In this document: in pieces, positions 1 through 64,000 of the stretch
Layout of the letters: each line of letters opens with the position of its first letter
Numbering within the stretch: the first letter of the stretch is position 1
Origin: a virus
Lineage: Duplodnaviria; Heunggongvirae; Uroviricota; Caudoviricetes
DNA: 64,000 nt
Direction: 5' to 3' (one strand)
IMG/VR virus record: IMGVR_UViG_3300031998_000037
Notes under the pieces: model-generated
What the model saw: only the letters and a program-made list of their open reading frames with translations
What the model was told of the DNA's origin: nothing
The model's database searches: none
Program-made: the position numbers and the translations under genes

Positions 1-119
1 TAGGTAAGAAGGGCAATGAACTAAAAACCTATAAGATACATGATTGCAAGGCTATACTCCGCGAATGTTTTGATGCGATACGTCAGCTCGGTCTTACTGA
101 TCTTGACGATAAGTTAAAA

Positions 120-413
120 ATGGAGGCACAAAAAGAATATCTTGGTTATGTTGATTTGACTACAGGCAAGGAAGAAGATAGGCGTAAGCTGCTTATTGAA
201 AACATTTATCCTTTACGAAAAGCTGGAGAAGAACCGTGGGGATATGCAGCATTCACTCGGTCAATAGGTTCAGGCAAATCCGCAAGGCTTACAGTACGGG
301 CAAGAGTTTATGACAGTGATCCTATAGAAAAAATGAATATTATATACGCAAAATCTGTAGAAAAAAACAGGTCAGGATATTGGTACTTACAGGACTATGA
401 TATTCTGTCCTGA
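120..413 (+). CDS. hypothetical protein
   Basis: ORF track; no recognisable motif. Confidence 0.3.
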   Translation: MEAQKEYLGYVDLTTGKEEDRRKLLIENIYPLRKAGEEPWGYAAFTRSIGSGKSARLTVRARVYDSDPIEKMNIIYAKSVEKNRSGYWYLQDYDILS

Positions 414-1704
414 GAAAGAGGTGAATATGAGTCTATTTGATATTGGTCAAGAGGTCTATATTAGAAAAGGTAAATTTGACCGTCCAGAAAAAGGCAGAAT
501 TATTGGCTGCACTATAGGCAGCGTACAACAGTATCAAGTTAAAACAGAACTTATATGTGATTTTTTAAGTCAAGATGATATCTATGCTATTCCTTCATTG
601 CAAGAAATTCGTGATAAGAAGATGACTTGCTTTGTTGAAGCCAGATGCCGTGACGATGTTATGAAAATGCAAAAGAGTTTACCTACATTTGATAACATAC
701 CTAATTATGCGGTAGATATATGGGATATGAATATTGGTTGTAAGAAATATGAAACAGCCATTTGTTTTATAATCCGTGAAGGCATAATTAATGGTTGGTG
801 TTATTGGGAGTTTTATGCAAAAGACCATGAGGAATATGGCAATGGCTATTTTCTGAGAGATGTTTTAAAGGCAAGCGGAGAATATGCAACTGGAGGAGTA
901 GTTTCCTATACAATAAAAGCAGAGGACTTTCCTGATGGACTACCTCACGATCTTAGCATTAAAGTTGGTCACTCTATATCATCAAAAGATATATGTGACT
1001 TTATAGCACGTACAAGTCAAGTATCAATACAAAATTTACAGGAGGATAACAAAATGAAATTTAAAGTTGGAGATAAGGTTATAGGTAATATAGAAGCAAA
1101 TTTATATTATGGCATTACAAGAGAAGGCTGGATTGGCGAAGTTACTAAAACTTATGATAACGGCAATATAAAGGTACGTGGAACAGATCGTTTTGATAAT
1201 ATCGCTGACTATGAGGTTAAAGAAGAATGCTTTGACCTTTATACAGGCAAAATACAAAAATCTCACAAGCTTCGCTTTGAAACAACCGAAGGTGAGCGTT
1301 ACGTATCTCATGGCAAGCATAAGGGTGAAACAATTCCTACAATAACAACTACAGCTTATGATGACACAATGGGTAATTCAGGTTCAGCAACTTGCGATAA
1401 GGCAGACTACAATAAACGTCAGGGTATTATTGAAGCTGTTGCAAACATGACTTATGGCAATTTTGACCGCGAGTACAATAAGTTCCTTAATCACCAGAAA
1501 GAAGTTGAAAATGCTCTTTGCAAGTGTTCAACTTGCGGCAAGACCTATAAGACTAAGGAAGAGGCAAGAGCTTGCGAACAGGCACACATTGACCGCAAGA
1601 AGGCAAAACGCGAAAACTATCTGATGCGTAAGGCTGCAAAGAAACGTGCTCGTGAAATGCAGATTGAACAGATGGCAAAGGATATGCTGAAAGGCGCAAA
1701 ATGA
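397..1704 (+). CDS. hypothetical protein with C-terminal CxxC...C..H zinc-ribbon-like motif and Lys/Arg-rich tail
   Basis: ORF; 'KCSTCGKTYKTKEEARACEQAH' followed by a basic tail; two internal SH3/KOW-like repeats by eye. Confidence 0.35.
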   Translation: MIFCPEKEVNMSLFDIGQEVYIRKGKFDRPEKGRIIGCTIGSVQQYQVKTELICDFLSQDDIYAIPSLQEIRDKKMTCFVEARCRDDVMKMQKSLPTFDNIPNYAVDIWDMNIGCKKYETAICFIIREGIINGWCYWEFYAKDHEEYGNGYFLRDVLKASGEYATGGVVSYTIKAEDFPDGLPHDLSIKVGHSISSKDICDFIARTSQVSIQNLQEDNKMKFKVGDKVIGNIEANLYYGITREGWIGEVTKTYDNGNIKVRGTDRFDNIADYEVKEECFDLYTGKIQKSHKLRFETTEGERYVSHGKHKGETIPTITTTAYDDTMGNSGSATCDKADYNKRQGIIEAVANMTYGNFDREYNKFLNHQKEVENALCKCSTCGKTYKTKEEARACEQAHIDRKKAKRENYLMRKAAKKRAREMQIEQMAKDMLKGAK

Positions 1705-1907
1705 GAAGTGCTGAAAGATTAGACAAGTTCTACGAAGAACTTAAAGAGATACACGCAAAATCTTTTCAGGACTGGCGTTTTGGGCAGCTCATGTTCAACT
1801 TTATTTGTGAGTACGGTGATCCGTTCTTTTTAGAAGAAGATGCCTTTATAGTTGAAATGAAAAAGTATGCAAATAAATACAGCCCGTACTATCATTGGGA
1901 GGTTTAG
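1701..1907 (+). CDS. hypothetical small protein
   Basis: ORF track. Confidence 0.3.
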   Translation: MRSAERLDKFYEELKEIHAKSFQDWRFGQLMFNFICEYGDPFFLEEDAFIVEMKKYANKYSPYYHWEV

Positions 1908-1946
1908 TATATCCTCACAAATAATATGTAGTGGGATTTTTAAAAA

Positions 1947-1959
1947 GGAACTCAGTTCC
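1947..1959. promoter_or_regulatory. GGAACTCAGTTCC 13-bp palindromic intergenic motif (copy 1), followed by CCAAAAAAAAA and the RBS of the SPFH gene
   Basis: exact palindrome seen; recurs at 16058, 16972, 20740, 20776, 20812 (AGAAC variant) and 54694. Confidence 0.6.
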
Positions 1960-1984
1960 AATTCCAAAAAAAAAGGAGAATACA

Positions 1985-2920
1985 ATGGGATTTTTTTACA
2001 ACACAGAAAAGGAAACAGTTCGTGCAGGTCGTATTGTCGGCACAGTAATAGCAGGTGTTGCAGCATTTCTATTACTTACAGGTTCAATCACAAGAGTTCC
2101 CGTAGGCTCAGTAGGCGTACAGACTAACATGGCTAAGGTTACAGGTAACACATATAGTTCTGGTTGGTATTTCAAGATACCGTTTGCCGAGCACATGATA
2201 GATATGTCGATTCAGCAGCAGTCAATTGAATATCCTTCTATTCAGGGCGAACTCTCAGGCAAAGAGCTTATTAACATGACGCTTAAACTTACATATTCCC
2301 TTAATGGTGATAAGGCAGCAAGTGTTTATGAAAACTATGGTGAGAACTATATAACCACACTCATGCCGCAAGAAGAAGTGTTTGATGTTGTAAAGGGTAT
2401 TGTAGCAACATATGACATAGAAGATATCAGAACAAACCGTGCCGCTATAATGCAGCAAGCCGCTGACGGTTTACGCGAAAGATTTGGTTCAAGAGGTATC
2501 ACTATCACTTCACTGGCACTTGCAAATTATGATTTTGGTGATCTTGAAGCCTCTATTGATGCTGAGGTCAAGGCAAAGCAAGAACGCAAAACAGTTGCGG
2601 AACAGAATGAACTTGCAATTGAGGTAGCTGAAAACGCAAAGAAAGTCGCTGAAATTGAAGCTGAAAAAGCAGCGGAGGTCAAGCGTACACAAGCACAGGC
2701 TGATGCGGACGCGGCTAAAATCAAAGCCGAGGGTGAAGCTAATGCCATTAAGATAAGGGGAGAAGCTGAGGCTGAGGCAAATGAAAAGCTTGCAGCGTCT
2801 TTAACCCCTGAACTTATAAAGGCTAAAGAAATTGAACAATGGAACGGATCAAAGGCAACTGTAATTCTTGGTGAAAGCACACAACCTATAGTTCCTATTC
2901 CCGAAACAACACAAGAATAA
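1985..2920 (+). CDS. SPFH/band-7 (HflK/C, prohibitin-like) domain membrane protein
   Basis: N-terminal TM helix, SPFH-like core, then Ala/Glu/Lys-rich coiled coil; start moved to the ATG at 1985 after AGGAG, because the track start at 1931 would run through the palindromic motif. Confidence 0.6.
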   Translation: MGFFYNTEKETVRAGRIVGTVIAGVAAFLLLTGSITRVPVGSVGVQTNMAKVTGNTYSSGWYFKIPFAEHMIDMSIQQQSIEYPSIQGELSGKELINMTLKLTYSLNGDKAASVYENYGENYITTLMPQEEVFDVVKGIVATYDIEDIRTNRAAIMQQAADGLRERFGSRGITITSLALANYDFGDLEASIDAEVKAKQERKTVAEQNELAIEVAENAKKVAEIEAEKAAEVKRTQAQADADAAKIKAEGEANAIKIRGEAEAEANEKLAASLTPELIKAKEIEQWNGSKATVILGESTQPIVPIPETTQE

Positions 2921-2931
2921 AGGAGGACGTT

Positions 2932-3285
2932 ATGAGTAAGTTTATACGTACAGAAACTTATACATATCTGAATGAAGAATATTTTGAAAAGGGCGGCATC
3001 TATTATATCTACAACACTTTTGGCATGGAGTATATCGCTGTATGCACTGGCAAGAAGCCTGATGGTATACATCTTGTAAAAGTTTATAATTTGCCTATAG
3101 AGCAAAAGGACGAGACAGTTATTATACCAGACGATGAGATTATAATGAATGACAGCAATGTTTCATCATTTAAGACCTGTGAGAGAATTGAGCTTAAAGA
3201 AGATACCGACAAGTATGATCGCACAATTTCTTTCTTCTTTAAATTCTCTGCAAAGAAAGACGAGAAAAAGTCTGATGATGAATAA
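2932..3285 (+). CDS. hypothetical protein
   Basis: ORF with RBS AGGAGG. Confidence 0.35.
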   Translation: MSKFIRTETYTYLNEEYFEKGGIYYIYNTFGMEYIAVCTGKKPDGIHLVKVYNLPIEQKDETVIIPDDEIIMNDSNVSSFKTCERIELKEDTDKYDRTISFFFKFSAKKDEKKSDDE

Positions 3286-3884
3286 GAAAGATTGGACAGG
3301 CAATAAGACTTCTGTATTCTCTACATTAGCTGCAAGTAGTCATTCAAAAGATGATAGAGCAAATGACGACTATTATTGTACCCCCCCCCTATGCGGTTGA
3401 GGAACTTCTAAAACGTGAGACATTCAGCACTTATGTTTTAGAGCCTTCCGTTGGCGGAGGGCATATTGCAGAAGTCCTTGAAAGAAACGGTCATAAGATA
3501 CAAGCCTTTGATATTGTAGATCGTGGATATAACAAAACAGAAGTAAGGGACTTCTTAAATGTATCAAAAGAAGATGTCAAGTTTTCCCCTGATATCATCA
3601 CAAATCCTCCATATGCTTTGGCAAAAGAATTTGTTGAACACGCACTTGATATTTCTATGGACAGCACAAAGGTTGCAATGTTTCTTAAAATACAGTTCCT
3701 TGAAAGCAAGAAGCGGTATGAATTATTTAAGAAATATCCACCACGAAAAATATACGTGTTTGTTAACCGCGTTAATTGTGGTAAGAATGGTGTTTTTGGC
3801 AAAGAGTCAAGTGCTGTATGCTATGCATGGTTTGTATGGGTAAAGGGTTATAAAGGCTGTCCACAGGTAGATTGGATAGCATAA
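3275..3884 (+). CDS. phage Dam-family N6-adenine DNA methyltransferase, interrupted by a frameshift at a C9 tract (3381-3389); C8 would give the intact protein
   Basis: N-part 'DDYYCTPP' is in frame 2 and the C-part '...DIITNPPYALAKEF...' in frame 0, joined only across the poly-C; close paralog of the intact ORF 14571-15167. Confidence 0.7.
3381..3389. repeat. poly-C homopolymer (9 nt) inside a methyltransferase gene; candidate slipped-strand phase-variation tract
   Basis: seen in sequence; GC homopolymers this long are otherwise very rare in this AT-rich window. Confidence 0.8.
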
Positions 3885-3895
3885 GGAGATATAAG

Positions 3896-4318
3896 ATGAA
3901 AGTTTATAGAGTTGAAAACCCAAGTGAAGAACATGGACTTTGGCGCAACTTTGACGGTTCTCCATGTGATGTTTTTGAAAAACTTAAAGTTGGCAAATGT
4001 CGTGAAATGCCGATGCCCGATAATGATTTTTATAGGCGAGAGGGAAAGCGTTGGTTTTCCGCAACTGATGCTCCTGAAAAATTAAAGGCATGGTTTGATG
4101 TCTTTGACGTTATACAACTTTGTGAATTAGGGTATAAGGTTTATGAATTTGAGGTTGAATATGCTAAACCTGTAAATGAGTTTGAAGTTGTTTTCACGCG
4201 AGATTTAATTACTTCGTCAACTGCCATTGAACCATCTACTATTTGGAATGATTATGATACGGCAAAAAAATTTTTGACTTGTTGTTGCTGTGACTGTGAG
4301 GATTGTTATGCAAATTAA
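3896..4318 (+). CDS. hypothetical protein (C-terminal Cys cluster CCCCDCEDC)
   Basis: ORF; start placed at the ATG after AGGAG. Confidence 0.35.
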   Translation: MKVYRVENPSEEHGLWRNFDGSPCDVFEKLKVGKCREMPMPDNDFYRREGKRWFSATDAPEKLKAWFDVFDVIQLCELGYKVYEFEVEYAKPVNEFEVVFTRDLITSSTAIEPSTIWNDYDTAKKFLTCCCCDCEDCYAN

Positions 4319-5453
4319 TTGTGATAATGCTGCACAAAAGCCTTTAACCGAATCAGTAAAGCGAACCATAGTTAACTTTATTGATAATGAATTTGGCAAT
4401 CCTTCATCTATATATTCTAAAGGGCGCAACGCTAAACGTGCTCTTGAAGAAGCAAGAAGTCAGATTGCAGAATCAATAGGGGCTGACACAGACGAAATTT
4501 ATTTTACAAGTGGTAGCACCGAGGCAATCAACTGGCTTTATCATTCAACCAACAAACATATTCTGATTTCACCTATAGAGCACAAAGCTATTCTAAAAGG
4601 GAATGAAAATTATGATGGTATCTCTTACGGTTTGGACGTTAAACAAAATGGCGTTATAGATATTGAAAAACTTAAATATCTTTGTAATTGGGTACATGAC
4701 GATGGGGTTGCTATCATAGGTTGGGTAAATAATGAGATCGGTACAATTCAGCCTATAAAAGAAATAGCTAATATTTGCCACGCAAAAGGCGTTGAACTAT
4801 TCGTTGATGCTTCACAAGCTATCGGGCATATACCAATTAATGTGCATGAAATCGGGATGGATTATATGTGCGGTTCATTTCAGAAAATAGGCGGTTTGGC
4901 TGGTAGCGGTTTCCTTTATATAAAAAAAGGCAAAGGGTTCAATCCTATGTTATCTGGCGGATCACAAGAACGCGGCATGAGAGCTGGGACTGAAAACCTT
5001 TTAGGGGTAATGTGTGGTGCAACCGCGATATCCGAAGCAACTAAAAATCTAAGTGATAAAGTCTCCAGACAAAAAGAAATTCAAAGCAAAATTATCTCTG
5101 AACTTCTGAAACTCCCCAAAACACATTTGAATGGCGACTTATGTAATAGAGTTGCAAGCAATGTGAATATATGCTTTGAGGGTATTGAGGCTGAAAGTCT
5201 TGTGCTTCTGCTTGATTTAGATAATATTTGTGTTAGCAGTGGCTCTGCCTGTAACTCAGGTGATGTTAAGCCCAGCCATGTTTTGAAGGCGATAGGTCTT
5301 AGTGATGATAATGCTAAAGCAAGTATACGTATCACCTTTGATGACATGACGGATGATGAAATTGATTATCTTGTAGAGCGAATAAAGGCAAGAGTTAGTC
5401 AGTTAAGAGATATGTCCCCTAAATGGAAGGAGATATTCAATGCAAGTAATTGA
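4308..5453 (+). CDS. cysteine desulfurase (IscS/NifS family, class V aminotransferase)
   Basis: aligns along its whole length with IscS as recalled from memory: 'FTSGSTEAINW', 'NNEIGTIQPI', PLP lysine in 'SFQKIGG', 'SGGSQERGMRAGTEN', catalytic Cys in 'SSGSACNSGDVKPSHVLKAIGL', 'SIRITFDD..EIDYLVERI'. Confidence 0.8.
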   Translation: MQINCDNAAQKPLTESVKRTIVNFIDNEFGNPSSIYSKGRNAKRALEEARSQIAESIGADTDEIYFTSGSTEAINWLYHSTNKHILISPIEHKAILKGNENYDGISYGLDVKQNGVIDIEKLKYLCNWVHDDGVAIIGWVNNEIGTIQPIKEIANICHAKGVELFVDASQAIGHIPINVHEIGMDYMCGSFQKIGGLAGSGFLYIKKGKGFNPMLSGGSQERGMRAGTENLLGVMCGATAISEATKNLSDKVSRQKEIQSKIISELLKLPKTHLNGDLCNRVASNVNICFEGIEAESLVLLLDLDNICVSSGSACNSGDVKPSHVLKAIGLSDDNAKASIRITFDDMTDDEIDYLVERIKARVSQLRDMSPKWKEIFNASN

Positions 5454-5871
5454 AAATAAATATAACTCTGAGTCGCAAAAGGTAAAGTGTGAAGGATGCT
5501 CCAGCACATTTATAATTGATGAGTCAGATTTGAATATAGGCACATACGGCTGCAAGTTCTGGTCTTGTCCATATTGCGGTCAACAAAACTTGATTGACGA
5601 CAGTATTGAACTTACAGAAAGCAACTTTCAATTCCCTCAACACTTTGCAAGTTATAAAAATGGCAAACAGATAAGTAAAGATACTTTGCAAAAATGGGCG
5701 CAAGAAGCTTTATCCTTGCTTGACAAAGATCACAGTTTTGCTCTTCATGCCAGTGGTAATAGTCTTGTGTTTGCCTTTAAATCAGATTATGACGCACATG
5801 AGGCATCTGTGATAGTTTGTGATAACGGCTATTACGAAACCTATGTTAGTTTGCCAGAGGATAGGTTTTAA
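5440..5871 (+). CDS. hypothetical zinc-ribbon protein
   Basis: CEGC...CPYCG motif. Confidence 0.35.
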   Translation: MQVIENKYNSESQKVKCEGCSSTFIIDESDLNIGTYGCKFWSCPYCGQQNLIDDSIELTESNFQFPQHFASYKNGKQISKDTLQKWAQEALSLLDKDHSFALHASGNSLVFAFKSDYDAHEASVIVCDNGYYETYVSLPEDRF

Positions 5872-5971
5872 TACACAAATTCCAGTTTATAATATGGCAA
5901 ACGCCATGTTATATAGGCGTGTGATATTCACACAAAACACAATTTCCATAGAAAGGGTATGGTGATACACA

Positions 5972-6634
5972 ATGAAGAACTATTCTTCTAAAATCCGAAG
6001 TCTCCTCGCAAGAGGGACGAAAGCATTAGCATTAACATCTGTCTTACTCGCTACTGTAAGCTGCTCTCACGGTAAGACGGACACAGACACTTCCAGCAGC
6101 AGAAATGAGGTGACAACGACTTGTACAACTTCTACAACGACATCTACCTCTACAACATCAACAACGTCCTCTACGACAACAAGCACCGAGACAACGACGG
6201 CTGCGACGACGATGCCGACAACAACAATGATGACTGTGCAGGAGAATATTCAAGTGACTGAGTCTGTATATGTTGCTCCTGTTCAAGAGTATATTGAACC
6301 TGTGAACAGCAATCTTCCTATTACTGAGCGTGAAAGGGTTTTACTTTGTAATATTGTTGCAAATGAATATGGCTCAGACTGGGTAAGCGTCTATGACAAA
6401 GCTTGTGTTGTGGCAACTGTTATGAACCGTGTAAATAGCTCGCAATTCCCAAATGATATAGAAAGTGTCCTGACACAACCTCGTCAATTTACTGGCTATT
6501 GGGCAAGCGATAGTTATTATAGCACTGTTACAGACAGTTGCATAGAGGCAGTTGATTATTACTTTGCTCATCAAAATGAATTTGGTAATTACTTATATTT
6601 TGAAGGCGATGGGCGAGTGAATTATTTTCATTAA
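5972..6634 (+). CDS. secreted/lipoprotein cell-wall hydrolase (SleB/Hydrolase_2-like) with a Thr/Ser-rich linker
   Basis: signal peptide with a lipobox-like 'LATVSC', ~60-aa T/S low-complexity stretch, and C-terminal 'VVATVMNRVNSSQFPNDIESVLTQPRQFTGYW' that resembles the SleB family. Confidence 0.5.
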   Translation: MKNYSSKIRSLLARGTKALALTSVLLATVSCSHGKTDTDTSSSRNEVTTTCTTSTTTSTSTTSTTSSTTTSTETTTAATTMPTTTMMTVQENIQVTESVYVAPVQEYIEPVNSNLPITERERVLLCNIVANEYGSDWVSVYDKACVVATVMNRVNSSQFPNDIESVLTQPRQFTGYWASDSYYSTVTDSCIEAVDYYFAHQNEFGNYLYFEGDGRVNYFH

Positions 6635-6680
6635 ACAAAAATCCCCGACTTATGTCGGGGAGAAAGGAACACAAAGATGC

Positions 6681-6899
6681 ATGACAGCTAAACGAATGTA
6701 TTTATGGTCTGTGCATTACAGGGACGAAGTTGAACGCAGCATTGAATACTATAACTACATAAATTTGAAACAACCTGTATGGACAAGACCTTTAACAGAG
6801 ATAGAAAAGAAAGAGATTTTCGGTGGCAATCCGAATTACATAAAGAACATAGGCAGAAATGACGGACACGAATGGAGGCTATTGAATGATAATAATTGA
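6681..6899 (+). CDS. hypothetical small protein
   Basis: ORF. Confidence 0.3.
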   Translation: MTAKRMYLWSVHYRDEVERSIEYYNYINLKQPVWTRPLTEIEKKEIFGGNPNYIKNIGRNDGHEWRLLNDNN

Positions 6900-7560
6900 C
6901 AAAGCAGACGTATGCGGCTGGCAATCCGCTATTCGTGGCATGAGAAATCCTATGAATAGTTGGGATAAGTCTGACAGCCTTTATATGACGGTAAATGATA
7001 TTGTAGGGCATCCATGTGATGATGGCATGAAAGAAGAATTTGTTGTTGGCAATGATGACTTAAATTTAATGAAACGTCTTGTTAAAGCTGGCTCAGATCA
7101 CAGCAAGTTTATGCGAATGATAAATGTAACTTGCGATATTACAGCTCCTTTGTATTGGTGGAAGGAATTTGATACTTATAAGGTAGGCACTGTCAGAAAT
7201 AGCTGCTCGACCATGCATAAGATACACGCAAAACAATTTGAAATTGATGATTTTTCTTGTGATAAGCTTGACTCAAAATCATTAAAAGTTCTTCATTATA
7301 TTATTAACTATCTTAATGGCATGAGAGAATGGCACAACAATACTGAACCAAGTTTAAAAAAAGATGCATGGTGGCAAATGATACAACTCCTTCCGAGTTC
7401 CTATAATCAAAAGGCTACAGTTCAGATAAATTATGCTGTGCTTAGAAATATGTATCATAGTCGTCGTACACATAAGCTTGACGAATGGCATACATTTTGC
7501 AAATGGGTTGAAGATTTACCATACAGTGAATTAATTACAATGGAGGATAAGAATGGCTAA
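6886..7560 (+). CDS. divergent ThyX-fold (flavin-dependent thymidylate synthase-like) protein lacking the canonical RHR motif
   Basis: by-eye alignment to ThyX: 'LMKRLVKAGSDHSKFMRMINVTCDITAPLYWWKEF' versus 'L..L.KHGHETPFEH..FTF.V.APIFVARQWFRHR', and C-terminal 'LRNMYHSRRTHKLDEWHTF' versus 'NLRADSHAQWEI'; the RHR position reads DTY/TYK. Confidence 0.4.
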   Translation: MIIIDKADVCGWQSAIRGMRNPMNSWDKSDSLYMTVNDIVGHPCDDGMKEEFVVGNDDLNLMKRLVKAGSDHSKFMRMINVTCDITAPLYWWKEFDTYKVGTVRNSCSTMHKIHAKQFEIDDFSCDKLDSKSLKVLHYIINYLNGMREWHNNTEPSLKKDAWWQMIQLLPSSYNQKATVQINYAVLRNMYHSRRTHKLDEWHTFCKWVEDLPYSELITMEDKNG

Positions 7561-8104
7561 ACCACTAATAGCAATACTTGGTGTTTCAGGCAGCGGCAAG
7601 ACCTCTCTCGTAAATAAGATTAGTAAGAAATATGGGCGCACTGTTTTGAAGTCTTATACAACACGTAAGCCGCGAGAGGGTGACGATACCGATTTAACAT
7701 CGCATGAGTTTATTACAATGCAAGAAGCTGCATTTATTGCAGAAAACGATAAGATTATAGCAAGCAATTGGTTTGATGGTAACTTTTATTTTGCCACTAA
7801 GAGTCAGCTTGATAAGGCAGACCTGTATGTGGTAGATGTTGCAGGATTAAAAGCTCTGTATCGTAACTATTTTGAGCGTCCAATTTTAAGTGTACTTCTT
7901 AGCGTTGACAGTTCTATTGTTGCTGAAAGAATGGCAAAGCGCGGCGATACAAACGAAGCCATTTTTAAACGCTTGCAGCACGACAGCGAAGCCTTTAAAG
8001 ACGCAACAGATTATGTTGATTTTGTATGCACTAACTTTAATCAAGATCAGTGCAATGACAATGTGGAGTTTATAGAGTTTTTATTTCGCAATTATAAGGG
8101 GTAA
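7553..8104 (+). CDS. P-loop nucleoside/deoxynucleoside monophosphate kinase-like protein
   Basis: Walker A 'GVSGSGKTS'; size 183 aa; sits among nucleotide-metabolism genes. Confidence 0.5.
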   Translation: MAKPLIAILGVSGSGKTSLVNKISKKYGRTVLKSYTTRKPREGDDTDLTSHEFITMQEAAFIAENDKIIASNWFDGNFYFATKSQLDKADLYVVDVAGLKALYRNYFERPILSVLLSVDSSIVAERMAKRGDTNEAIFKRLQHDSEAFKDATDYVDFVCTNFNQDQCNDNVEFIEFLFRNYKG

Positions 8105-8107
8105 GAG

Positions 8108-8311
8108 ATGGTAATAGGTTATTTTGACGGCTCATATGAGAGTTTTAATTTGGTACATCAATTAGATGATAGAGAGATACCCTATGAAGCCAAGAACCAG
8201 CAAGACGCACATGAGTTTGGCTTTTATGATTTGCCAATGCTGGTTGTCGGCAATAAGGTTTTGAATTATAAGAGAGCCTTGAAATGGTTAAAGAAACAAA
8301 AGGGGGATTGA
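8108..8311 (+). CDS. hypothetical small protein
   Basis: ORF. Confidence 0.3.
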   Translation: MVIGYFDGSYESFNLVHQLDDREIPYEAKNQQDAHEFGFYDLPMLVVGNKVLNYKRALKWLKKQKGD

Positions 8312-8312
8312 C

Positions 8313-8513
8313 ATGGTTACATTATATACAATAGACTGCCCTAAATGTAAAATTCTTGAAAAAAAACTTAACAATGCAAATATAAACTATCTTATAGTTA
8401 AGGACAGGGATGAAATAAAAGCAAAGGGTATGGACTTAATGCCAGTCTTAGAGGTCGATGATATTAGAATGAATTTTAAGCAAGCTTGCGATTGGGTTAA
8501 CGAGAGGAGCTAA
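8313..8513 (+). CDS. glutaredoxin-like protein (NrdH-like redoxin)
   Basis: 66 aa; CPKC active-site motif near the N-terminus; immediately upstream of nrdD. Confidence 0.55.
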   Translation: MVTLYTIDCPKCKILEKKLNNANINYLIVKDRDEIKAKGMDLMPVLEVDDIRMNFKQACDWVNERS

Positions 8514-8517
8514 GACT

Positions 8518-10479
8518 ATGGCAAAAAAACAAACATCTACTATAAACGTTGGTATTACTTTAGATAAAGATTTTATTACCCAATACAATAAACTTCAAGC
8601 TGAGTACGGCACAGACATAGCAAGACTTAATGGCTTCGGTGACGATCAGCTTTCATATACAGATTTTATTGATAATTTTATTGATGATGATACAATTGCA
8701 GACGTAAGTATTGACGGCAATAGTAATGTCAGAAGAAAAGATATCGTGACACTGATAACAGAAATGCCAAAACCACACAGAAAGCTTCTTGCCTATAATA
8801 AGATTTACTATGAGTTCAAGAAAAAGTATGGCTTTAAGGCAGCAAATACGTGGCTTGAATATGAATGGTCTGGCAAGCTTTATCTCCATGACGCTGACAC
8901 TTCTTCTATGAAGCCTTACTGTTTTGCCTATGACCTTAAAGACCTTGCTGAAAGAGGGTTGTATTTCTTAGGCATAAACAATACTCAGCCAGCACAGCAC
9001 CTTACTACATTTGTTGATTTTGTAAAGGAGTTTATCTCTTTTGCAAGCAACAGAAGTAGCGGTGCGGTAGGCTTACCAAATATAATCCCGTATATGTTCT
9101 ATTATTGGCGCAAAGATGTCAAGTCTGATTATCTCGGAGTAAGAACAAGCGGCAATGAAAAGAAGTATGCTATTCAGAATTTCCAGAGATTTATCTACGC
9201 TGTCAATCAGCCGTGTGTACGTGATGGTCAGCAGTCAGCCTTTACCAATACAACTGTCTTTGATCGTCCTTACTTTGAAGCTCTTTTCGGCGGAACTGAG
9301 TTTCCTGACGGATCGTTTATGATTGATGCCGAAGAAGAAATAATTGAGTTTCAGAAATGGTATATGGAGACAATGGCTGAAATACGCAGCGAGAATATGT
9401 TTACATTCCCCGTATCAACTATTTCTCTTATTCGCAAGAACGGTAAGTTTGAGGATGAGGAATTTGCACATTGGGCAATTCGCCACAATATGAAGTGGTG
9501 CGATAGCAATATGTTTATTGACAAGGACGTAACTTCACTGTCAAATTGTTGTCGCCTTAAATCTCAGATTGATAACCTCGGCTACTTTAACAGTATCGGT
9601 GGAACAGCTTTAAAGGTTGGTTCAGTCAAAGTTGGCACAATCAATCTGGCTCGTATTGCACTTGATACTGAAAATGAAACTGAGTATCTTACAGAACTTA
9701 AAAAGCGTACCCTTATTGACTTAAAGGTACTTGATATAATCAGAGGCATTATAAAGAGAAATGTTGACAAGGGGCTTCTGCCTAACTTTACTTATGGGCT
9801 AATTGACTTTAAACATTTATATAATACAGTGGGCTTTACTGGTGTATATGAGAGCATGAAAAAGTTTGGCTATATCTCACGCGACTTATTCAATAATGTT
9901 TCCTATACAGAACAAGCCGAAAAGTTTGGTAAGAAGATATTCGATACCATACGCAAGACCGCCGATAAGTTCCTTGAAGATAACACTTGCGATTATCTTG
10001 TTTCACTTGAACAATCACCTGTAGAACAAGCGGCAAGCAAACTGATTCGTAAGGACAAGTTCTTCTATCCTGAGTCTGACATCTACGATTTGCCCGTATA
10101 TGGTAATCAGTTTATGCCACTCGGCATCAAGTCAATCTTACAAGAGAGAATAAGGGTTCAGGCTTTATTTGATGGTTTCTGTTCTGGCGGCAGCATACTT
10201 CATGCCAACATTGAAACGCCTTTTGACAGTTATGAAAAGGCATTGGCAATGACAGAGTATGTCGCAGATCAGGGGGTAACATACTTTGCATGGAACACAA
10301 AGATTTCTGCCTGTGAACATAATCACGCATTTCATGGCAAGATTTGCCCAAAGTGTGGTAAGCCTGTAAAAACAGAGTATACCCGTGTAGTCGGTTTTTA
10401 TACGCCGATTGAAAGCTGGTCAAGTGACCGTAAGGCGGAATATAAATTAAGACAATGGGAGGTAGTGAATGAAACTTAA
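8518..10479 (+). CDS. nrdD: anaerobic ribonucleoside-triphosphate reductase (class III RNR)
   Basis: 653 aa; C-terminal Zn-ribbon 'CPKCGKP' followed by the glycyl-radical motif 'TRVVGFYTP'. Confidence 0.75.
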   Translation: MAKKQTSTINVGITLDKDFITQYNKLQAEYGTDIARLNGFGDDQLSYTDFIDNFIDDDTIADVSIDGNSNVRRKDIVTLITEMPKPHRKLLAYNKIYYEFKKKYGFKAANTWLEYEWSGKLYLHDADTSSMKPYCFAYDLKDLAERGLYFLGINNTQPAQHLTTFVDFVKEFISFASNRSSGAVGLPNIIPYMFYYWRKDVKSDYLGVRTSGNEKKYAIQNFQRFIYAVNQPCVRDGQQSAFTNTTVFDRPYFEALFGGTEFPDGSFMIDAEEEIIEFQKWYMETMAEIRSENMFTFPVSTISLIRKNGKFEDEEFAHWAIRHNMKWCDSNMFIDKDVTSLSNCCRLKSQIDNLGYFNSIGGTALKVGSVKVGTINLARIALDTENETEYLTELKKRTLIDLKVLDIIRGIIKRNVDKGLLPNFTYGLIDFKHLYNTVGFTGVYESMKKFGYISRDLFNNVSYTEQAEKFGKKIFDTIRKTADKFLEDNTCDYLVSLEQSPVEQAASKLIRKDKFFYPESDIYDLPVYGNQFMPLGIKSILQERIRVQALFDGFCSGGSILHANIETPFDSYEKALAMTEYVADQGVTYFAWNTKISACEHNHAFHGKICPKCGKPVKTEYTRVVGFYTPIESWSSDRKAEYKLRQWEVVNET

Positions 10480-10942
10480 AGGTTTGATTGACGAGGATTT
10501 TGTGAATTATAAAAAGCCCTCTATGTTTATATCAACCTATACTTGTTCATTCAAATGTTGCGAGGAATGTGGTCAAGCGGTATGCCAAAACTTACCGCTT
10601 GTATCACAGCCTACAATTGAGGTTGATAATGCAGATTTGGCTGTGCGCTACCTTAATAATGATATAACCCATGCTGTTGTTATCGGCGGACTTGAACCAT
10701 TTGACGACTTTGCAGATTTAAACCGTTTTGTCACTTGTTTTCGTTCTTTCTGCAATGACGATATAGTGATCTATACTGGCTACAATGAAGATGAAATAAA
10801 GCATTATGTTGATAAGCTTAGATGGGTTCACAACCTTTACATTAAATATGGCAGATATATCCCTAATCAGCAGCCGCATTATGATGCCGCCCTCGGTGTT
10901 AAGCTTGCAAGCGACAACCAGAAAGGAGTTAAGGTATGCTGA
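10469..10942 (+). CDS. nrdG: anaerobic RNR activating protein (radical SAM)
   Basis: 157 aa directly downstream of nrdD, overlapping it; Cys cluster 'CSFKCCEEC' and 'GGLEP' motif. Confidence 0.6.
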   Translation: MKLKGLIDEDFVNYKKPSMFISTYTCSFKCCEECGQAVCQNLPLVSQPTIEVDNADLAVRYLNNDITHAVVIGGLEPFDDFADLNRFVTCFRSFCNDDIVIYTGYNEDEIKHYVDKLRWVHNLYIKYGRYIPNQQPHYDAALGVKLASDNQKGVKVC

Positions 10943-11133
10943 GAATAATAAAGAACCCCGATGAAGAAATGTTCAAAGAAGTTCTGACAGCAGTTAAGGC
11001 TAACGATTTATACTGTCCGTGCCGTTTGGAGCGCACACCAGATACTAAATGTCCGTGCAAAGAGTTTCGCGATCAGCGAACAGAAGGGGAGTGCAACTGC
11101 GGGCTTTATGTAAAGGTGCAAGAAGATGATTGA
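10936..11133 (+). CDS. small Cys-rich protein
   Basis: CPC...CPC...CNC. Confidence 0.3.
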   Translation: MLRIIKNPDEEMFKEVLTAVKANDLYCPCRLERTPDTKCPCKEFRDQRTEGECNCGLYVKVQEDD

Positions 11134-11329
11134 TGATACTGTTGCAAACTATTTCCCAATAAACAATAACTTCTTGCTTTGGGTAACACATAAAACAACC
11201 GATGGTCAGTTGTGGTATGTCGTTTCAGATTTGTTTCGGAATGAGTATTACTTATTTAAAGGTAAGCGGCAGTTAAGATATAAAAGTGAAAATCCATTAG
11301 ACCTATACAAATATATAAAGGAGAAATGA
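11126..11329 (+). CDS. hypothetical small protein
   Basis: ORF. Confidence 0.3.
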   Translation: MIDDTVANYFPINNNFLLWVTHKTTDGQLWYVVSDLFRNEYYLFKGKRQLRYKSENPLDLYKYIKEK

Positions 11330-11330
11330 T

Positions 11331-11570
11331 ATGAGCTATTACTGCGAAGTTTGCGGTCATATAGGTGGTCACGCTTACGGCTGCCCAGAAGCACCATCGC
11401 CCAAACCTGTAACATATTGTACCTACTGCGATGAGCCTTTATATATCGGTGATGAAGCTTATCAAGCTGGTAATGATATTTATTGTGCTCAGTGCTGCGG
11501 TAGGATTGAAATAGAAGAGCCTGAAAGAGACTGGGATTTTGAGATAGATAAAAGGAGAGAGAATGAGTAA
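11331..11570 (+). CDS. small zinc-binding protein (multiple CxxC)
   Basis: CEVCGH, CTYCDE, CAQCCG. Confidence 0.35.
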   Translation: MSYYCEVCGHIGGHAYGCPEAPSPKPVTYCTYCDEPLYIGDEAYQAGNDIYCAQCCGRIEIEEPERDWDFEIDKRRENE

Positions 11571-12515
11571 CGAAAATCTAAGAATGGCACGAAAGATTAA
11601 GAATGATGAGTTCTATAGCCGCTATGAAGATATAGAAAAAGAGCTTGTCCATTACAAAGATCAGCTACGCGGCAAGATTGTTTATTGCAACTGTGATATT
11701 CCTGAGAGCAACTTTGTCAAGTTCTTGAATGATGTCAAAGACGAATGGGGCATTCAAGATGTATGGCATACCTCGCTTGACGAGGGTATAAGCTTTGATA
11801 GTGATTATGCGAAAGACTTACTAAGCAAATGTGATGTGGTCATAACAAATCCTCCATTTTCAATCACAAGAGAAAGGTTCGTTCCTATGCTTGAAGAAAG
11901 CGGCAAACAGTTTCTCTTTATAGGCAATCTAAATATGGCAACTATGCGAGAAATATTTCCGCTGATCCGTGACGGCAAACTATGGACAGGCTATACGCAC
12001 CCTAAAGAGTTCCTACAGCCAGATGGCACATACAAAAAGTTTGGTAATTGTTTATGGTGGACTAATATGCCTGTAGAAAAAGAGTTTAGGCTTGACACAT
12101 CAAAAAAGTATTATGGTAATGAAAGTAAATATCCTCACTATGATAATTATGATGCCATTAATGTTGATAGAGTTGCTGATATTCCTTCAGATTATTCAGG
12201 CGTGATTGGCGTACCCGTTACGTTCATTGAACATTATACCCCCACCCCGACAAGATAGGAGGGGACTTCGGCTCAGTATTGTCGGATTTAGAAAGGGAGC
12301 AGACGGCAAAGACCTTCACGCCAACGGAAGATATTATTACGGCAGATACCTTATCGTTATTGGATCATAGATGTGATCTATATAACGAAGTAGGTAGGGG
12401 GGGGTACGACATACATACTTCCATCGCTTGCTCATTAAGAGTCGTTGACGCATTGAACTGTCCAAGTTTAAATAATGAAAAGATATTTAAAAGATTAATG
12501 ATAAGGAGATTATAA
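11563..12515 (+). CDS. N6-adenine DNA methyltransferase (NPPF motif), split by a frameshift at a C5AC4 tract (12239-12248); also carries an in-frame G8 tract (12397-12404)
   Basis: 'CDVVITNPPFS' motif IV. The frame-1 ORF stops at 12258, but frame 0 is open from 12231 to 12515, so a +1 C would fuse them to ~317 aa. Confidence 0.55.
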
Positions 12516-12517
12516 GA

Positions 12518-13044
12518 TTGAGCTTTTCAGAGTCGATAAAGACAAGCTTAGGAGGAGATGAATATTATACTCCTTCTAATGCGGTAGAAATGATTTTACC
12601 TGTGCTGCGCAAGCATAATTTTTCAAAAGTCTGGTGTCCATTTGATACTGCCGAAAGTAATTTTGTTGTAAAACTCAGCAAAGAATTTGAAGTAGTATAC
12701 GGTCATATTTATACTGGACAAGATTTCTTTGAATATGATACCCCCCCGAAGGTGTGGAATGTGTAGTAAGCAATCCGCCATTTAGTAAAAGAAATGATAT
12801 ATTTAAGAGGCTGTTTGAATGGGATATACCTTTTGCTCTTATTATGAATATGAACGGCATCTTTGATAGCAAAGAAAGATATGATTTGTTTAAAGATAAA
12901 CAGGTTGAGTTCTTTATACCAAAGGGTAGAATGAAATTCTTTACGCCTGATGGTGTTACAAAAAACTCGCCTAATTTTCAGAGTATTTATATTTGCAGTA
13001 AATTATTAGATAAACAACTTGAATTTTCTGAAAGTGAATTTTAA
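12518..13044 (+). CDS. phage Dam-family N6-adenine DNA methyltransferase, interrupted at a C7 tract (12741-12747); C8 would restore the frame
   Basis: N-part 'EYYTPSNAVE...YDTPP' (frame 2) and C-part 'ECVVSNPPFSKRNDIF' (frame 1) meet only across the poly-C. Confidence 0.65.
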
Positions 13045-13769
13045 AGGAGATGTAATGAGTAATATACAACTTTTTCAAGGGGACTGCTTGGAACTTATGA
13101 AAGATATACCAGACAAAAGTGTGGATTTAATTTTGACAGATTTACCTTACGGAACAACAGCTTGTAAGTGGGACAGCATAATTCCATTTGATTTACTATG
13201 GGGGGGGGTACGACCGTATCATAAAAGACGATGGTTGCATTGCTTTGTTTGGTAGCGAACCATTTTCTACGATGTTAAGATATAGCAATCTGAAGCATTT
13301 TAAATATGATTGGATATGGGAGAAAGAACAGGGTGCTAATTTTATGCTTTGTAAATATCAGCCCTATAAAGTACATGAAGTCATTTCTATCTTTGGCAAT
13401 AAGAAGATGCGTTATTATCCGCAAATGACCGCTGGCAAACCTTATATATCAGGCAAGGGTACAAGTGGTGATATTACAAACAATGTACCAAAGATACAGA
13501 CAGTTAATTCGGGTACAAGATATCCGCGAAGCATTCAAAAATTTAACACTCAAAAAAATCACTCGGTTCATCCAACTCAGAAGCCAGTGCCACTACTTGA
13601 ATACCTTATTAAGACCTATACAATTGAGGGTGACACAGTATTAGATAGTTGCATGGGCAGTGGCAGCACGGGCGTAGCTGCCGTCAATACAAATCGCAAC
13701 TTTATTGGCATGGAACTTGATGAGAAATATTTTCAGATTGCACAAACCAGAATTAAGGAGGCAACATAA
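13019..13769 (+). CDS. beta-class N6A/N4C DNA methyltransferase, interrupted at a G9 tract (13200-13208); G8 would restore the frame
   Basis: 'LILTDLPYG' motif IV first, then 'HPTQKP', then 'CMGSGSTG' motif I at the C-terminus. N-part 'FDLLWGG' is in frame 2 and C-part 'GGGYDRIIKDDG' in frame 0. Confidence 0.7.
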
Positions 13770-14011
13770 TGAAAGACTATTTCGGGCATAAGATAAATAT
13801 AGGCGACATTGTTCTATACAACGAACGCGGCTCAAAAGGATATCGCTCTTCCTTTAGTGAAGGAACTGTGATTGAATTTGTTGGCAAAACAAAAGTAAAA
13901 ATTAAAAACGATTCAAGCTTTTGGGCAGCAACTAAATATCCAGAAAACACAGTTGATCTTACAGCTCTTGATATAAGACAAAAGGTAACACTTAATGAAG
14001 ATAGCGTTTGA
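13769..14011 (+). CDS. hypothetical protein
   Basis: ORF. Confidence 0.3.
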   Translation: MKDYFGHKINIGDIVLYNERGSKGYRSSFSEGTVIEFVGKTKVKIKNDSSFWAATKYPENTVDLTALDIRQKVTLNEDSV

Positions 14012-14570
14012 TTTAGATAGTGTTTGCGTAAATACAGTTGACGCGATTATAGAGTACATAAATGAGCGAGTGCCTGTAAATCTGAAAGTTGATGATATCA
14101 CTTCCTACAATATTGAATCAGCTTTACCAGAGCAATTTCAATGGATTGTAGACGCAGGTTTCCGTGACTCAAAAATGTGGAAGAAAGTAAAACTGTTGCC
14201 GCGATGTGCCGAAATCATGGAGAAGCTTTACAAAGAGGGCTATGAGATTTGGTTTGCCACATCATCGCTGCCTGAGAATATGCGCAAGAAGATAAAACAC
14301 TTGGCTCGTAATATGCAATTCTTTCCTGAGCATTATGTGTGGCAGCACACTATCAATATTCAGGACAAGTATTTGCTTAATGTTGATGTGCTTGTAGACG
14401 ATTGCCTGAAACACGCAATTCACCCTGATAGATTGTATTGGTCTATTATCATGGACTACCCGTGGAATAGATTATCTGAGCCTGTAGAACGCACAGTACG
14501 AGCATATGATTGGGATTGGATATATGAAAAGATACATATGATAGACAACATACTAAAGGAGGATAAGTAA
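13995..14570 (+). CDS. HAD-family 5'(3')-deoxyribonucleotidase-like (NT5C-type)
   Basis: N-terminal 'IAFDLDSVC' (DxD nucleophile motif) and a later 'LVDDC'. Confidence 0.45.
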   Translation: MKIAFDLDSVCVNTVDAIIEYINERVPVNLKVDDITSYNIESALPEQFQWIVDAGFRDSKMWKKVKLLPRCAEIMEKLYKEGYEIWFATSSLPENMRKKIKHLARNMQFFPEHYVWQHTINIQDKYLLNVDVLVDDCLKHAIHPDRLYWSIIMDYPWNRLSEPVERTVRAYDWDWIYEKIHMIDNILKEDK

Positions 14571-15167
14571 ATGGGCTTAACCGCAGCGAAGCTTGCTGGC
14601 AGTGATCCGACAAGAGGCAGAATGAAGAACGATTATTATGCTACCCCTCCCATTGCGACTGAACTTCTTTTGAAAGAAGTGAAACTATATGATGATACTA
14701 TTTTAGAACCAGCAGCAGGTGAAGGTCATATTGTTAAAGTGCTGAAAGAATTTTACCCTTATAATGAGATAACAGCTAATGATTTAGTTTACCGCAGTAG
14801 TCGTATAGGCATTGATGTGAACGGCGGCATAGATTTCCTTACATATGAACCACACCGCAAATTTGATACTATCATTACAAACCCACCTTTTAATCAGGCA
14901 AAAGAGTTTATTGAGAAAGCATTGACGCTTGCAAATCATTACGTCATTATATTTGCCAAGCTTCAATTTCTGGAGACTGTTGAACGCCGCAAGCTGTTTG
15001 ACGAATATCCACCTAAGTATGTTTATGTACATAGCCGTCGTGTTAGCCCGTATATAAATGGTGATCCTGTAGATGAAAAGGGTAAGCCGTGGGCAAGTCC
15101 TATGGCGTTTGCTTGGTTTGTGTGGGAGATAGATTATGAAGGAGAGACAACATTAAGATGGTTATAA
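14571..15167 (+). CDS. phage Dam-family N6-adenine DNA methyltransferase (intact)
   Basis: 'DYYATPP' and 'TIITNPPFNQAKEF'; paralog of the 3275-3884 gene. Confidence 0.7.
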   Translation: MGLTAAKLAGSDPTRGRMKNDYYATPPIATELLLKEVKLYDDTILEPAAGEGHIVKVLKEFYPYNEITANDLVYRSSRIGIDVNGGIDFLTYEPHRKFDTIITNPPFNQAKEFIEKALTLANHYVIIFAKLQFLETVERRKLFDEYPPKYVYVHSRRVSPYINGDPVDEKGKPWASPMAFAWFVWEIDYEGETTLRWL

Positions 15168-15439
15168 AAGGATTTAGCCCATATATAAAAGAAATTCCTG
15201 AGTTTGCTGATCCCGAAGGCTCTATAAGATATTGCAATGTTGATATTATGCATGAACAGATTGAGTGTAAACATAATGAGGTCACGTTCTATGATAATAT
15301 TTGCAAAGACAATACCTTTATAATTGAGGACAAGTCCCCTGATTATTCAGGATATCAATGCCGTTACTTTAAAGGTTACGTTCTTAAAGAAAAGGATGGT
15401 GATTATTCATGGTGGATGAAGCCGATACAAAAACAGTAA
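15158..15439 (+). CDS. hypothetical Cys-rich protein
   Basis: ORF. Confidence 0.3.
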   Translation: MVIKGFSPYIKEIPEFADPEGSIRYCNVDIMHEQIECKHNEVTFYDNICKDNTFIIEDKSPDYSGYQCRYFKGYVLKEKDGDYSWWMKPIQKQ

Positions 15440-15550
15440 TATGTACTAACGAGGATTGTAAATATAATAGCTCTTGCATCTGTACCGCAGATGTTATTTG
15501 GATAAGCAAAACTGGGAATTGTCGCACATTTAAAACAAAGGAGAACAATA

Positions 15551-16045
15551 ATGAATAAGTTTGAGAAAGTAAGTTACGATCAGTTTGAAAAGGATTTAAG
15601 TGGCGACGCTTGGGTTGAGCCTATAATAAACATTATGTATGAGCAAATCAAATTGCCACAGAGAGCCACAAAGTTCTCTGCTGGCTATGATATATACGCT
15701 CCATATGATTTAGTAATACCGCCTAAAGGCACGGTCAAAGTTCCTACAGGTATTAGGGTTCAGCTTGATGATGATAAGTTCCTCGCTGTTTATCCGCGTT
15801 CAGGATTAGGCTTTAAGTTTAAGATGCAGTTATATAATAGTGTCGGCATTATTGACAGCGACTATTACAATTCAGATAATGAGGGGCATATCTGGTGTAA
15901 GTTCTATAATGACAGTCCTGACGGTAAGACGATTACTATTAAGCAAGGCGAAGCAATGTGTCAAGGTATTATTCAGCAATATTTTAAGATAAATGGTGAT
16001 GAGACAGACGGTGTACGCAATGGGGGCTTTGGCAGCACAACGTAA
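15551..16045 (+). CDS. dut: dUTP diphosphatase (trimeric dUTPase)
   Basis: motifs 'ATKFSAGYDIYA', 'YPRSGLG', 'GIIDSDY', 'RNGGFGST'. Confidence 0.85.
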   Translation: MNKFEKVSYDQFEKDLSGDAWVEPIINIMYEQIKLPQRATKFSAGYDIYAPYDLVIPPKGTVKVPTGIRVQLDDDKFLAVYPRSGLGFKFKMQLYNSVGIIDSDYYNSDNEGHIWCKFYNDSPDGKTITIKQGEAMCQGIIQQYFKINGDETDGVRNGGFGSTT

Positions 16046-16057
16046 AATTTTGGTCTG

Positions 16058-16070
16058 GGAACTCAGTTCC
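16058..16070. promoter_or_regulatory. GGAACTCAGTTCC palindromic motif (copy 2), between dut and the HNH gene
   Basis: exact match, followed by TTTTCCAAAAAAA. Confidence 0.6.
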
Positions 16071-16111
16071 TTTTCCAAAAAAATGATATAGGAGGGATAT
16101 GTAAAAACAAA

Positions 16112-16699
16112 ATGAGTTATAGATTAAACGAAGAACAGACAAGGAAATACACAGCTAAGTTTACGGTTAATGAATGGCTCGCGTTTAGAGAACGTCTTAA
16201 TAAATTAATTGAACTTAATTTAATTTCAGAAAGAGACAGAAAACTTTTAACTGAAATAATAATAAATAATAAGTCTACTGAACAACTTGCGTATTTGGCA
16301 AAAACTGATGAAGAGTACAATTGGCTGGTATCTAACCAGAATAAACCTATGAGTTCTCGAAGAATACTTCAAATACTCACTCAGTATTTTCCAGAGTTTC
16401 ATATACAAAAATCGCACAAGCAAAACCGTAAAAACCAAAAAATCAGAACTGAGCAAACCAGATTGCGCAAAGTAATGATAACTCCTGATTCGTGTTGTGG
16501 CAAATGTGGCTCTAAGGATAATTTAGAAATACATCATATGCTGCCAGTTATTCTTGGCGGTGATAATATCGACGATAACTTGCTTATTCTTTGCAGAGAT
16601 TGTCACCAAAAAGTCACAACTATTTATGACGAATGGTTAAGAAAATATCCACAAATTAAGGACTTTTTCAAAAACACAGAAATTAATCCTTCTGAATAA
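16112..16699 (+). CDS. HNH endonuclease
   Basis: 'CCGKCGS...EIHHMLPVILGGDNIDDNLLILCRDCHQ'. Confidence 0.7.
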   Translation: MSYRLNEEQTRKYTAKFTVNEWLAFRERLNKLIELNLISERDRKLLTEIIINNKSTEQLAYLAKTDEEYNWLVSNQNKPMSSRRILQILTQYFPEFHIQKSHKQNRKNQKIRTEQTRLRKVMITPDSCCGKCGSKDNLEIHHMLPVILGGDNIDDNLLILCRDCHQKVTTIYDEWLRKYPQIKDFFKNTEINPSE

Positions 16700-16971
16700 A
16701 GTTTCGCAAAAGGTTCTCCAAATTTCCTCAAATATGAATTTGGTGCAACTTTGGTGCAACTCTTGACAAACCGCTTTCCCCGTACTATAATATACATAAG
16801 GTCACAGGTTTGTCGGACTTCTGTGACTGTCAAGCCACTTGCAAATGTAGTAACCAACTGCGTTTGCATAAAGGAACCCCAAGAGATCACGGCTCTTGGG
16901 GTTTTATCTATAACTCATAATAATACAAAAGTCAACTAATTTATTAGCCATAGCTTTCATTTTTTTGGCTT

Positions 16972-16984
16972 AGGAACTCAGTTC
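16972..16984. promoter_or_regulatory. GGAACTCAGTTCC palindromic motif (copy 3), at the convergent junction between the + module and rep
   Basis: exact match, flanked by TTTTTTT and AATTCAAAAATTTT. Confidence 0.6.
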
Positions 16985-16988
16985 CAAT

Positions 16989-18062
16989 TCAAAAATTTTC
17001 TCTTTGTTTATCACGTTCAGCCTTTAACATAGCCCTAAAATAACTGTAACGGTTAGCGATATTTTGCTGTTCAGATATAGCATTAAAGTGAGTATATTGT
17101 TCCTGTAAATAATGATACCTTGCAAACCCAATGCCAAGAGGATGTTCAGGCATATCCGTAGAAAATACAATTGCAAGCAGACTTTCCATTTCTTTTACTG
17201 AAAATTCATTATTACAAGCACCTGAGAAAAAGTCAAGTTCAACATCTTGTGTCTCTATTTCTTCTTTAATCTTGTCAACATCAATTAAATCTGAAAATCC
17301 CTCAAAGATAGGAATTTGTTTTTGAGCTGGTTCATTTTTAGTGATAGTAAACACAATAGATATCCACCTACCACCTGCACCTGTCTTGCCGCGCTCATAG
17401 GTATAGCTAATGTCTGTAAGTTCCTTTAAAGCCTTTTGACAGCTATCGAGTACATACTTTTTAAATAAAGACCAACCATTTTTATTTGAATATTCAGTTT
17501 CGGCAATACCGAGCAATTCTCTAAGTTCTTTTACAGGTATCTCTCTCTTCCCTATATTCTCGTATTGTTTTAAAATTTCATACATTCTAATTTGATTTGC
17601 TGATTTAAGGATCAGTGCATTCCAAAGTTCGTACTTAAAATATCTCTCTTTAAAATCAAACATTAAAGGCAATGCTTTATCGTGGGCATCTATCTGAACA
17701 TACCATTCGCCGTCCTCATTCTTATCAACTTCACATTCTTTAAAAAGCTGAAATCCAGAATATCCGCCACTCTCTTTTGGTATATTGACAACCTTACAAA
17801 GTAAGCTATTAGTGCTTGATTTAAGTTGCTGAATATTCATTCTACTAAACCCCATGATCTTCTGGAAGTCAGACAGTGGGAATCGAACAATTCTTGTTGA
17901 CTCATCTCTGGGGTTTATCTTAGATAGATAAATCGAAAAAAAGCGTAACTCTTGTAAGGATAGATTATTGGCTCTAATCTCGTTAAGGATATTTCTTTTT
18001 TCTACTATAGCTCCCTCATAAATAGTAGACATATATATCACCTCAATATTATTATAACACAC
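16989..18062 (-). CDS. rep: plasmid-type replication initiator (RepA_N-like)
   Basis: 357 aa whose N-terminal region resembles Firmicute theta-plasmid RepA_N; iterons lie immediately upstream. Confidence 0.6.
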   Translation of the reverse strand: MCYNNIEVIYMSTIYEGAIVEKRNILNEIRANNLSLQELRFFSIYLSKINPRDESTRIVRFPLSDFQKIMGFSRMNIQQLKSSTNSLLCKVVNIPKESGGYSGFQLFKECEVDKNEDGEWYVQIDAHDKALPLMFDFKERYFKYELWNALILKSANQIRMYEILKQYENIGKREIPVKELRELLGIAETEYSNKNGWSLFKKYVLDSCQKALKELTDISYTYERGKTGAGGRWISIVFTITKNEPAQKQIPIFEGFSDLIDVDKIKEEIETQDVELDFFSGACNNEFSVKEMESLLAIVFSTDMPEHPLGIGFARYHYLQEQYTHFNAISEQQNIANRYSYFRAMLKAERDKQRENF

Positions 18063-18063
18063 A

Positions 18064-18215
18064 TTCTATAGATTGTCAATGCTATCTATAGTATTATGCA
18101 ATGAAATCTATAGAATCGTGCAATACAATCTATAGTATCTTGCAATGAAATCTATAGAATTGTGCAATACAATCTATAGAATTGTGCAATACAATCTATA
18201 GAATCGATTCCGCAA
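18064..18215. repeat. iteron array: ~7 tandem 22-bp repeats (consensus AATCTATAGAATYGTGCAATAC)
   Basis: counted by eye at 22-bp periodicity, directly upstream of rep; 2 further copies at 18411-18448. Confidence 0.8.
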
Positions 18216-18410
18216 AGGTGCTATTTTAGGTCGTTTACGATAACCGAAAATATATATAAAATAAATAAAATACTTCTAAAACATCTTTCAAACTATCATG
18301 GAGCAAAAACTGATATTAATTTAAGACTTAAAGAAATAAAATTGGCAAAACAACCAAAACATAAATATAAAATTCATTATCAAACGAATTATAAAGTACA
18401 ATTCAATCAT
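18216..18410. other. AT-rich spacer between iteron groups (putative DNA unwinding element/origin)
   Basis: extreme AT content between the two iteron sets. Confidence 0.5.
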
Positions 18411-18448
18411 CTATAGAATTGTGCAATCAAATCTATAGAATTGAAAAT
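18411..18448. repeat. two additional iterons (ATCTATAGAATTG...)
   Basis: same repeat family as 18064-18215. Confidence 0.7.
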
Positions 18449-18652
18449 TAATGTCCGTAATTTAGAAAATCAATGTCCGTAATTAAAACTTTATGTTAAA
18501 ATTAAATGGCATTATTTGATGACTAAATTTGTCTTTTGCAGATAAATGTCCTATTTTATTATACGCAAAATAGGCAAGAAAAACACTTTGCAGAAATCTG
18601 TCCTATTTAGAAAATCAATGTCCGTAATTAAGAAAATTTATGTCCGTAATTA
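18447..18652. repeat. parS-like repeats: 4 copies of ATGTCCGTAATTA plus 2 degenerate TGTCCTATTT copies, downstream of parB
   Basis: copies at 18447, 18469, 18617 and 18639; the pairs are spaced 22 bp apart. Confidence 0.6.
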
Positions 18653-18664
18653 ATCTTGTTTAAC

Positions 18665-19867
18665 TTACGAGCAATGATTATTCCTATAACTATCCATCAA
18701 TTCCTGAATAGTTTTAAGTTCCTCAGCAGGGTTCATATCCAGCAATCTTTTGATTGCGGTATCAACGGCTTGAACTTCCTTGATAATCTTTTTGCTTTGA
18801 GCGATCTTGCCAGACTTATCCTTCTGAGCATCGTCAAGTCCCTTTTCGGCAGAGAAGATAGTATTCGTAAATATCTTCTTTACCTCACTATTTTGCTTTT
18901 GAGTTTTGAGATCAATGTCGCGGTCAAGCTGTTCAAGAGCTGCATTGTACTTAGCAACACTCTTTTCAATACTTGCCTTACGGGATTCAAGCTCAGGCGA
19001 TTGTTCTATATCAAGCTCCTTGTTGATATTTGCAAGCTCCTCATTTGCTTGTAAAAGCCTTCCATTATAATACATACGCGAGGTTTTATCTTTTGAAAGA
19101 GAAGTGTTTGTCTTTGAAATAATATTCTTAGCCTGTTTTGCAAAAGCGAGTGTGTGCTCGATAGCATATTTCTTAGTCTCAGGATCAGCGTTGTCCGCAG
19201 CCTTTAGAATATCATTGGCATAGTTCTGATATTCTTCTGGGAGCTGCGCAAGTGAAGCAGCCGTGTTGATATCAATAGCATCCGCATAGAGCAATTCCTT
19301 TAAAGGATTGATAAGCTCAGACGTAATGGCGATAAGCTTATTAGCCTGACGTTCACTGACATTAAAAGCCTGTGAAACATACTCTTTAAATTTTTGAGCC
19401 GCCTCTCGTTCAGCGGTTTCATCAAACTGCTTTATCTTAGCGAGAAAGCCTTCAATGATTTGAACCTTTTCTTCAATGCTATATTCTCTTGTTTCACTAT
19501 TGGCAAAGAAAAGCATTTTGAGAATTTCGAGCTGAGAAAGATTGCTTCTTACAGTCGCCTTAATCTTATCGCGTCCGAGGTACTTGACAGCCTTTGTGCG
19601 GCGTTCTCCAGATATGAGCAAGTATTTCGTAGGCTCTATCTTTGCAACCACAATATTATGCAGCAAGCCGTTCTCTTTGATATTCTCAGCAAGTTCTGCA
19701 ATGCCCTCGTCAGAGTCGCCCATATTGAAAATGTTATCCTGATTAAAAACGATTTGATCTATGGGGATAATATCAGTTGTCTCGATAGACTCCTGTTCCT
19801 TTTTGACGCTATCAGCAAGCTCATTAAAGCGGCTCAACGCCTTGTCGGTGTTTAACTTCTTAGCCAT
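18665..19867 (-). CDS. parB: ParB-family partition protein
   Basis: N-terminal ParB/Srx-like box ending in 'GERRTKA'; long helical C-terminus; translationally coupled to parA. Confidence 0.7.
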   Translation of the reverse strand: MAKKLNTDKALSRFNELADSVKKEQESIETTDIIPIDQIVFNQDNIFNMGDSDEGIAELAENIKENGLLHNIVVAKIEPTKYLLISGERRTKAVKYLGRDKIKATVRSNLSQLEILKMLFFANSETREYSIEEKVQIIEGFLAKIKQFDETAEREAAQKFKEYVSQAFNVSERQANKLIAITSELINPLKELLYADAIDINTAASLAQLPEEYQNYANDILKAADNADPETKKYAIEHTLAFAKQAKNIISKTNTSLSKDKTSRMYYNGRLLQANEELANINKELDIEQSPELESRKASIEKSVAKYNAALEQLDRDIDLKTQKQNSEVKKIFTNTIFSAEKGLDDAQKDKSGKIAQSKKIIKEVQAVDTAIKRLLDMNPAEELKTIQELMDSYRNNHCS

Positions 19868-20664
19868 TAATTAACGCCCCCTAAAATGATATTTTCAAGC
19901 TCCTCAGCGACAGCCAGATAATCAGCCGTGACTTTTTCATTCTTGGCATAATTTATCAATGGGTTGTGATCCGTAAGGCTCTTCTCTACAATGGTCGTCT
20001 TTCTGATCTCGGTATTAAAGAAATGGTATGATGTAAGATTAGCCTTGAATTGTTCAAGGTAAAAGTTCTGAGCTGCCGTGTTCTCCTTCTTTGTAAAAAG
20101 CAGCCCAGCGATTTTGAGATTTGGGTTGACATATTGCTGAATGTTTGTGATAAATTCATTCATGGCGAAGATACTGTCAATGCCGTACTCAGTCGCCTCG
20201 CAAGGCAGCACGGTATAGTTACTTGCTGTGAGGGCGTTTGTGGTTAAATTATTACGTGCAGGTGGGCAGTCGATAAAAACATATTCATATTCATCCTGTA
20301 TCTCTGTAAGCTTATTCTTTAAAATAAACTCTCTTGCTATTGGCAAAGCTGATAATTCAGTATCAGCCTTATCCAGATTGACGTTAGACGGCAGCAAATC
20401 AAGCCCGTCAATGTCAGTACCTATGGTAGCTTTACGGACGCTTAAATCGCCACATATGACATTGTAGACGCTTACCTCGTCTTTGCTGAGAAACTTTCCG
20501 AGGTAAGTTGTGGCATTTGCTTGCGGATCAAGGTCAACAAGTAGCACCTTTTTGTTTTTAATTTTAGCAAATATTGCAGCAAGGTTTACACTCGCCGTGG
20601 TTTTGCCAGCACCACCTTTACGGTTCAATAAAGAAATCGTAATCATTAATTTTGCTCCTTTCAC
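19867..20664 (-). CDS. parA: ParA/Soj-family partition ATPase
   Basis: deviant Walker A 'NRKGGAGKTT', 'VLLVDLDPQ'. Confidence 0.85.
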   Translation of the reverse strand: MKGAKLMITISLLNRKGGAGKTTASVNLAAIFAKIKNKKVLLVDLDPQANATTYLGKFLSKDEVSVYNVICGDLSVRKATIGTDIDGLDLLPSNVNLDKADTELSALPIAREFILKNKLTEIQDEYEYVFIDCPPARNNLTTNALTASNYTVLPCEATEYGIDSIFAMNEFITNIQQYVNPNLKIAGLLFTKKENTAAQNFYLEQFKANLTSYHFFNTEIRKTTIVEKSLTDHNPLINYAKNEKVTADYLAVAEELENIILGGVN

Positions 20665-20739
20665 TGTTTGAGTGTTTGACTGTTTGCTTCTTTCATTATA
20701 TCACACTTTATTTTAAAATGCAAGAGTTTTTTTGAAAAA

Positions 20740-20824
20740 GGAACTCAGTTCCTAAGCCAAAATTTTTTTGAAAAAGGAACTCAGTTCCCAGAGCAAAATT
20801 TTTTTGAGAAAAGAACTCAGTTCC
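20740..20824. promoter_or_regulatory. three tandem copies of the palindromic motif (GGAACTCAGTTCC x2, AGAACTCAGTTCC x1), each between T- and A-runs; upstream of parAB and downstream of the lysis genes
   Basis: copies at 20740, 20776 and 20812, ~36 bp apart. Confidence 0.65.
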
Positions 20825-20880
20825 TAAGCCAAAAAAATAGGGTACAGCAAGTCCATAATAAGACCTGTTGTACCCTAAGT

Positions 20881-21237
20881 TTACTTAGCAAGTGCAAGTA
20901 TGACCGCACCTGCAATACCAGTGGCGACCATAGTAACTACCGCCGTAATTGCAGCTATTTTTATCTTTTTAAAGTTTGCGAGTGTTTCTTGTGCTGGAGC
21001 GTTTTCAAGTTCAGACACTTTTCTTGAAAGTGACTTTTGATTTTCCTTAACCTCAACCACATCGTTCTCAACGTGCTTTAGCGACTGAGCCATCAAGGAT
21101 AAGCTTTTACTTATATCGTAGAGAGCTTCTTGTCTGTGTTCAATATCATTTACTCGCACGGCAAGATTATCAATTGACTTGCCATGCGACAATACATTCG
21201 CTTTTACTTCATAAAATTCCTTGTCAGATATTGGCAT
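20881..21237 (-). CDS. coiled-coil protein with C-terminal transmembrane helix
   Basis: hydrophobic C-terminus 'IAAITAVVTMVATGIAGAVILALAK'. Confidence 0.35.
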   Translation of the reverse strand: MPISDKEFYEVKANVLSHGKSIDNLAVRVNDIEHRQEALYDISKSLSLMAQSLKHVENDVVEVKENQKSLSRKVSELENAPAQETLANFKKIKIAAITAVVTMVATGIAGAVILALAK

Positions 21238-21251
21238 GGCTGTCCTCCTCT

Positions 21252-22034
21252 CTACAGATTATATATATCGCAAAGTGCCATGAACATTGATTTTGTAAAG
21301 GCACTATCATTCTTGCCATTAACCTCACAGTTATATCCTTTATCTTTAAGGGTATTCTGTAAAGTCTTGATATCATTTTCATTATCTATACTTAAAGTCG
21401 CCAGTTTTAAATCTGACATTTTTATAGGCGACTGAATATTTCGTGTCTTTGTTTTGTTCTGACCAAGCACAACTCTATCCCCTGAGACAGACGACACGTA
21501 CCATTTATCTTCTTTTACCCAATCGGGAATAGTTTGACCATCGTAATACTTAGCATCGGCACTGATCTTTACGAGGTCGCCAACTGCAACTTTAACAGTT
21601 TGCTTTGGTCTGTAGCCGTCGTCATAAGTTCCTCCCTGATTATTTGGAATGCCTGAAAGAGAGCAAACATTGACGACCTCAGCACCTTTATAAAATGCCT
21701 TACGCACTTCATAATGGCAATGGCTGCCTGTAGAATAACCTGTTGAACCTTCTACGCCAATAACATCTGTGATCTTTACAGAGTCGCCAGTCTTAACTTT
21801 AAGCTGGCTCATATGACCAAAATAATAAAACAGATTATCAACGCCTTTAATACAAACGTAAAGTCCAAAACCTTGTGAATGATTTGCTGGATTTTCCCAG
21901 CCAGCATAATGCACTACACCTTTTTGGGTTGCATGAATATTCTTGCTATCTTTTCCAACAAGGTCAAGTCCGTCATGGCGTTTCGGATAATAACCTTGTG
22001 AGATATAGAAATTTCCTTCATATGGGCTATTCAT
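21252..22034 (-). CDS. endolysin: M23 (LytM-type) peptidase plus SH3-like binding domain
   Basis: 'HDGLD' and 'GSTGYSTGSHCHYEV' zinc-peptidase motifs; follows the holin. Confidence 0.7.
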   Translation of the reverse strand: MNSPYEGNFYISQGYYPKRHDGLDLVGKDSKNIHATQKGVVHYAGWENPANHSQGFGLYVCIKGVDNLFYYFGHMSQLKVKTGDSVKITDVIGVEGSTGYSTGSHCHYEVRKAFYKGAEVVNVCSLSGIPNNQGGTYDDGYRPKQTVKVAVGDLVKISADAKYYDGQTIPDWVKEDKWYVSSVSGDRVVLGQNKTKTRNIQSPIKMSDLKLATLSIDNENDIKTLQNTLKDKGYNCEVNGKNDSAFTKSMFMALCDIYNL

Positions 22035-22038
22035 AATA

Positions 22039-22248
22039 TCACTCCTTTCTTATTTCATCTTCCGATTCTGTGCGCTTGTCGCGCTGAAAACTAAAGTAAA
22101 ATGTAAATGCCATAGTGCAGACTGTCAGATAATCCTTTACATCTACACGACCATCAAGAAAACCTATAGACAAGCATACCGCAAACAATAGTGATATGAT
22201 ACTTTTTACGTCTATAAGCTTTGCAATTTTCTGCCAAAACATTTTCAT
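22039..22248 (-). CDS. holin-like small membrane protein
   Basis: 69 aa, two TM segments, charged C-terminus, immediately upstream of the endolysin. Confidence 0.55.
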   Translation of the reverse strand: MKMFWQKIAKLIDVKSIISLLFAVCLSIGFLDGRVDVKDYLTVCTMAFTFYFSFQRDKRTESEDEIRKE

Positions 22249-22336
22249 AAAACCACCTCGTCATTAAAAAAGAGGCGGCAGTCGCTAAACCGCCGCCGTA
22301 TCTATCTGATATATCAGACGAAGGTCGTCACAACAA

Positions 22337-22774
22337 TTATCTCATTTCTGAGAGCATACGCTCAAATTTCTTGCGTGTGTGCTCGTCTGGAGCTTTCTCC
22401 ATAAGCTCTTCTATCTCTTCAATAAAATCCTCTTTAGACTCATCTCTGCTATAGCGTCTGTTAGCATATGAATTGCGTCCGCGATAGGAGTTTCCGCCGC
22501 GATTGATACCGCGACCTCCTCTGCCATCCATAGCCATACTTCCGTCATAGTAGTATCTGCCATCCCAGTAATATCCTGAGTAGCCTTCTTCCTCGGCTTC
22601 AATCATGCCGATTGTCATTTTAATATTTTTCATTGTAGAGGATAACTTCTGTAAGTATTCTACGTCGCCTTGTGAAAGTTCTCCACCACTCATTTTGATT
22701 TTCTCATTTGCCGACTCTATGTCGTGATATACAAGATCACAAAGTTCATAGAGTGTATTGAGCTTGTTATTCAT
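22337..22774 (-). CDS. hypothetical protein with Gly/Arg/Tyr-rich (RGG-like) region
   Basis: 'GRGGRGINRGGNSYRGRNSYANRRYSRD'. Confidence 0.35.
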   Translation of the reverse strand: MNNKLNTLYELCDLVYHDIESANEKIKMSGGELSQGDVEYLQKLSSTMKNIKMTIGMIEAEEEGYSGYYWDGRYYYDGSMAMDGRGGRGINRGGNSYRGRNSYANRRYSRDESKEDFIEEIEELMEKAPDEHTRKKFERMLSEMR

Positions 22775-22790
22775 CGCTTATCATCACTCC

Positions 22791-23252
22791 TTATGCAATG
22801 CGGTTTATTACGAGATTTGCGTTTTGCACATCAATTACAGGTGCAGGATCAACAGTAGGATCGGTTGAAGCTGGCACTGCCTCTATAGCAAGTGAGAAGC
22901 AACAACCACGAGGCACTTTGATTATTGCCGTGCTCGTTACATTACCAAGTTCCTCAACAGCCGCAGGACTAAAGATAGCCTTGCTTGTTGGGCGTTCTTC
23001 ACCGTTAACCCCTATTGCAATTGCTATAGGGGTTACAGTGCCACCAGTAGGAATTTGGATATTGCCATTGAATGTTACCTGATATGTTGCAAAATTAGCG
23101 CATGGGTTGTTTACGATACCACGGAGAATAAAAATCCCAGTGCCGTCCTCGTGATAAACATATCCTTTAGTGCATGGGATAGAAGCTGTAAAAACAATTG
23201 CAGAGTTGTTATTAACAGACTGCAATGCATTTGCTAAATATTCTGCTGCCAT
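22791..23252 (-). CDS. hypothetical protein
   Basis: ORF. Confidence 0.3.
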   Translation of the reverse strand: MAAEYLANALQSVNNNSAIVFTASIPCTKGYVYHEDGTGIFILRGIVNNPCANFATYQVTFNGNIQIPTGGTVTPIAIAIGVNGEERPTSKAIFSPAAVEELGNVTSTAIIKVPRGCCFSLAIEAVPASTDPTVDPAPVIDVQNANLVINRIA

Positions 23253-23264
23253 GATATCACCACC

Positions 23265-24140
23265 TTAGAATGAGCCGCATCCGCAAGATGTTACGTTGCT
23301 GCAACAATTAGGGTTCTGAACTACATAAGCTGGCATTGCCTTTGGAGCAACATACTGCTCAACTTCATTTGCAAGTGCTCTTTGACCTGCCTGAATAGCG
23401 GCTGTCTGAACATCTTGTGAAGCCTGTCCACGAGCAAACATAAGCTCTGAACGAAGCTGTGCAATGATGTCATTCTTGCTTTCAATTTTGTCTGCACAAA
23501 GCTGATCCTTGATTGACTGAATGCCATTGTTTACAGCATTGAGAAGTGCGGTTGTGTTCTGAGTGTCAGTTGCTCTTGTTGCGCAAGCCTCTGTTGCAAG
23601 AGTATACTTTACATCTGCTGTGTTAGCAGACTGATTACAACAGCACTGTGCAAGTTGAGCCTGTAATGAATTTAAGCCCTGAGTGTTAGCTGTTTGTGCT
23701 GCAAAGCTTCTTTCAAGGTCTGCAAGCTGATTGGTATAGAGTTGCTGTGAGAGTGCGTTCTGTGCGCTGTTTACAGTTGCATTTACACCTGCGAAACCGC
23801 CGCAAAGTGATGTCTGTACATCGCCAAAGCCGCTTGTGATAGCGTTCTGAATACCGCCTATTTGAGTTGAGAGCTGCTGGTCGCGGAAACCATCATTAAT
23901 GTTCTGGCTATTGTTGAGCCACGGATAGAGATAATCCATGCCCATCATACCTGCGCCCATCATAGCACCGTAACCGCCGCCGAAGCCGCCAAAGCCAAAG
24001 CCGCCGTTGCAGAGTGCGATAAGGAATAAGATACCGAGCCATGAGTCGCCGTTGTTGCCGAACAGACCGCCGCCATTAGCAAGTCCGTTAGCTGGAGATA
24101 AGAGCATTGTTGTGTTTATTCCTTCTTCTGTAAGAGCCAT
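23265..24140 (-). CDS. low-complexity Gly-rich then Gln/Ala/Asn-rich protein with N-terminal TM segment and C-terminal Cys cluster
   Basis: 'GGFGFGGFGGGYGAMMGAGMMG', long Q/A/N tract, ends 'NPNCCSNVTSCGCGSF'; start placed at 'MALTEEG' after AGGAGAG. Confidence 0.35.
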   Translation of the reverse strand: MALTEEGINTTMLLSPANGLANGGGLFGNNGDSWLGILFLIALCNGGFGFGGFGGGYGAMMGAGMMGMDYLYPWLNNSQNINDGFRDQQLSTQIGGIQNAITSGFGDVQTSLCGGFAGVNATVNSAQNALSQQLYTNQLADLERSFAAQTANTQGLNSLQAQLAQCCCNQSANTADVKYTLATEACATRATDTQNTTALLNAVNNGIQSIKDQLCADKIESKNDIIAQLRSELMFARGQASQDVQTAAIQAGQRALANEVEQYVAPKAMPAYVVQNPNCCSNVTSCGCGSF

Positions 24141-24244
24141 AATAACTCTCCTTTCTCCCCATAATTGGTAGGGGTGAGCGTTTACATCCATTATGTGTAA
24201 ACGGGGTTTATAACTATTTATATCAAGGCGTAAGCCTCAATATC

Positions 24245-24463
24245 TTACTTATTGCCGAGCATTGCAGCCACACGATCACGTAACATCGGAGGCACTTTGC
24301 CCATAGTGTAGTAATATTGTAATGCCTGTTGAGGCGTAGTTATATTAGAAGGTAAGTTAAGATATTTATTAGGGTTCTGTTTGAATTGCTCAAACAAAGC
24401 GTTCAAATCGGGTTGCTGCTGTTGCTGACGCATCCCGACATTTAAAGGATTACCCATTGCCAT
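24245..24463 (-). CDS. small Gln-rich protein
   Basis: QQQQQ tract. Confidence 0.3.
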   Translation of the reverse strand: MAMGNPLNVGMRQQQQQPDLNALFEQFKQNPNKYLNLPSNITTPQQALQYYYTMGKVPPMLRDRVAAMLGNK

Positions 24464-24869
24464 TCAGCTCCTTTGCTATCTTTTGCATTTCATTTATGAT
24501 ATCTTTATATGGTTCAAACTCAGCTTTTGTCATATAGTCGTCAAGATTAACCTGCGACTTTTCTTCTGGCTGAGATTGGGGAGTCTGCGATATATCCTCT
24601 TCTTCAAGACGAAACCTTTTGAAAACAGGAGGTTCAAGCATTGAGCCGCCCATAGTTTTTGTGTAGCAATAAGGCGCATTGTCATCTATAAAGGTCATTG
24701 ATGTATTAGGAGCAACCGCCCATTCACGAGCTTGTGCTTCTGATTGTACATGAATGAATACGCTGCTTTGAGTTTGTGTTGGCTGCTGCATAGGTATACT
24801 TTGTTGATACTGTTGCATTGCCATTTGTGGATATGAAGAATATCCTTGCGGATAGTAAGGGTAGCCCAT
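24450..24869 (-). CDS. Gln/Tyr/Pro-rich low-complexity protein
   Basis: 'YPYYPQGYSSYPQMAMQQYQQSIPMQQPTQTQ'; start placed at the ATG after AGGAG. Confidence 0.35.
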   Translation of the reverse strand: MGYPYYPQGYSSYPQMAMQQYQQSIPMQQPTQTQSSVFIHVQSEAQAREWAVAPNTSMTFIDDNAPYCYTKTMGGSMLEPPVFKRFRLEEEDISQTPQSQPEEKSQVNLDDYMTKAEFEPYKDIINEMQKIAKELNGNG

Positions 24870-24873
24870 TAAA

Positions 24874-25251
24874 TCACTCCTTTGTGTAATAATAGATTGG
24901 ACGTTCCGAGCCGCTATCCCAAGAGTCGTAGTAGTCGCCTGAAATGACAGCAACCACATGAGAGCCAGTTGCGGCTATGTATTTTCCTGTTTGATGATCT
25001 TCTGCAAAGTCTGCTATCGAATAGCAGTAAGGACAGTCATTCGGGCAGATATAACGCTTGAATCCACGACTGCGCAAGTATGCATCCCAGACTGCATTAT
25101 TGTTGCCCCAATCACCGTAAGCAAAACCTTCTGCGCAAAGGTCTGTATAAATCTTTTCCCACGGATCGTCTGTAACAACTGAGATTGCCCTGATAACACA
25201 ATCGCCAGCACGATAGTTTCTTTGTGGGTTTTCGTTATAGTTTACATACAT
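24874..25251 (-). CDS. putative papain-like/transglutaminase-like Cys-His-Asp fold protein
   Basis: 'GDCVIRAIS' ... 'TGSHVVAVISGDYYDSWDSG'; assignment is tentative. Confidence 0.3.
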   Translation of the reverse strand: MYVNYNENPQRNYRAGDCVIRAISVVTDDPWEKIYTDLCAEGFAYGDWGNNNAVWDAYLRSRGFKRYICPNDCPYCYSIADFAEDHQTGKYIAATGSHVVAVISGDYYDSWDSGSERPIYYYTKE

Positions 25252-25307
25252 ATTAGCTCCCTTCGGATATAATTAAAGCGCGACCATTAGGTTGATCGCG
25301 CTGTTTT

Positions 25308-25745
25308 TTATTCAATTAACGTTCCGCCCGTGACTTGACAGTTAGACGGGAATGATGTTGAGTAGTAAGTCGTTGCATTATTGGGAATATTAACTTTTTT
25401 AAGTGCCGACTCAGCAAACGCATATGCTCCGATACTTTCAAGAGACATTGGCAGTGTGATTTCTCTCAATCGCTTTGCACGAACAAACGCACCCATTTTC
25501 ATATAGTCAAGTTCTCCACCATGAACAACATCATTATTATCTACGTACCAAAAGGCAGAAGGATAGGGGAGATCAAAACAAGGCGAAATATAATTAAGCT
25601 CACCTAAATGAATAACATCATCATTTGTTTGGTTCACGTACCAGAAAGCAGAAGGGTAAGGAGCTTCAAAGCAAGTATGAAGATTGCCCTGTACTGTATC
25701 TTCTGTATAGATATCTGGTATTGTAGTATCAAGTACCCATCCCAT
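25308..25745 (-). CDS. tail-fibre-associated protein with an internal tandem duplication and BspA-like LRR segment
   Basis: 'CFEAPYPSAFWYVNQTNDDVIHLGELNYI' is repeated as 'CFDLPYPSAFWYVDNNDVVHGGELDYM'. Confidence 0.4.
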   Translation of the reverse strand: MGWVLDTTIPDIYTEDTVQGNLHTCFEAPYPSAFWYVNQTNDDVIHLGELNYISPCFDLPYPSAFWYVDNNDVVHGGELDYMKMGAFVRAKRLREITLPMSLESIGAYAFAESALKKVNIPNNATTYYSTSFPSNCQVTGGTLIE

Positions 25746-26764
25746 TATGGTATCACCTGACCTACTAAGAAACCAGCATTAGACAGGTTTTCAGCATTGT
25801 AAATATAATTAGTTTGTGTTGAGTCAGTCTCTTGCATTGGTATACCATTAGTTATGTATTGAATACCTGTAATTCTGCTTGTATTAACAAGAATATGATT
25901 GTTACCTACATCAACTGTTCCTTCTTGAATACTTCCAGTTATATACATCTTAAAATAATTATAAGTGGTTGAATATTTACTTCCACTTGATGCTACAGTC
26001 ATAACAAGTTTAGGTCTTGGTGTTCCATTTCCAAGTGCTAATGGATTTGTAGAGGAATTGGTAAACACGCAATTATCCAAAACTACACTCTTACATAAAT
26101 ATGCAGCATAGTTATACTCTGTTGGAATTTTTCCTGAAATACAAATAGTGCAATTAGACATCTCTACAGGATAACTACCGCTACCTTGGAATATAACCAA
26201 CTCAGTATTATTAGCTACAACAGTTGTATTAAAATTAAGATTGAAAGTGCAATCTTTAAATGCTAAACTGTTCCATGCATCACCGCCTATTATACAAGTG
26301 CTGTTGCCACGAGGACGACCCTTAAATATACCAGTAAAATTACAATTTTTAAAGAACTTAGTGTGTCCTTGATAATTACTACCTGCATCGGCTATAAATT
26401 TAGCGAGATGCCATGCGTCAGAAGTTAAGATACACATATTATAAAAATTTATGTTATATACATCTATTGTATAACCTGATGAGGTAGTTTGAAAATATAT
26501 TAGAATTGAATTTGAATTTTGAGTGAACAGATTTCTTATATTAGTTCCTTTTCCATCTATGTATTTGCATCGGAATACTACTCTTGTAATAACCCCATTA
26601 TTAGCATCAAAATTTAAATTTGGCTCACCAGCTTCTATGTATGACTCAGTAACCGCAATCGCTTCTACGAATCCTTCTTCTGTAGTATAAATATAAGGGT
26701 CAGCTTGTGTGCCTGTACCAGTACAATGTGGTAATGTATCTCCTACATTTGCCATAAACCTCAC
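25745..26764 (-). CDS. putative receptor-binding/tail fibre protein (beta-helix-like, N/T/S-rich)
   Basis: composition and position in the tail-tip module. Confidence 0.4.
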   Translation of the reverse strand: MRFMANVGDTLPHCTGTGTQADPYIYTTEEGFVEAIAVTESYIEAGEPNLNFDANNGVITRVVFRCKYIDGKGTNIRNLFTQNSNSILIYFQTTSSGYTIDVYNINFYNMCILTSDAWHLAKFIADAGSNYQGHTKFFKNCNFTGIFKGRPRGNSTCIIGGDAWNSLAFKDCTFNLNFNTTVVANNTELVIFQGSGSYPVEMSNCTICISGKIPTEYNYAAYLCKSVVLDNCVFTNSSTNPLALGNGTPRPKLVMTVASSGSKYSTTYNYFKMYITGSIQEGTVDVGNNHILVNTSRITGIQYITNGIPMQETDSTQTNYIYNAENLSNAGFLVGQVIP

Positions 26765-26890
26765 TCCTTTCGTTCATAGTAAAAGGCGCGACCATTAATC
26801 AGACCGCGCCTTGTAAAAAATATAATTTTGTTAAGTTACTGTCATTCTGAAAAGTCATCTCTAACCAGATAAAATTACCTTTTTATTGGG

Positions 26891-27193
26891 TTAGTCCCAA
26901 ATTCCTAATTTAGCATAAAAAGAAATTTTCTGTTGTCTTTCCTCTATTATGCTATCTTTGATTTGTTCGTCTTTAACTTCTGTGATAATCATAGGATAAA
27001 AAGCACCGATATCTGATGTACCTTTTTTCGATAAATCGTGCGCCCACAAAACAGATGCTATATCCATTAAATTACCATATCCTATGGTTTCACCAAGTTT
27101 TTTTACTTGCTGTATCTGTATCTTGTAAAGTTCATCATTCATGAATAATTCCTCCTTAATCCCACTGACCGTTTTCACGCTCATGAACTCCAC
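26891..27193 (-). CDS. hypothetical protein
   Basis: ORF. Confidence 0.3.
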   Translation of the reverse strand: MEFMSVKTVSGIKEELFMNDELYKIQIQQVKKLGETIGYGNLMDIASVLWAHDLSKKGTSDIGAFYPMIITEVKDEQIKDSIIEERQQKISFYAKLGIWD

Positions 27194-28001
27194 TCACAGG
27201 ATGCCACCCACTAAACCCTGCCGTAACCTCAGACGGTGCAACCGTAGTGTCAACATCAAAGCTATTTTCTCCTGCTGTTACTGTAAATGTCGGCATTGTT
27301 ATCTGTGTCACAACAGGAGTTGCAAGCACAGAGCCGTCACTGTCAACACGCTGAGTAAGTGTGCCGTCAGCGTCAAGCGTATCATAAGCAGTACCGTCAA
27401 GGGACTTGCGCAAAGGGTTTTCTCCGATATAAATATTGGTTGTATTACCATTTATTAAAATTGGGATTTTATAGCCGTATGGTTCGACTGGTAGAGATGT
27501 TTCACCGACATTAAGCATAGGCATAGTAGCACCAGAATTAACTCGAAATGTTACGTATCCTGTAATTGGTGCTGTGAAAGTTTGTGCAGCAAAAGCCATA
27601 CGCTGTCCGTTATAGCTGCGTGAACCAATTACAGGTTTGCTTGTAAAAAAACCGCCTGTGATACTTGCTGACGCGGTGTATGTTACCCCTTGCTCAATTT
27701 TAGCAATGTACATATCAAATGAAGAATTGCTTATAAGATAGCCGTTTGCATCTATACTGCAATTAGCGATTTTATCCTCAAAAAGCTGTGCTGTCCTCTC
27801 CCCTGTACCATTCACATCAACAGGATTACTCGGTGTCGGCGTACCCGACTGCGTAGTGTTGCCCTTGATGCCGACTGTCACTGACGTATCATTGGGATAT
27901 ATCGTTGTCGGGAGCTGAGAGAGTGTGTCGGTATCTGTACCCATGATATAGTGACTATCAGTCCATGAATTATCACTCTCGTTGTATCGTTTAAAATTCA
28001 T
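27156..28001 (-). CDS. putative tail fibre protein
   Basis: T/S/G-rich composition; position. Confidence 0.4.
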   Translation of the reverse strand: MNFKRYNESDNSWTDSHYIMGTDTDTLSQLPTTIYPNDTSVTVGIKGNTTQSGTPTPSNPVDVNGTGERTAQLFEDKIANCSIDANGYLISNSSFDMYIAKIEQGVTYTASASITGGFFTSKPVIGSRSYNGQRMAFAAQTFTAPITGYVTFRVNSGATMPMLNVGETSLPVEPYGYKIPILINGNTTNIYIGENPLRKSLDGTAYDTLDADGTLTQRVDSDGSVLATPVVTQITMPTFTVTAGENSFDVDTTVAPSEVTAGFSGWHPVSGVHERENGQWD

Positions 28002-28016
28002 GTTTCATCAACTCCT

Positions 28017-28790
28017 TTACCAGCCTACCCCGACACTTCCATCGGGAATATTGCCTGTAGGAGCTGTGCTGCTGACGTATAATCTTATACCGTTAATGAG
28101 AGCGTAGCCGTTGCCACCAGAAGCCGTAGTATTCTGCTGACCGTCAATGTTATTCTGGTTTACATCAACACGCTTTTCTACTTTGCCTATAGCCTGATTG
28201 AGTGTATCAGATGTCGTAATTGCAGAACCAGTTGAAGCCTTTTCATAACCAGTCATTGCAGTGACTTTATTTGAGGCGTGGTCTACAGGAGTACGAGCGT
28301 CAGTAAGTCTTGTATCATTACCCATAACGACCTGAGATGAACTTGCGTTACCACTTGTAGGAACATCTTTATATGCGGCAGTACCAAGACCACTCATATC
28401 ACCAAATTCATGCCATTTTGTGCCATCAAATAAAAATTCCTTATTACCATAAAGCACCGCATCATTAGGTTGCGCGGTATAAGACTGACCGTCAATCGTA
28501 ATAGGATTTGTAGTCGCACCATCTGTAAGAGTAGTAGTAGTTTCACCGACAAGCTTTATGCCGCCTCCACCACCGCCGCCAAGTGAGACTTCATACCAAG
28601 TCGCATTTGCAGCGTCAAACATATATGTCTTGCCAGTGTCAATTTCTGTATACACTGAGCCATTTGGTATTCCCATACCATCTATAGTTATAGTGGGCTT
28701 ACTGTCTCTGCTGAGTCCGTCAATATACATTTGATTGACATTATACTTTTCTCCGCCAGACAATGCCCCGTATTTAATAAGCGTTACCAT
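28017..28790 (-). CDS. putative tail fibre protein (poly-Gly hinge)
   Basis: GGGGGGG hinge; its N-terminal domain is shared with the 28800-29018 ORF. Confidence 0.4.
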   Translation of the reverse strand: MVTLIKYGALSGGEKYNVNQMYIDGLSRDSKPTITIDGMGIPNGSVYTEIDTGKTYMFDAANATWYEVSLGGGGGGGIKLVGETTTTLTDGATTNPITIDGQSYTAQPNDAVLYGNKEFLFDGTKWHEFGDMSGLGTAAYKDVPTSGNASSSQVVMGNDTRLTDARTPVDHASNKVTAMTGYEKASTGSAITTSDTLNQAIGKVEKRVDVNQNNIDGQQNTTASGGNGYALINGIRLYVSSTAPTGNIPDGSVGVGW

Positions 28791-28799
28791 TCAATCACC

Positions 28800-29018
28800 T
28801 CACACTTCATTCCAAGTTTGATTTTCCTCGTCATAAAGGTATTTCTTATCCGTGTTCATTTCTATGTAAAGAGAGCCGTTTGCGATACCAATACCATCAT
28901 ACTGAATGATAGGTTTAGTGTCAGTTGATAAACCGCAAAGCTCGCAGTAAGTTGTGTTATATTTCGCGCCGTACTTTCGCAATGTTTCTGCCATACTCTC
29001 GCTCCTTTCTTTATTCAA
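28800..29018 (-). CDS. short paralog of the tail-fibre N-terminal anchor domain
   Basis: 'KYGAKYNTTYCELCGLSTDTKPIIQYDGIGIANGSLYIEMNTDKKYLYDEENQTWNEV' against 'KYGALSGGEKYNVNQMYIDGLSRDSKPTITIDGMGIPNGSVYTEIDTGKTYMFDAANATWYEV'. Confidence 0.4.
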   Translation of the reverse strand: MNKERSESMAETLRKYGAKYNTTYCELCGLSTDTKPIIQYDGIGIANGSLYIEMNTDKKYLYDEENQTWNEV

Positions 29019-29847
29019 TTACAGTTACACCTTCTGGGATTATAACGCCTTCAATGTCAGTGTCAGCAAATGTAGTCATGCCTATAACGTTTAATGGCAA
29101 ATCCTCAAAAGTTGTAGGCATTAAGATGTATTTGTAAGCACTCTTATAGTAGATCGTATCAGAATTTGTGCTATTCAATTTATATACATAGTCATCTTCA
29201 TTAGTAACAAGATAAGCTGAACTCTGCAAATCTTGTCCAAAAATATATGCTTTACTCTGAATAACAGTGCAATCTCCTACACCAGCAATTCTAATAAGAT
29301 GCATTCCTGAATCATATATTTCAATAGGAATAGTGAAAGAACAATTATCGTAGCCTTCTGCTGCAACTGTACCGATTATTGAAAAATCCTGTAGAACATT
29401 ATCTACATATATTGTAAAGGTATAATTACTACCTTCTTCCGAAGAAAGTACTGCATTAAAAACCAGATTTATAGTTGTCTCATCTTTATTCTCAAACAAT
29501 ATTTCTGAAACCGATGATACAGTCTCAATTGAAATATTTGATTTGTCAGTTCCATAAAAATACCTAATCTTATTGCCGTCACTCTTGTTAAGCGAAGCCC
29601 CTATGAATGCACTCTTAGACGATACGCCACCACCGCGATAGAACACCTGCACATTCTCATCAACATTAAGGGACGATCCGCTAAAGTTTACAAGATTAAA
29701 TTTGCTCTTACTTGTTATTAACTCAACTGTATAAAACTCATTTCCTAAGTTTTCAATGACTTTAGCTGGTAAAGAGGAAATGAGAACTGAGTTTGCTATT
29801 TCTTTTTCAAATTCATTTTGTATAATCTGTTCTAATGCATCCATCAA
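29011..29847 (-). CDS. tail/baseplate protein
   Basis: position. Confidence 0.35.
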   Translation of the reverse strand: MMDALEQIIQNEFEKEIANSVLISSLPAKVIENLGNEFYTVELITSKSKFNLVNFSGSSLNVDENVQVFYRGGGVSSKSAFIGASLNKSDGNKIRYFYGTDKSNISIETVSSVSEILFENKDETTINLVFNAVLSSEEGSNYTFTIYVDNVLQDFSIIGTVAAEGYDNCSFTIPIEIYDSGMHLIRIAGVGDCTVIQSKAYIFGQDLQSSAYLVTNEDDYVYKLNSTNSDTIYYKSAYKYILMPTTFEDLPLNVIGMTTFADTDIEGVIIPEGVTVIE

Positions 29848-31655
29848 TCCTCACTCTCCTCTCCAAGTAATTCCGAAGTTCCTTCGTATTGCATATCATT
29901 TGGCAGCCAGTTTATATTTGTTGCCGACACGTTCATCGCATTTGAACTTAGTGGTATTGTAATGCTCTGTAAAACAAAAATGCCGTTTGCAATATCTGCA
30001 TATTTATCTGTAATCTCAATAGTTTTATTTACATCTAAGTGGGGGATAATAGGACAACTAAAAGTAAGTTGCATACCAAGCATAGAGTTTCTTTTAAGAT
30101 AATAGGTTGCCGCAGAACGACAGTCTTTAATTTGTTGTATCTCATTTGCGTGCTCTGCATCATAAAGATTTTGTTGTGCTATAGCCAAAGCACCGTCTTT
30201 ACCTACATAATGCATTGCTATGCCAGTATGTATAGCAGTTTCGCCAGCATCGGCAATAAGGTCTTTAACCAATACTCCATCAATTTCAAGTCCTACAACA
30301 TCTGCTGCAAGTAAATCTTCTTTTGTCCAATCTTCATCAAGAGCCGAAATTAATGTTTCTATGTAACTATAAACTACATCTGATATAAGTAAAACCGCAC
30401 CATTAGCAGTTTGTAGCATTGGGGAGAAAGCGATTTCAACACCATCAAATTCTGTTGACATACCAATGATTGTAGAAAAAGAGCCTTCTTCTGGTTCTTC
30501 ATCCCATGATGCAAGTTCATCTGCATACAATGTAAGATTATCCTGAGTCCAAACAAGCTTTTGCCTATTGTTGGTATCAATATTTCCATAAACAGTTTGG
30601 TTAATATCAATATTATATTGTATAATATCATATTCAACCTTTTTTAAATCTTCTTGACACTGTTTAATTTCTTCCGAATTATCTTTGAGATAGTATGGGA
30701 TTTCAATATCTTGCGCTCTATGAATACCAATAGATATATTAAGAGGGGACAAAGGGTTTGTGTTATATGCCGTATACGCAACATTGACTATTCCTTCACC
30801 ACTGGCATTTGTGAATGCACAAACAGCATTTTCACCCTCAAAAGAATATTGATAATTAGGATTTTCAAAAGACGAGCTTAAATCAGAAAAGCTCCATTGT
30901 GTAGGAACATAATTATATCCATAGTTATCAATTACAGGCTCGAATATAAAATTGCCATTGGCATCGTAATAAGCCTCAGCATTATACAAATCTGTAAGTT
31001 GTAAGATAAGTTCGCTCATATAAGTATTAGTATCAATCGTAAGCTCATTTTGAATGATTTCATTTTTATAAATTGTATTAATTCGCGGCGGTATTACATC
31101 CATAGGCTTGCCGCCGCCCATACGCATTGCTCCTCTTGATGTAATATCTATACTTCCTGTGCTTTCAGACAAAATTTGCTTCAATGTCTCAGGAAGATTT
31201 GAACCTTGATATATCACATACTGAGCATTTGTCATATTGACTTTAAGAGCACCGTCTAATGCACCGCCCTTATCAACAGCTTCAATATTGACAACATTAT
31301 TTGTTGAGGACGCTGATCTTGTATAGTACACGCCTTGCGACCACCAGTATACATTTTCCCTTACAACAAGACCGATCCAAAGCTTAAATTTTCTGTTAAA
31401 CCAAAATGCGCTATTTTTACTGGGGAGATACTTCTGATTAACATTAACAAGTGCAAGGCTGCATGACCTGCGAGTTATTTGCGCATAGTTAATATTTATT
31501 TGTCCGACAGTCGCATCTAAGTCCTGTACGATATCACCAATTGACTTTTCATCATCAGATAATAGTTCAAGGCGCAAAAGATACCTATTGTCATAGTTGT
31601 ATAAGGCAGCAATATACTCATTCGTATAAGTATTGAAATACTCCATACATATCAC
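29844..31655 (-). CDS. tail-associated (Tal-like) baseplate protein
   Basis: 603 aa, second gene downstream of the TMP. Confidence 0.4.
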   Translation of the reverse strand: MICMEYFNTYTNEYIAALYNYDNRYLLRLELLSDDEKSIGDIVQDLDATVGQININYAQITRRSCSLALVNVNQKYLPSKNSAFWFNRKFKLWIGLVVRENVYWWSQGVYYTRSASSTNNVVNIEAVDKGGALDGALKVNMTNAQYVIYQGSNLPETLKQILSESTGSIDITSRGAMRMGGGKPMDVIPPRINTIYKNEIIQNELTIDTNTYMSELILQLTDLYNAEAYYDANGNFIFEPVIDNYGYNYVPTQWSFSDLSSSFENPNYQYSFEGENAVCAFTNASGEGIVNVAYTAYNTNPLSPLNISIGIHRAQDIEIPYYLKDNSEEIKQCQEDLKKVEYDIIQYNIDINQTVYGNIDTNNRQKLVWTQDNLTLYADELASWDEEPEEGSFSTIIGMSTEFDGVEIAFSPMLQTANGAVLLISDVVYSYIETLISALDEDWTKEDLLAADVVGLEIDGVLVKDLIADAGETAIHTGIAMHYVGKDGALAIAQQNLYDAEHANEIQQIKDCRSAATYYLKRNSMLGMQLTFSCPIIPHLDVNKTIEITDKYADIANGIFVLQSITIPLSSNAMNVSATNINWLPNDMQYEGTSELLGEESED

Positions 31656-33442
31656 TCCCTATCACTATATCTTACAGGCAAAGAGTCACCTGTGAGAATG
31701 TCACCAACACTACAGCACTCAGCCCACGAGAAGTTAAACCTTGTAGGTATGCTTGCCGTTTTTTCATCATATTCAGTTGTAGGGTTGTCTGTAATATTGA
31801 CTATCCAAACATCACCCTTTTGTGATCTTAAAATAAATTGGCAGTTTTGAGTTATGAAATTTCTCCAAGCCTCAACTACCTTTATGTCATCATTAAACTT
31901 TTTTCCGCTACAATCCATAGTTCCAAGCATTCCTGAAACACTACCACTCATATAGTTCACATTAGTTGATGTTATTGAGCTATACCTTCCAAAACCAACA
32001 TGAAGTGTTTTGTCAGTGTTTTGAGTAACGGTTGTATTATCTATGTCAGCCATAAATATCCATGTATCACCAATCAAATAAAATGGTTTGCCGTTTACAT
32101 CTTTGCCGCTGTCTGTGATAGCTGTGATAGAATATCCAGATTTGTTTACAATTGCAACGTCAGATAAAACAGCATTGTCAATTTCTGTACTGCTTGACAC
32201 CCACCCATTATATGGGACTACCATATATTTATATCGCTTCTGTGTACTTGCGGTCAGATCAAAGAAGCCAGTAGCACTTCGTATATCCGCAACAAGAAGC
32301 TTTTGAGGATTAACGCCATAATTCTCGTCAGCATCAATTCGATAAACTCTATAATTTCGATAAACTTGTTGTGTTACAGTCCAGTCAACATAAATAGCAT
32401 TATAACTCACATTTGAATTTACACTTATGCTGTCTATGATATCAGTATCAGTTCTTTCGGGAGCTGTAATATCACTTGAAACGCCTGATATCATTACGCC
32501 GTCCTGAGATACCGTATTAACTATAAAGCGATACTTCCTTGTTGTATCATTGCCGCCAATACCTGCAAAGTCATAGTCATCAACAAAATCATATTTAATA
32601 TCAACTGAATAGATGTTTTCGGTTTGTGCGATAGTATGATAAACGCCAGAGTCAGTCTTTTTCTGCATTGTTATATTGTAATATTTGAGTGGTAAATTTT
32701 GCGGTTGAGAGTAACTTGCTGTAAAGTGAATACCATAAGCATCAAAAGTGGCGTTCATGTTTGTAACTTGTGGCAGGGGAGCAGTGCTAAAATAATATTG
32801 ACTTGTAATAAGATAATTGCAATATATTTGATACGGAGTTCCTTTTGGTATATTATTGTAAAAACCTTGCGCTAAAGTTATATCGCCCGTGTTATAATCA
32901 TAGCTTGTGATCTTTGCAGTTACACCATTTATTTTTATAAACATGACATTAAGATCATAAACGTTTCCGCTTTCAGTTACAGAAAACGGACTACGTATGT
33001 TTGTCACATTCAAATCCCATTCGTAAATGTTATTAATTTTGTCCTCTAAAGTCATAGAAGTTGAGCCAGACACGTAGTCATCTTGCAAAGTTCCCCTTAA
33101 AACGAACCTGTCTGCCTGTACGCCAGCACCGCTGTTTGTGCCAGCAATAAGCATCATTTGCATAACATAATTGCCTACGCTTGGTAAAAGAGGAATTAGA
33201 CCGCCATGTGTTACAGTGTCATTATTAAACGCTAATTTCCTGAATACTAAATTCTCGGAGTCAAAATCATAAACAGGAGCGTCATTTGTAACCACATTCC
33301 CCGTATCGTAATTTATAAATCGCACCACATAAGCCTTCAATATATCACCTTTAAATGTGTAATGTATTGAGCGATCATTGTGACTATCAGCTTTATCAAT
33401 AGTTACATTATCAGGATATACATTAATAGGATATTGAAGCAT
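31652..33442 (-). CDS. distal tail (Dit-like) protein
   Basis: 596 aa immediately downstream of the TMP. Confidence 0.4.
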   Translation of the reverse strand: MLQYPINVYPDNVTIDKADSHNDRSIHYTFKGDILKAYVVRFINYDTGNVVTNDAPVYDFDSENLVFRKLAFNNDTVTHGGLIPLLPSVGNYVMQMMLIAGTNSGAGVQADRFVLRGTLQDDYVSGSTSMTLEDKINNIYEWDLNVTNIRSPFSVTESGNVYDLNVMFIKINGVTAKITSYDYNTGDITLAQGFYNNIPKGTPYQIYCNYLITSQYYFSTAPLPQVTNMNATFDAYGIHFTASYSQPQNLPLKYYNITMQKKTDSGVYHTIAQTENIYSVDIKYDFVDDYDFAGIGGNDTTRKYRFIVNTVSQDGVMISGVSSDITAPERTDTDIIDSISVNSNVSYNAIYVDWTVTQQVYRNYRVYRIDADENYGVNPQKLLVADIRSATGFFDLTASTQKRYKYMVVPYNGWVSSSTEIDNAVLSDVAIVNKSGYSITAITDSGKDVNGKPFYLIGDTWIFMADIDNTTVTQNTDKTLHVGFGRYSSITSTNVNYMSGSVSGMLGTMDCSGKKFNDDIKVVEAWRNFITQNCQFILRSQKGDVWIVNITDNPTTEYDEKTASIPTRFNFSWAECCSVGDILTGDSLPVRYSDRE

Positions 33443-33490
33443 CTATTCACCTCCTTAAAATATTAGAGCCGCCATAAAGACGGCTCATTA

Positions 33491-36400
33491 TTATGAACGC
33501 GAAGTATAATTCTGCGTCAGTTTAGTTTGAAAATATCTGTCAAGTTCTTTATCAAGTCCTCTCGAAAGTTCAGCAGGGTTGTTAGCATAAACGTTGATGC
33601 TGTCAATATTGACGGATGATGTATTAGTAGTGCTGCCAACCTTAGCCATATTAAATTGAGACAGTTTAGTTGCCTTATCAATCATATCCGCCATTAAGTT
33701 AGGTGTGCCATGAACTAACTCATACAGTTTTGCAGAGTCGCTTGCATTAAAGATTACTTCTGGAGCATCCTTACGTCCATGCAACATCGCAAGACCTGTA
33801 TAATCAGCTACGCCACCAGACGAGTAAAGACCTATTCTGTTAAGTATATCCTTAACTGTATCAGCGATGTCATCAGCACTTTGAAAAATTGGACTATTCG
33901 CTATTGCCATAACACCACCAACGCCCACCATAGCTCCGCCTACACCTGTCATGCCAGCAGTAGTCGCAATGACAGTTGCCGCAGCCGCAGCTTGTTTTAG
34001 CTCGTCTAAACCGTTTACATGAACATCATAATTAATTTCTCCGCCATTATTATCAAGTTGATTTTGCAAATCAATAGCTGTTTGCAAAGCACCACTATAC
34101 GCATTTTTGAAATTGTTTAAGTTCTCAGTTCTTGTTTGAAGATCAGACGTTTCATTAATCGTGACAGTATCAAGAAGTTCAATATAACCCTCAGTAGCGT
34201 CTTTGATGTCCTTTGCGGCAGTTTGAACCTCGGTCTTGTACGCCTTCCATATTTTGATTTGCTCTTCCTTAGATTTGATTTCAGCATCCTTTGCTTCGAT
34301 GGCTGCCTCTTTTAATTTAATCTCCGTATTAGTGAGATTATTCAAAGCAACATTGTGATTGCGATATTCAGACCTAAACTTGTCCATAACAGCAGTGTCT
34401 TTTTGAGCAATCTTTTCGCGCCAGTCCGCACCAAGAATTTGTTCGGCAAGAAGTTCATCTTCCTCTGTTTGAATTTCTTCGGCAATCTCTTTCCATATAT
34501 CTTCATAATCTTTGTAACTGTCAATCTGGTCATCAATTCCCTTAGTAAGTTCATCACGTTCTTTTTCAAGCTTTTTGATTTCCTGAGAAGTCTGAAATTC
34601 AGCGAGTTCATTCTCGGCTTTCTTTACATCTTCCTTTACAGACTCATAACGCCAGCCACGGGTTTCGTCATAAACACGACGTTTATTTTTCTTTGCATTT
34701 TCAAGATTGGCAAGTTTTTCAGCATATTCCAGAGCATCACTACGTTCCTCGTTCTCAGCCTTTAACGCATCAATACGAGCATTGTAAGTGTCCTCGATAG
34801 CTTGCTTTTGTTCTTCAAGGGAGTCTATTTCTTTCTCAACTGTTTTCTGTACAAGCTTATTTACAGTATCATAGTTGCTAATTATATCCTCAATAGCATC
34901 CTTTTGATCGTTGAGAATATCAAGCTCATCTTGTAAAGCTTCTTTCTCTTTTTCAAGAGCTTCTTTTTCAGCCTCGTGACTATCTATGATCTGGTCAATG
35001 CGGTGCTCCTGAGCTTTAAGCAGATTGTCAGCATAATTTTCGGCTTTCTCGACCAAAGCTTTTTGCTGCTCAACCGTATAATCAAGTTGTGCATTTAACT
35101 GTTGCAACAATAACTTATCACGATAAACCTCAGCACTATATTTCTTTTGAACCTCAACGAGTTCGTTAACCTTTTTCTTAGCATCAGATAACGCTTTGAG
35201 GTTTGCTTCGTTAGGCTTTGAGTTACCCATAGTCTTAGCAATGATTTCCTGTTGCTTATCAATGATTGCATACTGTGCGCTAATTTGATTATCAAGATCG
35301 GCAATTTGAGTTTGAGCTAATTTTAAATCTGCCTCAACCTGTTCACGGCTAAGTCCAATAAGTCTTTCCTTTAAAGCGACAAGCTGTTCAGATTGCATTA
35401 TCCATTCACCGTTTGCCTCTATTACAGGCGTAAGAATACCCGTAGTATCTAATTCAAGAAGTTCCCAAGCCTCAGTTGCAGACAAGCCTTCCCCACTAAA
35501 TGCCTTAGTGATAGCATCGTTGATCTTATCAACCTTTTTAAAAACGCCATCTTCCATTTCGTCAAGAGTGTCAAAGAAATTCTTTCTAAGAAGCTCTGCG
35601 CTCTCTGAAACGTCCTCAGACTGCAAGCCGATAGTTGAAAAAATAAGCTCAAAACGCTTTTGGAGTTCAGGACTTGATTTAGCAAGTTCCTCCAGTTCGG
35701 TTCTTATTTGATTAAGCTGCCTTGAATATGTATACACATCCGCTGGCAATGCACCCTCAGCATTCATCTTACGGGACGCATCACTGGCAGCCTCAGCAAG
35801 TTCGTTGAACTTTTTTACCGTGCCGTCAATAGCAATAGCAGTATTATCAAAAAGCTCATTATTAATCTCTTCATTTTTGTGTAGGAGTCCGAGATACTTT
35901 TCCCAGTCAGAGATAGATTGGTCGAGGGAGTCTGAGTCATCCGTGCCTTTAACCCAATTGAAGTCTATATACGAATAATTATCAAGCTGCTCATATAACT
36001 CTCTAAATGACTTTAAAATATCTGGAATTATGTCTTTATCCAAACCGTCTTTAAGTTTAAAGCCATAAGACTTAACAGCATAACCTGCTTTGTCTATTGT
36101 TACTTCTTCTACAATATCTAAATAATTCCATAAATCCGCATCATTTTCATTAATCAGATGCTTCATTCGCTCAAAGTAAAATTTTGCTTCTTTAATAGCA
36201 TCACTATAATTTTCACGAGTATTAGCATAGCTGGCTGAAAAATCAGCAACAACACTTGTAGAATTATCAGCAACATATTTTGTCGCTTCATCAATATTGT
36301 CCTTATTGTCTCTCTGCCATTGTTTATCTAATTCTAATTGTTGTTCACGAATAAGTTGTATATTTTCACTTAAAGAGCCATTAACTAAATCAATCTGGGT

Positions 36401-39400
36401 TTTCTCACTACCAAGTTTTTTATTTAATTCATCAGTGATACTTGTGAGAGATTCTTTCGCATTTTCTATGTCGGAAGTTGTATTCAATAAAGCTGTATAT
36501 TTTTTGGTTATGCCGTCTATACTGTCTTGTTCATCTTCAAAACTTTTTAACTCATTTATAGTTGTTTCAAGATTTTGCTGACGTTCTTCTTCGAGCCTTT
36601 TAGCTTCGACAATAGCCTCTTGTCTTTTATTTTTTAAGTGAGATATACCTATTCCTAACAGTGTAATAGCGGTAACTATTGCACCAATTGGGTTTGCAGC
36701 TATTGCTGCACCTAATCCTTTAAGAGCACCAGCTAATGTGAACGTAGATGCTGTTGCGCCTGTCTCTGCGACAGCTAACCCATTAGTAGCAATAGTCTGA
36801 CTACGAACTGCCAACTGCGCTTGAATTTGTTCTTGGGTAAAACCACGAGCAGTCATCATTGCTTCTAATTGAGCATTGGTTAAACTTTTTGTAGATAGCA
36901 CAAGCTCAAACTGTTTATTAGTCAACGCCTTAGACGCAATAGAAAGTTGTTCTAAGGTTAAAAGTTGACCACCGCCACCGCCTGAACCAACAGTGTCCAT
37001 TATAGTGCTAAATGCCGCAAGAGAAGTACCTAATGTTTTAACTTTATTTATTAATGCAGGAATAGCTTTGAAAATAGCCAAGCTACCAAATCCAGTAAGA
37101 ATACCTTGTAAGATTCCTGTCTTGGTAATTATAAAATCTAATCCCTTTAAAACACGCGAACCGAAGTCAATGACTTCTTTTACAAATCCACTTTTTACAA
37201 CATCAGAGGCAAGCGTTTGGTATACAGCCTTAAAACTATTGATTGAGTATTGAATTGACTGTGAGAACTTTTCTTGTTCTTTTGTAGCCGAGCCGATTGA
37301 ATGTTCAGCAGTTTCATATACATTTTGTAGTAAGTCACCGTTTTCAAGAATAGCTGCACCGATATTAGCTTGACGTTTTCCAAAAAGCTGTTCAAGCAAA
37401 CTTGCTTGTGAAATATCGCTTAACTCACTCCATACTCTTGATATTTCAAGTAAGATATCATAAGACGACTTATAGGTGTTTTCGTCAAGTTGAATATCAA
37501 CTTTATTCTTAGTAAGCGCAAGAACCTGTTCTCTAAGTTTTGAAACATTTTCTGCCGCACCCTCAGCATCCTCGCCCATTTCTTCAAGCTCGGTCTTTGT
37601 AGAACGCAGACGTAAAGCCATTGTTTTCAAACCTGTACCAACAGCTTCAGGATCTTGTGCTACTGTATTTGCGGTTGTAATGATAGCAATGGTTTGCGAT
37701 AAGGTGTTGTTAGCAGATGCCATTGCCGAAGCTGATCTTAACAAGGCTTGTCCGATACCGCCTGAAGAAATTGCAAAGTTATTACCAACCTCATTTAACT
37801 TATCTACAATTTGAATAGCATCTGTAGCTTCGTCATTAAATTCTGGAAAGGCTTTAAGTGTACTTACCAGAGTTTCAGATGCAGTTGAGACATCTATGCC
37901 GTCACCGACATTCTTATATAATGTTGCTATCTCACCAAGCTTTTGAGCGTCACTCAAACTATATCCTACACGGCTGAATGTTGATGTCGCATCTACAAGG
38001 TCTGTAACACTCGAACCCAAATATTGTGCGGATTGCTTTGCTGTCTCCAGAAACTTATTAAATTCTGGTTCAGTTGCTTCAGTAACTTTTCTTAATTCTG
38101 TCATAGCAGAATCAAGATTGACAACTTCCTGTATCATATTCTGCACTTGGCGTTTAAAGATATTAAACACCATATTTGCAGTGATATATGACGAAAACGT
38201 TTTAAATGTTCCTAAGAATTTTTCCCATGCAGTCTTACCTTTAAGACCAGCCGCCTCAGCTTCTTTACCAAATATAGTAAAGCGTTCCTGTAAATGTCTG
38301 AGTTCATCAGGGGAGAGGTTGCCCTTTGTAAGAGCATTAGATATTTCTTGCCATTCCTGAGCGAACGTCTTACCAGTTGACATTAACTGAACCGATCTTA
38401 CAGCACGTTCATTTTTTTCAGCAAATACAGACATTGTAGCTGAAAGCTTTTCAATTCTGCTTTTTAAGGTCTTTTCAAATGACACCTTCTTAGCCGCTGA
38501 GTCAAGAGAGGTAAACTCACCTCTAAGTTTATTTAGCTCATCCCTTGCGGTTTTGATACCTTTAGAGTCGCCAACTTTATCAAGAGATTTTTTAATTTTC
38601 TCCGCGCTCTTGATTATACTGTCTGGATCATCTATACTCGATTTTGAAACCTGAGTGACAAATTTGGTAATCTGTCCACTTAATGCAGACTTGGCAGATG
38701 CGATATCATTTGAAGCCAAACTTGTTGCCGTATTTTCAGCATCCCTTAGAGACTTGCCAAGCGTATCATAAGCTGTTATAGCTTTATTAGCATCAGATAC
38801 TACTTTGTCAAATGTCTCAGAAGAAGAAGTTTTAATTCTTTTAATTATCTTGTCCGTTTCATCAAATTTAGAATTAAGCTGTTTAATGTTATCCTCATCA
38901 AGAATAGGACGAGGAGCATTTTTATTTTCAAAGCCAGCTCTAAGTTTTTCTAATTTCTGAGTAAGCTTTTCAACCTCTGAAGCTTGTTTGTTTACGAGCT
39001 GAATTGCACCCTTATCATTAGTACGACTTCCGATAGCCTTAATTTCAAAATAATCGTCTTTAGTATTTTTGTTTTTCTTCTGATTGACTTTATAGTTATA
39101 AGTCTCGACTTGACCTTGTAACCTTGTAACTTCAAGACTAAAGTTTTTGATTTGACCTTTTGCATTTTCAATTGTTCGGGTGATTATTTTAGAAGCGTCT
39201 ACCCCAAGCTTTTTAGCCAGATTGTTTTTGATTTCGTCTATCTTATCATCAACAGTCTCAGCAATATGAGTGACGTTACTCACCACTGCATTATTCTTGC
39301 CAATACCATTTGATAAATCTATGCCGCCCTCAGTAAGTTTAGCCAAACCTTCTAATACGTGTTTGATATTATTTATACAATCATTATCTAAGCTGCACTT

Positions 39401-39514
39401 TATTGTAAGCCCCTTGATTTTATCTTGCAGTATAGGAATATCAGTATTATTAATTTGATTTGCACTATCGTCTACATTTAGCGATGCGACCAACTCTATC
39501 ATATTATCTGCCAT
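33491..39514 (-). CDS. tail tape measure protein
   Basis: 2007 aa, long coiled-coil regions and hydrophobic glycine-rich segments, downstream of the G/T chaperone pair. Confidence 0.8.
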   Translation of the reverse strand: MADNMIELVASLNVDDSANQINNTDIPILQDKIKGLTIKCSLDNDCINNIKHVLEGLAKLTEGGIDLSNGIGKNNAVVSNVTHIAETVDDKIDEIKNNLAKKLGVDASKIITRTIENAKGQIKNFSLEVTRLQGQVETYNYKVNQKKNKNTKDDYFEIKAIGSRTNDKGAIQLVNKQASEVEKLTQKLEKLRAGFENKNAPRPILDEDNIKQLNSKFDETDKIIKRIKTSSSETFDKVVSDANKAITAYDTLGKSLRDAENTATSLASNDIASAKSALSGQITKFVTQVSKSSIDDPDSIIKSAEKIKKSLDKVGDSKGIKTARDELNKLRGEFTSLDSAAKKVSFEKTLKSRIEKLSATMSVFAEKNERAVRSVQLMSTGKTFAQEWQEISNALTKGNLSPDELRHLQERFTIFGKEAEAAGLKGKTAWEKFLGTFKTFSSYITANMVFNIFKRQVQNMIQEVVNLDSAMTELRKVTEATEPEFNKFLETAKQSAQYLGSSVTDLVDATSTFSRVGYSLSDAQKLGEIATLYKNVGDGIDVSTASETLVSTLKAFPEFNDEATDAIQIVDKLNEVGNNFAISSGGIGQALLRSASAMASANNTLSQTIAIITTANTVAQDPEAVGTGLKTMALRLRSTKTELEEMGEDAEGAAENVSKLREQVLALTKNKVDIQLDENTYKSSYDILLEISRVWSELSDISQASLLEQLFGKRQANIGAAILENGDLLQNVYETAEHSIGSATKEQEKFSQSIQYSINSFKAVYQTLASDVVKSGFVKEVIDFGSRVLKGLDFIITKTGILQGILTGFGSLAIFKAIPALINKVKTLGTSLAAFSTIMDTVGSGGGGGQLLTLEQLSIASKALTNKQFELVLSTKSLTNAQLEAMMTARGFTQEQIQAQLAVRSQTIATNGLAVAETGATASTFTLAGALKGLGAAIAANPIGAIVTAITLLGIGISHLKNKRQEAIVEAKRLEEERQQNLETTINELKSFEDEQDSIDGITKKYTALLNTTSDIENAKESLTSITDELNKKLGSEKTQIDLVNGSLSENIQLIREQQLELDKQWQRDNKDNIDEATKYVADNSTSVVADFSASYANTRENYSDAIKEAKFYFERMKHLINENDADLWNYLDIVEEVTIDKAGYAVKSYGFKLKDGLDKDIIPDILKSFRELYEQLDNYSYIDFNWVKGTDDSDSLDQSISDWEKYLGLLHKNEEINNELFDNTAIAIDGTVKKFNELAEAASDASRKMNAEGALPADVYTYSRQLNQIRTELEELAKSSPELQKRFELIFSTIGLQSEDVSESAELLRKNFFDTLDEMEDGVFKKVDKINDAITKAFSGEGLSATEAWELLELDTTGILTPVIEANGEWIMQSEQLVALKERLIGLSREQVEADLKLAQTQIADLDNQISAQYAIIDKQQEIIAKTMGNSKPNEANLKALSDAKKKVNELVEVQKKYSAEVYRDKLLLQQLNAQLDYTVEQQKALVEKAENYADNLLKAQEHRIDQIIDSHEAEKEALEKEKEALQDELDILNDQKDAIEDIISNYDTVNKLVQKTVEKEIDSLEEQKQAIEDTYNARIDALKAENEERSDALEYAEKLANLENAKKNKRRVYDETRGWRYESVKEDVKKAENELAEFQTSQEIKKLEKERDELTKGIDDQIDSYKDYEDIWKEIAEEIQTEEDELLAEQILGADWREKIAQKDTAVMDKFRSEYRNHNVALNNLTNTEIKLKEAAIEAKDAEIKSKEEQIKIWKAYKTEVQTAAKDIKDATEGYIELLDTVTINETSDLQTRTENLNNFKNAYSGALQTAIDLQNQLDNNGGEINYDVHVNGLDELKQAAAAATVIATTAGMTGVGGAMVGVGGVMAIANSPIFQSADDIADTVKDILNRIGLYSSGGVADYTGLAMLHGRKDAPEVIFNASDSAKLYELVHGTPNLMADMIDKATKLSQFNMAKVGSTTNTSSVNIDSINVYANNPAELSRGLDKELDRYFQTKLTQNYTSRS

Positions 39515-39528
39515 TTAATCACCCTCTT

Positions 39529-40149
39529 TCATTTATAAGCTTTTCCATTAAAGAAATCATCGGCATTAATTTTGATACCGAGTTTATTGTTTTTATTAAA
39601 ATCTGCTATGCCGCGTTCGACAGCATGAATACCTTCAAAGTATGTCAAACGATATACACTTCTACCAATCATCGAAGCAAGGTTAGGGGACTCCCATCCA
39701 AGTTCCATCATCAAAGGAACAAAAGTCTCATGCTTTCCCTTTATAGGAATCCAACCTTCGGTGTATTCGTCAGCCCAATATACATTTGTAAGATTAGGAT
39801 GCATAGAAAGGTCGTTATTAAAAACCACCCCTATGCGTAAAGTATTTCCAACAACCCGAATAGCTGCAATATCCTCTGCAAATAAAGCACCCTGAAATCT
39901 ATATGTACGATCATAGACTTTAGGATTATAGCTCTTATAATACTCATCTATATATTTCTGAATGCAGTCATAAAGCCTTCGGGCTTCGTTTGCCATTGTT
40001 TCAGCAAGCGTTTCACCGTTTGAAAGTTTAACCCTCTTCAGGGCTATCTTGCTTAGTTGTTCTCTTAGACTTTTTACCATTTTTATCACCGCCCTTATTC
40101 TTAGCGATGTTCTGGTCAATAACCTCCTTAACAAACGCCTTCTGGTCAA
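39529..40149 (-). CDS. tail assembly chaperone T-extension, presumably made as a G-T fusion by -1 frameshift
   Basis: overlaps the 3' 122 nt of the upstream ORF in the -1 frame; classic position before the TMP. Confidence 0.55.
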   Translation of the reverse strand: MTRRRLLRRLLTRTSLRIRAVIKMVKSLREQLSKIALKRVKLSNGETLAETMANEARRLYDCIQKYIDEYYKSYNPKVYDRTYRFQGALFAEDIAAIRVVGNTLRIGVVFNNDLSMHPNLTNVYWADEYTEGWIPIKGKHETFVPLMMELGWESPNLASMIGRSVYRLTYFEGIHAVERGIADFNKNNKLGIKINADDFFNGKAYK

Positions 40150-40630
40150 CCTTACTCAAAGCATCAAAAATTTCTTTAAGCTCATTAAAGTTACCTGAAT
40201 TACCAACCTTGATTATATCCGACAAATCAGAACATAGATTGTCAAATGCTGTAGGTCTTGTGGATATAACATATTCAACCTGTTTGTCTATGGCAAGATC
40301 AATCTCACCCCAAAGAGGAGACTTAGTTACCTCACGGTAAATATCCGCGTACCAGTTACCGCATTGAGTTGCAACAAATATATCTGCAATTTTATCTTCC
40401 TCAACCTCTATATCAGTCAGGTACTTTAAGATAGCAAAACGACTTGCAATCTCCCTGTTTTCAGCACGATACTCGCTACCCTGAAAGCACGATTTTGCGA
40501 CTGTCTGTACTATATTACCAAAAGTATCAATGTCAATACAAAGTTTTATTTCAACAGGCACTCCATTAATTCTTTTTGTCATAGACTTTATAGACGGATT
40601 TCTTTCAGTGATTTCGCTAAATGTACTCAT
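40028..40630 (-). CDS. tail assembly chaperone (G-like)
   Basis: 200 aa directly upstream of, and overlapping, the T ORF; A-rich candidate slip sites near its 3' end, none a perfect X_XXY_YYZ heptamer. Confidence 0.55.
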   Translation of the reverse strand: MSTFSEITERNPSIKSMTKRINGVPVEIKLCIDIDTFGNIVQTVAKSCFQGSEYRAENREIASRFAILKYLTDIEVEEDKIADIFVATQCGNWYADIYREVTKSPLWGEIDLAIDKQVEYVISTRPTAFDNLCSDLSDIIKVGNSGNFNELKEIFDALSKVDQKAFVKEVIDQNIAKNKGGDKNGKKSKRTTKQDSPEEG

Positions 40631-41178
40631 TGTTCATTCTCCTTTTCTTTAATACAGGCGTATGTGCCTATGGCTATTGCATCAGTTATATCGTCCTTTT
40701 TTATATCAAGACCATAGCGGTCATTCATTTTCTTCATAATATCTGCTTTGCGTTCTGGGCGCGATATCTTAAAACTATAATTGCCCAATGCGTTAATCCA
40801 TTTGTTTTCTTCAACTATCACATAGCGTATTTTCAGCTTATGACAAAGATGTGCGATAAATCCTTGAAGTCTTGCTAAACTACGAAACCCTGCAATATTA
40901 CGTGCAGCATATATCTCTTCAAAGTAAACCACATCTGGTTTTTCTTTTTGCAATATAGTTTCAAGAACATCAACTGTTTCGGTAATGCGCAGCAACGTTG
41001 TGCCGTAATCATCTTCCGTCATCTTAATTTCATAATGATGTGGGGAGTATTCAATAGTAGTGTAACCCACCTTTTTGCTAACCTTTGGTTCTATAAGCAT
41101 ATAATTTAAAAGTTCTTCATCATCAAAGACACTAACCCCTGTAGATGTAGAACTTTGATCTATTCCGATTATTCTCAT
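40627..41178 (-). CDS. RuvC-like Holliday junction resolvase
   Basis: 'MRIIGIDQSSTSTGVSVFDD' N-terminal catalytic Asp motif and acidic residues later. Confidence 0.5.
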   Translation of the reverse strand: MRIIGIDQSSTSTGVSVFDDEELLNYMLIEPKVSKKVGYTTIEYSPHHYEIKMTEDDYGTTLLRITETVDVLETILQKEKPDVVYFEEIYAARNIAGFRSLARLQGFIAHLCHKLKIRYVIVEENKWINALGNYSFKISRPERKADIMKKMNDRYGLDIKKDDITDAIAIGTYACIKEKENEQ

Positions 41179-41240
41179 TATTCCTCCTCATAAAATAAAA
41201 TAAGGGCAAGCCTGTTATTACAAATGACTTGCCCCTTTCT

Positions 41241-41561
41241 TTATTCAAATAATTTAGATTTAATATTCGTTTTCTTTGTGGTTTTAGTGGTCTTTTCTTT
41301 ATCTCCAATTATTTCACGGACTTGCTTTTCTATATGAGGGCGAAGCCATGAAAGATCATTTTCTGGGTAAACATCAAGATTAGCCAATGTTTCAACTGCA
41401 TCTTTTTGTTCCTTTACACCAGATTGAAATTCATTTATAGTTATGTAAATCTGATAACACTTAGGAGTGTCAGCTACATATCTCCACCCATTAGTCTGTC
41501 CGCAAGTAGGGCAATAGTCATGCTCCTTACCACAAACCCAACATTTTAACATTTTACTCAT
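41241..41561 (-). CDS. small zinc-ribbon protein
   Basis: 'CWVCGKEHDYCPTCG'. Confidence 0.35.
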   Translation of the reverse strand: MSKMLKCWVCGKEHDYCPTCGQTNGWRYVADTPKCYQIYITINEFQSGVKEQKDAVETLANLDVYPENDLSWLRPHIEKQVREIIGDKEKTTKTTKKTNIKSKLFE

Positions 41562-41563
41562 AA

Positions 41564-42418
41564 TTAGTTATTCCAAGTAAAGTCCTCATCAGCAACAGTA
41601 ATCTCGTAGAAGCTCTTATCAGTATCGCAGTAAGAGTATGCAAGATCAAGAGTTACACTAATAGTATCTTCAAGATTGAAACCTATTGTATTACCAGTTT
41701 CAGGTTTTGCATTCTTTGCGGTAATCCAAAGAGCACGAACCTTAGACTGGTCGCAAAGGTCTACTGCAAGAACAAGGAAACGAACCTTTGCAGCGTCAGG
41801 GAACTTATCAGCAGCATTAACAACCTTAACACCAGCAGTTACTTCATATTCATAAATAACTTCAACTCTTGTGCCAACGGCAAGGATTACGTCACCTGCT
41901 GCTGCACCAGATACATTATTAGTAGGGAGCATAACTTTAGTACCAGTTGCCTCATACTTAAATGTAGTCTTAGTTGTTTCTGAATCTTGTGCATAGTTAG
42001 TATCAAGTGAACCGTCTGTAGTAAGCACATGGAAAGAAATTTTAGCACTTGCACCGCCAGTAGGTGTCTTTGTCAATGTTACATACTTATTTGTATTTAC
42101 ATCAGTAGAGTTAAGAGTAAATCTTTCAATATAAGGTACTTTGATTGTAGAAAGAGTTGTTGCATCAATTCTTTCAGTACCATTAAGTGCAGCAATAAGT
42201 GAAAGATCAAGAACAGATGAGTCAAAGCTTATCTGACAGGACTTATTTCTATCAATTGAGAAGATAGTTGAACCGTTAGCATCTTGCTTTTCGGTTGTCT
42301 CTCCGTCCTGTGTAATCTGGAGATTTTCAACCTGTGAACACATCCACTTGATTTCTTCCGAACTATCAAATGCCCATGCGCCTATAATCTGCTTAATAGC
42401 AATAGAATTTATAGCCAT
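41564..42418 (-). CDS. putative major tail protein
   Basis: 284 aa, upstream of chaperones/TMP; T/S-rich beta-type composition. Confidence 0.45.
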   Translation of the reverse strand: MAINSIAIKQIIGAWAFDSSEEIKWMCSQVENLQITQDGETTEKQDANGSTIFSIDRNKSCQISFDSSVLDLSLIAALNGTERIDATTLSTIKVPYIERFTLNSTDVNTNKYVTLTKTPTGGASAKISFHVLTTDGSLDTNYAQDSETTKTTFKYEATGTKVMLPTNNVSGAAAGDVILAVGTRVEVIYEYEVTAGVKVVNAADKFPDAAKVRFLVLAVDLCDQSKVRALWITAKNAKPETGNTIGFNLEDTISVTLDLAYSYCDTDKSFYEITVADEDFTWNN

Positions 42419-42434
42419 ATACTACCACCTTTCT

Positions 42435-43175
42435 TTATAATGTTTTTGTTTTTATTGGTCGCATCCAATCTAAATCTGATTTATGTATATTCTTTATGGA
42501 GACAGTGCCAGCATAAAGACCACGATAAAGATTGTTTGCATTTTGCTTATAGCCCATACGTAAGATAGCATCAAAGAACTGACCTACCCGTAGACTAAAT
42601 ACTTTGTCATAATCGTGCCATTCACAAGCAAGCGAGGATATTAGTGATGCGTAATGCGAGTTGTCACCAAACAACTCTTTCTTGCGTTGTGCTCTATCAA
42701 TTTCCTTTTTCTGTTGTCTTATCATTAAATCATGCGTAAACTTATTTTCGCATGACGTTAATATATTTTTAGGTAAACAGTGCATACGCCGCACATTATC
42801 TGCTATTCTTTCACGAGTCATTGAGTCTATAATAACTCCTTGTTGATTTATCATTATAAGTTCATCGCCCTTTATTACAACTTTAAACTTTGTAAAGTCA
42901 AGATCACCAAACAAGAGTCTTGAAGTTGACTGAGGTATTCCCGAAACTAATATACAAAATAATTCAAAAGGTTTAATTTCTTCAAAATCAATACCCATCT
43001 GGTCAAGATAATACGGCATATCAAAAGGTTCAGATGTTAATGCACTTACCAAACTTAAATATTCGCCCTCGCCAAACTGAGCTATTTCAGATATCGTTGG
43101 TTGACGTAGAGTTATGCCAACCCCAATATCAAATGGTTGCCCTGTAAGTAATCGAATTTCATCTACAGCAAACAT
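42435..43175 (-). CDS. hypothetical structural (head-tail joining region) protein
   Basis: position. Confidence 0.3.
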   Translation of the reverse strand: MFAVDEIRLLTGQPFDIGVGITLRQPTISEIAQFGEGEYLSLVSALTSEPFDMPYYLDQMGIDFEEIKPFELFCILVSGIPQSTSRLLFGDLDFTKFKVVIKGDELIMINQQGVIIDSMTRERIADNVRRMHCLPKNILTSCENKFTHDLMIRQQKKEIDRAQRKKELFGDNSHYASLISSLACEWHDYDKVFSLRVGQFFDAILRMGYKQNANNLYRGLYAGTVSIKNIHKSDLDWMRPIKTKTL

Positions 43176-43179
43176 TCAA

Positions 43180-43671
43180 TCACCCACAAACTCCGTTTAT
43201 ATCCACCGCCTCAAATATCAGTTGTCTAAATCTGTATGTTGTGTTTACACTTCCAGCGATATCGGACTTTAATAATAAAGTTCCTACGCCAAAATCTTGT
43301 CTGCCTTGATACTTGTCCTCTATAAGCTCTGCAAGATAATCCATGCGAGTACCACTTTCACCAACTAAATTCATACGCATATCCTCTTGATGAGTCAATA
43401 CATAAAATATAATAGTAGGGTGTACCCATATCGGACTTTCAGTTGTACCATAACGCAATCTACGTTCTGGGATATCAATTTCAACAAGTATATACGTCTT
43501 GACATCTTCTTCGGTTTGTGGAATATAATAGTGTGGATATAGTCTTACCCACACCAAATCGTCAGGAGACTCGTCGGGATTAAGACCAAGTGCATTTACA
43601 ATAATATCGTCTTGTGAAAGCTCAGACATTATCTTATCTTTCCATTGACGTATACAATCACTTTTTGCCAT
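43180..43671 (-). CDS. putative tail terminator/completion protein
   Basis: position and size. Confidence 0.3.
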   Translation of the reverse strand: MAKSDCIRQWKDKIMSELSQDDIIVNALGLNPDESPDDLVWVRLYPHYYIPQTEEDVKTYILVEIDIPERRLRYGTTESPIWVHPTIIFYVLTHQEDMRMNLVGESGTRMDYLAELIEDKYQGRQDFGVGTLLLKSDIAGSVNTTYRFRQLIFEAVDINGVCG

Positions 43672-43683
43672 CCTGACACCTCC

Positions 43684-44670
43684 TTATACTGCACCTATAA
43701 TATTGACAAGCAACTCACTACTTTGTCCGCCGCCAGTCGCTACGACTTTAAAGCTTGCACCGACCATTGCTGGCTCATTTGCACATTTGACTACACACTT
43801 ATTTCCAGTCTGCGTCTTTGTTATCTTGCCTTCCCACATCGCAGCATACACTAAAGTAAACACTAAGTCGTCTGCTTCTGTCGCTGCTGTAAAGGTCTTA
43901 CGTCCGCCTATTCTAATTTCGGGACTGCCAGCATATGTTATGAGGATGGGGGATGTAGGCTGAGGAACGCTGTTAGGATCAACATAGTCACATAACATTA
44001 AGTCAGGTCTGTCAACATCAGGATTATATTCTGTTTCGGTCAAAATCAAAAGTATGCAACCCTTACCGTCGTATCTCGGTTCAGCAACGCCGTCATAACC
44101 CATAGTTACAGTATCAACACGGGTTACATCATAGCACTTAGGGCTTGTGGTATTGAAGTCAACCATCAATCTCATATTAGCTCTAAGTTGTAACGTGTCA
44201 GTATCAATGGGCAAATAAACCATTAATTGGTTAGAGCCGACAACAATAATGTTGTTATATTTTTCACCATTGTTATACTTTGATGCTGAAAGGATTACAG
44301 ACCATCGTTCAATGGTAGTAGCATTTTTATCTTGCCATTTGAGAACGTAATTACATTGTTGCATTTTGCCGTATGTATATACTTCCTTATCCCAGTCGCA
44401 CGAAACGACAATCCACATACTATCAGCATATTCAACATAATTGCCAGCCTCAAAATATTCATCGGGTAAGCTTTTGACCTCTTTATAGTAAGGGAGTGTA
44501 CCATCGTCTATAATTAGAAGCTGATCCACTCCATTAACCTTACAGCTTTTGCAACTGAGGGAGTTTACAGCAAGTTCTTTAACATATTGTTTCTCATAAA
44601 ACAAGGTGCGATCTCTCATAGTGTTTCCACGTTGATGCACCCTTGCTTTATATAAATCAAAGGTTGCCAT
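43684..44670 (-). CDS. hypothetical structural protein
   Basis: position. Confidence 0.3.
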   Translation of the reverse strand: MATFDLYKARVHQRGNTMRDRTLFYEKQYVKELAVNSLSCKSCKVNGVDQLLIIDDGTLPYYKEVKSLPDEYFEAGNYVEYADSMWIVVSCDWDKEVYTYGKMQQCNYVLKWQDKNATTIERWSVILSASKYNNGEKYNNIIVVGSNQLMVYLPIDTDTLQLRANMRLMVDFNTTSPKCYDVTRVDTVTMGYDGVAEPRYDGKGCILLILTETEYNPDVDRPDLMLCDYVDPNSVPQPTSPILITYAGSPEIRIGGRKTFTAATEADDLVFTLVYAAMWEGKITKTQTGNKCVVKCANEPAMVGASFKVVATGGGQSSELLVNIIGAV

Positions 44671-44671
44671 A

Positions 44672-44992
44672 TTATCCCTCCTTTACAATATCTTTATTTA
44701 TTCTTTCAATAAGGTGTATAGCCTTAAATACTTCACGCTTGCAAGTAGATATATCATATTCTTCCGAGGACAGATATTTAACGATATGTATTACTGCTAC
44801 AAACTGAGAATTGTCATTTAAAATATCCCATAATTTATAACAACCTATAAGTTCATTTTCCAAGCTAAGAAGATAAGATGTAAGTGTTTCGCACTGTTCT
44901 TCACGCATTGGTAAAATCTTATACACCTTATTTATCAAATTTCGCAAATAGCTTTTCAACGCCCTATATGGCAGTCTGCATTCATTGCTCAT
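44672..44992 (-). CDS. hypothetical protein
   Basis: ORF. Confidence 0.3.
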   Translation of the reverse strand: MSNECRLPYRALKSYLRNLINKVYKILPMREEQCETLTSYLLSLENELIGCYKLWDILNDNSQFVAVIHIVKYLSSEEYDISTCKREVFKAIHLIERINKDIVKEG

Positions 44993-45414
44993 TTCAATTC
45001 TCCTATATTGTTATATCTGTAAGAATATTCATTTATCATTGAACGTGCTCTTTTATGAGCCGCCTCATACGATTCACGATTTTCTTTGTGCAGATTAGCA
45101 GGGGAGAATGTTGTAAAATCTTTTGTGCTAAGTTGATTTCGCAAAAGCTCATTAAAGTTGACGCGCGGTTTGAACCACGCCTCAACCATAAGCTCCGCTA
45201 AAATTTCAATCTCATAATCGGTAAGGTCATCTTCCCAACCTGTAGATGTAACCACAGATAAATCTTTTTTACAAGACTCACTAAAGATTACAACACCATA
45301 TTTGAGCAAGTCAGATAAAACGCTATTTGCTTCTTCTTGTGTCATATCTGATAAATCGGTATCAGTTACTTTACCCAGAAAGCAATTATATACAGCGTCA
45401 AATTCTGTTGCCAT
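44989..45414 (-). CDS. putative head-tail connector/adaptor
   Basis: position and size. Confidence 0.3.
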   Translation of the reverse strand: MATEFDAVYNCFLGKVTDTDLSDMTQEEANSVLSDLLKYGVVIFSESCKKDLSVVTSTGWEDDLTDYEIEILAELMVEAWFKPRVNFNELLRNQLSTKDFTTFSPANLHKENRESYEAAHKRARSMINEYSYRYNNIGELK

Positions 45415-45416
45415 GA

Positions 45417-45890
45417 TTACACCTCATCAAAATCAATATCAAGCATTTTTTCAAGTGCGGCGACCTTTGTCTTGGAATCCATACGCGGATCGCCGTCCTG
45501 ATACAATCTCTTAGCATAAGAAGCAAAAGTTTCACGATAATCCGTACTCATTCCTTTAAGATAGTCAGCAATCTCTTTGGGCTTCATTGATATAAGAACA
45601 CTTACATCCTTAAATTTATCAGCATCGGGATAATATTCTTTTACGCCAAGTGCAGTATAAAGTTGCGCAGCAGTATATTCTTTTGTAGGTTCAAGAACAA
45701 TCCAGTTCCTTTCAAAAGTTTTTCTGCCATACTTTCTGATATCCTTTATGCCACTCCACGGCATCTCAACAATGTCACCTATGCCATACCATGTTTCGTT
45801 CCAACCATTGTCGTTGAATGAAAGTGTACCATCGAAATTTGACTTTACAGGAACAATATAATTATCGTCTATCATAACTCTTTCTTCCAT
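45417..45890 (-). CDS. hypothetical head-associated protein
   Basis: position. Confidence 0.3.
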   Translation of the reverse strand: MEERVMIDDNYIVPVKSNFDGTLSFNDNGWNETWYGIGDIVEMPWSGIKDIRKYGRKTFERNWIVLEPTKEYTAAQLYTALGVKEYYPDADKFKDVSVLISMKPKEIADYLKGMSTDYRETFASYAKRLYQDGDPRMDSKTKVAALEKMLDIDFDEV

Positions 45891-45917
45891 TTGTTTTACT
45901 CCTTTTATTCATATAAA

Positions 45918-46895
45918 TTAAAGCTGATAAATACCAACCTTGCCAGCCATTACAACTGATACACCATATGTGCGCTCAACCTGAAGCTCTTGTGTCTTGT
46001 CAGCAGTCTCAGTAAAGTTGTGTGCGATTGTAAGTGTATCGCCTTCATCAAACATCTTGATGAACTTTTCATCAGAACCGATTACAAAGAGCTTGTCTGT
46101 AGGTACATTCTTGCCTGAGATACGGAATGTATCATAACCGTTGAACTTGCCCATATAACCGAAGTTATAATAGTCGTCCTTTACCTTTTCACCAGCCATT
46201 CCGCTTGTGGTCATGTTAAGACCGCGAAGTGCCTGAAGTGAACCAAATATCTTAGGTGTATTACCATCATTCTCAACAGTTGTAAGAAGGTCAATCATAT
46301 CCTTTTCGCTAAGTGCCTGACCAGCGATACCCTTTGAGTAATCTGCACCAGAAGAAGGAATGTTAGCAAATGCAGAAGCAACGGCATTAAATCTGTCGTT
46401 GTCAAATGACTTACCAACCTTCTCAACAAACTTAGCCCAGTTAAGTCTACCAGCAGCAAGTCTAACCATTTCTTCATAAATCTTGATTGCCTTTGTTGTT
46501 GTTTCAACAGAGATTTCTCTGCCCAGCATACGCTGTCTGTGTACACCCTGAGTACCATGTGTTATAACATCAACATGAAGCAGATCGTTACCCTCTACAA
46601 TAAACTTGTTCTTGTCGCCAAGTGCAGCTGACTTAAACTCAACAAAATTCCAAACTTCTGAATTTTCGTTTGCTGACAGGTCAATAGCCACATCAATGAT
46701 CTCATTGATTATCTCAAAGTCAACCTTGTTATAAGCAATTGCATTTCTAATTGCTTTGCCGTCTGTCAGGCTAATGCCATTAAATGCTTTATTAAGAGCG
46801 TTGCGAATCATATCTTCGCCAGTTTCGCCGTTTTCAAACTTTACATCAACGCCATTGTAAACGTCAATTGCAAGCTGTCTTAATTCCTTACTCAT
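45918..46895 (-). CDS. putative major capsid protein
   Basis: 325 aa, downstream of the portal/scaffold genes. Confidence 0.45.
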   Translation of the reverse strand: MSKELRQLAIDVYNGVDVKFENGETGEDMIRNALNKAFNGISLTDGKAIRNAIAYNKVDFEIINEIIDVAIDLSANENSEVWNFVEFKSAALGDKNKFIVEGNDLLHVDVITHGTQGVHRQRMLGREISVETTTKAIKIYEEMVRLAAGRLNWAKFVEKVGKSFDNDRFNAVASAFANIPSSGADYSKGIAGQALSEKDMIDLLTTVENDGNTPKIFGSLQALRGLNMTTSGMAGEKVKDDYYNFGYMGKFNGYDTFRISGKNVPTDKLFVIGSDEKFIKMFDEGDTLTIAHNFTETADKTQELQVERTYGVSVVMAGKVGIYQL

Positions 46896-46918
46896 ATTAT
46901 TACCTCACTTTCCTAAAA

Positions 46919-47395
46919 TTAAAGAACCTGAAATCTGTAGAATGTTACGCCATCCTGTACATCAGAACCAAGATATGTAGCAAATGCCTTTGTAGAGGAG
47001 CTTGATACTGTCCACTGAGCTGTGCCAGCGGCAATATACTTATCGTTTGCGTCAGGAGTTGCAGAAAGAACTTCAGATGTTACTGAGAAAATATCATACT
47101 TTTCCATAGCAACTGCTCTGCCGATTGCACCACTTGCATTTGTGAAATCACTAAGAGTATACTTCTCATAATCAAGTTCAGGGGTTGTTACTACCCATAC
47201 ATCAGCAGCATTTGCGCCTGTTGCAGCGGCTGTTGTGAATACCTCTCTTTCACCAGCATACTTGCCAGTTGAAGCAAGTGCGCCAAGAGTAATTGGTGCT
47301 CCGTTATCTATATTTGCATAAGTCTGAATTGTTCTGATCTTTGCAGGATCATGTGTATAAGTGCAATTATCACTTCTAAAAATTCCGTGTGCCAT
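46919..47395 (-). CDS. putative head decoration/Ig-like protein
   Basis: position between scaffold and capsid genes; Ala/Thr-rich. Confidence 0.3.
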   Translation of the reverse strand: MAHGIFRSDNCTYTHDPAKIRTIQTYANIDNGAPITLGALASTGKYAGEREVFTTAAATGANAADVWVVTTPELDYEKYTLSDFTNASGAIGRAVAMEKYDIFSVTSEVLSATPDANDKYIAAGTAQWTVSSSSTKAFATYLGSDVQDGVTFYRFQVL

Positions 47396-47414
47396 ACCTT
47401 TACCTTCCTTTCAT

Positions 47415-48851
47415 TTATTTGGTTTTGTAAGTTTCATATACTTCGCCGTAGCGATTTACTGTTTGTTCAAATGTGTTGTCAAGTGCAAATGTGATTGTAG
47501 GCTCTACTTCAGGCTCTACAGGTTCATCGTTTGATACGTTCATTGCGAACTTACCAACAAGAATAAGACATTCTCTTTCAAGTTCCTCAATGCTATATTC
47601 GCCTGACTTTGATTTAAGCTCTAAATATTCTTGCATTGTTCCAATGCGCGAATTATATTTTGAGAATACCTCGTTTTCAGCTTTTTCTCTTTCGGCTTTT
47701 TCAGCCGCAAGTTTGTAAGGACGGAGTGTCTCCACTTCATTCTTAACTTCCTCATAGTTGTCTCTTGCTTCTTCTAAAGATGATGCTTCATCAAGTGTAA
47801 GCCACATAAGTCTCATTTCTTCAAATTCTGTATTGATAGCCACATTGTTGTCAACGAAACCATAACCAAATCTGCCATACTGTCTTGTCATATTGCCGTC
47901 ATTGTAGGTATAAGTATACTTTTCAACATAAGCAAAGCTATCATCAAAATCTGAAAGATAAAACCAAGTGTCGGTTTCGTTTGTTACCAAACCCATTGCC
48001 TTTACAGCCGAACCTATCTTATCCCACTTTTCATTAGCTGTAAGCTGAAATTCTGAAACCGTTAGCTCAGGTTCAGGATCAGCAGGTGTTTCAACAATAG
48101 GCTCTGTCTGCTCAATAGTTTCATCTGTAAATTCTGTTGTTACAGGCTCAGTTATTTCTTTGTTGTTATCCAATTCTCCACCCTCTTTCTGTAAATTAAA
48201 GCATTCGTTCATAGCGGTTTTTAACTCTTCAAGTTTAGCTGTAAAGTCATCAGCACTAAAATTGATCGGCTCAACATGAGCAGATATAAAACAAGGTTCT
48301 ACATTTTCCTCTGGCTTATCTGACTTATTGAGTAAACAAAGTGCATCAAACGAAAAGTCAAGCAATTCAACAAAGTTTGAATCTTCTTCTAAAACGCGGT
48401 ATTGCGAAACATTAAGCTCCATAGACTGATTGAAATAGATTTCATCTGAATATATTGCCTCTTTCAATTCAGGATAACGCCCTGTCCAAAGAACAGCATT
48501 TGCAGTTAAATACTCAACTTCAGTGCCGTATTCATTAACTGTTTCCCAATCAAAAGAGTTTTCCATTACCACGCCAAAAGGAACGCAAAGTGAAACAAAT
48601 TTGTAATTATCATCAAGAACAACATCATGTCCGCCTAAGCGATAATTGCCTTCTTCATCTTTAAATAGATGTCCAACTACTGGTGCATAGTTTAAAGAAT
48701 TTAAGTTTGCTTCAACTCTGTCTTTCCCGATATATGACATATTTCGATTTTTACCACAAGCCATTACATAAACCTTTGTCAGAGTAAACTCGCTATTAAG
48801 TTCCTTTATTACAGAAAACTTTGTGCAAGCATTTACGTTAAATTTCTCCAT
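47415..48851 (-). CDS. putative scaffolding protein (acidic C-terminal half)
   Basis: 478 aa between portal and capsid genes; Glu-rich helical C-terminal segments. Confidence 0.35.
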   Translation of the reverse strand: MEKFNVNACTKFSVIKELNSEFTLTKVYVMACGKNRNMSYIGKDRVEANLNSLNYAPVVGHLFKDEEGNYRLGGHDVVLDDNYKFVSLCVPFGVVMENSFDWETVNEYGTEVEYLTANAVLWTGRYPELKEAIYSDEIYFNQSMELNVSQYRVLEEDSNFVELLDFSFDALCLLNKSDKPEENVEPCFISAHVEPINFSADDFTAKLEELKTAMNECFNLQKEGGELDNNKEITEPVTTEFTDETIEQTEPIVETPADPEPELTVSEFQLTANEKWDKIGSAVKAMGLVTNETDTWFYLSDFDDSFAYVEKYTYTYNDGNMTRQYGRFGYGFVDNNVAINTEFEEMRLMWLTLDEASSLEEARDNYEEVKNEVETLRPYKLAAEKAEREKAENEVFSKYNSRIGTMQEYLELKSKSGEYSIEELERECLILVGKFAMNVSNDEPVEPEVEPTITFALDNTFEQTVNRYGEVYETYKTK

Positions 48852-48886
48852 TTGCCTTACCTCCTTTCTTATGATTTCTCAAAAAC

Positions 48887-49093
48887 TCAGAAGAACAGAC
48901 GATTACTTTTTATGTAATACCATTCCTCGTCACTATAACGTTGAGAAAGATATTTCTGAAGCTCGTCTGTATCGGCAAAGGCGTAAACAGTCTTGCCATT
49001 GATTTCTGTTTTAGTATAAGTAAAGCCTAAAGCTAACAGTTCTTCCTGTGCTTTAGGCTCAACTACCTTTATAAAATTAGTCACAACTCCCAC
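48887..49093 (-). CDS. hypothetical small protein
   Basis: ORF. Confidence 0.3.
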   Translation of the reverse strand: MGVVTNFIKVVEPKAQEELLALGFTYTKTEINGKTVYAFADTDELQKYLSQRYSDEEWYYIKSNRLFF

Positions 49094-49094
49094 C

Positions 49095-50621
49095 TCACTT
49101 ATAATCTGAATTTGAATTAGGGTTGTCTACAGTGTTTTCAGAAGGTGAGTCCGTTTGTGGTCTGCCTCCCTCGTTACCGACTTCGCCGTTACTAAGCGTA
49201 TTACTACTTATAAGTGGGCGGTTGTATATATCAACGCCGCATTTGAGAATTGTGTTCTCCAGATAGCTTGCCGTATATGCATCTATCGGTTCTTGACCAA
49301 GTGCGGCAGCGTACCATAATTTCGACGGCAGCCCATACATTGCTGATTTCTGTAGTCTGTTTGCAACCTCATCTTTATTGAAACTATATTGTTCAAGAAA
49401 ATAGATTTCAAATAAATAATCATCATGTATCGACATTTCTCTTTGATATTTTACATTAAATACTCTTTCAATTTGACGTAGCAACTTCATCATCATAGTC
49501 GCATCAACTATGAGTGACAATTCAATTACCTTATAAGTAGGATTTGCACCTACGCCAAACAAAAGAGGGGATATACCAACATTATTGAATAAGTCTTTAG
49601 TCGCATCTTCCGTATAGTCTTTTTGAGCGTTAGTTGTATCTTTGAGAGTAATGCCTTGTGCCTTAAATGGATTGACGGCAATTCCAATTCCTTCTGGAAC
49701 TGCGCCAGCTATCTGCGTCCAATACTTTTGAATTTGTTCAAATGAAAGGGCTGGGTTGCCGTCGCTATCAGTCTCAACAGTATAATTGATAAGTTTATAG
49801 TTATCAAGAATAGCACCGTCCTTCTGAATTTCTTCATAAGTCTGAAGGTCTATGATAGCCTTGAAACAACCAGCAAGAGGTGGAATGATAAAGGGATATT
49901 CCTCATCAAACTTTACACAAATTTGTTTCTTAGGAATAAACCACCGCAGCGTTCTATCACCAGTAATACCCTTTTCTTCATCACCTTTATATAATGAATA
50001 TGCTTTTATAAATTCTCTACCATAAGAGGGGAGCAGTGCCTTAGTCTTTTTAGTGTCAAAATAACTAAGATCAAATGCAAATCGCCACACTCCGTTTTCA
50101 ACAGCCGCTAACTTACAGAACTTATGCAATAGAGGTTTTAAAAAGAAGCTGCGCTTATCCTCAATCATAAGACCATAATACACGCCATCTACAAGTGTGC
50201 GCAACATAACTTGTGGGTTAATATCCTTAAACTTAAAACGACTGCATTGTAAAGCATAGTTGATATATTCTTGCTCAAAATCATCTTTATCAATATTCTT
50301 TATATTTGCAATGGGGCGAATAACATAATTGTTAGTTAGGATTGTTGCAAGCATTATAATTGCTCTGCGGTAATGCGGCGAGATAGCAAAATAAAAACGG
50401 CTTACCTCTCGCAATACTTCTTCTGATCTGGGATTTGTAGGATCAGCTAATGCACCAAGAATAATCTTGCGTGGGTATTTTTTAAGGAACACGCACACTT
50501 CATCCATACTTTGTTTCAGATCAAGAAGCACATCTGAACGTAGCTTTGCAAATCTTTTGAGACTATATATCTCTTTTAATTCATCTCTTTCTTCCAAATA
50601 ATTCACCCCTTTCTTAATCAT
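49095..50621 (-). CDS. putative portal protein
   Basis: 508 aa immediately downstream of the large terminase. Confidence 0.45.
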   Translation of the reverse strand: MIKKGVNYLEERDELKEIYSLKRFAKLRSDVLLDLKQSMDEVCVFLKKYPRKIILGALADPTNPRSEEVLREVSRFYFAISPHYRRAIIMLATILTNNYVIRPIANIKNIDKDDFEQEYINYALQCSRFKFKDINPQVMLRTLVDGVYYGLMIEDKRSFFLKPLLHKFCKLAAVENGVWRFAFDLSYFDTKKTKALLPSYGREFIKAYSLYKGDEEKGITGDRTLRWFIPKKQICVKFDEEYPFIIPPLAGCFKAIIDLQTYEEIQKDGAILDNYKLINYTVETDSDGNPALSFEQIQKYWTQIAGAVPEGIGIAVNPFKAQGITLKDTTNAQKDYTEDATKDLFNNVGISPLLFGVGANPTYKVIELSLIVDATMMMKLLRQIERVFNVKYQREMSIHDDYLFEIYFLEQYSFNKDEVANRLQKSAMYGLPSKLWYAAALGQEPIDAYTASYLENTILKCGVDIYNRPLISSNTLSNGEVGNEGGRPQTDSPSENTVDNPNSNSDYK

Positions 50622-52470
50622 AACGTTTGGCTGGTCGAGCCATAAATAGTGTTGTTATATCCTGAACAGGCTGTTGTTTAACAACACTGCCTCTTCTTAA
50701 TTCATATAACCTATGTGCTAAAAGTATCAACACATAAAATCTATCATCGTGCATACGTGTTTCTTTTTCCTTAGATAGAGCATAATTTACAGTTGTCTTT
50801 TCAGCGTTTTGTGTTTTATGAATTGATGTTACTTCTGTTTTCATTAGGTCAATTTGAACTAATGCCATTTTTTCATCATCCGATAGCTCATGGTTTTCCC
50901 ATGTCTCATTACCATCTTTATCAACGCCAGTTATAACCTTTAATGAATCTTGCCCTGAGTATTCATAAGGGAATCTGATTACACCCAAATCCATTAACTC
51001 AATCATTTCTTCAACCATTTGAGTTCTGTATTTCTTTGGGCTAATAACTCTTAATTTATCACAAGCATTAGGGTAACGGTTGACAAAGCTTTGATACAAC
51101 TCATTGGTCTTATCAATAAAGCCTCGATGCTTCTTTCCAAATTTATCTGTATAATCATTCAGCAAGCCGTCAGCATATGTACTTACGCCGCCGCCAGCCG
51201 CACCAGCATCAACATTCAAAACATCTATATATTCATAATCTGGGTTTTGACCGTTATAGCATATTATCAATTTGCGCAGCTCTTCTAATTGCCTATTGGA
51301 GTCCAGCTTGTATTTTTGCTTTGTGAAAGTATCTACCATATTAACGCAATTTATTATATCTCCGCACCATCCAAGCTCTTTATCCTTATATATATTCATA
51401 ACACCCACAATTGAATTATCGTTTGTTCGCGCTGGATCAAACGCCAAAGCTATTCTGCTATTGGGCTGCCATTTAAGTGTAGGCAAATAGAACTTTTCAT
51501 TTCTGCGAATTACGTCCCACTTTATTATCTGACTACTTCCGCCGTCAGCAGTAGGCTGGTTGAAATACTCTCTAAGGGCTTTTTCTTTATTGCTCTTCAA
51601 AGCTGTCTCAACCTTGCTTCTTGTAAGCAGAGGAATATATGGCTCACCATTCATGTATGTCTGAATTGCAACATCGCATATCATATCACATACAAAATAG
51701 TCCCTATCTCCAGCAAGCATTCTCTTAGCATAATATTTGTAATGCTTATAGAATGTCTTATCCATCTGATCTTGCGATGATGCATATACCAGTTGTGTAG
51801 GTACTCTTCTCTTTTCAGTCTCAGGGTTAAAGTCATCTTCGGTAGAAGTTATAAAGTCTGTATTTTGCATAGCAAATGCTTCACAAACACTTATAAGCTC
51901 GTCAGAACAGAATGCGGCTTCATCAAAGAAAACAAGAGTTGCACGGCGGCTTCTTGCGGAGTCTGGTTTACTGTTCAGGGTATGAATTGTACTGCCATTA
52001 TAAAACTCTACTGAATAACCTGCTGGGTTGTGGCTAAAGCCTGTTTTATTCGTTGCAGATTTTGTTGTTTCCTTTTCAACAATATCCTTTAATGAACGAA
52101 TAGAGGCAGCCGTCTTTCCCATGCGTGTAACAATTTCTTCTATCTTTGTAAAGGTTTCCTTAGACTGATCTCCGACAGACGATATGATATATATAGCCTG
52201 ATTTTCATAAAGGACTGCTTTGAGTATCATAAATATTGCGCCCAAAAATGATTTACCAAAGTTACGACTACAGCACCATACACTATGTTGGGCATTCCAT
52301 GTACTTTGCAATATCCATTTCTGCGCATCAATCAAACGAATGCCGAGTAAGTCCTCACACGCAATACAAGGATTTCGCCTATAAAAAGCTATAGACTCAG
52401 CATCTAATTCATATATTCTTTTTTTTATCGGTGTGAGAATGATTTTACGCCTCTTCATCACTATCACCAT
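50614..52470 (-). CDS. terL: terminase large subunit
   Basis: 618 aa; Walker-B-like 'TLVFFDEAAF'; position in front of the portal. Confidence 0.65.
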   Translation of the reverse strand: MVIVMKRRKIILTPIKKRIYELDAESIAFYRRNPCIACEDLLGIRLIDAQKWILQSTWNAQHSVWCCSRNFGKSFLGAIFMILKAVLYENQAIYIISSVGDQSKETFTKIEEIVTRMGKTAASIRSLKDIVEKETTKSATNKTGFSHNPAGYSVEFYNGSTIHTLNSKPDSARSRRATLVFFDEAAFCSDELISVCEAFAMQNTDFITSTEDDFNPETEKRRVPTQLVYASSQDQMDKTFYKHYKYYAKRMLAGDRDYFVCDMICDVAIQTYMNGEPYIPLLTRSKVETALKSNKEKALREYFNQPTADGGSSQIIKWDVIRRNEKFYLPTLKWQPNSRIALAFDPARTNDNSIVGVMNIYKDKELGWCGDIINCVNMVDTFTKQKYKLDSNRQLEELRKLIICYNGQNPDYEYIDVLNVDAGAAGGGVSTYADGLLNDYTDKFGKKHRGFIDKTNELYQSFVNRYPNACDKLRVISPKKYRTQMVEEMIELMDLGVIRFPYEYSGQDSLKVITGVDKDGNETWENHELSDDEKMALVQIDLMKTEVTSIHKTQNAEKTTVNYALSKEKETRMHDDRFYVLILLAHRLYELRRGSVVKQQPVQDITTLFMARPAKRYD

Positions 52471-53572
52471 TCTTTAATTTTTGAATTTCCAAAAGCAGTT
52501 GCCTTTTTTCCTCTTGTAAATCATCTACCTTTTCCTGAAGTTTAGTAACCATTTCTCTTTTTATTCCATCAATTTCACGCAAGTCATTTTCATCAAAGAA
52601 TGTATTTTTCTGTATTGCATTCATTGATACTTCTGCCGCCCATCTTGTGCCAGCAGATTTAAGTTGATCGTAATAATCTGCCTCAGCTCTATCAAAATTC
52701 TTCTCGCGCAGATTTCGCATGAGATAAGTAAGAGTTGATTTGCCAGCATCTTTATTTGACCTGTTCTTTACAGATATCTCATTTTCCTTTGCAATCTTAT
52801 CATTTGACATAACAAGCCTGCTTTTTAATTCATTAAGGGCTTGGATATCTTTGCTATCACTTAAAGGTTTAAGTTGTGCAATCAGCAAGTCATACTGTCT
52901 GATCTGATTATTATTATTTACTATCTGAATTATCTGAGACATCTTATAGTTATCTTCTACGACCTCATCATCATCAAGATACTTAACAAGCTCGCTAAAC
53001 AGATAACGCCTGTCCGACGATTGATAACCTGCAAACGGATCATAGCCTATAACCTCAATTACTGTTTGCATATTATTCTGTTCTTCCTCAGTCCAGTTTG
53101 CCTCAAACATTTCGTCAGTTTCTTGCTTTGACCTCAAAAACTTTTCATTATTAATTGACGACATAATATAGTCAACAAAAGTTTTATTTTTGTTTTGCGA
53201 TAGGTTAAGCCGCTTTATATATTCCCCAAGTCGTATATCCTCACGGCTTTTCTCTTTCATTTGCAGATATGTTTTTTCTGAGAAGAACCAACCCATTTCA
53301 CAACAAGTTACCAATAAAGCAACTTCTTCGTCCTGATATTTCTCTTTCATTCTGCCAAAGAAATCATCACAGCAGCAAGCACATATTGTACTGTAATTTT
53401 CATTTCCATTATATAGTGCATTCTGTGCAACCTTGAAAAACTTGCCTTCAGGATCTTGGACAAGCTTGCCGCAGCAAGAGCACTTATATAATGGCGGCAA
53501 TGTCTCCAAATCTACCTTTGCATATTTAGGCTGCTTTTTTCTTGTTGAAGTTTGTTTTGTACTTCTTGCCAA
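52445..53572 (-). CDS. putative terminase small subunit/DNA-binding protein with zinc ribbon and C-terminal coiled coil
   Basis: position upstream of terL; 'CSCCGK...' motif; larger than a typical TerS. Confidence 0.3.
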   Translation of the reverse strand: MARSTKQTSTRKKQPKYAKVDLETLPPLYKCSCCGKLVQDPEGKFFKVAQNALYNGNENYSTICACCCDDFFGRMKEKYQDEEVALLVTCCEMGWFFSEKTYLQMKEKSREDIRLGEYIKRLNLSQNKNKTFVDYIMSSINNEKFLRSKQETDEMFEANWTEEEQNNMQTVIEVIGYDPFAGYQSSDRRYLFSELVKYLDDDEVVEDNYKMSQIIQIVNNNNQIRQYDLLIAQLKPLSDSKDIQALNELKSRLVMSNDKIAKENEISVKNRSNKDAGKSTLTYLMRNLREKNFDRAEADYYDQLKSAGTRWAAEVSMNAIQKNTFFDENDLREIDGIKREMVTKLQEKVDDLQEEKRQLLLEIQKLKNGDSDEEA

Positions 53573-54534
53573 ACTGAACTCACTCCTTTAACTCGATCAC
53601 GCAATAAATTTAAAAAATCCACAAAAGTTATATTAGGAATATAAGAAAAATCTTTCATTATACGACAATAGATTGTGGTAATTAAATCATCTGAAACATT
53701 TTGAACAAACGGTTCGCAGTAATTCCAGTATTGTTTACATACTTGCAGATAGTCATTTTTGTTCTCAGGGCAATCGTCAAGCACTATATTAAAGTATTGA
53801 TAAATAACCACAAGATTTTGTAATGCACGAAAAGTAATTTTATCACCTGACATATTTCTGGCAAGACATTCTTCTAAATAATACATTATTGCAAGAACGT
53901 ATGTTCGCTTATTTTCGTATAATGATTGATGCGTCACAGACTTAGGATTGTCCCTCCACATTAATGTTGTTATCGGTTCTTCAATTATCTTAGCCCCTAA
54001 ATCAATAAGAATTTGATGGAACTTAACATCTTCATTAATGCGCAATCTTTCATCAAAATATAGGTTGTTGTCCAACAAATATTGACGTTTATAAACTCGA
54101 CCATGACACCATGTAGGTGATTTACTAATCTTTCTAATCGCAATACCATTAGGCTGTCTTATCTCACTTTCAAATCCGCTGACAAGCATATCCGCATCTT
54201 CTAACTTAATTCGATTGTACAATATCTCTAATGCAAGACAATTTGTAAAACAATCATCAGCATCCAAAAACATTATATAATCAGATGTAGAGTTTTTAAT
54301 TCCTGTATTCCTTGAAGCACCGCAGCCACCATTTTTATCTCGCACTATATATTTAATGTGCAGTTCACCAAAACTTGCCGTGTCAATAATAGCATCATAA
54401 TTTATACCATCACAATCATTAACAATTATGACCTCTATCTCGTTAGAAATACTTTGCATTGCGATTGAATGAAGTGACTTTGCAATAGTGTCTTTAGCTT
54501 TATAGCAAGGTATTACAACACTTAATTTATACAT
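53512..54534 (-). CDS. family 2 glycosyltransferase
   Basis: 'LSVVIPCYKA', 'IIVNDCDG', DxD 'FLDADD'. Confidence 0.7.
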   Translation of the reverse strand: MYKLSVVIPCYKAKDTIAKSLHSIAMQSISNEIEVIIVNDCDGINYDAIIDTASFGELHIKYIVRDKNGGCGASRNTGIKNSTSDYIMFLDADDCFTNCLALEILYNRIKLEDADMLVSGFESEIRQPNGIAIRKISKSPTWCHGRVYKRQYLLDNNLYFDERLRINEDVKFHQILIDLGAKIIEEPITTLMWRDNPKSVTHQSLYENKRTYVLAIMYYLEECLARNMSGDKITFRALQNLVVIYQYFNIVLDDCPENKNDYLQVCKQYWNYCEPFVQNVSDDLITTIYCRIMKDFSYIPNITFVDFLNLLRDRVKGVSSVWQEVQNKLQQEKSSLNMQR

Positions 54535-54596
54535 AATATCAATCCTTTAATTCAAAATGGTGCAGCCCTTGTCTCGTGCAACTCAGGCTACATAAT

Positions 54597-54616
54597 GGGG
54601 GAGTGCGACACTCCCC
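54597..54616. other. GC-rich hairpin GGGGAGTG-CGAC-CACTCCCC upstream of the late operon
   Basis: perfect 8-bp stem, seen in sequence. Confidence 0.5.
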
Positions 54617-54693
54617 AGTAGGAGGAAATAAAAAAGTAAATGTGCAGAGTTTAAGGGAAGTTTATTAATTCCATCCCTTAAAATTTTGCGAAA

Positions 54694-54706
54694 GGAACTG
54701 AGTTCC
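54694..54706. promoter_or_regulatory. GGAACTGAGTTCC palindromic motif (reverse-orientation copy) followed by AATTCAAAAAAAA, upstream of the GT2-terminase operon
   Basis: exact reverse complement of the other copies. Confidence 0.6.
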
Positions 54707-54934
54707 AATTCAAAAAAAACGGTGTAGGGGTTCGCACACCGCAAAGCGAAAATTGTATCATTCGCTCATGCCCACGTACTTTGCATACGTTTAGACGTAA
54801 ATCGGGGTTATGAGCTATACAGCAGTTTTATGTCCTCTGCAAGACATGGTGACGATTGCGAGACTTGAACTCAGCATTGCGCCCGTGAAAGGGGCGTGTC
54901 CTACCTTTAGACGAAACCGCCACAATAATGCGCA

Positions 54935-54956
54935 CGTTTGCATTGTCCTGCAAACG
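54935..54956. repeat. inverted repeat CGTTTGCA-N6-TGCAAACG, flanked by direct repeats ATAATGCGCA (54925-54934 and 54959-54968)
   Basis: seen in sequence. Confidence 0.6.
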
Positions 54957-54986
54957 GTATAATGCGCATTGTTGCAAGCCGAAAAT

Positions 54987-55020
54987 CAAAGTATCGTTTG
55001 TGCGCACAAACGATACTTTG
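54987..55020. repeat. 34-bp perfect palindrome CAAAGTATCGTTTGTGC|GCACAAACGATACTTTG
   Basis: seen in sequence; both halves are exact reverse complements. Confidence 0.85.
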
Positions 55021-55284
55021 CAAGAGGTGCTTACAAAGCTCTTTTCATGGTTATTAAAGTAAACCTCAATAACCTTTCAACAATATCTTCCTTGAACTGG
55101 CAAGGACACCAATCTAAATGCTCGTAAAGAGCTGAGTATTAAAGACCTTGCGTGGGACACTTCTACGAGAGGTGTGCAAGGTTCTTCTCAGTGAGCTTTT
55201 TTATTTTTATAAGGACGTGGCTCTACGTCCTTATCTTCTGAGAAAACATAGCTTTTGCAATATAACGTGTTCGATGTTATACTA

Positions 55285-55358
55285 TTGGTTGCAGCTCTTA
55301 GAATCGAACTAAGAACATAAGGGTATGAACCTTATATGATACCATTTCACCAAACTGC
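55285..55358 (-). tRNA. tRNA-Met/fMet-like (anticodon CAT) with a C1-A72 mismatch
   Basis: manual fold: acceptor CGCAGTT/AGCTGCA, D-arm GTGA-AATGGTA-TCAT, anticodon arm TAAGG-TTCATAC-CCTTA, 4-nt variable loop, T-arm CTTAG-TTCGATT-CTAAG, then ACCA. Confidence 0.6.
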
Positions 55359-55416
55359 GGCATGACAGGTTAGTTATAGTCCAACCTTCACGAATGACTT
55401 CTCCCGTCAGGAGGAG

Positions 55417-55492
55417 TGGTGTCAAAAGCAGGGGTTGAACCTGCGACCTTCGCCTTATCAAGACGCTGCTCTGCCAACTGAGCTATTCTGAC
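55417..55492 (-). tRNA. tRNA-Ile (anticodon GAT)
   Basis: manual fold: acceptor GTCAGAA/TTTTGAC, D-arm GCTC-AGTTGGCA-GAGC, anticodon loop TTGATAA, T-arm GCAGG-TTCAACC-CCTGC, then ACCA; 76 nt. Confidence 0.75.
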
Positions 55493-55545
55493 ATCGCCTC
55501 TTTCGAGGCGTTTGCTATTTGTAAAGCGCGGCACATTTCGCGCAT

Positions 55546-55965
55546 TTATTTGCATTCAATCCGAAAAGGGATTTTATTGCCTGAAATATCATAATCCATA
55601 GCAGATATTGCATCATATTCAATATAAAACGCTCCGCTATAATCATACATAGGTTTTTTCATAAAGATCGGAGCTACACATATAATTGCTCCAGTCTCAA
55701 AAACAGTTATCATCATATTGTCATCATTCATCCGAGCAGTGTTTATTTCATCATCAAAGGAATATCCACTCTCAGTATCAAGAGCAAAACTCTCACCGTT
55801 AATCGTTCTTTCAAACAAAGATGAGAGAATACCTTGTGTATCTTGCCAATGACATATAATTGAAGCATAACCGTCTGACATCACTACAAATATAAAGTCT
55901 CTCACAAAATCCTCAAAAGACTTATACTTCCGAATAATATTATTCATCTCCGCCACCGCCAACAA
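55546..55965 (-). CDS. hypothetical protein
   Basis: ORF. Confidence 0.3.
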   Translation of the reverse strand: MLAVAEMNNIIRKYKSFEDFVRDFIFVVMSDGYASIICHWQDTQGILSSLFERTINGESFALDTESGYSFDDEINTARMNDDNMMITVFETGAIICVAPIFMKKPMYDYSGAFYIEYDAISAMDYDISGNKIPFRIECK

Positions 55966-56311
55966 GCTTTATTGTGCTGCCAGCGAACACAAAGCTTTCT
56001 GGATCGCAGTCACCAATAGCATCTTTGTCTATGATATAATAACCGTCACCACAGAATGGCATACCATCACCTTCGATGTTGATTGCTTTTTGACAATAGA
56101 TTTTTTTATCCTCACATATATCAATAAGCCAAGCTTCATCATAGTCATCCAAATCTGGAGGGCTAAGTTCTATACTACGAATTTTAGTATCTGGCAGACT
56201 TATAAACTGTTTAAGTATTTTCTTTGCCTTGTTATAACTGGTAACTATACTAACAGGTTCACCAGTATAAAATTGTTCAAGAGCTAATGCAAAAATATTT
56301 TTAGCCTTCAT
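55940..56311 (-). CDS. hypothetical protein
   Basis: ORF. Confidence 0.3.
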   Translation of the reverse strand: MKAKNIFALALEQFYTGEPVSIVTSYNKAKKILKQFISLPDTKIRSIELSPPDLDDYDEAWLIDICEDKKIYCQKAINIEGDGMPFCGDGYYIIDKDAIGDCDPESFVFAGSTIKLVGGGGDE

Positions 56312-56323
56312 AATTACTCTCCT

Positions 56324-57394
56324 TTAATTCAGAACTATATTATAGAATTGACAAAGTTCATCGTCCTCAGCAATTGCCATGAGCTGAGTGGGCTTACCCT
56401 TTAATCGCTTTTCAATTGTGTAGTCATTTCCGCTGCCACACAGACTTCCACCGCGACATATCTTTACATCATAACAATCATCAACTGCAAAACTATGAAG
56501 ATGTCCCATAAAAATAGCAGTAGGTTTATATCCCTTAGCGAGAACAAGGTTAGATAATCCCGACTTGCTGAAAGAATCATTGTCGCCATGTACAAACCAG
56601 TAACCGCCAATTTCAGCAAATGTAGTGTCATTTGGTTTTACATAAGTGAAGTTAGAATAACCATCTAAATGAGTTGAGACAAACCAACCTATAAGGTTGT
56701 CCATACGCTCATCTTTAATAGCTTCATCTTTCTTATCCATACGAGAATGATTTCCGCAGATATTTGTAAAGGTAACAAAGAAGCCCTTAGTTAAAAATGC
56801 CTTTACAAATCCAAGCATCAGTTCACTTGCAAGCATAATCTGTTGAATAACATTTTCTCTGTTTGTAACAGCTATGCTTCTATGTATGTTCCCACTAACC
56901 AGATCACCTAAGCCAGCTATAATTACATTAGTTACACCCTCTGAATGACATCTTTGAATAGCCTTACTTGCATATTCACTTATGCGATCACGGGCTATTT
57001 CTGAGCTATAGTTTCCCCATTCATTATTAAAGCATTCGCCTATATGCCAGTCAGAACAAGTAATGATTGCAGTCTTTTGGGTATTATTCTTTCGGACTGT
57101 AATCTGTAAATCTGTCGGGTTGTTTTTTTTGATTACCCCTTCAAGATAGTCAAGCTTCTGTTCAACTCTTGCGGTGTTATAATTCTGCTTTTGCCAAGCG
57201 TTACGCTCATCACGGAACTGTATTTTTGCTCTTTCAAGTTCACGCTTCTGCAAGTCAATTTCCTTACAGGCATCAGTGCTTGTAGCAAAGATATCTTTGC
57301 AAGCTGAATACATACGATCAAAATATTGCCAAGTTTTTCTGAAACAGCTTTCAGAATATGATGTGCCAAATCTCTTATTAAGTAAATCCGCCAC
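56324..57394 (-). CDS. calcineurin-like metallophosphoesterase
   Basis: 'IIAGLGDLVSGNIHR', 'GNHSRMD', 'FMGHLHSF' metal-ligand motifs. Confidence 0.6.
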   Translation of the reverse strand: MADLLNKRFGTSYSESCFRKTWQYFDRMYSACKDIFATSTDACKEIDLQKRELERAKIQFRDERNAWQKQNYNTARVEQKLDYLEGVIKKNNPTDLQITVRKNNTQKTAIITCSDWHIGECFNNEWGNYSSEIARDRISEYASKAIQRCHSEGVTNVIIAGLGDLVSGNIHRSIAVTNRENVIQQIMLASELMLGFVKAFLTKGFFVTFTNICGNHSRMDKKDEAIKDERMDNLIGWFVSTHLDGYSNFTYVKPNDTTFAEIGGYWFVHGDNDSFSKSGLSNLVLAKGYKPTAIFMGHLHSFAVDDCYDVKICRGGSLCGSGNDYTIEKRLKGKPTQLMAIAEDDELCQFYNIVLN

Positions 57395-57523
57395 CTCATT
57401 CCAGTCCTTATATAATTCTTTTCTGGAACATACTTCATATATTGTACGTAACTGCTCTGTAGTAAATTTAGCCTTAATAGCCCATTCCTCCCTTTTACTG
57501 AATCTTGATTCACTAAATCATAA

Positions 57524-57712
57524 TTAGGCAAGATCAAGCGATTCAGTTATGCTCATTGAAACTTCAGCACCATCAAACTCAGCCAGCACTTCACCAAGCT
57601 CTCTTGCCTCGTCATCCTCTAATTCAACAAGTATAGCATTATTGCTTTTATCAACATTTAGAATGCCAACAATACTAACGCTACGCTTGTGTTTAATTCC
57701 TAATTTTCCCAT
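57524..57712 (-). CDS. small acidic protein
   Basis: ORF. Confidence 0.3.
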   Translation of the reverse strand: MGKLGIKHKRSVSIVGILNVDKSNNAILVELEDDEARELGEVLAEFDGAEVSMSITESLDLA

Positions 57713-57721
57713 ATTATCTCC

Positions 57722-59146
57722 TTATATTTCAAACCTATCTCCCATTACAGGTGTGTGTACTTTTGAACTTCTATCCGCAAAACTTAAACTTTTGCGGAGC
57801 ATTTTTGAAAACTCTATCTTACCAGCCTTTTCCCCATGAACAAGATATATTTTGTCATATGGCATATCTGTATATCTTTGCAATAATTCCTTTTGGCAAG
57901 CATGACTTGAAAAGGAGTTGAGACAAACTACATTTGCATTGTTCTTAACCTTTACGCCGTCAATCTCTACATAGCGTTTATTATGTTGTATTTGATATGC
58001 TACAGATTTTTCATCACCAGCATAACCGCAAAAACATAATCTGTTTTCACTATCTGGTAGAATAGATTTAAGCCATCCAATAATACGACCTGCCTTTAAA
58101 AAGTTAGAAGTCGATATTACAACCTGACTTGTTTTGAGCTGCTGCCATGCGATGCTATCCTCAGATGTGTCAACCCATTCTATATTTTTCCATGATATTA
58201 CTTTTTTCCAAAGGTCATAATCCTTTTCAATAACCCTATCCCAAACATTGCTTACCTTTTTTGCAAGCGGTGCATCTATGACAATAGGTGTGCTGAAAGT
58301 TTCATCATGCCCATATATCTTATAAAGCTCGGTCAAAATTTCCTGAGTACGCTGTAAGCTGAATGCACCAAACACAACCTTTTTTGTGTTTTGTTGACAG
58401 CATTGATCTATAACCGTTTTTATCTTTTCAATATCTTTATCTCTATCCTTTTGCTTGTGTGACTTTGTGCTGCCACCATATGTACATTCAGCTATGACGG
58501 CATTTGCATAAGGCATAGGTTCATAAGGCAGAATATAGTCTTTATTAATATCACTGCCAATGTCGCCTGTATAATTCAGATACTTTATTGTTTCACCAAG
58601 CTTAAAGGTAAGCCTGATTTGTGCCGCATTGACGATATGTGCGGCGTGATAAAAACGTAAAGTGAGATCATCAAAAAGAACTATCTCCTCATTAAATGGC
58701 AGCTCGGTAAGATGCTCATATGCCATATCTATATCAGATTGCTCATATAAAGGCGTTGCTTTTATACCATGACGCTTTTCAAGCTTTACACAATCAGATT
58801 GAAATATCTTTGCGCTATCCTCCCACATGATTTTAGCAAGCGGCTTTGAATTTTGAGGCACGTAAACGTTGCCTCTATATCCACGCTTGAACAGATAGGG
58901 GACAAGCCCCCAGTGGTCAAGATGTTGATGCCCTATAATAACGGCATCTAAATCTGCAAAGGGGACTTTATAGTTTCGCTTATTCACTGTATATTGGGTA
59001 AGGACATCATCACCAGAAGTCTGGTACAAGCCAGCATCAAGCAAAATCTGCTTATCATTAAAGGTAATGTAATACATTGAACCTGTAACGCCATCGCCAG
59101 ATTTGCCAACGATTTCAACCCTTACCTTGTTTTTGCTTTTGCTCAT
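57722..59146 (-). CDS. MBL-fold beta-CASP-type nuclease/hydrolase
   Basis: 'IIGHQHLDHWG' HxHxDH motif; 474 aa. Confidence 0.6.
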   Translation of the reverse strand: MSKSKNKVRVEIVGKSGDGVTGSMYYITFNDKQILLDAGLYQTSGDDVLTQYTVNKRNYKVPFADLDAVIIGHQHLDHWGLVPYLFKRGYRGNVYVPQNSKPLAKIMWEDSAKIFQSDCVKLEKRHGIKATPLYEQSDIDMAYEHLTELPFNEEIVLFDDLTLRFYHAAHIVNAAQIRLTFKLGETIKYLNYTGDIGSDINKDYILPYEPMPYANAVIAECTYGGSTKSHKQKDRDKDIEKIKTVIDQCCQQNTKKVVFGAFSLQRTQEILTELYKIYGHDETFSTPIVIDAPLAKKVSNVWDRVIEKDYDLWKKVISWKNIEWVDTSEDSIAWQQLKTSQVVISTSNFLKAGRIIGWLKSILPDSENRLCFCGYAGDEKSVAYQIQHNKRYVEIDGVKVKNNANVVCLNSFSSHACQKELLQRYTDMPYDKIYLVHGEKAGKIEFSKMLRKSLSFADRSSKVHTPVMGDRFEI

Positions 59147-59775
59147 ATTATCAAATCCAAATCTGTAAGTATTTCATCAACACAGCCAAGTTCAAGCTGT
59201 TGATCCACAGACAAATACCAGTCGCGGCTCTGGTTCTTTTTCATAAGGTTCTTATCAATCTTTGTCTTACTGATAATAAGCTCACGCATTTCCTCAACCA
59301 TTTTCTTATACGATTTAGCGTTTTCCTGAACTTCTTCAAAAGTTCCTGATATACCACTTGCACTACCACTATGAATAAGTACCTGAGAACGCGGCATACA
59401 ATATCTCTTATGTCCTGCAATAAGCAGAAGTCCAGCCGCACTATAAGCGCAATTTGTATTGACTGTGTAAACTGGTGTCTTTGAAGCCTCTATAATTGCA
59501 ACAGTTGCATATGTAGAGTCAAGGCATCCGCCGCATGAGTTTATAAGAATTACTACAGGTTTTCTCTTTTCTACAGGCAAGCCCTTGTCCTTACGGTTGT
59601 ACTCTATAATCTGTCTGCCGACATCACGCATAAGCTCTTCGTCAATATCATAGTCAATATAAATGACGCGATTTTGTCTGTCCTCATAGACATCTAAAAG
59701 TTCAGGGGAGGGGAGCTTTAAATCCCCAATATCCTTTGGTATGATAATATCTAATAACTGTAAGCTTTCTCCCAT
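59143..59775 (-). CDS. ClpP-family (S14) serine protease
   Basis: 'VILINSCGG', 'CAYSAAGLLLIAG', 'LIHSG' and a later Asp match ClpP's INSPGG / GxAASMG / MIHQP; the Ser-His-Asp positions align. Confidence 0.7.
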   Translation of the reverse strand: MGESLQLLDIIIPKDIGDLKLPSPELLDVYEDRQNRVIYIDYDIDEELMRDVGRQIIEYNRKDKGLPVEKRKPVVILINSCGGCLDSTYATVAIIEASKTPVYTVNTNCAYSAAGLLLIAGHKRYCMPRSQVLIHSGSASGISGTFEEVQENAKSYKKMVEEMRELIISKTKIDKNLMKKNQSRDWYLSVDQQLELGCVDEILTDLDLII

Positions 59776-59840
59776 TTTTAATTTCCTCGCTTATTTAAAA
59801 TTACAGTCGTCCGACTGCCCCCTATATTTCATAGAGGATA

Positions 59841-60059
59841 TTAGTTGTTAGGGTATGTCTCAACAACCTTAATAGTCTTGCGGTAGCTTTCCAGCAAGTC
59901 TAAGATGTGCTTATCGTCGGGGCAGTAATACTTGCCGCGTGACTTCCCCTTACGCTTTAATCTGCAAGTCCGAGTGCATATAATGCCGTGGTCTGCTAAG
60001 AACTTTGCTTCATCGCGTGTAATTTGATTCATTATTTTTTCACTACTTTCTCTTGACAA
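59841..60059 (-). CDS. small basic protein
   Basis: ORF. Confidence 0.3.
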   Translation of the reverse strand: MSRESSEKIMNQITRDEAKFLADHGIICTRTCRLKRKGKSRGKYYCPDDKHILDLLESYRKTIKVVETYPNN

Positions 60060-60264
60060 ATATATGTCTTTTATGATATGATAAAAAGAGAAGTTTACGC
60101 ATTTATATAATTAAATAAAATAATAAAAACAAGGAGTATAAGTTGAACGTGTCTTATACTCCCTTCGTTTTTATTGAGTTGCTAATGCGGTGATAGCCTC
60201 TCCTTCATATTGCCCCAACTTTTTATAGAACAGATGTTCTTTTACGGCGAGTTATAGGCAATAA

Positions 60265-62904
60265 TTAAATGTTTTCGGTTGCAATCATTTGGCTTCTTCT
60301 AATTCTGTTTCCTTGAACATTGTATTTTATTCTGTATTTTCTTTGACATTCAGCACACCTGCACTTGCCATTAACCTTGTTTATTTCTACGCCACAATCG
60401 ACACACACATACCCATACTTGGGTTTGTTTGCCAGAATGTTCTCATAAACAATATCCCCATAAACGTTAAAAAAGAACTCTTTAAATCTTCTGTCCTTAA
60501 AAACCGTATGCTCTTTAAACATATCCTTTACCAGCATATCACAAATCTCATACTGAGCATAGTCAAGCTTCTGCATCGCCACAATGATCTCACTGATAGC
60601 AGGGGAGTTATAATTCTCTTCCTTGCCTATTTTCAGTTTAACCTTTGATACCACATCACTATATGCCTTTAAAACAGTCTCGTCAACTTCAATGTCGGGA
60701 TTGTTCATCAACATTCTATAATCAAAGCGTTTCCTGTCCTCAAAAGTAAGTTTGAAGTCTGATTCAGGATAAAGCTTATATATGCGATTTACGATACAAT
60801 CATTTACAGGCTCAACCTGATCCGCCGTCTTATCCTTTGCATAAACAAAGAAGGCTGGCAGTTTTTTGTTGACATACTTTGATATAAGTTCCTTAATATC
60901 ATTTGGCGGAACAGACTTATATAATGTCTTAGCATAATCAATGACCTCATTATTTACCATACATAGATACTTCAAACAATCCATAGCCTCTTGCTTAGTG
61001 TCGGGATTTATTATCTCGGTACTATTTTTTATCTTGCTGATATTGTTTGAAACAATACCTATATTGCCGCCCGTGAACGCATTTGATAGTCCGCGATATC
61101 TACTGTCCGCCGTAATAGCTTCTTTTGCAGCCTTACGCATATTGTAATATAGCGGCACAACTCCGACCTGATTACGCTTGGCAAGATCAATTATATTTTG
61201 ATCCTGTATAATTAAAGTCTTATCTCCGTCAACATCATACATGAGGATTTTACTTATAACATCATGCGTACTTGCATAGCAGCCGTCAGTAATAAACCAT
61301 CTTTCAAGTTCCTGACTTGTGACGTTGTTGCGTATAGCGTGTTCAAAGTAGAGGTGTGGACTACGCAGACAATCAACCTCTTTGCCAAATTCATGTAACC
61401 TACAATAAACCTCACCGTCAGCAAGGAGTCCCGTAGGTACTTTATCCCCCAAAAAGAGCCATTGACAAAAAGCGTAATAGTCTGGCAGCAAGAATGTATA
61501 ATAGCCGTTAACTCTGAACTTTGCTGAATATAAATCCTTGACCGATTTTTTATAGAAGTCTTTTAGCTGCTCTCTGAAATAACTATCCTTTAACAGACCA
61601 TTGTATTCTATGAGGCATTTCTGCATACCATTATATTTACTCTTGGGCTTATTTGGCTTAATCCCAAAAGTTTCAAGCTGTACATTTTTATCTGAGCAGA
61701 TGCCGTTAATAAAATTCACGCTATCCGAGCACATCTGTTTAAGCTCCGCGTCTTTGTAATCAATGAAGCTCTGGAGCATCTGATAGTTCAGATGAGACTT
61801 TTTGAAATAGTCCTCCTCCACATTACACGTTCCAGCACAGCAGCCGTTTTTCTTAAAGCGTTCCTTATAGTCGTCCCAACTATCAAAGTAGGCATACATT
61901 TTGAGCTGACTTTTTGTAAAGATGATTTGAATATTATCCTCGAATATATCCCATTCTTTGCCCCATATATCTTTTATTTTAGAGGAACAACCATACTCAC
62001 GCACAAAGCCTTTAAAGTCAAATACACCAAGTAATCCCTTTGTCCACGGCATACGTACCATGAAATTCTTTTTGCTCAGTTCAGGGCTTATCATACCTGC
62101 GCCGTCTGTATGAGGAATAGTAACGGGCATAGTCTGACGAGTAATGCTATAGTCTCTGTCATCTACATAGTCAACCTCGGTCACAACATTTGTCTCAAAG
62201 TCATCAACCACTATGCACCGATCTATGTCAAAGTCTTTCCATTCTTCGGTTGCAGAGTTGCAAAGAGCCAGATATGCATTATATTTATTTAGGTTCATAC
62301 CGCCCTTTGCGTTTACCTCATCAACTGTAAGACCACAGGTAAGCTTGCCCCAACACTTGTCTAATAAATCCTCACGCACAAACACAGCCTTCTTAGTTCG
62401 GATTTGACCAGCACTACTTGCAAAATATACATAACGACAGCCATTGTGACAAAAGCCTTTGTGTATAAGATTTTCAAGCACTTCAAAGTAAAAGACCGAA
62501 ACAACCATCATTTGTTCATTTACTGTAGTATTCTCGGCTGTTTGTCGCACGTTCAGATTTAACGGGATCATATCAAGGCTACGAGTAAGCTCACTGCTGA
62601 ATACGGATATTCTGCTGCGCTCAGTAAGTTTTCTTTCATTAATGTGCCTGTATCGTTGCATATTGCCCTTCATCATTGAAAGAAGAGTTTCTTTTAAAGA
62701 AGTAAGTTCCTTAGAGACAGCCTTATATTTTTCTTCTATAACGAAACTTACAGCCGCACTCATTCCATTATCTTTTAAGATAGCCTTATATGCTGACTTT
62801 AAGCCGCGAAGCGTATACATCTTACGCTCGACCTCGCGCTCATCATCAAAGTAGAAAGCCGAAGTATCAATCCCATAAATGCAATATTGTTTATCTAACG
62901 CCAA
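60265..62904 (-). CDS. large hypothetical protein (879 aa) with C-terminal Cys4 zinc ribbon; no P-loop or polymerase motif recognised
   Basis: 'CVDCGVEINKVNGKCRCAEC' at the C-terminus. Confidence 0.35.
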   Translation of the reverse strand: MALDKQYCIYGIDTSAFYFDDEREVERKMYTLRGLKSAYKAILKDNGMSAAVSFVIEEKYKAVSKELTSLKETLLSMMKGNMQRYRHINERKLTERSRISVFSSELTRSLDMIPLNLNVRQTAENTTVNEQMMVVSVFYFEVLENLIHKGFCHNGCRYVYFASSAGQIRTKKAVFVREDLLDKCWGKLTCGLTVDEVNAKGGMNLNKYNAYLALCNSATEEWKDFDIDRCIVVDDFETNVVTEVDYVDDRDYSITRQTMPVTIPHTDGAGMISPELSKKNFMVRMPWTKGLLGVFDFKGFVREYGCSSKIKDIWGKEWDIFEDNIQIIFTKSQLKMYAYFDSWDDYKERFKKNGCCAGTCNVEEDYFKKSHLNYQMLQSFIDYKDAELKQMCSDSVNFINGICSDKNVQLETFGIKPNKPKSKYNGMQKCLIEYNGLLKDSYFREQLKDFYKKSVKDLYSAKFRVNGYYTFLLPDYYAFCQWLFLGDKVPTGLLADGEVYCRLHEFGKEVDCLRSPHLYFEHAIRNNVTSQELERWFITDGCYASTHDVISKILMYDVDGDKTLIIQDQNIIDLAKRNQVGVVPLYYNMRKAAKEAITADSRYRGLSNAFTGGNIGIVSNNISKIKNSTEIINPDTKQEAMDCLKYLCMVNNEVIDYAKTLYKSVPPNDIKELISKYVNKKLPAFFVYAKDKTADQVEPVNDCIVNRIYKLYPESDFKLTFEDRKRFDYRMLMNNPDIEVDETVLKAYSDVVSKVKLKIGKEENYNSPAISEIIVAMQKLDYAQYEICDMLVKDMFKEHTVFKDRRFKEFFFNVYGDIVYENILANKPKYGYVCVDCGVEINKVNGKCRCAECQRKYRIKYNVQGNRIRRSQMIATENI

Positions 62905-63249
62905 TCAAAATCCCCCTTTTATAGCATCTTGTTCTTTAATCTTTTGGCGGTACTGGTAATGGCACCAAAAATGTATTAATTCTTTTCCCCACCAATGCCC
63001 TGAACTACTCCACGGCATAGTGTCTGCAAAATCACTATTATATTTTGCGATGTAAAACTGATTATCAAAATATATCAATACCGTTTGACCGTTATCTGGT
63101 AACGCTTTGTCAACGCTTATCCACCTATCAACAGGCTGTACGTTTGTGACTTTATCTGCACAAAAGGTCAACGCTTCATCTAAATGCCCTTCTAATCCAC
63201 ATACACCATCATGTATACAGTTACCGCATATCATCATATCACTCCCCAT
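62905..63249 (-). CDS. DUF551-like phage protein
   Basis: 'DRWISVDKALPDNGQTVLIYF' is the typical DUF551 signature. Confidence 0.4.
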   Translation of the reverse strand: MGSDMMICGNCIHDGVCGLEGHLDEALTFCADKVTNVQPVDRWISVDKALPDNGQTVLIYFDNQFYIAKYNSDFADTMPWSSSGHWWGKELIHFWCHYQYRQKIKEQDAIKGGF

Positions 63250-63279
63250 CTAATAAAATTTCATTTTGCAATCTAAATT

Positions 63280-63645
63280 TTAATCATTCCAATCAGACAG
63301 CATTTCATCAGTTGATTTGAATGATTTTATAAGATACTCCCACCATTCTTTATCTATTCCACCGTCAAGCCTACTTGCATTAAGTAAATAGAATAAACAT
63401 ATTCTTTGTTCAAATGTCAGTTGCAAAAGCAATTCGCAAATTGTTCTGCTAAGTTCTTTGTCTATATGGTCGTTATCATCTTTTTGACAATATTCTATTA
63501 CCCATTTCAAATCATCGTCATCTATATTGTCATCATCTGTAACAATATGACAACAACCGCCAGCCCCACACTCAGGCAAATCGTATAAAATATGTATTAA
63601 TTCTACTATTATTTGCATTTTGGGGTGATATTGCACATCATTCAT
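63280..63645 (-). CDS. hypothetical acidic protein
   Basis: ORF. Confidence 0.3.
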   Translation of the reverse strand: MNDVQYHPKMQIIVELIHILYDLPECGAGGCCHIVTDDDNIDDDDLKWVIEYCQKDDNDHIDKELSRTICELLLQLTFEQRICLFYLLNASRLDGGIDKEWWEYLIKSFKSTDEMLSDWND

Positions 63646-63647
63646 TT

Positions 63648-63857
63648 TCAGTCCTCCTTTAACAACTTCTCAGCTTCATCGGCAAAACGCCACCTAAACT
63701 CTATGCCGTAGCAGCCCTCGTCTTTGCCAGCTACATATAATGTTTCCATATCTTCCACAGCGGCTTTCAATAGCTTTTTAGCTTTTTCATACTTTTTTAG
63801 TATTCTTATGCTATCAGCAATGTACTGTTCTTGAATGTATTCAAATGGTACTGGCAT
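63648..63857 (-). CDS. hypothetical small protein
   Basis: ORF. Confidence 0.3.
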   Translation of the reverse strand: MPVPFEYIQEQYIADSIRILKKYEKAKKLLKAAVEDMETLYVAGKDEGCYGIEFRWRFADEAEKLLKED

Positions 63858-64000
63858 TTATATCACTCCAATCAATAAAATTTCTTTTTTCAAAATCCAA
63901 CATTACATTTGATCCAGTGTTGCCCAAGATATTTCATTGCAGCCTTGCTGTCATAGTAGTCCAGCACATCAGAAAGCGACATATCTACTCTCTGATATGT

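What the first reader, a model, noticed from the sequence alone, without database searches (positions are those of the whole stretch)
12741..12747. C7 tract splits the Dam-like MTase 12518-13044; C8 would be ON
'...FEYDTPP' (frame 2) stops 6 codons after the tract. '(E)CVVSNPPFSKRNDIF' continues in frame 1. The paralogs have the equivalent segment contiguous.
Basis: seen in the sequence. Interest (0 to 1): 0.7.

Follow-up and report, generated by a model that had tools for sequence, protein, structure and literature searches.

The report
Slippery C-run switches phage methylase gene
A run of seven C's has knocked a small DNA-methylase gene of a rumen phage-plasmid out of frame, and it is one of five methylase genes in this element that carry such slippage-prone G/C runs, which looks like a way to vary the phage's DNA methylation pattern.

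Summary
C7 at 12741-12747 splits a 175-aa methyltransferase gene (12518-13044) into 82-aa and 96-aa ORFs, and C8 restores it. Natural C8 alleles in related rumen metagenome contigs encode the intact 175-aa protein. All homologues at 55-85% identity are contiguous and align to the C8 reading without gaps.

The tract is hypermutable. Orthologous sites carry C7, C8, C9, C10 or C11. Contigs with 0-2 substitutions over 1.5-3.2 kb differ only in tract length. All 13 indels between strains in the 3.9-kb cassette fall in four G/C tracts.

The finding is one part of a larger pattern. The window has only four G/C runs of 6 or more, and all four lie in methylase genes or between them. A fifth methylase gene is frameshifted at a shorter, interrupted C5-A-C4 tract. 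A sixth site is a synonymously interrupted, fixed-ON tract.

The tracts are built from the rarest codons at conserved Thr-Pro-Pro or Trp-Gly-Gly motifs. The element is a phage-plasmid with terminase, Rep3 and ParA/ParB genes.

"Dam-like" is wrong: this is a small NPPF N6-adenine-type enzyme (phrog_799, weak PF13651). Best reading: repeat-mediated contingency loci on orphan phage methylases. Within-population switching and function remain inferred.

The parts
12741..12747 (+). C7 homopolymer, the finding. It encodes Thr-Pro-Pro (ACC CCC CC-) of methylase M2. C8 is ON; C7 and C9 are OFF.
   Evidence: Tract lengths in relatives: C7 in the window clone and L020, C8 in L013/L015/L016/L017/L027-31, C9 in L010. 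Orthologues: C8/C9/C11 in L021-26 and C10 in L034.
12518..13044 (+). M2: small N6-adenine-type DNA methyltransferase gene, 175 aa when in frame, currently split.
   Evidence: phrog_799 'DNA methyltransferase' 1e-27. PF13651 at 4e-06, only just above the curated cut-off. 554 homologues, mostly 174-177 aa. NPPF invariant. AF2 pLDDT 84.7, class I SAM-methyltransferase fold.
12518..12766 (+). OFF-state N-terminal product, 82 aa. It ends before catalytic motif IV.
   Evidence: gene callers report the same 82-aa ORF in L007, L009 and L014.
12754..13044 (+). C-terminal remainder, 96-aa ORF from GTG. It contains NPPF but lacks the N-terminal half.
3275..3884 (+). M0: paralogous small methyltransferase (DYYCTPP|YAVEELL ... 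NPPY), frameshifted by the C9 tract at 3381-3389. C8 would be ON.
   Evidence: The repaired protein hits phrog_799 at 1e-64. L008/L011 carry C8 followed by A instead of C9 followed by TA; this is also out of frame and would be ON at C9.
11563..12370 (+). M1: EcoRI-methylase-family gene, frameshifted at the interrupted tract C5-A-C4 (12239-12248). It is truncated to 231 aa instead of 268 aa.
   Evidence: PF13651 2e-63. ON alleles are C4AC4 (268 aa: L013, L015, L020, L044), C9 (L016, L027, L028) and C4AC7 (269 aa: L010).
12397..12404 (+). Intergenic G8 tract, 27 nt after the M1 stop and 113 nt before the M2 start. Its length is variable; its role is unknown.
   Evidence: G4 (L013), G8, G9 (L010) and G10 (L020), with fully conserved flanks.
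13057..13769 (+). M3: PF01555 N4/N6 methyltransferase, frameshifted by the G9 tract at 13200-13208 (Trp-Gly-Gly). G8 would be ON.
   Evidence: The repaired protein hits PF01555 at 6e-29 and phrog_67 at 3e-78. Relatives: G7 in L010/L017/L020; GGGAGGGG, in frame and interrupted, in L013; a tract-free allele in L016.
14571..15167 (+). M4: intact paralogue. Its Thr-Pro-Pro codons at 14643-14651 read ACC CCT CCC, an interrupted tract that is fixed ON.
   Evidence: L006/L008/L011/L012 encode the identical protein with an uninterrupted C8 at this site. phrog_799 7e-59.

Best explanation
The C7 run is a slippage-prone simple-sequence repeat inside the coding sequence of an orphan DNA methyltransferase carried by a roughly 100-kb rumen phage-plasmid. 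The enzyme is about 175 aa and of the N6-adenine type.

How it works: strand slippage during replication adds or removes C's. C8 (also C5 or C11) reads through and gives the complete enzyme. C7 or C9 terminates translation before the catalytic NPPF motif. In this clone the gene is therefore OFF, one slippage step away from ON.

The same device sits in four other methyltransferase genes of the element. Each tract is placed on Thr-Pro-Pro or Trp-Gly-Gly codons, and each varies independently between strains. A population can therefore carry many combinations of active methylases.

What is shown: the anatomy of the tract, the ON and OFF alleles, the much faster change of tract length than of point substitutions, and the restriction of tracts to methylase genes.

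What is inferred: that switching is frequent and reversible within one population. Also inferred is the benefit, namely bet-hedging of the phage's own DNA methylation. Methylation protects against restriction-modification systems, may expose the DNA to modification-dependent (Type IV) nucleases, and may cost the lysogen.
For: (1) Anatomy.

(2) Natural ON alleles exist. C8 gives the 175-aa gene in L013, L015, L016, L017 and L027-31. Homologues at 55-85% identity are contiguous and gap-free against the C8 reading.

(3) Hypermutability. All 13 indel events in four strain comparisons (2-3.9 kb, 54-110 SNPs each) lie in the four tracts. In the sister-lineage orthologue, L022 (C8) and L026 (C9) have 0 mismatches over 1548 nt. 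L022 (C8) and L024 (C11) have 1 mismatch over 3241 nt. L024 (C11) and L026 (C9) have 0 mismatches. L017 (C8) and L020 (C7) are 99.2% identical, and their only gaps are two tracts.

(4) Non-random placement. The window has only four G/C runs of 6 or more, all in or between methylase genes. There are 9 C7/G7 7-mers against 0.75 expected. In the 20-kb related loci every G/C run of 7 or more is in a methylase gene or the M1-M2 spacer.

(5) Codon choice. CCC is 9.7% of Pro codons, ACC 10.5% of Thr and GGG 7.6% of Gly. None of 10 other Pro-Pro pairs in 17,350 codons uses CCC-CCC.

(6) Recurrence at different sites. A 69%-identical orthologue lacks this tract but has C9 on its N-terminal YYSPP motif, with a G7 in a neighbouring Dam-family gene. 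A 78%-identical orthologue has C10 at this site.

(7) Interrupted in-frame versions exist: M4 ACC CCT CCC in the window and M3 GGGAGGGG in L013. This is expected when a switch is fixed ON.

(8) Reproducibility. The same C7/G9/G8/C5AC4 states occur in assemblies from SRR9008936, SRR9008937, JGI 3300028914 and ERZ27257204, all 100% identical over 3.9 kb.

(9) Precedent for a phage DNA-modification gene acting as a contingency locus: the T2 agt A-tract against TgvAB/McrBC (bioRxiv 10.1101/2025.10.21.683753).
Against: No reads were available, so heterogeneity of tract length within one population, and reversibility, are not observed directly.

The window clone shows the same OFF lengths in at least four assemblies. 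These may not be independent samples. The result is also compatible with a slowly changing, effectively fixed pseudogene state.

Four of the five methylase genes are OFF in this clone, which neutral drift would give about 20% of the time ((2/3)^4). In the protein-cluster census I counted about 18 contigs with full-length forms and about 23 with truncated forms. That ON fraction is only moderately above the one-third expected with no selection.

Methyltransferase activity, target motif and host are untested. No restriction or Type IV gene was linked to the element here.
Confidence: 0.78

Rival explanations
1. Non-adaptive decay. The gene is a pseudogene. The C run is simply a mutational weak spot where a dispensable methylase broke, and the tract-length differences between strains are neutral drift after loss of function, not a switch that is used.
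For: Four of five methylase genes are out of frame in this clone. About half of the contigs in the protein clusters carry truncated forms. The methylase cassette is gained and lost wholesale between strains: L006/L012 have none of M1-M3, L008 has a different M3, and L015 lacks M3. That pattern suggests dispensability.
Against: The tracts are built from the rarest codons on conserved motifs in at least five different methylase genes, and at different positions in orthologues. The tract is retained across 69-86% diverged lineages. Intact C8 and C10 alleles are common. Outside the tracts the OFF alleles have no further stops or indels, unlike the truly decayed homologue in Streptococcus phage CHPC929.
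Confidence: 0.13
2. Recoding. The C7 allele is expressed as it stands. C CCC CCG is a formal -1 slippery heptamer, and RNA polymerase can also stutter on long homopolymers, so full-length enzyme is made from the 'OFF' DNA.
For: A -1 slip on C_CCC_CCG (12742-12748) would give exactly the C8 protein; this can be read directly from the sequence. Transcriptional slippage on runs of 8 or more is established for A/T runs (general knowledge).
Against: There is no downstream stimulatory structure (z -0.28). Relatives encode the protein directly with C8. The other tracts would need the opposite shift: C9 and G9 need +1. Lengths 7, 8, 9, 10 and 11 all occur, so no shift-requiring length is conserved. 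A low-level leak cannot be excluded.
Confidence: 0.05
3. Artefact. The true length is C8, and C7 is a homopolymer miscall in sequencing or assembly.
For: The three ORF-splitting homopolymer tracts (C9 at 3381, C7 at 12741, G9 at 13200) are each exactly one base away from an in-frame length of 8. That is the pattern homopolymer errors would give.
Against: Identical lengths at all tract sites were recovered in separate short-read assemblies from at least four datasets. Other clones give reproducible C8 in five samples (L027-31). MEGAHIT-style contig names (k141, k127) suggest Illumina data, in which consensus errors at 7-9-mers are uncommon.
Confidence: 0.04

Closest known systems
Phase-variable DNA methyltransferases of bacteria (phasevarions: mod genes of Haemophilus, Neisseria, Helicobacter, Streptococcus suis; Campylobacter cj0031 poly-G)
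   Same: A simple-sequence repeat inside the methyltransferase ORF changes length by slippage and switches the enzyme ON or OFF by frameshift. Several independently switching methylases occur in one genome.
   Different: Those genes are chromosomal and belong to Type I, III or IIG restriction-modification systems, and their documented role is regulation of host genes. Here the genes are small stand-alone methylases with no adjacent res, hsdS or hsdR gene, on a phage-plasmid. Their expected substrate is the element's own DNA. Regulation of host genes is untested.
Phage contingency loci: the T2/T4 A-tract in agt (Gomez, Barrick, Waters, bioRxiv 10.1101/2025.10.21.683753) and poly-G tracts of Campylobacter Fletchervirus phages (Sorensen et al. 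2021, cited in PMC12823448)
   Same: Homopolymer slippage in a phage gene creates mixed progeny. In T2 the switched gene is a DNA-modification enzyme, and the trade-off lies between defences that need the modification and defences that attack it. That is the same logic proposed here.
   Different: Different chemistry: methylation rather than glucosylation, and receptor-binding proteins in the Campylobacter phages. The tracts are G/C in an AT-rich genome rather than A tracts. Five modification genes are involved rather than one, on a temperate phage-plasmid from the rumen. There is no experimental evidence here.
Orphan anti-restriction methyltransferases of phages, including the small phrog_799 family annotated 'DNA methyltransferase' in Campylobacter, Streptococcus, Listeria, Prochlorococcus and Thermus phages
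   Same: M2 is a member of this sequence family at 30-61% identity, with the same length and the same NPPF motif.
   Different: Nearly all of the cultured-phage homologues listed are single contiguous matches. The one split case examined, Streptococcus phage CHPC929, has no G/C run of 5 or more and looks decayed. Repeat-mediated switching has not been described for this family in the papers I could search.

Membership tests
Simple-sequence-repeat contingency locus (phase variation by slipped-strand mispairing) | A repeat tract lies inside an ORF or promoter and is longer than composition predicts. | tested here: met
   C7 lies in the ORF. There are 9 C7/G7 7-mers against 0.75 expected, and 0 of 100 shuffles reach that. 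The window has no G/C runs of length 6.
Simple-sequence-repeat contingency locus (phase variation by slipped-strand mispairing) | Tract length is polymorphic among close relatives while the flanks are conserved. | tested here: met
   C7, C8, C9, C10 and C11 occur at the orthologous site. Contigs with 0-2 mismatches over 1.5-3.2 kb differ only in the tract. All 13 indels fall in tracts.
Simple-sequence-repeat contingency locus (phase variation by slipped-strand mispairing) | Length changes toggle between a full-length and a truncated product. | tested here: met
   C8 gives 175 aa. C7 gives 82 + 96 aa. C9 gives 89 + 103 aa.
Simple-sequence-repeat contingency locus (phase variation by slipped-strand mispairing) | High-frequency, reversible switching occurs within a clonal population. 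| not testable with these tools
   This needs read pile-ups or fluctuation assays. Only consensus contigs were available.
Phasevarion | The phase-variable methyltransferase belongs to a Type I or Type III restriction-modification locus. | tested here: not met
   The neighbours are other methylases, DUF7205, NT5C and dUTPase. No res, hsdR or hsdS gene was called.
Phasevarion | Switching changes expression of a regulon in the host. | not testable with these tools
   This needs methylome and transcriptome data from ON and OFF lysogens.
   No PF02086 hit at E<=0.01. The best hits are PF13651 EcoRI_methylase (26.8 bits against a cut-off of 26.4) and phrog_799.
N6-adenine (amino) DNA methyltransferase, class I SAM-dependent fold | Catalytic motif IV, (D/N/S)PP(Y/F). 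| tested here: met
   SNPPFS is invariant in 57 homologues.
N6-adenine (amino) DNA methyltransferase, class I SAM-dependent fold | Rossmann-like methyltransferase fold. | tested here: met
   AF2 pLDDT 84.7, pTM 0.82. The best Foldseek PDB hits are TrmM (m6A tRNA methyltransferase), the PacII methylase and ZCCHC4, with probability 1.0 but TM-scores of only 0.42-0.52.
N6-adenine (amino) DNA methyltransferase, class I SAM-dependent fold | Demonstrated methyl transfer to DNA, and a recognition motif. | not testable with these tools
   This needs expression of the C8 allele and SMRT or ONT methylome analysis.
Programmed -1 ribosomal frameshift site | Slippery heptamer X XXY YYZ in the zero frame. 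| tested here: met
   C CCC CCG at 12742-12748.
Programmed -1 ribosomal frameshift site | A downstream stimulatory structure, and conservation of the shift-requiring arrangement. | tested here: not met
   The downstream fold has z -0.28. Relatives use in-frame C8 and other lengths.
Phage-plasmid | Phage structural and packaging genes together with plasmid replication and partition genes on one replicon. | tested here: met
   TerL phrog_2 (50614-52470), Rep3 (16989-18062), ParB (18665-19867) and ParA/CbiA (19867-20664). Related contigs of about 99.8 kb exist. Circularity was not tested.

The most novel reading that the evidence does not exclude
A family of rumen phage-plasmids carries a battery of up to five orphan DNA methyltransferases, each fitted with its own G/C slippage tract. 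Every burst or lysogen population would then contain many methylation 'phasotypes', up to 2^5 combinations. This would be a combinatorial epigenetic bet-hedging system. It would let the element cross between hosts with different restriction-modification and modification-dependent defences, or act as a mobile phasevarion that reprograms the lysogen. The tracts would have been selected repeatedly on Pro-Pro and Gly-Gly motifs of unrelated methylase families.
Probability: 0.4. Interest if true: 0.75.

Novelty: new variant of a known kind. Interest (0 to 1): 0.6.

Why it matters
Repeat-driven switching of methylases is textbook for a few bacterial pathogens, where it serves gene regulation. Contingency loci in phages have been recognised only recently, in Campylobacter phage receptor-binding proteins and in T2 agt.

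This locus would extend the idea in three ways. It involves orphan anti-restriction methylases, a commensal rumen ecosystem, and a multi-gene combinatorial form on a phage-plasmid.

It is directly testable with existing public reads. It also has a practical consequence for annotation: 'frameshifted' methylase genes in metagenomic phage genomes may be switches and not errors or pseudogenes.

Tried and rejected
- Megablast of 11400-15300 against GenBank phages found no match.
- Exact-flank pattern scans of IMG/VR found nothing. Two scans of the JGI metagenome collection also found nothing, even though a JGI contig was retrieved by protein look-up. That collection therefore gave no tract-length data.
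- Exact look-up of the 117-aa product upstream of M0 was not on record, so only two extra alleles of the 3381 tract were seen.
- Dam family membership was rejected.
- The -1 frameshift reading was examined and set aside: there is no stimulator and the arrangement is not conserved.
- A promoter or terminator role for the intergenic G8 was examined. The consensus scan shows nothing at the tract. The best -35/-10 candidate I could read by eye lies about 40 nt downstream, so the tract is not in a promoter spacer. Its role is unresolved.
- The 14-nt identity GGGGGGGGTACGAC between the intergenic tract and the M3 tract was considered as a recombination scar. In other strains the M3 copy reads TATGAC, so the evidence is weak.
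- The split homologue in Streptococcus phage CHPC929 was checked as a possible cultured example. It has several frameshifts and no G/C run, so it is ordinary decay.
- Host assignment is weak. TerL is 93% identical in a 'Eubacteriales bacterium' MAG and 82% identical in a 'Bacteroidota' MAG, and binning of mobile elements is unreliable.
- The PDB sequence search gave only marginal hits.

Full report
**1. Observation**

The + strand at 12730-12760 reads tgaatatgat-a-CCCCCCC-gaaggtgtggaatgtgtag. The C run occupies exactly 12741-12747.

The ORF 12518-12766 has a TTG start with an AAGGAG Shine-Dalgarno sequence 9 nt upstream. It reads ...GQDFFEYDTPPKVWNV* and stops at the sixth codon after the tract. 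Frame 1 continues (G)VECVVSNPPFSKRNDIF... to 13044. One extra C fuses the two into a 175-aa ORF (...FEYDTPPEGVECVVSNPPFSKR...).

**2. Is C8 really the ON state?**

Yes, on three counts.

- Look-ups by exact protein identity of neighbouring genes retrieved contigs from rumen and other livestock-gut metagenome assemblies (one record is labelled 'bovine metagenome') that are 93-100% identical to the window over 11400-15300. In L013, L015, L016, L017 and L027-L031 the tract is C8 and gene callers report a 175-aa product.
Nearly all are 174-177 aa.
- In alignments the repaired protein has no gap at the tract. The Pro-Pro it encodes is nearly invariant, and SNPPFS immediately downstream is invariant.

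**3. What the gene is**

It gives no hit to the Dam family (PF02086). It only just passes the EcoRI_methylase profile (PF13651, 26.8 bits against a cut-off of 26.4) and matches phrog_799 'DNA methyltransferase' at 1e-27.

An AlphaFold model (pLDDT 84.7) has a class I SAM-methyltransferase fold. The nearest solved structures are m6A enzymes (TrmM, PacII methylase, ZCCHC4), at modest TM-scores.

Cultured-phage relatives at 30-61% identity occur in Streptococcus, Campylobacter, Listeria, Prochlorococcus, Thermus and Fusobacterium phages, annotated 'DNA methyltransferase'. Nearly all are single contiguous matches.

The tract lies in the loop before the beta-strand that carries NPPF. The 82-aa OFF product therefore lacks the catalytic motif.

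**4. The tract is one of a set**

The 64-kb window (37.7% G+C) has no G or C run of length 6 and only four longer ones:

| Tract | Coordinates | Location | State |
|---|---|---|---|
| C9 | 3381-3389 | M0 | OFF |
| G8 | 12397-12404 | between M1 and M2 | intergenic |
| C7 | 12741-12747 | M2 (the finding) | OFF |
| G9 | 13200-13208 | M3 | OFF |

Dinucleotide shuffles predict 0.75 C7/G7 7-mers; 9 are observed, and 0 of 100 shuffles reach that.

- **M0.** The C9 tract interrupts a paralogous small methylase (3275-3884). The sequence DDYYCTPP | YAVEELL... would be in frame at C8.
- **M3.** The G9 tract interrupts a PF01555 N4/N6 methylase (13057-13769). LLWGG | YDRIIKDDG would be in frame at G8.
- **Intergenic tract.** The G8 lies 27 nt after the stop of M1 and 113 nt before the start of M2.
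- **M1.** This EcoRI-family gene (11563-12370, PF13651 2e-63) is itself frameshifted at an interrupted tract, C5-A-C4 (12239-12248). It gives 231 aa instead of 268 aa.
- **M4.** This fifth methylase (14571-15167) is intact. Its Thr-Pro-Pro codons read ACC CCT CCC here, but are an uninterrupted C8 in four related contigs that encode the identical protein.

In this clone four methylase genes are OFF and one is fixed ON by a synonymous interruption.

**5. Evidence that the tracts are hypermutable**

Tract lengths at each site among related strains:

| Site | Lengths seen |
|---|---|
| M2 | C7, C8, C9 |
| M3 | G7, G9, GGGAGGGG, or no tract |
| Intergenic | G4, G8, G9, G10 |
| M1 | C5AC4, C4AC4, C4AC7, C9 |

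- In four global alignments of strains against the window (2.0-3.9 kb, 54-110 substitutions each), all 13 indel events lie in these four tracts and none lies elsewhere.
- L017 (C8) and L020 (C7) are 99.2% identical, and their only gaps are two tracts.
- The sharpest case is the orthologue in a sister lineage (L021-L026), where the in-frame lengths would be C7 or C10:
  - L022 (C8) and L026 (C9) have no mismatch over 1548 nt.
  - L024 (C11) and L026 (C9) also have no mismatch.
  - L022 (C8) and L024 (C11) have one mismatch over 3241 nt.
- Tract length therefore changes much faster than point substitutions accumulate.
- The window clone's own lengths are reproduced exactly in assemblies from SRR9008936, SRR9008937, JGI 3300028914 and ERZ27257204. 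That argues against random homopolymer miscalls. These datasets may not be independent populations.

**6. Evidence that the tracts are favoured and not accidental**

- The C tracts in M0, M1, M2 and M4 all encode Thr-Pro-Pro as ACC CCC CCN. The G tract encodes Trp-Gly-Gly as TGG GGG GGN.
- In 17,350 codons of the other long ORFs, CCC is 9.7% of Pro codons, ACC 10.5% of Thr and GGG 7.6% of Gly. None of the 10 other Pro-Pro pairs is CCC-CCC.
- In the related 20-kb loci every G/C run of 7 or more is in a methylase gene or the M1-M2 spacer.
- A 78%-identical orthologue in another phage context has C10 at the same site (APPP, in frame).
- A 69%-identical orthologue has ordinary codons at this site (GCT CCA CCT) but a C9 on its N-terminal YYSPP motif. 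A neighbouring Dam-family gene there carries a G7.
- Recurrent tracts at different positions and in unrelated methylase families, together with interrupted 'locked' versions, are what selection for switchability would produce.

**7. Context**

The window encodes a large terminase, a 2007-aa ORF and other virion genes on the minus strand. It also encodes Rep3, ParB and ParA, so the element is a phage-plasmid. Related contigs reach 99.8 kb.

The methylase slot between a 79-aa gene and DUF7205 is modular. Different strains carry none, one or three methylases there.

TerL is 93% identical to a 122-kb contig binned in a Eubacteriales MAG. The host is otherwise unknown.

**8. Mechanism proposed**

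- Shown: the tract's length sets the frame; ON and OFF alleles both circulate; the tract is a mutational hotspot restricted to methylase genes.
- Inferred: slipped-strand mispairing switches each gene reversibly within populations. Progeny or lysogens would then differ in which sites of the element's DNA are methylated.
- The likely pay-off is bet-hedging. Methylation protects against restriction-modification systems, may expose DNA to modification-dependent nucleases, and may burden the host.
- The same trade-off has been shown experimentally for the A-tract in the T2 agt gene against TgvAB and McrBC (bioRxiv 10.1101/2025.10.21.683753).
- A regulatory role of the phasevarion type in lysogens is an alternative benefit that I cannot separate from this one.

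**9. Rivals**

- **Neutral decay.** This is the main rival (about 0.13). Four genes are OFF here, and in my count from the cluster census roughly 56% of contigs carry truncated forms, against 67% expected with no selection. However, OFF alleles carry no secondary lesions, unlike the truly decayed homologue in Streptococcus phage CHPC929. Codon choice and recurrence also argue for maintenance.
- **Recoding.** C_CCC_CCG is a formal -1 slippery site that would give the same protein. There is no stimulatory structure (z -0.28), relatives are in frame at C8, and the other tracts need the opposite shift. A small leak remains possible.
- **Sequencing error.** This is unlikely given the reproducibility across assemblies.

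**10. Comparison and novelty**

The mechanism matches phase-variable methylases of bacterial pathogens and the recently described phage contingency loci.

The locus is not a phasevarion member in the strict sense, because no Type I or Type III restriction-modification context is present. It is not a Dam enzyme either.

My literature searches found no description of repeat-switched orphan methylases on phages or phage-plasmids, but the library is incomplete. I rate the finding a new variant of a known kind, with interest 0.6.

Noticed in passing
window 12397-12404: An intergenic G8 tract lies between methylase M1 and M2. Its length varies between strains (G4, G8, G9, G10) while the flanks are perfectly conserved. 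It shares the 14-mer GGGGGGGGTACGAC with the coding G tract of M3 at 13200. It is not inside an obvious promoter spacer or terminator, and its function is unknown.
   Followed up: partly
window 3275-3884 (tract 3381-3389): A second small methylase (DYYCTPP...NPPY) is frameshifted by a C9 run. The ORF finder's 3351 ATG hides this because it is in the downstream frame. Related contigs L008/L011 have C8 followed by A, which is also out of frame.
   Followed up: partly
window 11563-12370 (tract 12239-12248): The EcoRI-family methylase is truncated to 231 aa by one extra C in an interrupted C5-A-C4 tract. Relatives have C4AC4, C9 or C4AC7, all in frame (268-269 aa).
   Followed up: yes
window 13057-13769 (tract 13200-13208): The PF01555 N4/N6 methylase is frameshifted by G9. 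Relatives have G7 (OFF), GGGAGGGG (in frame, interrupted) or a tract-free allele.
   Followed up: yes
window 14643-14651: The intact methylase M4 has ACC CCT CCC where four related contigs that encode the identical protein have an uninterrupted C8. This looks like a tract fixed ON by a synonymous change.
   Followed up: yes
window 16989-20664 (- strand) with 50614-52470: Rep3 initiator, ParB and ParA/CbiA genes lie next to a full set of phage structural genes (TerL and others). The element is a phage-plasmid of about 100 kb, seen in many rumen metagenomes.
   Followed up: partly
window 11570-13770 versus loci L006, L008, L015, L036: The methylase slot is a modular cassette. Some strains have no methylase there, some have a different 259-aa PF01555 allele, some lack M3, and one (L036) has other small genes including one with a C9 run.
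   Followed up: partly
L035 4357-4363 and 6056-6064; L034 1051-1060: More distant phages carry G/C tracts in their methylase genes too. There is a G7 in a Dam-family (PF02086) gene, a C9 on the YYSPP motif of the M2 orthologue, and a C10 at the M2 site next to a Lar restriction-alleviation gene.
   Followed up: partly
window 54847-55492 (- strand): There are three tRNA genes (Glu-ttc, Met-cat, Ile-gat) and an Rfam '6A RNA' motif match at 55186-55236 (48.7 bits, gathering score 41.2).
   Followed up: no
window 4290-10942 and 13995-16045: There is a large nucleotide-metabolism block: class V aminotransferase, a 224-aa ORF (6886-7560) at the position of a relative's Thy1-like (faint) gene, kinase, NrdD plus activase-like gene, NT5C 5'-nucleotidase and dUTPase. 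An SPFH/Band-7 protein lies at 1931-2920.
   Followed up: no

What the first reader, a model, noticed from the sequence alone, without database searches (positions are those of the whole stretch)
13200..13208. G9 tract splits the beta-class MTase 13019-13769; G8 would be ON
'TDLPYG...IIPFDLLWGG' is in frame 2 and 'GGGYDRIIKDDGCIALFGSEPF...HPTQKP...CMGSGSTG' in frame 0. Removing one G gives 'LLWGGYDRII', a canonical contiguous beta-class N6A/N4C MTase.
Basis: seen in the sequence. Interest (0 to 1): 0.75.

Follow-up and report, generated by a model that had tools for sequence, protein, structure and literature searches.

The report
Switchable DNA methylase genes on phage-plasmid
A run of nine G's breaks a DNA-methylase gene on a virus that also replicates as a plasmid, and related viruses carry 7, 8 or 9 G's at the same spot while the protein stays strongly conserved, so this looks like a reversible on/off switch (one of four in neighbouring methylase genes) rather than a dead gene or a sequencing error.

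Summary
G9 at 13200-13208 splits a beta-class N6A/N4C DNA methyltransferase gene (true start ATG 13055, stop 13769). G8 or G11 restores a 237-aa protein, and a natural G8 allele with exactly that protein exists.

The tract is not chance. The window has only four G/C runs of 6 or more (C9, G8, C7, G9). Three lie inside small orphan methylase genes and one lies between two of them.

Independent metagenome strains carry G7 (4), G8 (2), G9 (3) or an interrupted GGGAGGGG/TGGAGGGG (2). Apart from the tract, the gene has no other stop or indel in any strain aligned over its full length at 83% nucleotide identity or more. dN/dS is 0.02-0.03 at synonymous divergence above 1, even between OFF alleles. 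The tract uses GGG, the rarest Gly codon (6.7%), where the wider family has W-E-Q-Y.

Methylases A, B and D show the same tract polymorphism.

The element is a roughly 100-kb phage-plasmid (Rep3 with 22-bp iterons, ParAB, and phage head, tail and terminase genes), probably with an anaerobic Firmicutes host.

Best reading: slipped-strand contingency loci that toggle methylases. Switching within a population was not observed, because no reads were available.

Verdict: a new variant of a known kind, of moderate to high interest.

The parts
13200..13208 (+). G9 homopolymer, the switch in methylase C. G8 or G11 is ON; G7, G9 and G10 are OFF.
   Evidence: Relatives carry G7, G8, G9, GGGAGGGG or TGGAGGGG at the homologous position.
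13055..13769 (+). Methylase C, a beta-class N6A/N4C DNA methyltransferase gene (237 aa when in frame). In the window it is split into an N-terminal fragment (13055-13255) and a C-terminal ORF (13188-13769).
   Evidence: PF01555 E 6e-29. phrog_67 'DNA methyltransferase' E 3e-78. PDB relatives DpnA, CcrM, RsrI and MboIIA. AAGGAG ribosome-binding site before ATG 13055. dN/dS 0.02-0.03.
12741..12747 (+). C7 homopolymer in methylase B. C8 or C5 is ON; C7 and C9 are OFF.
   Evidence: Relatives: C8 in L087 and L168 and in the more distant L170 and L172 (with a 175-aa ORF called in L087, L168 and L170), and C9 in L083 and L084.
12518..13044 (+). Methylase B, a small gamma-type (NPPF) DNA methyltransferase of 175 aa when in frame. 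In the window it is split into 82-aa and 96-aa ORFs.
   Evidence: phrog_799 'DNA methyltransferase' E 1e-27. Weak PF13651 hit. dN/dS 0.03-0.07, and the only indels are at the C tract.
12397..12404 (+). G8 homopolymer in the spacer between the methylase A stop (12370) and the methylase B start (12518). Its role is unknown; it may lie in a promoter or 5' UTR.
   Evidence: Relatives have G9 (L084), G8 with the preceding A lost (L168, L170) or G4 (L087). No consensus promoter overlaps it.
12238..12248 (+). ACCCCCACCCC (C5-A-C4), the frameshift site that truncates methylase A at 231 aa in the window.
   Evidence: Relatives: C4AC4 (L087, 268 aa, ON), C4AC7 (L084, 269 aa, ON) and C10 (L170, OFF).
11563..12370 (+). 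Methylase A, an EcoRI-methylase-family (NPPF) DNA methyltransferase. Its canonical C-terminus (RLSIVGFRKGADGKDL...IVIGS) is out of frame in the window.
   Evidence: PF13651 E 2e-63. Alternative frames are compared.
3381..3389 (+). C9 homopolymer in methylase D. C8 is ON.
   Evidence: L084 has C8 and a called 202-aa ORF.
3275..3884 (+). Methylase D, a small gamma-type (DYYxTPP...NPPY) DNA methyltransferase of 202 aa when in frame. In the window it is a 41-aa N-terminal fragment plus a 177-aa ORF starting at 3351.
   Evidence: phrog_799 E 1e-64 over residues 4-201 of the repaired protein. It is 39% identical to methylase E across the tract position.
14571..15167 (+). Methylase E, a paralogue of D with no homopolymer tract, intact in the window.
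16989..20834 (-). Plasmid maintenance module: the Rep3 initiator, 22-bp iterons (18061-18204 and 18404-18443), ParB, ParA, and three 36-bp repeats that carry a GGAACTCAGTTCC palindrome. This is context showing that the element is a phage-plasmid.
   Evidence: Pfam calls. Tandem repeats. Portal, terminase and other phage genes elsewhere in the window.

Best explanation
The G9 run is a hypermutable simple-sequence tract (a contingency locus) inside a functional orphan beta-class DNA methyltransferase gene of a roughly 100-kb phage-plasmid.

Mechanism. Slipped-strand mispairing during replication adds or removes a G. G8 (or G11) gives the full 237-aa enzyme. G7, G9 and G10 terminate translation 3-17 codons after the tract. 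The window's strain is in an OFF (+1) state.

Three neighbouring methylase genes carry equivalent C tracts: A (C5AC4), B (C7) and D (C9). All are also OFF here, and a fourth G tract sits between A and B. The element can therefore produce progeny with different combinations of DNA methylation.

Inferred purpose. This is bet-hedging. Methylation protects the element's DNA from host restriction enzymes of matching specificity, but it exposes the DNA to methylation-dependent (Type IV) nucleases and may carry other costs. In the plasmid state it could also alter host gene expression.

Shown: the tract, the frame logic, the natural ON and OFF alleles, the selection on the ORF and on the tract, and the phage-plasmid context.

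Inferred: the slippage rate, reversibility within a population, enzyme activity and specificity, and the selective agent.
For: 1. Non-random tracts. The only four G/C runs of 6 or more in 64 kb are 7-9 long. Expected numbers are 0.009 for G of 9 or more and 0.026 for C of 9 or more. Three of the four lie inside methylase coding sequence, which is 5.1% of the window (P = 5e-4).

2. Frame logic. G8 or G11 restores a full PF01555 methylase.

3. Allele series at the same site, verified at DNA level:
- G9: the window strain, L169 and L172.
- G8 (ON): L083 and L089.
- G7: L084, L168, L170/L171 and L007.
- Interrupted: GGGAGGGG in L087 and TGGAGGGG in L088.
See; the corresponding proteins are.

4. 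Between the window and L084, across the roughly 10 kb of coding sequence from methylase D to the dUTPase gene, the frame-changing indels are at the methylase tracts. The few others lie in a locally divergent stretch near window 5000-5900, and the A7/A6 difference lies downstream of the dUTPase gene.

5. Purifying selection. dN/dS is 0.017-0.029 at dS 1.0-2.1 between lineages that are all OFF in their assemblies (W-L170, W-L172, L170-L172). Once the tract is normalised, there is no other stop or indel in the 714 nt in any strain aligned over its full length at 83% nucleotide identity or more. Methylase B behaves the same way (dN/dS 0.03-0.07).

6. Selection for the tract itself. GGG is the rarest Gly codon (6.7%). 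None of 46 Gly-Gly dicodons in 20 long ORFs is GGGGGG. The wider family has TGG GAA CAA TAT (W-E-Q-Y) at this site.

7. Not a generic homopolymer artefact. The contig name has the k141_ form that I recall from MEGAHIT short-read assemblies. The same G9 was recovered in four assemblies. A8/T8 runs inside ORFs do not break frames.

8. Precedent. Poly-G contingency tracts occur in Campylobacter phages (Sorensen 2021, cited in PMC12823448). An A9 tract in the T2 agt DNA-modification gene toggles sensitivity to TgvAB versus McrA/BC (bioRxiv 10.1101/2025.10.21.683753).
Against: - No read-level data. Heterogeneity and reversibility within a population were not observed.
- The window's strain showed the same G9, C7, G8 and C5AC4 in all four assemblies, so there is no hint of a mixed population at consensus level.
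- The strains compared differ by 1-7% or more in sequence, so the tract changes cannot be timed against substitutions.
- Seven of nine tract-bearing alleles are OFF, and all four tract-bearing methylases are OFF in the window. This is also what early decay at mutational hot spots would look like in a single strain.
- Methylase activity, target motif and any link to restriction systems are untested.
- The host is uncertain.
Confidence: 0.75

Rival explanations
1. Pseudogene: the methylase genes are decaying in this strain. The homopolymers are simply the places where inactivating indels occur most easily, and there is no adaptive switching.
For: All four tract-bearing methylases are out of frame in the window. 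Seven of nine tract alleles of methylase C are OFF. The same OFF state was seen in every assembly of this strain.
Against: dN/dS is 0.02-0.03 across dS above 1 between OFF lineages. There is no second lesion in any allele aligned over its full length at 83% nucleotide identity or more. ON alleles exist in nature. The tract is kept as GGG-GGG, the rarest codon, in lineages with saturated synonymous divergence. A gene that was permanently off would not stay this clean.
Confidence: 0.12
2. Sequencing or assembly error: the true sequence is G8 and the extra G is a homopolymer miscall.
For: Homopolymers are error-prone on some platforms. The difference is a single base.
Against: Contig names point to short-read assembly (my reading of k141_ as MEGAHIT, and Logan contigs). 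G9 was reproduced in four assemblies from at least two runs, with 0 mismatches over 7.6-20 kb. A8/T8 runs inside ORFs are in frame. Other strains give G7 or G8 reproducibly; L170 and L171 both have G7. An error would not create the long tracts themselves.
Confidence: 0.05
3. Programmed recoding: the gene is always out of frame, and the full-length enzyme is made by ribosomal frameshifting or transcriptional slippage on the G run.
For: Long homopolymers can promote RNA-polymerase slippage (established for A/T runs; my own knowledge). Some leaky expression from OFF alleles is plausible.
Against: Programmed frameshifts keep a fixed out-of-frame arrangement. Here relatives are -1 (G7), in frame (G8) and +1 (G9), and some have lost the tract while staying in frame. 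I looked for no stimulatory element.
Confidence: 0.05

Closest known systems
Phase-variable DNA methyltransferases of bacterial R-M systems: 'phasevarions' (Type III mod, Type I hsdS/hsdM) and the poly-G Type IIG cj0031 of Campylobacter jejuni (PMC4889913; reviews PMC12707154, PMC13076061)
   Same: A simple-sequence repeat inside the methylase ORF. Slipped-strand gain or loss shifts the frame ON/OFF. Several independently switching loci can sit in one genome.
   Different: Here the genes are small orphan Type II-like methylases (one beta-class, three gamma-type) with no restriction partner nearby. They sit on a phage-plasmid, not a chromosome, and the setting is environmental and anaerobic, not a host-adapted pathogen. 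Control of a regulon is untested.
Poly-G contingency tracts in Campylobacter Fletchervirus phages (Sorensen et al. 2021, Cell Rep 35:109214; cited in PMC12823448, not read here)
   Same: Hypermutable poly-G tracts carried by a phage genome that create phenotypically mixed progeny.
   Different: As I recall, those tracts are in receptor-binding-protein genes and alter host recognition. Here they are in DNA-modification genes. The phage and host lineages are unrelated.
The T2/T4 agt and rIIA contingency loci (Gomez, Barrick & Waters, bioRxiv 10.1101/2025.10.21.683753)
   Same: A homopolymer inside a phage DNA-modification gene (agt, A9) gives reversible null alleles. Those alleles trade sensitivity to one restriction system (TgvAB) for sensitivity to another (McrA/BC). 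This is the same logic proposed here.
   Different: The tracts there are A runs in an AT-rich lytic phage, where such runs are common by composition, and the modification is glucosylation of hmC. Here the tracts are compositionally improbable G/C runs built from the rarest codons. They sit in four methylases of a temperate phage-plasmid. The evidence is comparative, not experimental.
Constitutive orphan methylases of phages and prophages used for anti-restriction or host reprogramming (for example Dam-like PamA of S. aureus prophage; PMC13076061)
   Same: Phage-borne orphan methylases, often several per genome. Relatives here also carry tandem methylase arrays.
   Different: Those are not known to be switched by sequence repeats.

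Membership tests
SSR-mediated contingency (phase-variable) locus | A homopolymer or short repeat, long enough to slip (at least about 7 for G/C), inside the coding sequence or promoter | tested here: met
   G9 at 13200-13208 lies inside the ORF.
SSR-mediated contingency (phase-variable) locus | A change in repeat number toggles between a full-length and a truncated product | tested here: met
   In-silico G7 to G11 series. A natural G8 allele gives the 237-aa protein.
SSR-mediated contingency (phase-variable) locus | Repeat number differs among closely related genomes while the flanks are conserved | tested here: met
   G7, G8 and G9 occur in strains with 97-99% identical flanks, and also in lineages 72-86% identical.
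SSR-mediated contingency (phase-variable) locus | The gene is otherwise maintained by selection and is not a decaying pseudogene | tested here: met
   dN/dS 0.02-0.03. No other stops or indels in strains aligned over the full length at 83% nucleotide identity or more.
SSR-mediated contingency (phase-variable) locus | High-frequency, reversible switching within a clonal population | not testable with these tools
   No reads or cultures were available. All assemblies of the window's strain show G9.
Beta-class N6-adenine/N4-cytosine DNA methyltransferase (PF01555) | Full-length match to the family profile, with the catalytic motif IV placed before the SAM-binding motif I | tested here: met
   PF01555 profile positions 1-220 of 221, E 6e-29. 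The order is DLPY (motif IV, residues 29-32) and then CMGSGSTG (motif I, residues 192-199). PDB hits are DpnA, CcrM, RsrI and MboIIA.
Beta-class N6-adenine/N4-cytosine DNA methyltransferase (PF01555) | Canonical (D/S)PPY catalytic tetrapeptide, and demonstrated methyl transfer | tested here: inconclusive
   The motif is DLPY rather than DPPY. It is conserved in all close homologues. Activity and base specificity cannot be tested here.
Phasevarion (a phase-variable R-M methylase that controls a regulon) | The methylase belongs to a Type I or Type III R-M system (adjacent res or hsdR/hsdS) | tested here: not met
   The neighbours are other small methylases, an NT5C nucleotidase, a dUTPase, an HNH protein and NrdDG. 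No restriction subunit is present.
Phasevarion (a phase-variable R-M methylase that controls a regulon) | ON/OFF state changes the expression of multiple genes | not testable with these tools
   This needs transcriptomes or proteomes of ON and OFF clones.
Phage contingency loci | The tract lies in a phage genome | tested here: met
   Portal (phrog_2739, E 8e-95), large terminase, a 2007-aa ORF that I take to be the tape measure (from its size and position, not searched), and other phage families lie in the same window. Rep3, iterons and ParAB make the element a phage-plasmid.
Programmed frameshift or transcriptional-slippage gene | The same out-of-frame arrangement is conserved across relatives | tested here: not met
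   Relatives are -1, 0 and +1, or lack the tract.

The most novel reading that the evidence does not exclude
A temperate phage-plasmid carries a virus-borne combinatorial epigenetic switchboard. Four orphan DNA methylases each have their own G/C slippage tract, and a fifth tract lies in an intergenic spacer. Every burst or plasmid lineage therefore contains up to 16 methylation types. This lets the element hedge between classical restriction, which needs methylation ON, and methylation-dependent defence, which needs it OFF. As a resident plasmid it could also impose phase-variable methylation on its host, making it a mobile phasevarion.
Probability: 0.4. Interest if true: 0.8.

Novelty: new variant of a known kind. 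Interest (0 to 1): 0.62.

Why it matters
Phase-variable methylases are textbook for a handful of host-adapted bacterial pathogens. Repeat-driven contingency loci in phages have only just been recognised: receptor-binding genes in Campylobacter phages, and A runs in T-even phages.

This locus would extend the idea in two directions. The first is orphan methylases carried by a phage-plasmid. The second is an environmental, anaerobic, probably Firmicutes setting.

Several independently switching genes sit side by side, and natural ON, OFF and locked alleles are already in hand. That makes a concrete question testable: do viruses hedge their epigenetic 'passport' against the mix of methylation-blocked and methylation-dependent defences they meet?

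There is also a practical point for annotation. Split methylase ORFs in viral contigs should not be discarded as pseudogenes or errors.

Tried and rejected
- Megablast of the methylase cluster against 50,697 GenBank phages: no match.
- Exact-flank pattern with a variable gap against IMG/VR: no match. The closest viral relative is 79% identical at protein level.
It gave only more distant family members and other tract-bearing methylases.
- Promoter and terminator consensus scan: nothing informative about the intergenic G8 tract.
- Look-up of the 66-aa N-terminal fragment: it returned only the contig already in hand, so there is no extra sample count for G9.
- Genome scan with the portal protein: two MAG contigs with conflicting labels. 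One is a 122-kb contig in a Eubacteriales MAG and the other an 8-kb contig in a Bacteroidota MAG. Host assignment therefore stays tentative.
- The 78-aa ORF that reads through the intergenic G8 (12279-12515) as a real gene: rejected. A 5-nt deletion in L087 and frame changes in L168 and L170 break it.
- Literature searches: no report of repeat-switched orphan methylases on phages or phage-plasmids. Absence from this library is not proof.

Full report
**Observation**

Window positions 13200-13208 are nine G's. The frame opening at ATG 13055 follows an AAGGAG ribosome-binding site. It reads MSNIQLFQGDCLELMKDIPDKSVDLILTDLPYGTTACKWDSIIPFDLLWGG and then stops after 15 out-of-frame codons, at 13253-13255. 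A second frame carries GGYDRIIKDDGCIALFGSEPF...HPTQKP...CMGSGSTG to the stop at 13767-13769.

With G8 or G11 the two parts fuse into a 237-aa protein. That protein:
- matches PF01555 (N6_N4_Mtase) over profile positions 1-220 of 221 (E 6e-29);
- matches phrog_67 'DNA methyltransferase' (E 3e-78);
- matches the solved beta-class enzymes DpnA, CcrM, M.RsrI and M.MboIIA.

The likelier start is 13055 rather than the TTG at 13019.

**More than chance**

The window is 37.7% G+C. Expected numbers of runs are 0.009 for G of 9 or more and 0.026 for C of 9 or more. About 1.6 G runs and 3.2 C runs of 6 or more are expected.

Observed: only four G/C runs of 6 or more, and all are long:
- C9 at 3381-3389;
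- G8 at 12397-12404;
- C7 at 12741-12747;
- G9 at 13200-13208.

Three sit inside small DNA-methylase genes and the fourth sits in the spacer between two of them. Methylase coding sequence is 5.1% of the window, so three of four falling inside it has P = 5e-4.

A8/T8 runs that lie inside ORFs (the terminase start, and the 56.3-57.5 kb gene) are read through in frame. There is no general homopolymer problem.

**The other tracts**

- Methylase B (12518-13044, NPPF, phrog_799 E 1e-27) is split by C7. C8 gives 175 aa.
- Methylase D (3275-3884, DYYxTPP...NPPY, phrog_799 E 1e-64) is split by C9. C8 gives 202 aa. The repaired protein aligns with its tract-free paralogue E (14571-15167) straight across the tract position.
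- Methylase A (11563-12370, PF13651 E 2e-63) is truncated by a +1 shift at ACCCCCACCCC (12238-12248). Its canonical C-terminus lies in the next frame.

In the window, four of the five methylases are out of frame.

**What the element is**

A 99,751-bp ENA contig (ERZ27257204 k141_4489812) matches the window with 0 mismatches over 20.6 kb. The only difference is one 22-bp repeat copy.

It encodes:
- a Rep3 initiator preceded by 6.6 copies of 22-bp iterons, plus ParB and ParA;
- portal, large terminase, a 2007-aa ORF that I take to be the tape measure (from size and position, not searched), and other phage families;
- anaerobic ribonucleotide reductase NrdD and a likely activase.

This is a phage-plasmid.

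The nearest portal and Rep relatives in cultured collections are Firmicutes phages and plasmids at about 30% identity. An 87%-identical portal lies on a 122-kb contig binned in a Eubacteriales MAG. The host is therefore probably an anaerobic member of the Bacillota, but this is tentative.

**Comparative evidence for the G tract**

The 90%-identity protein cluster around the C-terminal ORF contains products of 237 aa (full length), 193 aa (MIYYGGGYD..., the G9 reading) and 189 aa (MGGYD..., the G7 reading).

Fetching the contigs and aligning the DNA gives this allele series at the same site:

| Allele | State | Where found |
|---|---|---|
| G9 | OFF | window strain (four assemblies: ERZ27257204, SRR9008936, SRR9008937, JGI 3300028914, all 100% identical); L169; L172 |
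| G8 | ON | L083 (protein P0124, identical to the predicted repair apart from one V/I); L089 |
| G7 | OFF | L084; L168; L170/L171; the IMG/VR contig L007 (75% protein identity) |
| GGGAGGGG | ON, interrupted | L087 |
| TGGAGGGG | ON, interrupted | L088 |

In more distant members of the family the site is TGG GAA CAA TAT (W-E-Q-Y) with no run. The tract is a derived feature of this lineage.

**Not a pseudogene**

After setting the tract to G8, every allele aligned over its full length at 83% nucleotide identity or more is a clean 714-nt ORF. It has no other stop or indel.

Nei-Gojobori dN/dS for methylase C:

| Pair | dN/dS | dS |
|---|---|---|
| Window (G9) vs L170 (G7) | 0.025 | 1.1 |
| Window (G9) vs L172 (G9) | 0.017 | 2.1 |
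| L170 (G7) vs L172 (G9) | 0.029 | 1.0 |

All three of these lineages are OFF in their assemblies.

Methylase B gives dN/dS of 0.03-0.07, with indels only at its C tract.

Between the window and L084, the frame-changing indels across the roughly 10 kb from methylase D to the dUTPase gene are at the methylase tracts. The few others lie in a locally divergent stretch.

The tract itself appears to be selected. GGG is the rarest Gly codon in 20 long ORFs of the window (6.7%) and CCC is the rarest Pro codon (10.4%). None of 46 Gly-Gly dicodons is GGGGGG. Yet GGG-GGG is retained in lineages whose synonymous sites are saturated.

**The other tracts vary too**

| Site | Window | Relatives |
|---|---|---|
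| Methylase B | C7 | C8, ON (L087, L168, L170, L172); C9 (L083, L084) |
| Methylase D | C9 | C8, ON (L084) |
| Methylase A | C5AC4 | C4AC4, ON (L087); C4AC7, ON (L084); C10, OFF (L170) |
| Intergenic G tract | G8 | G9 (L084); G8 without the preceding A (L168, L170); G4 (L087) |

Different strains therefore carry different ON/OFF combinations:
- L087: A, B and C all ON.
- L084: A and D ON, B and C OFF.
- L083: C ON, B OFF.
- L168 and L170: B ON, C OFF.
- Window: A, B, C and D all OFF.

**Mechanism proposed**

Slipped-strand mispairing at G/C runs toggles each methylase independently. This yields mixed methylation types among progeny or plasmid lineages.

The functional rationale is an inference from established R-M biology and from the T2 agt precedent. 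In T2, an A9 tract in a DNA-modification gene gives reversible null alleles that escape the modification-dependent nuclease TgvAB but become sensitive to McrA/BC (bioRxiv 10.1101/2025.10.21.683753). By analogy:
- ON protects against cognate restriction enzymes;
- OFF avoids methylation-dependent defence or other costs.

A regulatory, phasevarion-like effect on the host in the plasmid state is possible but untested.

**Rivals**

- Sequencing error. Unlikely. The contig names point to short-read assemblies. G9 was reproduced in four assemblies. Frames are broken only at G/C tracts. Alleles are reproducible in other strains.
- Plain pseudogenisation. Contradicted by the selection data and by the ON alleles. 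It cannot be excluded for this one strain.
- Programmed recoding. It does not fit the mixture of -1, 0 and +1 alleles.

**What is missing**

- No reads could be examined, so switching and reversibility within a population are not shown.
- The compared strains differ by 1% or more, so rates cannot be inferred.
- Enzyme activity, motif, host and selective agent are untested.

**Comparison with known systems**

The mechanism is that of classical SSR phase variation of methylases (Type III mod phasevarions, poly-G cj0031; PMC4889913, PMC12707154, PMC13076061). However, these genes are orphan methylases with no restriction partner, so the locus is not a phasevarion in the strict sense.

Phage contingency loci have been described for receptor-binding genes in Campylobacter phages (Sorensen 2021, cited in PMC12823448) and for A runs in T-even and other phages (the 2025 preprint).

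I found no report of G/C-tract-switched orphan methylases on a phage or phage-plasmid.

I rate it a new variant of a known kind, with interest 0.62.

Noticed in passing
window 12741-12747, 3381-3389, 12238-12248: Three further methylase genes (B, D, A) are each broken at a C run (C7, C9, C5AC4). Relatives carry in-frame lengths (C8, C8, and C4AC4 or C4AC7) or other out-of-frame lengths (C9; C10 in L170).
   Followed up: yes
window 12397-12410 and 13201-13214: The intergenic G8 tract and the G9 tract share the 14-mer GGGGGGGGTACGAC. The intergenic tract also varies among strains (G9, G8, G4). Its role is unknown: promoter or 5' UTR of methylase B, or a remnant of a duplication.
   Followed up: partly
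window 18061-18204 and 18404-18443: 22-bp iterons (6.6 and 1.9 copies) lie upstream of the Rep3 gene. The ENA contig L081 differs from the window only by one 22-bp copy. This is a classic iteron plasmid origin inside a phage genome.
   Followed up: partly
window 1942-1970, 16053-16081, 16968-16996, 54689-54717 and 20727-20834: The palindrome GGAACTnAGTTCC, followed by AATTC(C) and an A run, occurs four times on the + strand (0.15 expected). It also occurs inside three 36-bp tandem repeats upstream of parA. It may be a parS site or an operator.
   Followed up: partly
window 8518-10942: Anaerobic ribonucleotide reductase NrdD (653 aa) and a Fer4_12 activase-like gene. Together with the dUTPase, the NT5C nucleotidase and a kinase, they point to an anaerobic host and a large nucleotide-metabolism module.
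   Followed up: no
window 39529-40630 (- strand): Two overlapping ORFs (206 and 200 aa) lie immediately upstream of the 2007-aa ORF that I take to be the tape measure. This is the usual position of the tail-assembly-chaperone programmed frameshift.
   Followed up: no
L091 10169-10175, L148 1015-1021, L117 1613-1620, L061 5988-5994, L062 3365-3371: Other phage methylases of the same broad family carry G7 or G8 runs. Some are in frame at a different Gly-Gly position (KPNGGV, KSGGV), one is in a different methylase (ESGGGT), and some sit at the ribosome-binding site. Many relatives have tandem arrays of two or three paralogous methylases.
   Followed up: partly
L007 (IMGVR_UViG_3300045988_175669, 64.9 kb), 5941-6713: A quite different phage contig (34% G+C, with three Dam-like methylases nearby) has the homologous methylase split by G7 at the same codon position. 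The tract has therefore persisted across 25% protein divergence and different genomic neighbourhoods.
   Followed up: partly

What the first reader, a model, noticed from the sequence alone, without database searches (positions are those of the whole stretch)
16989..20664. Plasmid-prophage maintenance module (Rep + iterons + AT-rich DUE + ParAB + parS) inside a tailed-phage genome, with no integrase in the window
A RepA_N-like initiator is preceded by about nine 22-bp iterons split into two groups around a ~190-bp very AT-rich spacer. Next to it is a parA-parB operon followed by four ATGTCCGTAATTA repeats that look like parS sites. Together with complete structural and lysis genes and the absence of any recombinase, this points to a phage that lysogenises as a low-copy plasmid (N15/P1-like lifestyle, but with Firmicute-type modules).
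Basis: partly seen in the sequence, partly recalled or inferred. Interest (0 to 1): 0.75.

Follow-up and report, generated by a model that had tools for sequence, protein, structure and literature searches.

The report
Plasmid-maintenance cassette in a rumen phage
A roughly 100-kb tailed phage from rumen metagenomes carries a plasmid-type replication and partition cassette exactly where sister phages carry an integrase, so it most likely persists in its host as a low-copy plasmid; this lifestyle is already known, and the phage is a new lineage of it.

Summary
The module is real. It contains a Rep_3-family initiator (not RepA_N). There are 8 direct 22-bp iterons plus one inverted half-iteron inside a perfect sigma-70 rep promoter. 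The iterons flank the most AT-rich 150 bp of the whole genome. A parA-parB operon follows, and ParB has the GERR CTP-binding motif.

The window is part of a circular 99.6-kb assembly. Outside the window the genome encodes two tyrosine-recombinase-like genes, so "no recombinase" holds only for the window.

The plasmid-prophage reading is still the best one. Two sister phages (L040, L044) carry Xis + integrase + HTH in exactly this slot, and they also keep the Xer-like recombinase. Three others (L042, L043, L136) carry parA-parB in the slot, and rep follows it in the two loci long enough to show it.

The proposed parS is probably wrong. The four ATGTCCGTAATTA repeats are 22-bp iterons of another Rep type. 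In L042 and L128 they are the resident iterons and overlap the rep promoter. L136, whose ParB is 71% identical, lacks them.

A 13-bp palindrome, GGAACT(C/G)AGTTCC, is the better centromere candidate. It brackets the cassette in every ParAB-type locus, whatever the Rep type, and is absent from the integrase-type sisters.

Verdict: a new member of a known kind (phage-plasmid). Interest is moderate.

The parts
16973..16985 (.). Palindrome GGAACTCAGTTCC lying 4 bp beyond the rep stop codon. It marks the right-hand boundary of the cassette and is a candidate ParB site.
   Evidence: The same position is occupied in L042, L128 and L136.
16989..18032 (-). rep: a Rep_3-family initiator of 347 aa with WH1 and WH2 domains.
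   Evidence: Pfam Rep3_N 2e-23 and Rep3_C 1e-7. About 30% identical to plasmid Rep proteins of Firmicutes. 71% identical to the Rep of ~17-kb elements.
18051..18079 (-). rep promoter, TTGACA-17-TATAAT with a TG extension (12/12 match). The inverted half-iteron at 18063-18076 lies inside it and is a putative autorepression operator.
   Evidence: (repeats I16/I17).
18084..18215 (+). Six tandem 22-bp A-type iterons, ATCTATAGAATTGTGCAATACA (the last is a half-unit).
   Evidence: Copy number differs by one unit between assemblies.
18216..18408 (.). AT-rich spacer of 193 bp (77% AT; 81% over 18247-18396). Putative DNA-unwinding element.
   Evidence: it holds the most AT-rich 150 bp of the 99.6-kb genome. 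No DnaA box with <=1 mismatch.
18409..18452 (+). Two further A-type iterons on the far side of the AT-rich spacer.
18443..18486 (+). They match the iterons of the L042/L128 type of Rep.
18535..18608 (+). Two C-type repeats (18535-18556 and 18587-18608), TTTGCAGAnAnnTGTCCTATTT. They match the iterons of the L136 type of Rep.
   Evidence: (family D7).
18610..18653 (+). Second pair of B-type 22-bp repeats, ending 12 bp from the parB stop codon.
18665..19867 (-). parB: 400 aa, with a ParB_N domain carrying the GERR motif, an HTH, and a long C-terminal part that looks helical by eye (not analysed).
   Evidence: nearest solved structures are Noc, Spo0J and KorB. 54-72% identical homologues sit on many 95-150-kb contigs.
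19867..20646 (-). parA: 259 aa, deviant Walker A motif KGGAGKT, no N-terminal HTH.
   Evidence: AAA_31 5e-50 and CbiA. NCBIfam ParA_partition and PHROG 164.
20695..20723 (-). Putative parA promoter, TTGCAT-17-(TGa)TATAAT. The extended -10 element and the leader are conserved in four other ParAB-type loci.
   Evidence: Read from the sequence and from the upstream regions of L042, L043 and L128 and L136. The promoter scan did not list it because its -35 element matches only 3/6.
20727..20834 (.). Three tandem 36-bp units, each carrying a GGAACTCAGTTCC palindrome (20740, 20776, 20812). They sit just upstream of the parA promoter and are the best centromere/operator candidate.
   Evidence: (family D3).
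16058..16070 (.). Dispersed copy of the palindrome, between the dUTPase and HNH genes. Further copies lie at 1947-1959 and 54694-54706, and one lies outside the window just after the Xer-like gene.

Best explanation
The segment at about 16960-20840 is the lysogeny-maintenance cassette of a temperate siphovirus that persists as a low-copy circular plasmid (a phage-plasmid).

Inferred mechanism:
- Replication. A constitutive sigma-70 promoter drives rep. Rep monomers load on the A-type 22-bp iterons on both sides of the AT-rich spacer and open it, giving theta replication by host enzymes.
- Copy control. Rep bound to the inverted half-iteron inside its own promoter represses rep. Iteron-iteron pairing limits copy number.
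- Partition. ParB, a CTP-type HTH protein, most likely loads at the GGAACT(C/G)AGTTCC palindromes: three next to the parA promoter, one just after rep, and four dispersed in the genome. ParA then segregates the copies. ParB at the promoter-proximal sites would autoregulate parAB.
- Other repeats. The B-type (ATGTCCGTAATTA) and C-type repeats are iterons of other Rep types. They are either left over from rep-cassette swaps or act as incompatibility determinants. They are not the centromere.
- Supporting functions. The Xer-like recombinase outside the window plausibly resolves multimers. MazF-like and type-I-toxin-like elements plausibly add addiction.
- Lytic growth. It uses the phage's own DnaB-primase, Pol III alpha, SSB and recombination genes.

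What is shown: the sequence features, their conservation, and the slot swap between sister phages. What is inferred: every biochemical activity, and the extrachromosomal state itself.
For: Anatomy.

The genome is a circle with no bacterial flanks. The first and last 141 nt are identical and an independent Logan contig bridges the ends. The cassette was recovered in ENA, JGI and Logan assemblies.

Slot swap. Between the XhlA-like lysis gene and the dUTPase gene, L040 and L044 have HTH_17 Xis + a 344-aa Phage_integrase + an 80-aa HTH-like ORF (by eye; no Pfam hit). L042, L043 and L136 have parA-parB there; rep follows in L042 and L136, and the 3.2-kb L043 contig ends inside parB. L040 and L044 still carry the Xer-like recombinase (60% identity), so that gene is not the slot's integrase.

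Iterons co-vary with Rep:
- 72%, 68% and 45% Rep homologues each have their own 22-bp tandem repeats upstream.
- L042 and L128 have B-type repeats, with an inverted copy inside the rep promoter.
- L136 has C-type repeats with a 20%-identical Rep.

The palindrome is constant with ParAB across three Rep types and two unrelated backbones. It is absent from the integrase-type sisters.

The phage has separate replication genes of its own.

A related ParAB-Rep_3 cassette sits on a ~148.4-kb element recovered three times with permuted start points, one copy in a Ruminococcus MAG.

Literature: phage-plasmids may carry recombinases for dimer resolution (PMC7969092).
Against: - There is no direct evidence of an extrachromosomal prophage. 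A circular assembly is equally expected from circularly permuted virion DNA.
- The genome encodes two tyrosine-recombinase-like proteins that appear to keep the catalytic residues (R, K, HxxR, H, Y). For the 317-aa protein this rests on a PDB alignment. For the 335-aa protein it was read by eye.
- A complete tRNA gene lies 1.5 kb upstream of the Xer-like gene, so integration is not excluded.
- No repressor was identified.
- No DnaA box lies in the origin.
- The host is only inferred (Ruminococcus, from homologues).
- ParB binding to the palindrome is inferred from co-occurrence in five loci only. L042, L043 and L136 also carry a canonical-like parS, GTTTCATGTGAAAC, beside it, and the window genome lacks that site.
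Confidence: 0.72

Rival explanations
1. The phage integrates, or alternates between integrated and plasmid states. It would use the Xer-like 317-aa recombinase or the second 335-aa tyrosine recombinase encoded outside the window. The Rep/Par cassette would then be accessory.
For: Both proteins appear to keep the catalytic residues (the 335-aa protein was read by eye only). PHROGs files both under 'integrase'. A full tRNA gene lies close by. PMC7969092 notes that some phage-plasmids alternate between the two states.
Against: The Xer-like gene is also present in L040 and L044, which carry a dedicated Xis + Int pair in the lysogeny slot, so it is a backbone gene with another role. Every contig seen around it shows phage genes on both sides, in the same order. 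No bacterial junction was seen in any assembly. Its best matches are XerA/C/D-type resolvases, below the family cut-offs.
Confidence: 0.12
2. Rep plus iterons is the phage's vegetative (lytic) origin, like lambda O/ori. ParAB would serve another role, such as positioning phage DNA or pseudolysogeny. The phage would not be a stable plasmid prophage.
For: PHROG 4402 shows Rep_3-like proteins annotated as phage replication initiators. No other initiator was recognised in the genome. The cassette lies on the same strand as the late and lysis genes.
Against: Sister phages with the same backbone lack rep, iterons and parAB altogether and carry an integrase instead, so Rep is dispensable for lytic growth in this family. 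Rep has its own autoregulated sigma-70 promoter. Rep cassettes are swapped behind a constant parAB, a pattern typical of incompatibility-driven plasmid evolution. Close Rep relatives sit on small elements that carry their own iterons.
Confidence: 0.08
3. Sub-claim of the first reader: the four ATGTCCGTAATTA repeats are the parS centromere bound by ParB.
For: They lie directly downstream of parB, as sopC and P1 parS do. Three of the four copies are exact, and the motif occurs nowhere else in the genome. The motif is shared between the window and L042/L128, whose ParB HTH regions are nearly identical.
Against: The full 22-bp unit is 19/22 identical to the resident iterons of L042 and L128. There, about 11 copies flank an AT-rich stretch and an inverted copy sits between the -35 and -10 elements of the rep promoter. 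L136 has ParB 71% identical to the window's and no such repeat. The repeats are not palindromic, unlike the sites of HTH ParB proteins (established knowledge).
Confidence: 0.15
4. The cassette is an assembly chimera, or a dead hitch-hiking plasmid fragment.
For: There is no DNA-level match in the phage or plasmid reference collections. The closest Rep relatives are on small elements.
Against: The same junctions occur in independent ENA, JGI and Logan assemblies with 0 mismatches. All ORFs are intact, the promoters are perfect or conserved, and the cassette is kept in diverged sisters at 57-76% amino-acid identity.
Confidence: 0.03

Closest known systems
Phage-plasmids (P1, N15, SSU5 and the groups catalogued in PMC7969092 and PMC10879196)
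   Same: A complete tailed-phage genome plus a plasmid replicon, a partition system and addiction-like genes. A tyrosine recombinase may be kept for multimer resolution, as Cre is in P1. Replicase families are swapped at one position. Conversions between plasmid and integrative lifestyles are known.
   Different: None of the modules is homologous to P1 or N15. The assembly is circular with no telomerase-type domain in the lists seen, and the replicon is Rep_3 rather than RepA(P1) or RepA(N15). The backbone is SPbeta/Sundance/Tsamsa-like: portal 28-31% identity, YonO-type RNA polymerase, YonG/J/K homologues. The likely host is rumen Ruminococcus. There is no DNA-level relative in the phage or plasmid reference sets.
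Rep_3 iteron theta replicons (pPS10 RepA, F RepE, R6K pi; RepB/Rep_3 plasmids of Firmicutes)
   Same: WH1 + WH2 Rep. 22-bp direct iterons beside an AT-rich region. An inverted half-iteron overlapping the rep promoter, for autorepression.
   Different: Only about 30% identical to plasmid Rep proteins, and no solved structure is detectable by sequence. No DnaA box. Iterons lie on both sides of the AT-rich stretch. Two foreign iteron families sit beside the resident one.
KorB/OB of RK2 and the dispersed parS sites of N15 (from established knowledge)
   Same: A ParB-family HTH protein with a CTP-binding N-terminal domain (KorB appears among the PDB hits). Candidate sites are 13-bp 6-1-6 palindromes, like OB (TTTAGCSGCTAAA). 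They lie just upstream of a -35 element and are dispersed at intergenic positions around the genome.
   Different: Binding is untested. ParB here is 400 aa with a long C-terminal extension. No KorA-like partner was recognised. Sequence similarity to KorB is weak (E = 9e-4).
SPbeta-like temperate phages (serine integrase SprA, MrpR/SPBRE repressor; PMC10516654)
   Same: YonO-type RNA polymerase, YonG/J/K-like late genes, Pol III alpha, a large siphovirus genome, and a repeated intergenic palindrome.
   Different: No serine recombinase was found. The 335-aa recombinase-like protein appears to keep the catalytic residues (read by eye) and does not match MrpR (8A0A) by sequence. The repeated palindrome follows ParAB, not the phage backbone.

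Membership tests
   A Pfam scan at E <= 0.01 returns only Rep3_N and Rep3_C.
Rep_3 iteron replicon | Rep with WH1 (Rep3_N) and WH2 (Rep3_C) domains | tested here: met
   83.7 and 32.4 bits, both above the curated cut-offs.
Rep_3 iteron replicon | Tandem direct iterons of about 22 bp next to rep, specific to each Rep | tested here: met
   Eight direct copies in 22-bp phase. Homologous Reps carry different 22-bp repeats.
Rep_3 iteron replicon | AT-rich unwinding region adjacent to the iterons | tested here: met
   193 bp at 77% AT. It includes the most AT-rich 150 bp of the genome.
Rep_3 iteron replicon | Inverted iteron operator overlapping the rep promoter | tested here: met
   The inverted copy at 18063-18076 lies inside the 12/12 promoter at 18079..18051. 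The same design occurs in L042, L128 and L136.
Rep_3 iteron replicon | DnaA box in the origin (common but not universal) | tested here: not met
   No TTATCCACA with <=1 mismatch between 18033 and 18664.
Rep_3 iteron replicon | Autonomous replication of rep plus iterons | not testable with these tools
   Needs a mini-replicon experiment.
ParABS partition (Walker ParA + CTP-type ParB) | ParA with the deviant Walker A motif KGGxGK[ST] | tested here: met
   NRKGGAGKTT in the translation. AAA_31 5e-50.
ParABS partition (Walker ParA + CTP-type ParB) | ParB N-terminal domain with the GERRxR arginine patch | tested here: met
   PF02195 at 4e-12. ISGERRTKA in the sequence. PDB hits to Noc, Spo0J and KorB.
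ParABS partition (Walker ParA + CTP-type ParB) | Cognate centromere bound by ParB | tested here: inconclusive
   The palindrome GGAACTSAGTTCC co-occurs with ParAB in 5 loci and is absent from the integrase-type sisters. Binding itself is untested.
Phage-plasmid | Full set of virion, packaging and lysis genes | tested here: met
   TerL, portal, tape measure and tail protein. M23 endolysin and an XhlA-like protein.
Phage-plasmid | Plasmid replication and partition genes in the same molecule | tested here: met
   (a single circular contig).
Phage-plasmid | Prophage maintained extrachromosomally in lysogens | not testable with these tools
   Only indirect evidence: the slot swap with integrase in sister phages and circular assemblies.
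N15-like linear plasmid prophage | Protelomerase and a telomere site; linear genome | tested here: not met
   The contig closes on itself with a 141-nt overlap. No telomerase-type domain appears in the precomputed Pfam lists or my scans. Protelomerase was not searched for specifically.

The most novel reading that the evidence does not exclude
The parB-rep spacer records, or may arm, replicon competition. Besides its own A-type iterons it keeps well-preserved arrays of the iterons used by two sister replicons: B-type (as in L042 and L128) and C-type (as in L136). These could titrate the Rep proteins of competing phage-plasmids and exclude them. Meanwhile the true centromere would be a KorB-OB-like palindrome scattered through the phage genome, coupling partition-protein loading to phage gene expression. 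The lysogeny slot would then be a hot spot where integrase cassettes and parAB + rep cassettes are exchanged, and rep cassettes are exchanged behind a fixed parAB.
Probability: 0.25. Interest if true: 0.65.

Novelty: new member of a known kind. Interest (0 to 1): 0.5.

Why it matters
Phage-plasmids are well documented in enterobacteria, Bacillus and Clostridium. My two literature searches found no paper describing one from rumen or gut Ruminococcus-type hosts.

This lineage offers a clean natural comparison. Sister phages with the same backbone carry either Xis + Int or parAB + rep in one slot, and three different Rep/iteron cassettes sit behind one conserved parAB. That makes three questions directly testable:
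- how temperate phages switch between integrative and plasmid lysogeny;
- how replicon incompatibility drives cassette turnover;
- which DNA sites a CTP-type ParB uses on a phage genome.

It also provides a candidate replicon and partition toolkit for rumen Clostridia, which are hard to manipulate genetically. None of this overturns current concepts.

Tried and rejected
- blastn of the cassette and of 24 kb of structural genes against the phage and plasmid collections gave no match.
- Rep and ParB searches in IMG/VR found no relative. A ParA alignment found only relatives at <=39% identity, too distant to help with parS.
- Rep against the PDB by sequence: no hit.
- Idea: the 335-aa recombinase-like protein is an MrpR/YopR-type repressor and the palindrome an SPBRE-like operator. 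Rejected for three reasons. The protein appears to keep R, K, HxxR, H and Y (read by eye). It has no sequence match to 8A0A. The palindrome travels with ParAB on an unrelated backbone (L128) and is missing from the integrase-type sisters.
- Idea: the palindromes are intrinsic terminators. Rejected, because T-runs precede and A-runs follow them on either strand.
- Idea: the palindromes are sites for the Xer-like recombinase. Rejected, because L040 has the Xer-like gene and nothing at the equivalent position.
- DnaA boxes in the origin: none.
- Rfam on the cassette and on the 2.2-kb gene-free region: only chance-level hits.
The look-up did accept protein ids returned by the cluster-member listings, and that reached the rest of the contig.

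Full report
**1. What is at 16989-20664**

All three ORFs are on the minus strand.
- rep (16989-18032, 347 aa) hits Pfam Rep3_N (2e-23) and Rep3_C (1e-7), not RepA_N.
- parB (18665-19867) has a ParB_N domain. The GERR motif is visible in ISGERRTKA.
- parA (19867-20646) is a 259-aa Walker ATPase (KGGAGKT) with no N-terminal HTH.

Between rep and parB lie 632 bp with 75% AT. The core ATCTATAGAAT (<=1 mismatch) occurs 10 times in the window against about 3 expected. Nine copies sit at 18063-18441 in strict 22-bp phase. In order:
- an inverted half-iteron (18063-18076) inside a 12/12 sigma-70 promoter with a TG extension (18079..18051, minus strand);
- six tandem units (18084-18215);
- a 193-bp spacer of 77% AT, containing the most AT-rich 150 bp of the whole 99.6-kb genome (81%);
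- two more units (18409-18452).

No DnaA box (<=1 mismatch) lies in this region. ATGTCCGTAATTA occurs four times, only at 18451-18652.

**2. The rest of the genome**

Exact-protein look-ups place the window on a 99,751-bp ENA contig and a 99,886-bp JGI contig. The ENA contig's first and last 141 nt are identical, and a Logan contig bridges the ends, so the assembly is a 99.6-kb circle with no bacterial flanks. The window has one more 22-bp iteron than the ENA contig, so the array varies in copy number within the population.

The 36 kb outside the window encode:
- a Sak-type annealing protein, SSB, a PD-(D/E)XK nuclease, a DnaG-DnaB fusion and Pol III alpha, which form a separate phage replication set;
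- a MazF-like protein;
- two tyrosine-recombinase-like proteins.

The 317-aa recombinase is Xer-like. An alignment to XerD shows R, K, HxxR, H and Y in place. The 335-aa protein also appears to keep these residues, judged by eye. A complete tRNA gene lies 1.5 kb upstream of the Xer-like gene. No recombinase domain appears in the structural block. The statement "no recombinase" is therefore true of the window only.

The backbone is a large siphovirus with TerL, portal and tape measure. It has SPbeta-like markers: a YonO-type RNA polymerase and YonG/J/K homologues. The nearest named portals are 28-31% identical (Brevibacillus phage Sundance and the Bacillus Tsamsa group).

**3. The decisive comparison: one slot, two kinds of cargo**

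Relatives were found through the endolysin and through ParB homologues. All share the order tail genes - holin - M23 endolysin - XhlA-like gene - [slot] - dUTPase and early genes.
- In L040 (IMG/VR, 45 kb) and L044 (111-kb contig) the slot holds an HTH_17 excisionase-like gene, a 344-aa Phage_integrase and an 80-aa HTH-like ORF (by eye; no Pfam hit).
- In the window and in L042 (115.6-kb contig), L043 and L136 it holds parA-parB. Rep_3 follows in the window, L042 and L136; the 3.2-kb L043 contig ends inside parB.

L040 and L044 also carry the Xer-like recombinase (60% identity). That gene therefore belongs to the backbone and is not the integrase of the lysogeny slot.

These observations show three things:
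- the family is temperate;
- Rep and iterons are not needed for its lytic replication;
- the ParAB-Rep cassette occupies the functional place of integration.

Together they are the main support for the plasmid-prophage reading. The literature agrees that phage-plasmids often keep recombinases for dimer resolution (PMC7969092) and that conversions between plasmid and integrative forms occur (PMC10879196).

**4. Iterons follow Rep; the proposed parS is an iteron**

Rep homologues at 72%, 68% and 45% identity each have their own 22-bp tandem repeats just upstream.

L042 belongs to the same phage family. L128 is a ~148.4-kb element recovered three times with permuted starts, once in a Ruminococcus MAG, and shares only ParA, ParB and Rep with this phage. 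In both, the repeats in front of rep are TTAATTACGGAC(w)TT..TTTCC. There are about 11 copies around an AT-rich stretch, with an inverted copy between the -35 and -10 elements of the rep promoter. The window's four "parS" units are 19/22 identical to these.

L136 has ParB 71% identical to the window's. It lacks these repeats. It has about 12 copies of AAATGGAACAnnTnTCTGCA and a Rep only 20% identical to the window's. The window's two "degenerate" repeats (18535-18556 and 18587-18608) belong to this third family.

The spacer therefore reads B B C C B B A A | AT-rich | A x6 | A-inverted. Only the A-type matches the resident rep operator.

The identities point to a swap of rep plus its iterons behind a conserved parAB.

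| Comparison | ParA | ParB | Rep |
|---|---|---|---|
| Window vs L042 | 76% | 65% | 58% |
| Window vs ParAB-less ~17-kb elements (L025, L028) | - | - | 70-71% |

The B and C arrays may be relics or may be functional incompatibility determinants. I cannot decide which.

**5. A better centromere candidate**

GGAACT(C/G)AGTTCC (<=1 mismatch) occurs at 7 intergenic sites in the window against 0.05 expected, and at 8 sites in the whole genome.
- Three tandem copies (36-bp units, 20727-20834) lie 16 bp upstream of the -35 element of the parA promoter.
- One lies 4 bp after the rep stop codon.
- The other four are intergenic.

The same palindrome core, GAACTNAGTTC, lies just upstream of the parA promoter in L042, L043, L128 and L136. 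It also lies right after rep in L042, L128 and L136. This holds whatever the Rep type and on an unrelated backbone.

It is absent from 18.8 kb of syntenic sequence in each integrase-type sister, including the spot after the Xer-like gene where this phage has a copy.

It is not terminator-like, because T-runs precede it and A-runs follow. A 6-1-6 palindrome next to a -35 element recalls the KorB operator OB (established knowledge). KorB, Noc and Spo0J are the nearest solved relatives of the ParB N-terminal domain.

I put ParB binding to this palindrome at about 0.55, and to the B-type repeats at about 0.15. One caveat: L042, L043 and L136 also have GTTTCATGTGAAAC, a near-canonical chromosomal parS, beside the palindromes, and the window genome has none.

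**6. Verdict**

The finding is real and its lifestyle interpretation is probably right (0.72). Three details are wrong or unproven: the Rep family, the identity of parS, and the absence of recombinases. No data here show the prophage state directly. A circular assembly fits virion DNA as well as a plasmid.

The element is a new lineage of a known kind, the phage-plasmid. It probably lives in rumen Ruminococcus. That host is inferred from homologues only.

Its interest lies in the natural cassette exchange (Int/Xis versus ParAB-Rep, and three Rep types behind one ParAB) and in the testable centromere prediction.

Noticed in passing
window 16763-16910 (+) and 16802-16882 (-): A perfect sigma-70 promoter (16763-16791) precedes a ~115-nt three-hairpin RNA that ends in an intrinsic terminator (z = -5.8, no Rfam family). 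Antisense to it is a 26-aa TTG ORF, MGFLYANAVGYYICKWLDSHRSPTNL. In L042 and L136 the same position next to rep holds complete type-I-toxin-like units: a 32-aa peptide (MRYIFSFVVAVMARLVGDCVGKWLDRHFKSDK) with a strong RBS and a convergent sRNA promoter. The window unit may be an orphan antitoxin RNA or a decayed addiction module.
   Followed up: partly
window 18443-18653: The parB-rep spacer carries iterons of two other Rep types (B-type x4, C-type x2) arranged B B C C B B beside the resident A-type array. They may be relics of rep-cassette swaps or decoys acting against competing replicons.
   Followed up: partly
window 1947-1959, 16058-16070, 54694-54706; composite genome position 7201 (L021 7201-7213): Dispersed copies of the GGAACTSAGTTCC palindrome sit within a longer TTTTGG..CCAAAA symmetric context, just upstream of gene starts. 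One lies directly after the Xer-like recombinase gene.
   Followed up: partly
L042 10343, L043 1828, L136 ~1561: A near-canonical chromosomal parS, GTTTCATGTGAAAC, sits among the palindromes upstream of parA in three sister cassettes. It is absent from the window genome and from L128.
   Followed up: partly
L009 2810-5018 (outside the window, ~6.3-8.5 kb beyond its right end): A 2.2-kb stretch with no called gene lies between the divergent gene blocks. It has GC-richer parts that look structured by eye, and several short repeats. There is no Rfam hit even at E <= 1.
   Followed up: partly
L021 1353-3007 and 6235-7188 (outside the window): A divergent 335-aa tyrosine-recombinase-like gene overlaps the start of a 232-aa MazF-like protein that has an N-terminal HTH. 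A 317-aa Xer-like recombinase lies 3 kb further on. A complete tRNA gene sits at L021 4690-4760.
   Followed up: partly
window 54847-55492: Three tRNA genes (Glu, Met, Ile) and a match to the Rfam 6A sRNA family (RF02925, 48.7 bits; 55186-55236) lie between the structural and late-regulatory blocks.
   Followed up: no
window 56324-62904: A YonO-type single-subunit RNA polymerase (PF05183; 60265-62904) is accompanied by ClpP, a beta-CASP nuclease and YonK/YonJ homologues; a YonG-like gene lies further along at 52445-53572. This is an SPbeta-like late-transcription module in a phage that has no serine integrase.
   Followed up: no
L025-L030 (Rep homologues, 68-72% identity): ~17-kb elements carry a Rep_3 with its own 22-bp iterons, a D5-type primase-helicase, HicAB, a NikA-like protein and an HK97-gp10-like head-tail protein. 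They may be small phage-like or satellite plasmids and the donor clade of the window's rep.
   Followed up: no
L128-L132: A ~148.4-kb element was recovered three times with permuted starts, one copy in Ruminococcus sp. MAG GCA_017961625.1. It carries the same palindrome-bracketed parA-parB-Rep_3 cassette on an unrelated backbone, so the cassette is portable.
   Followed up: partly
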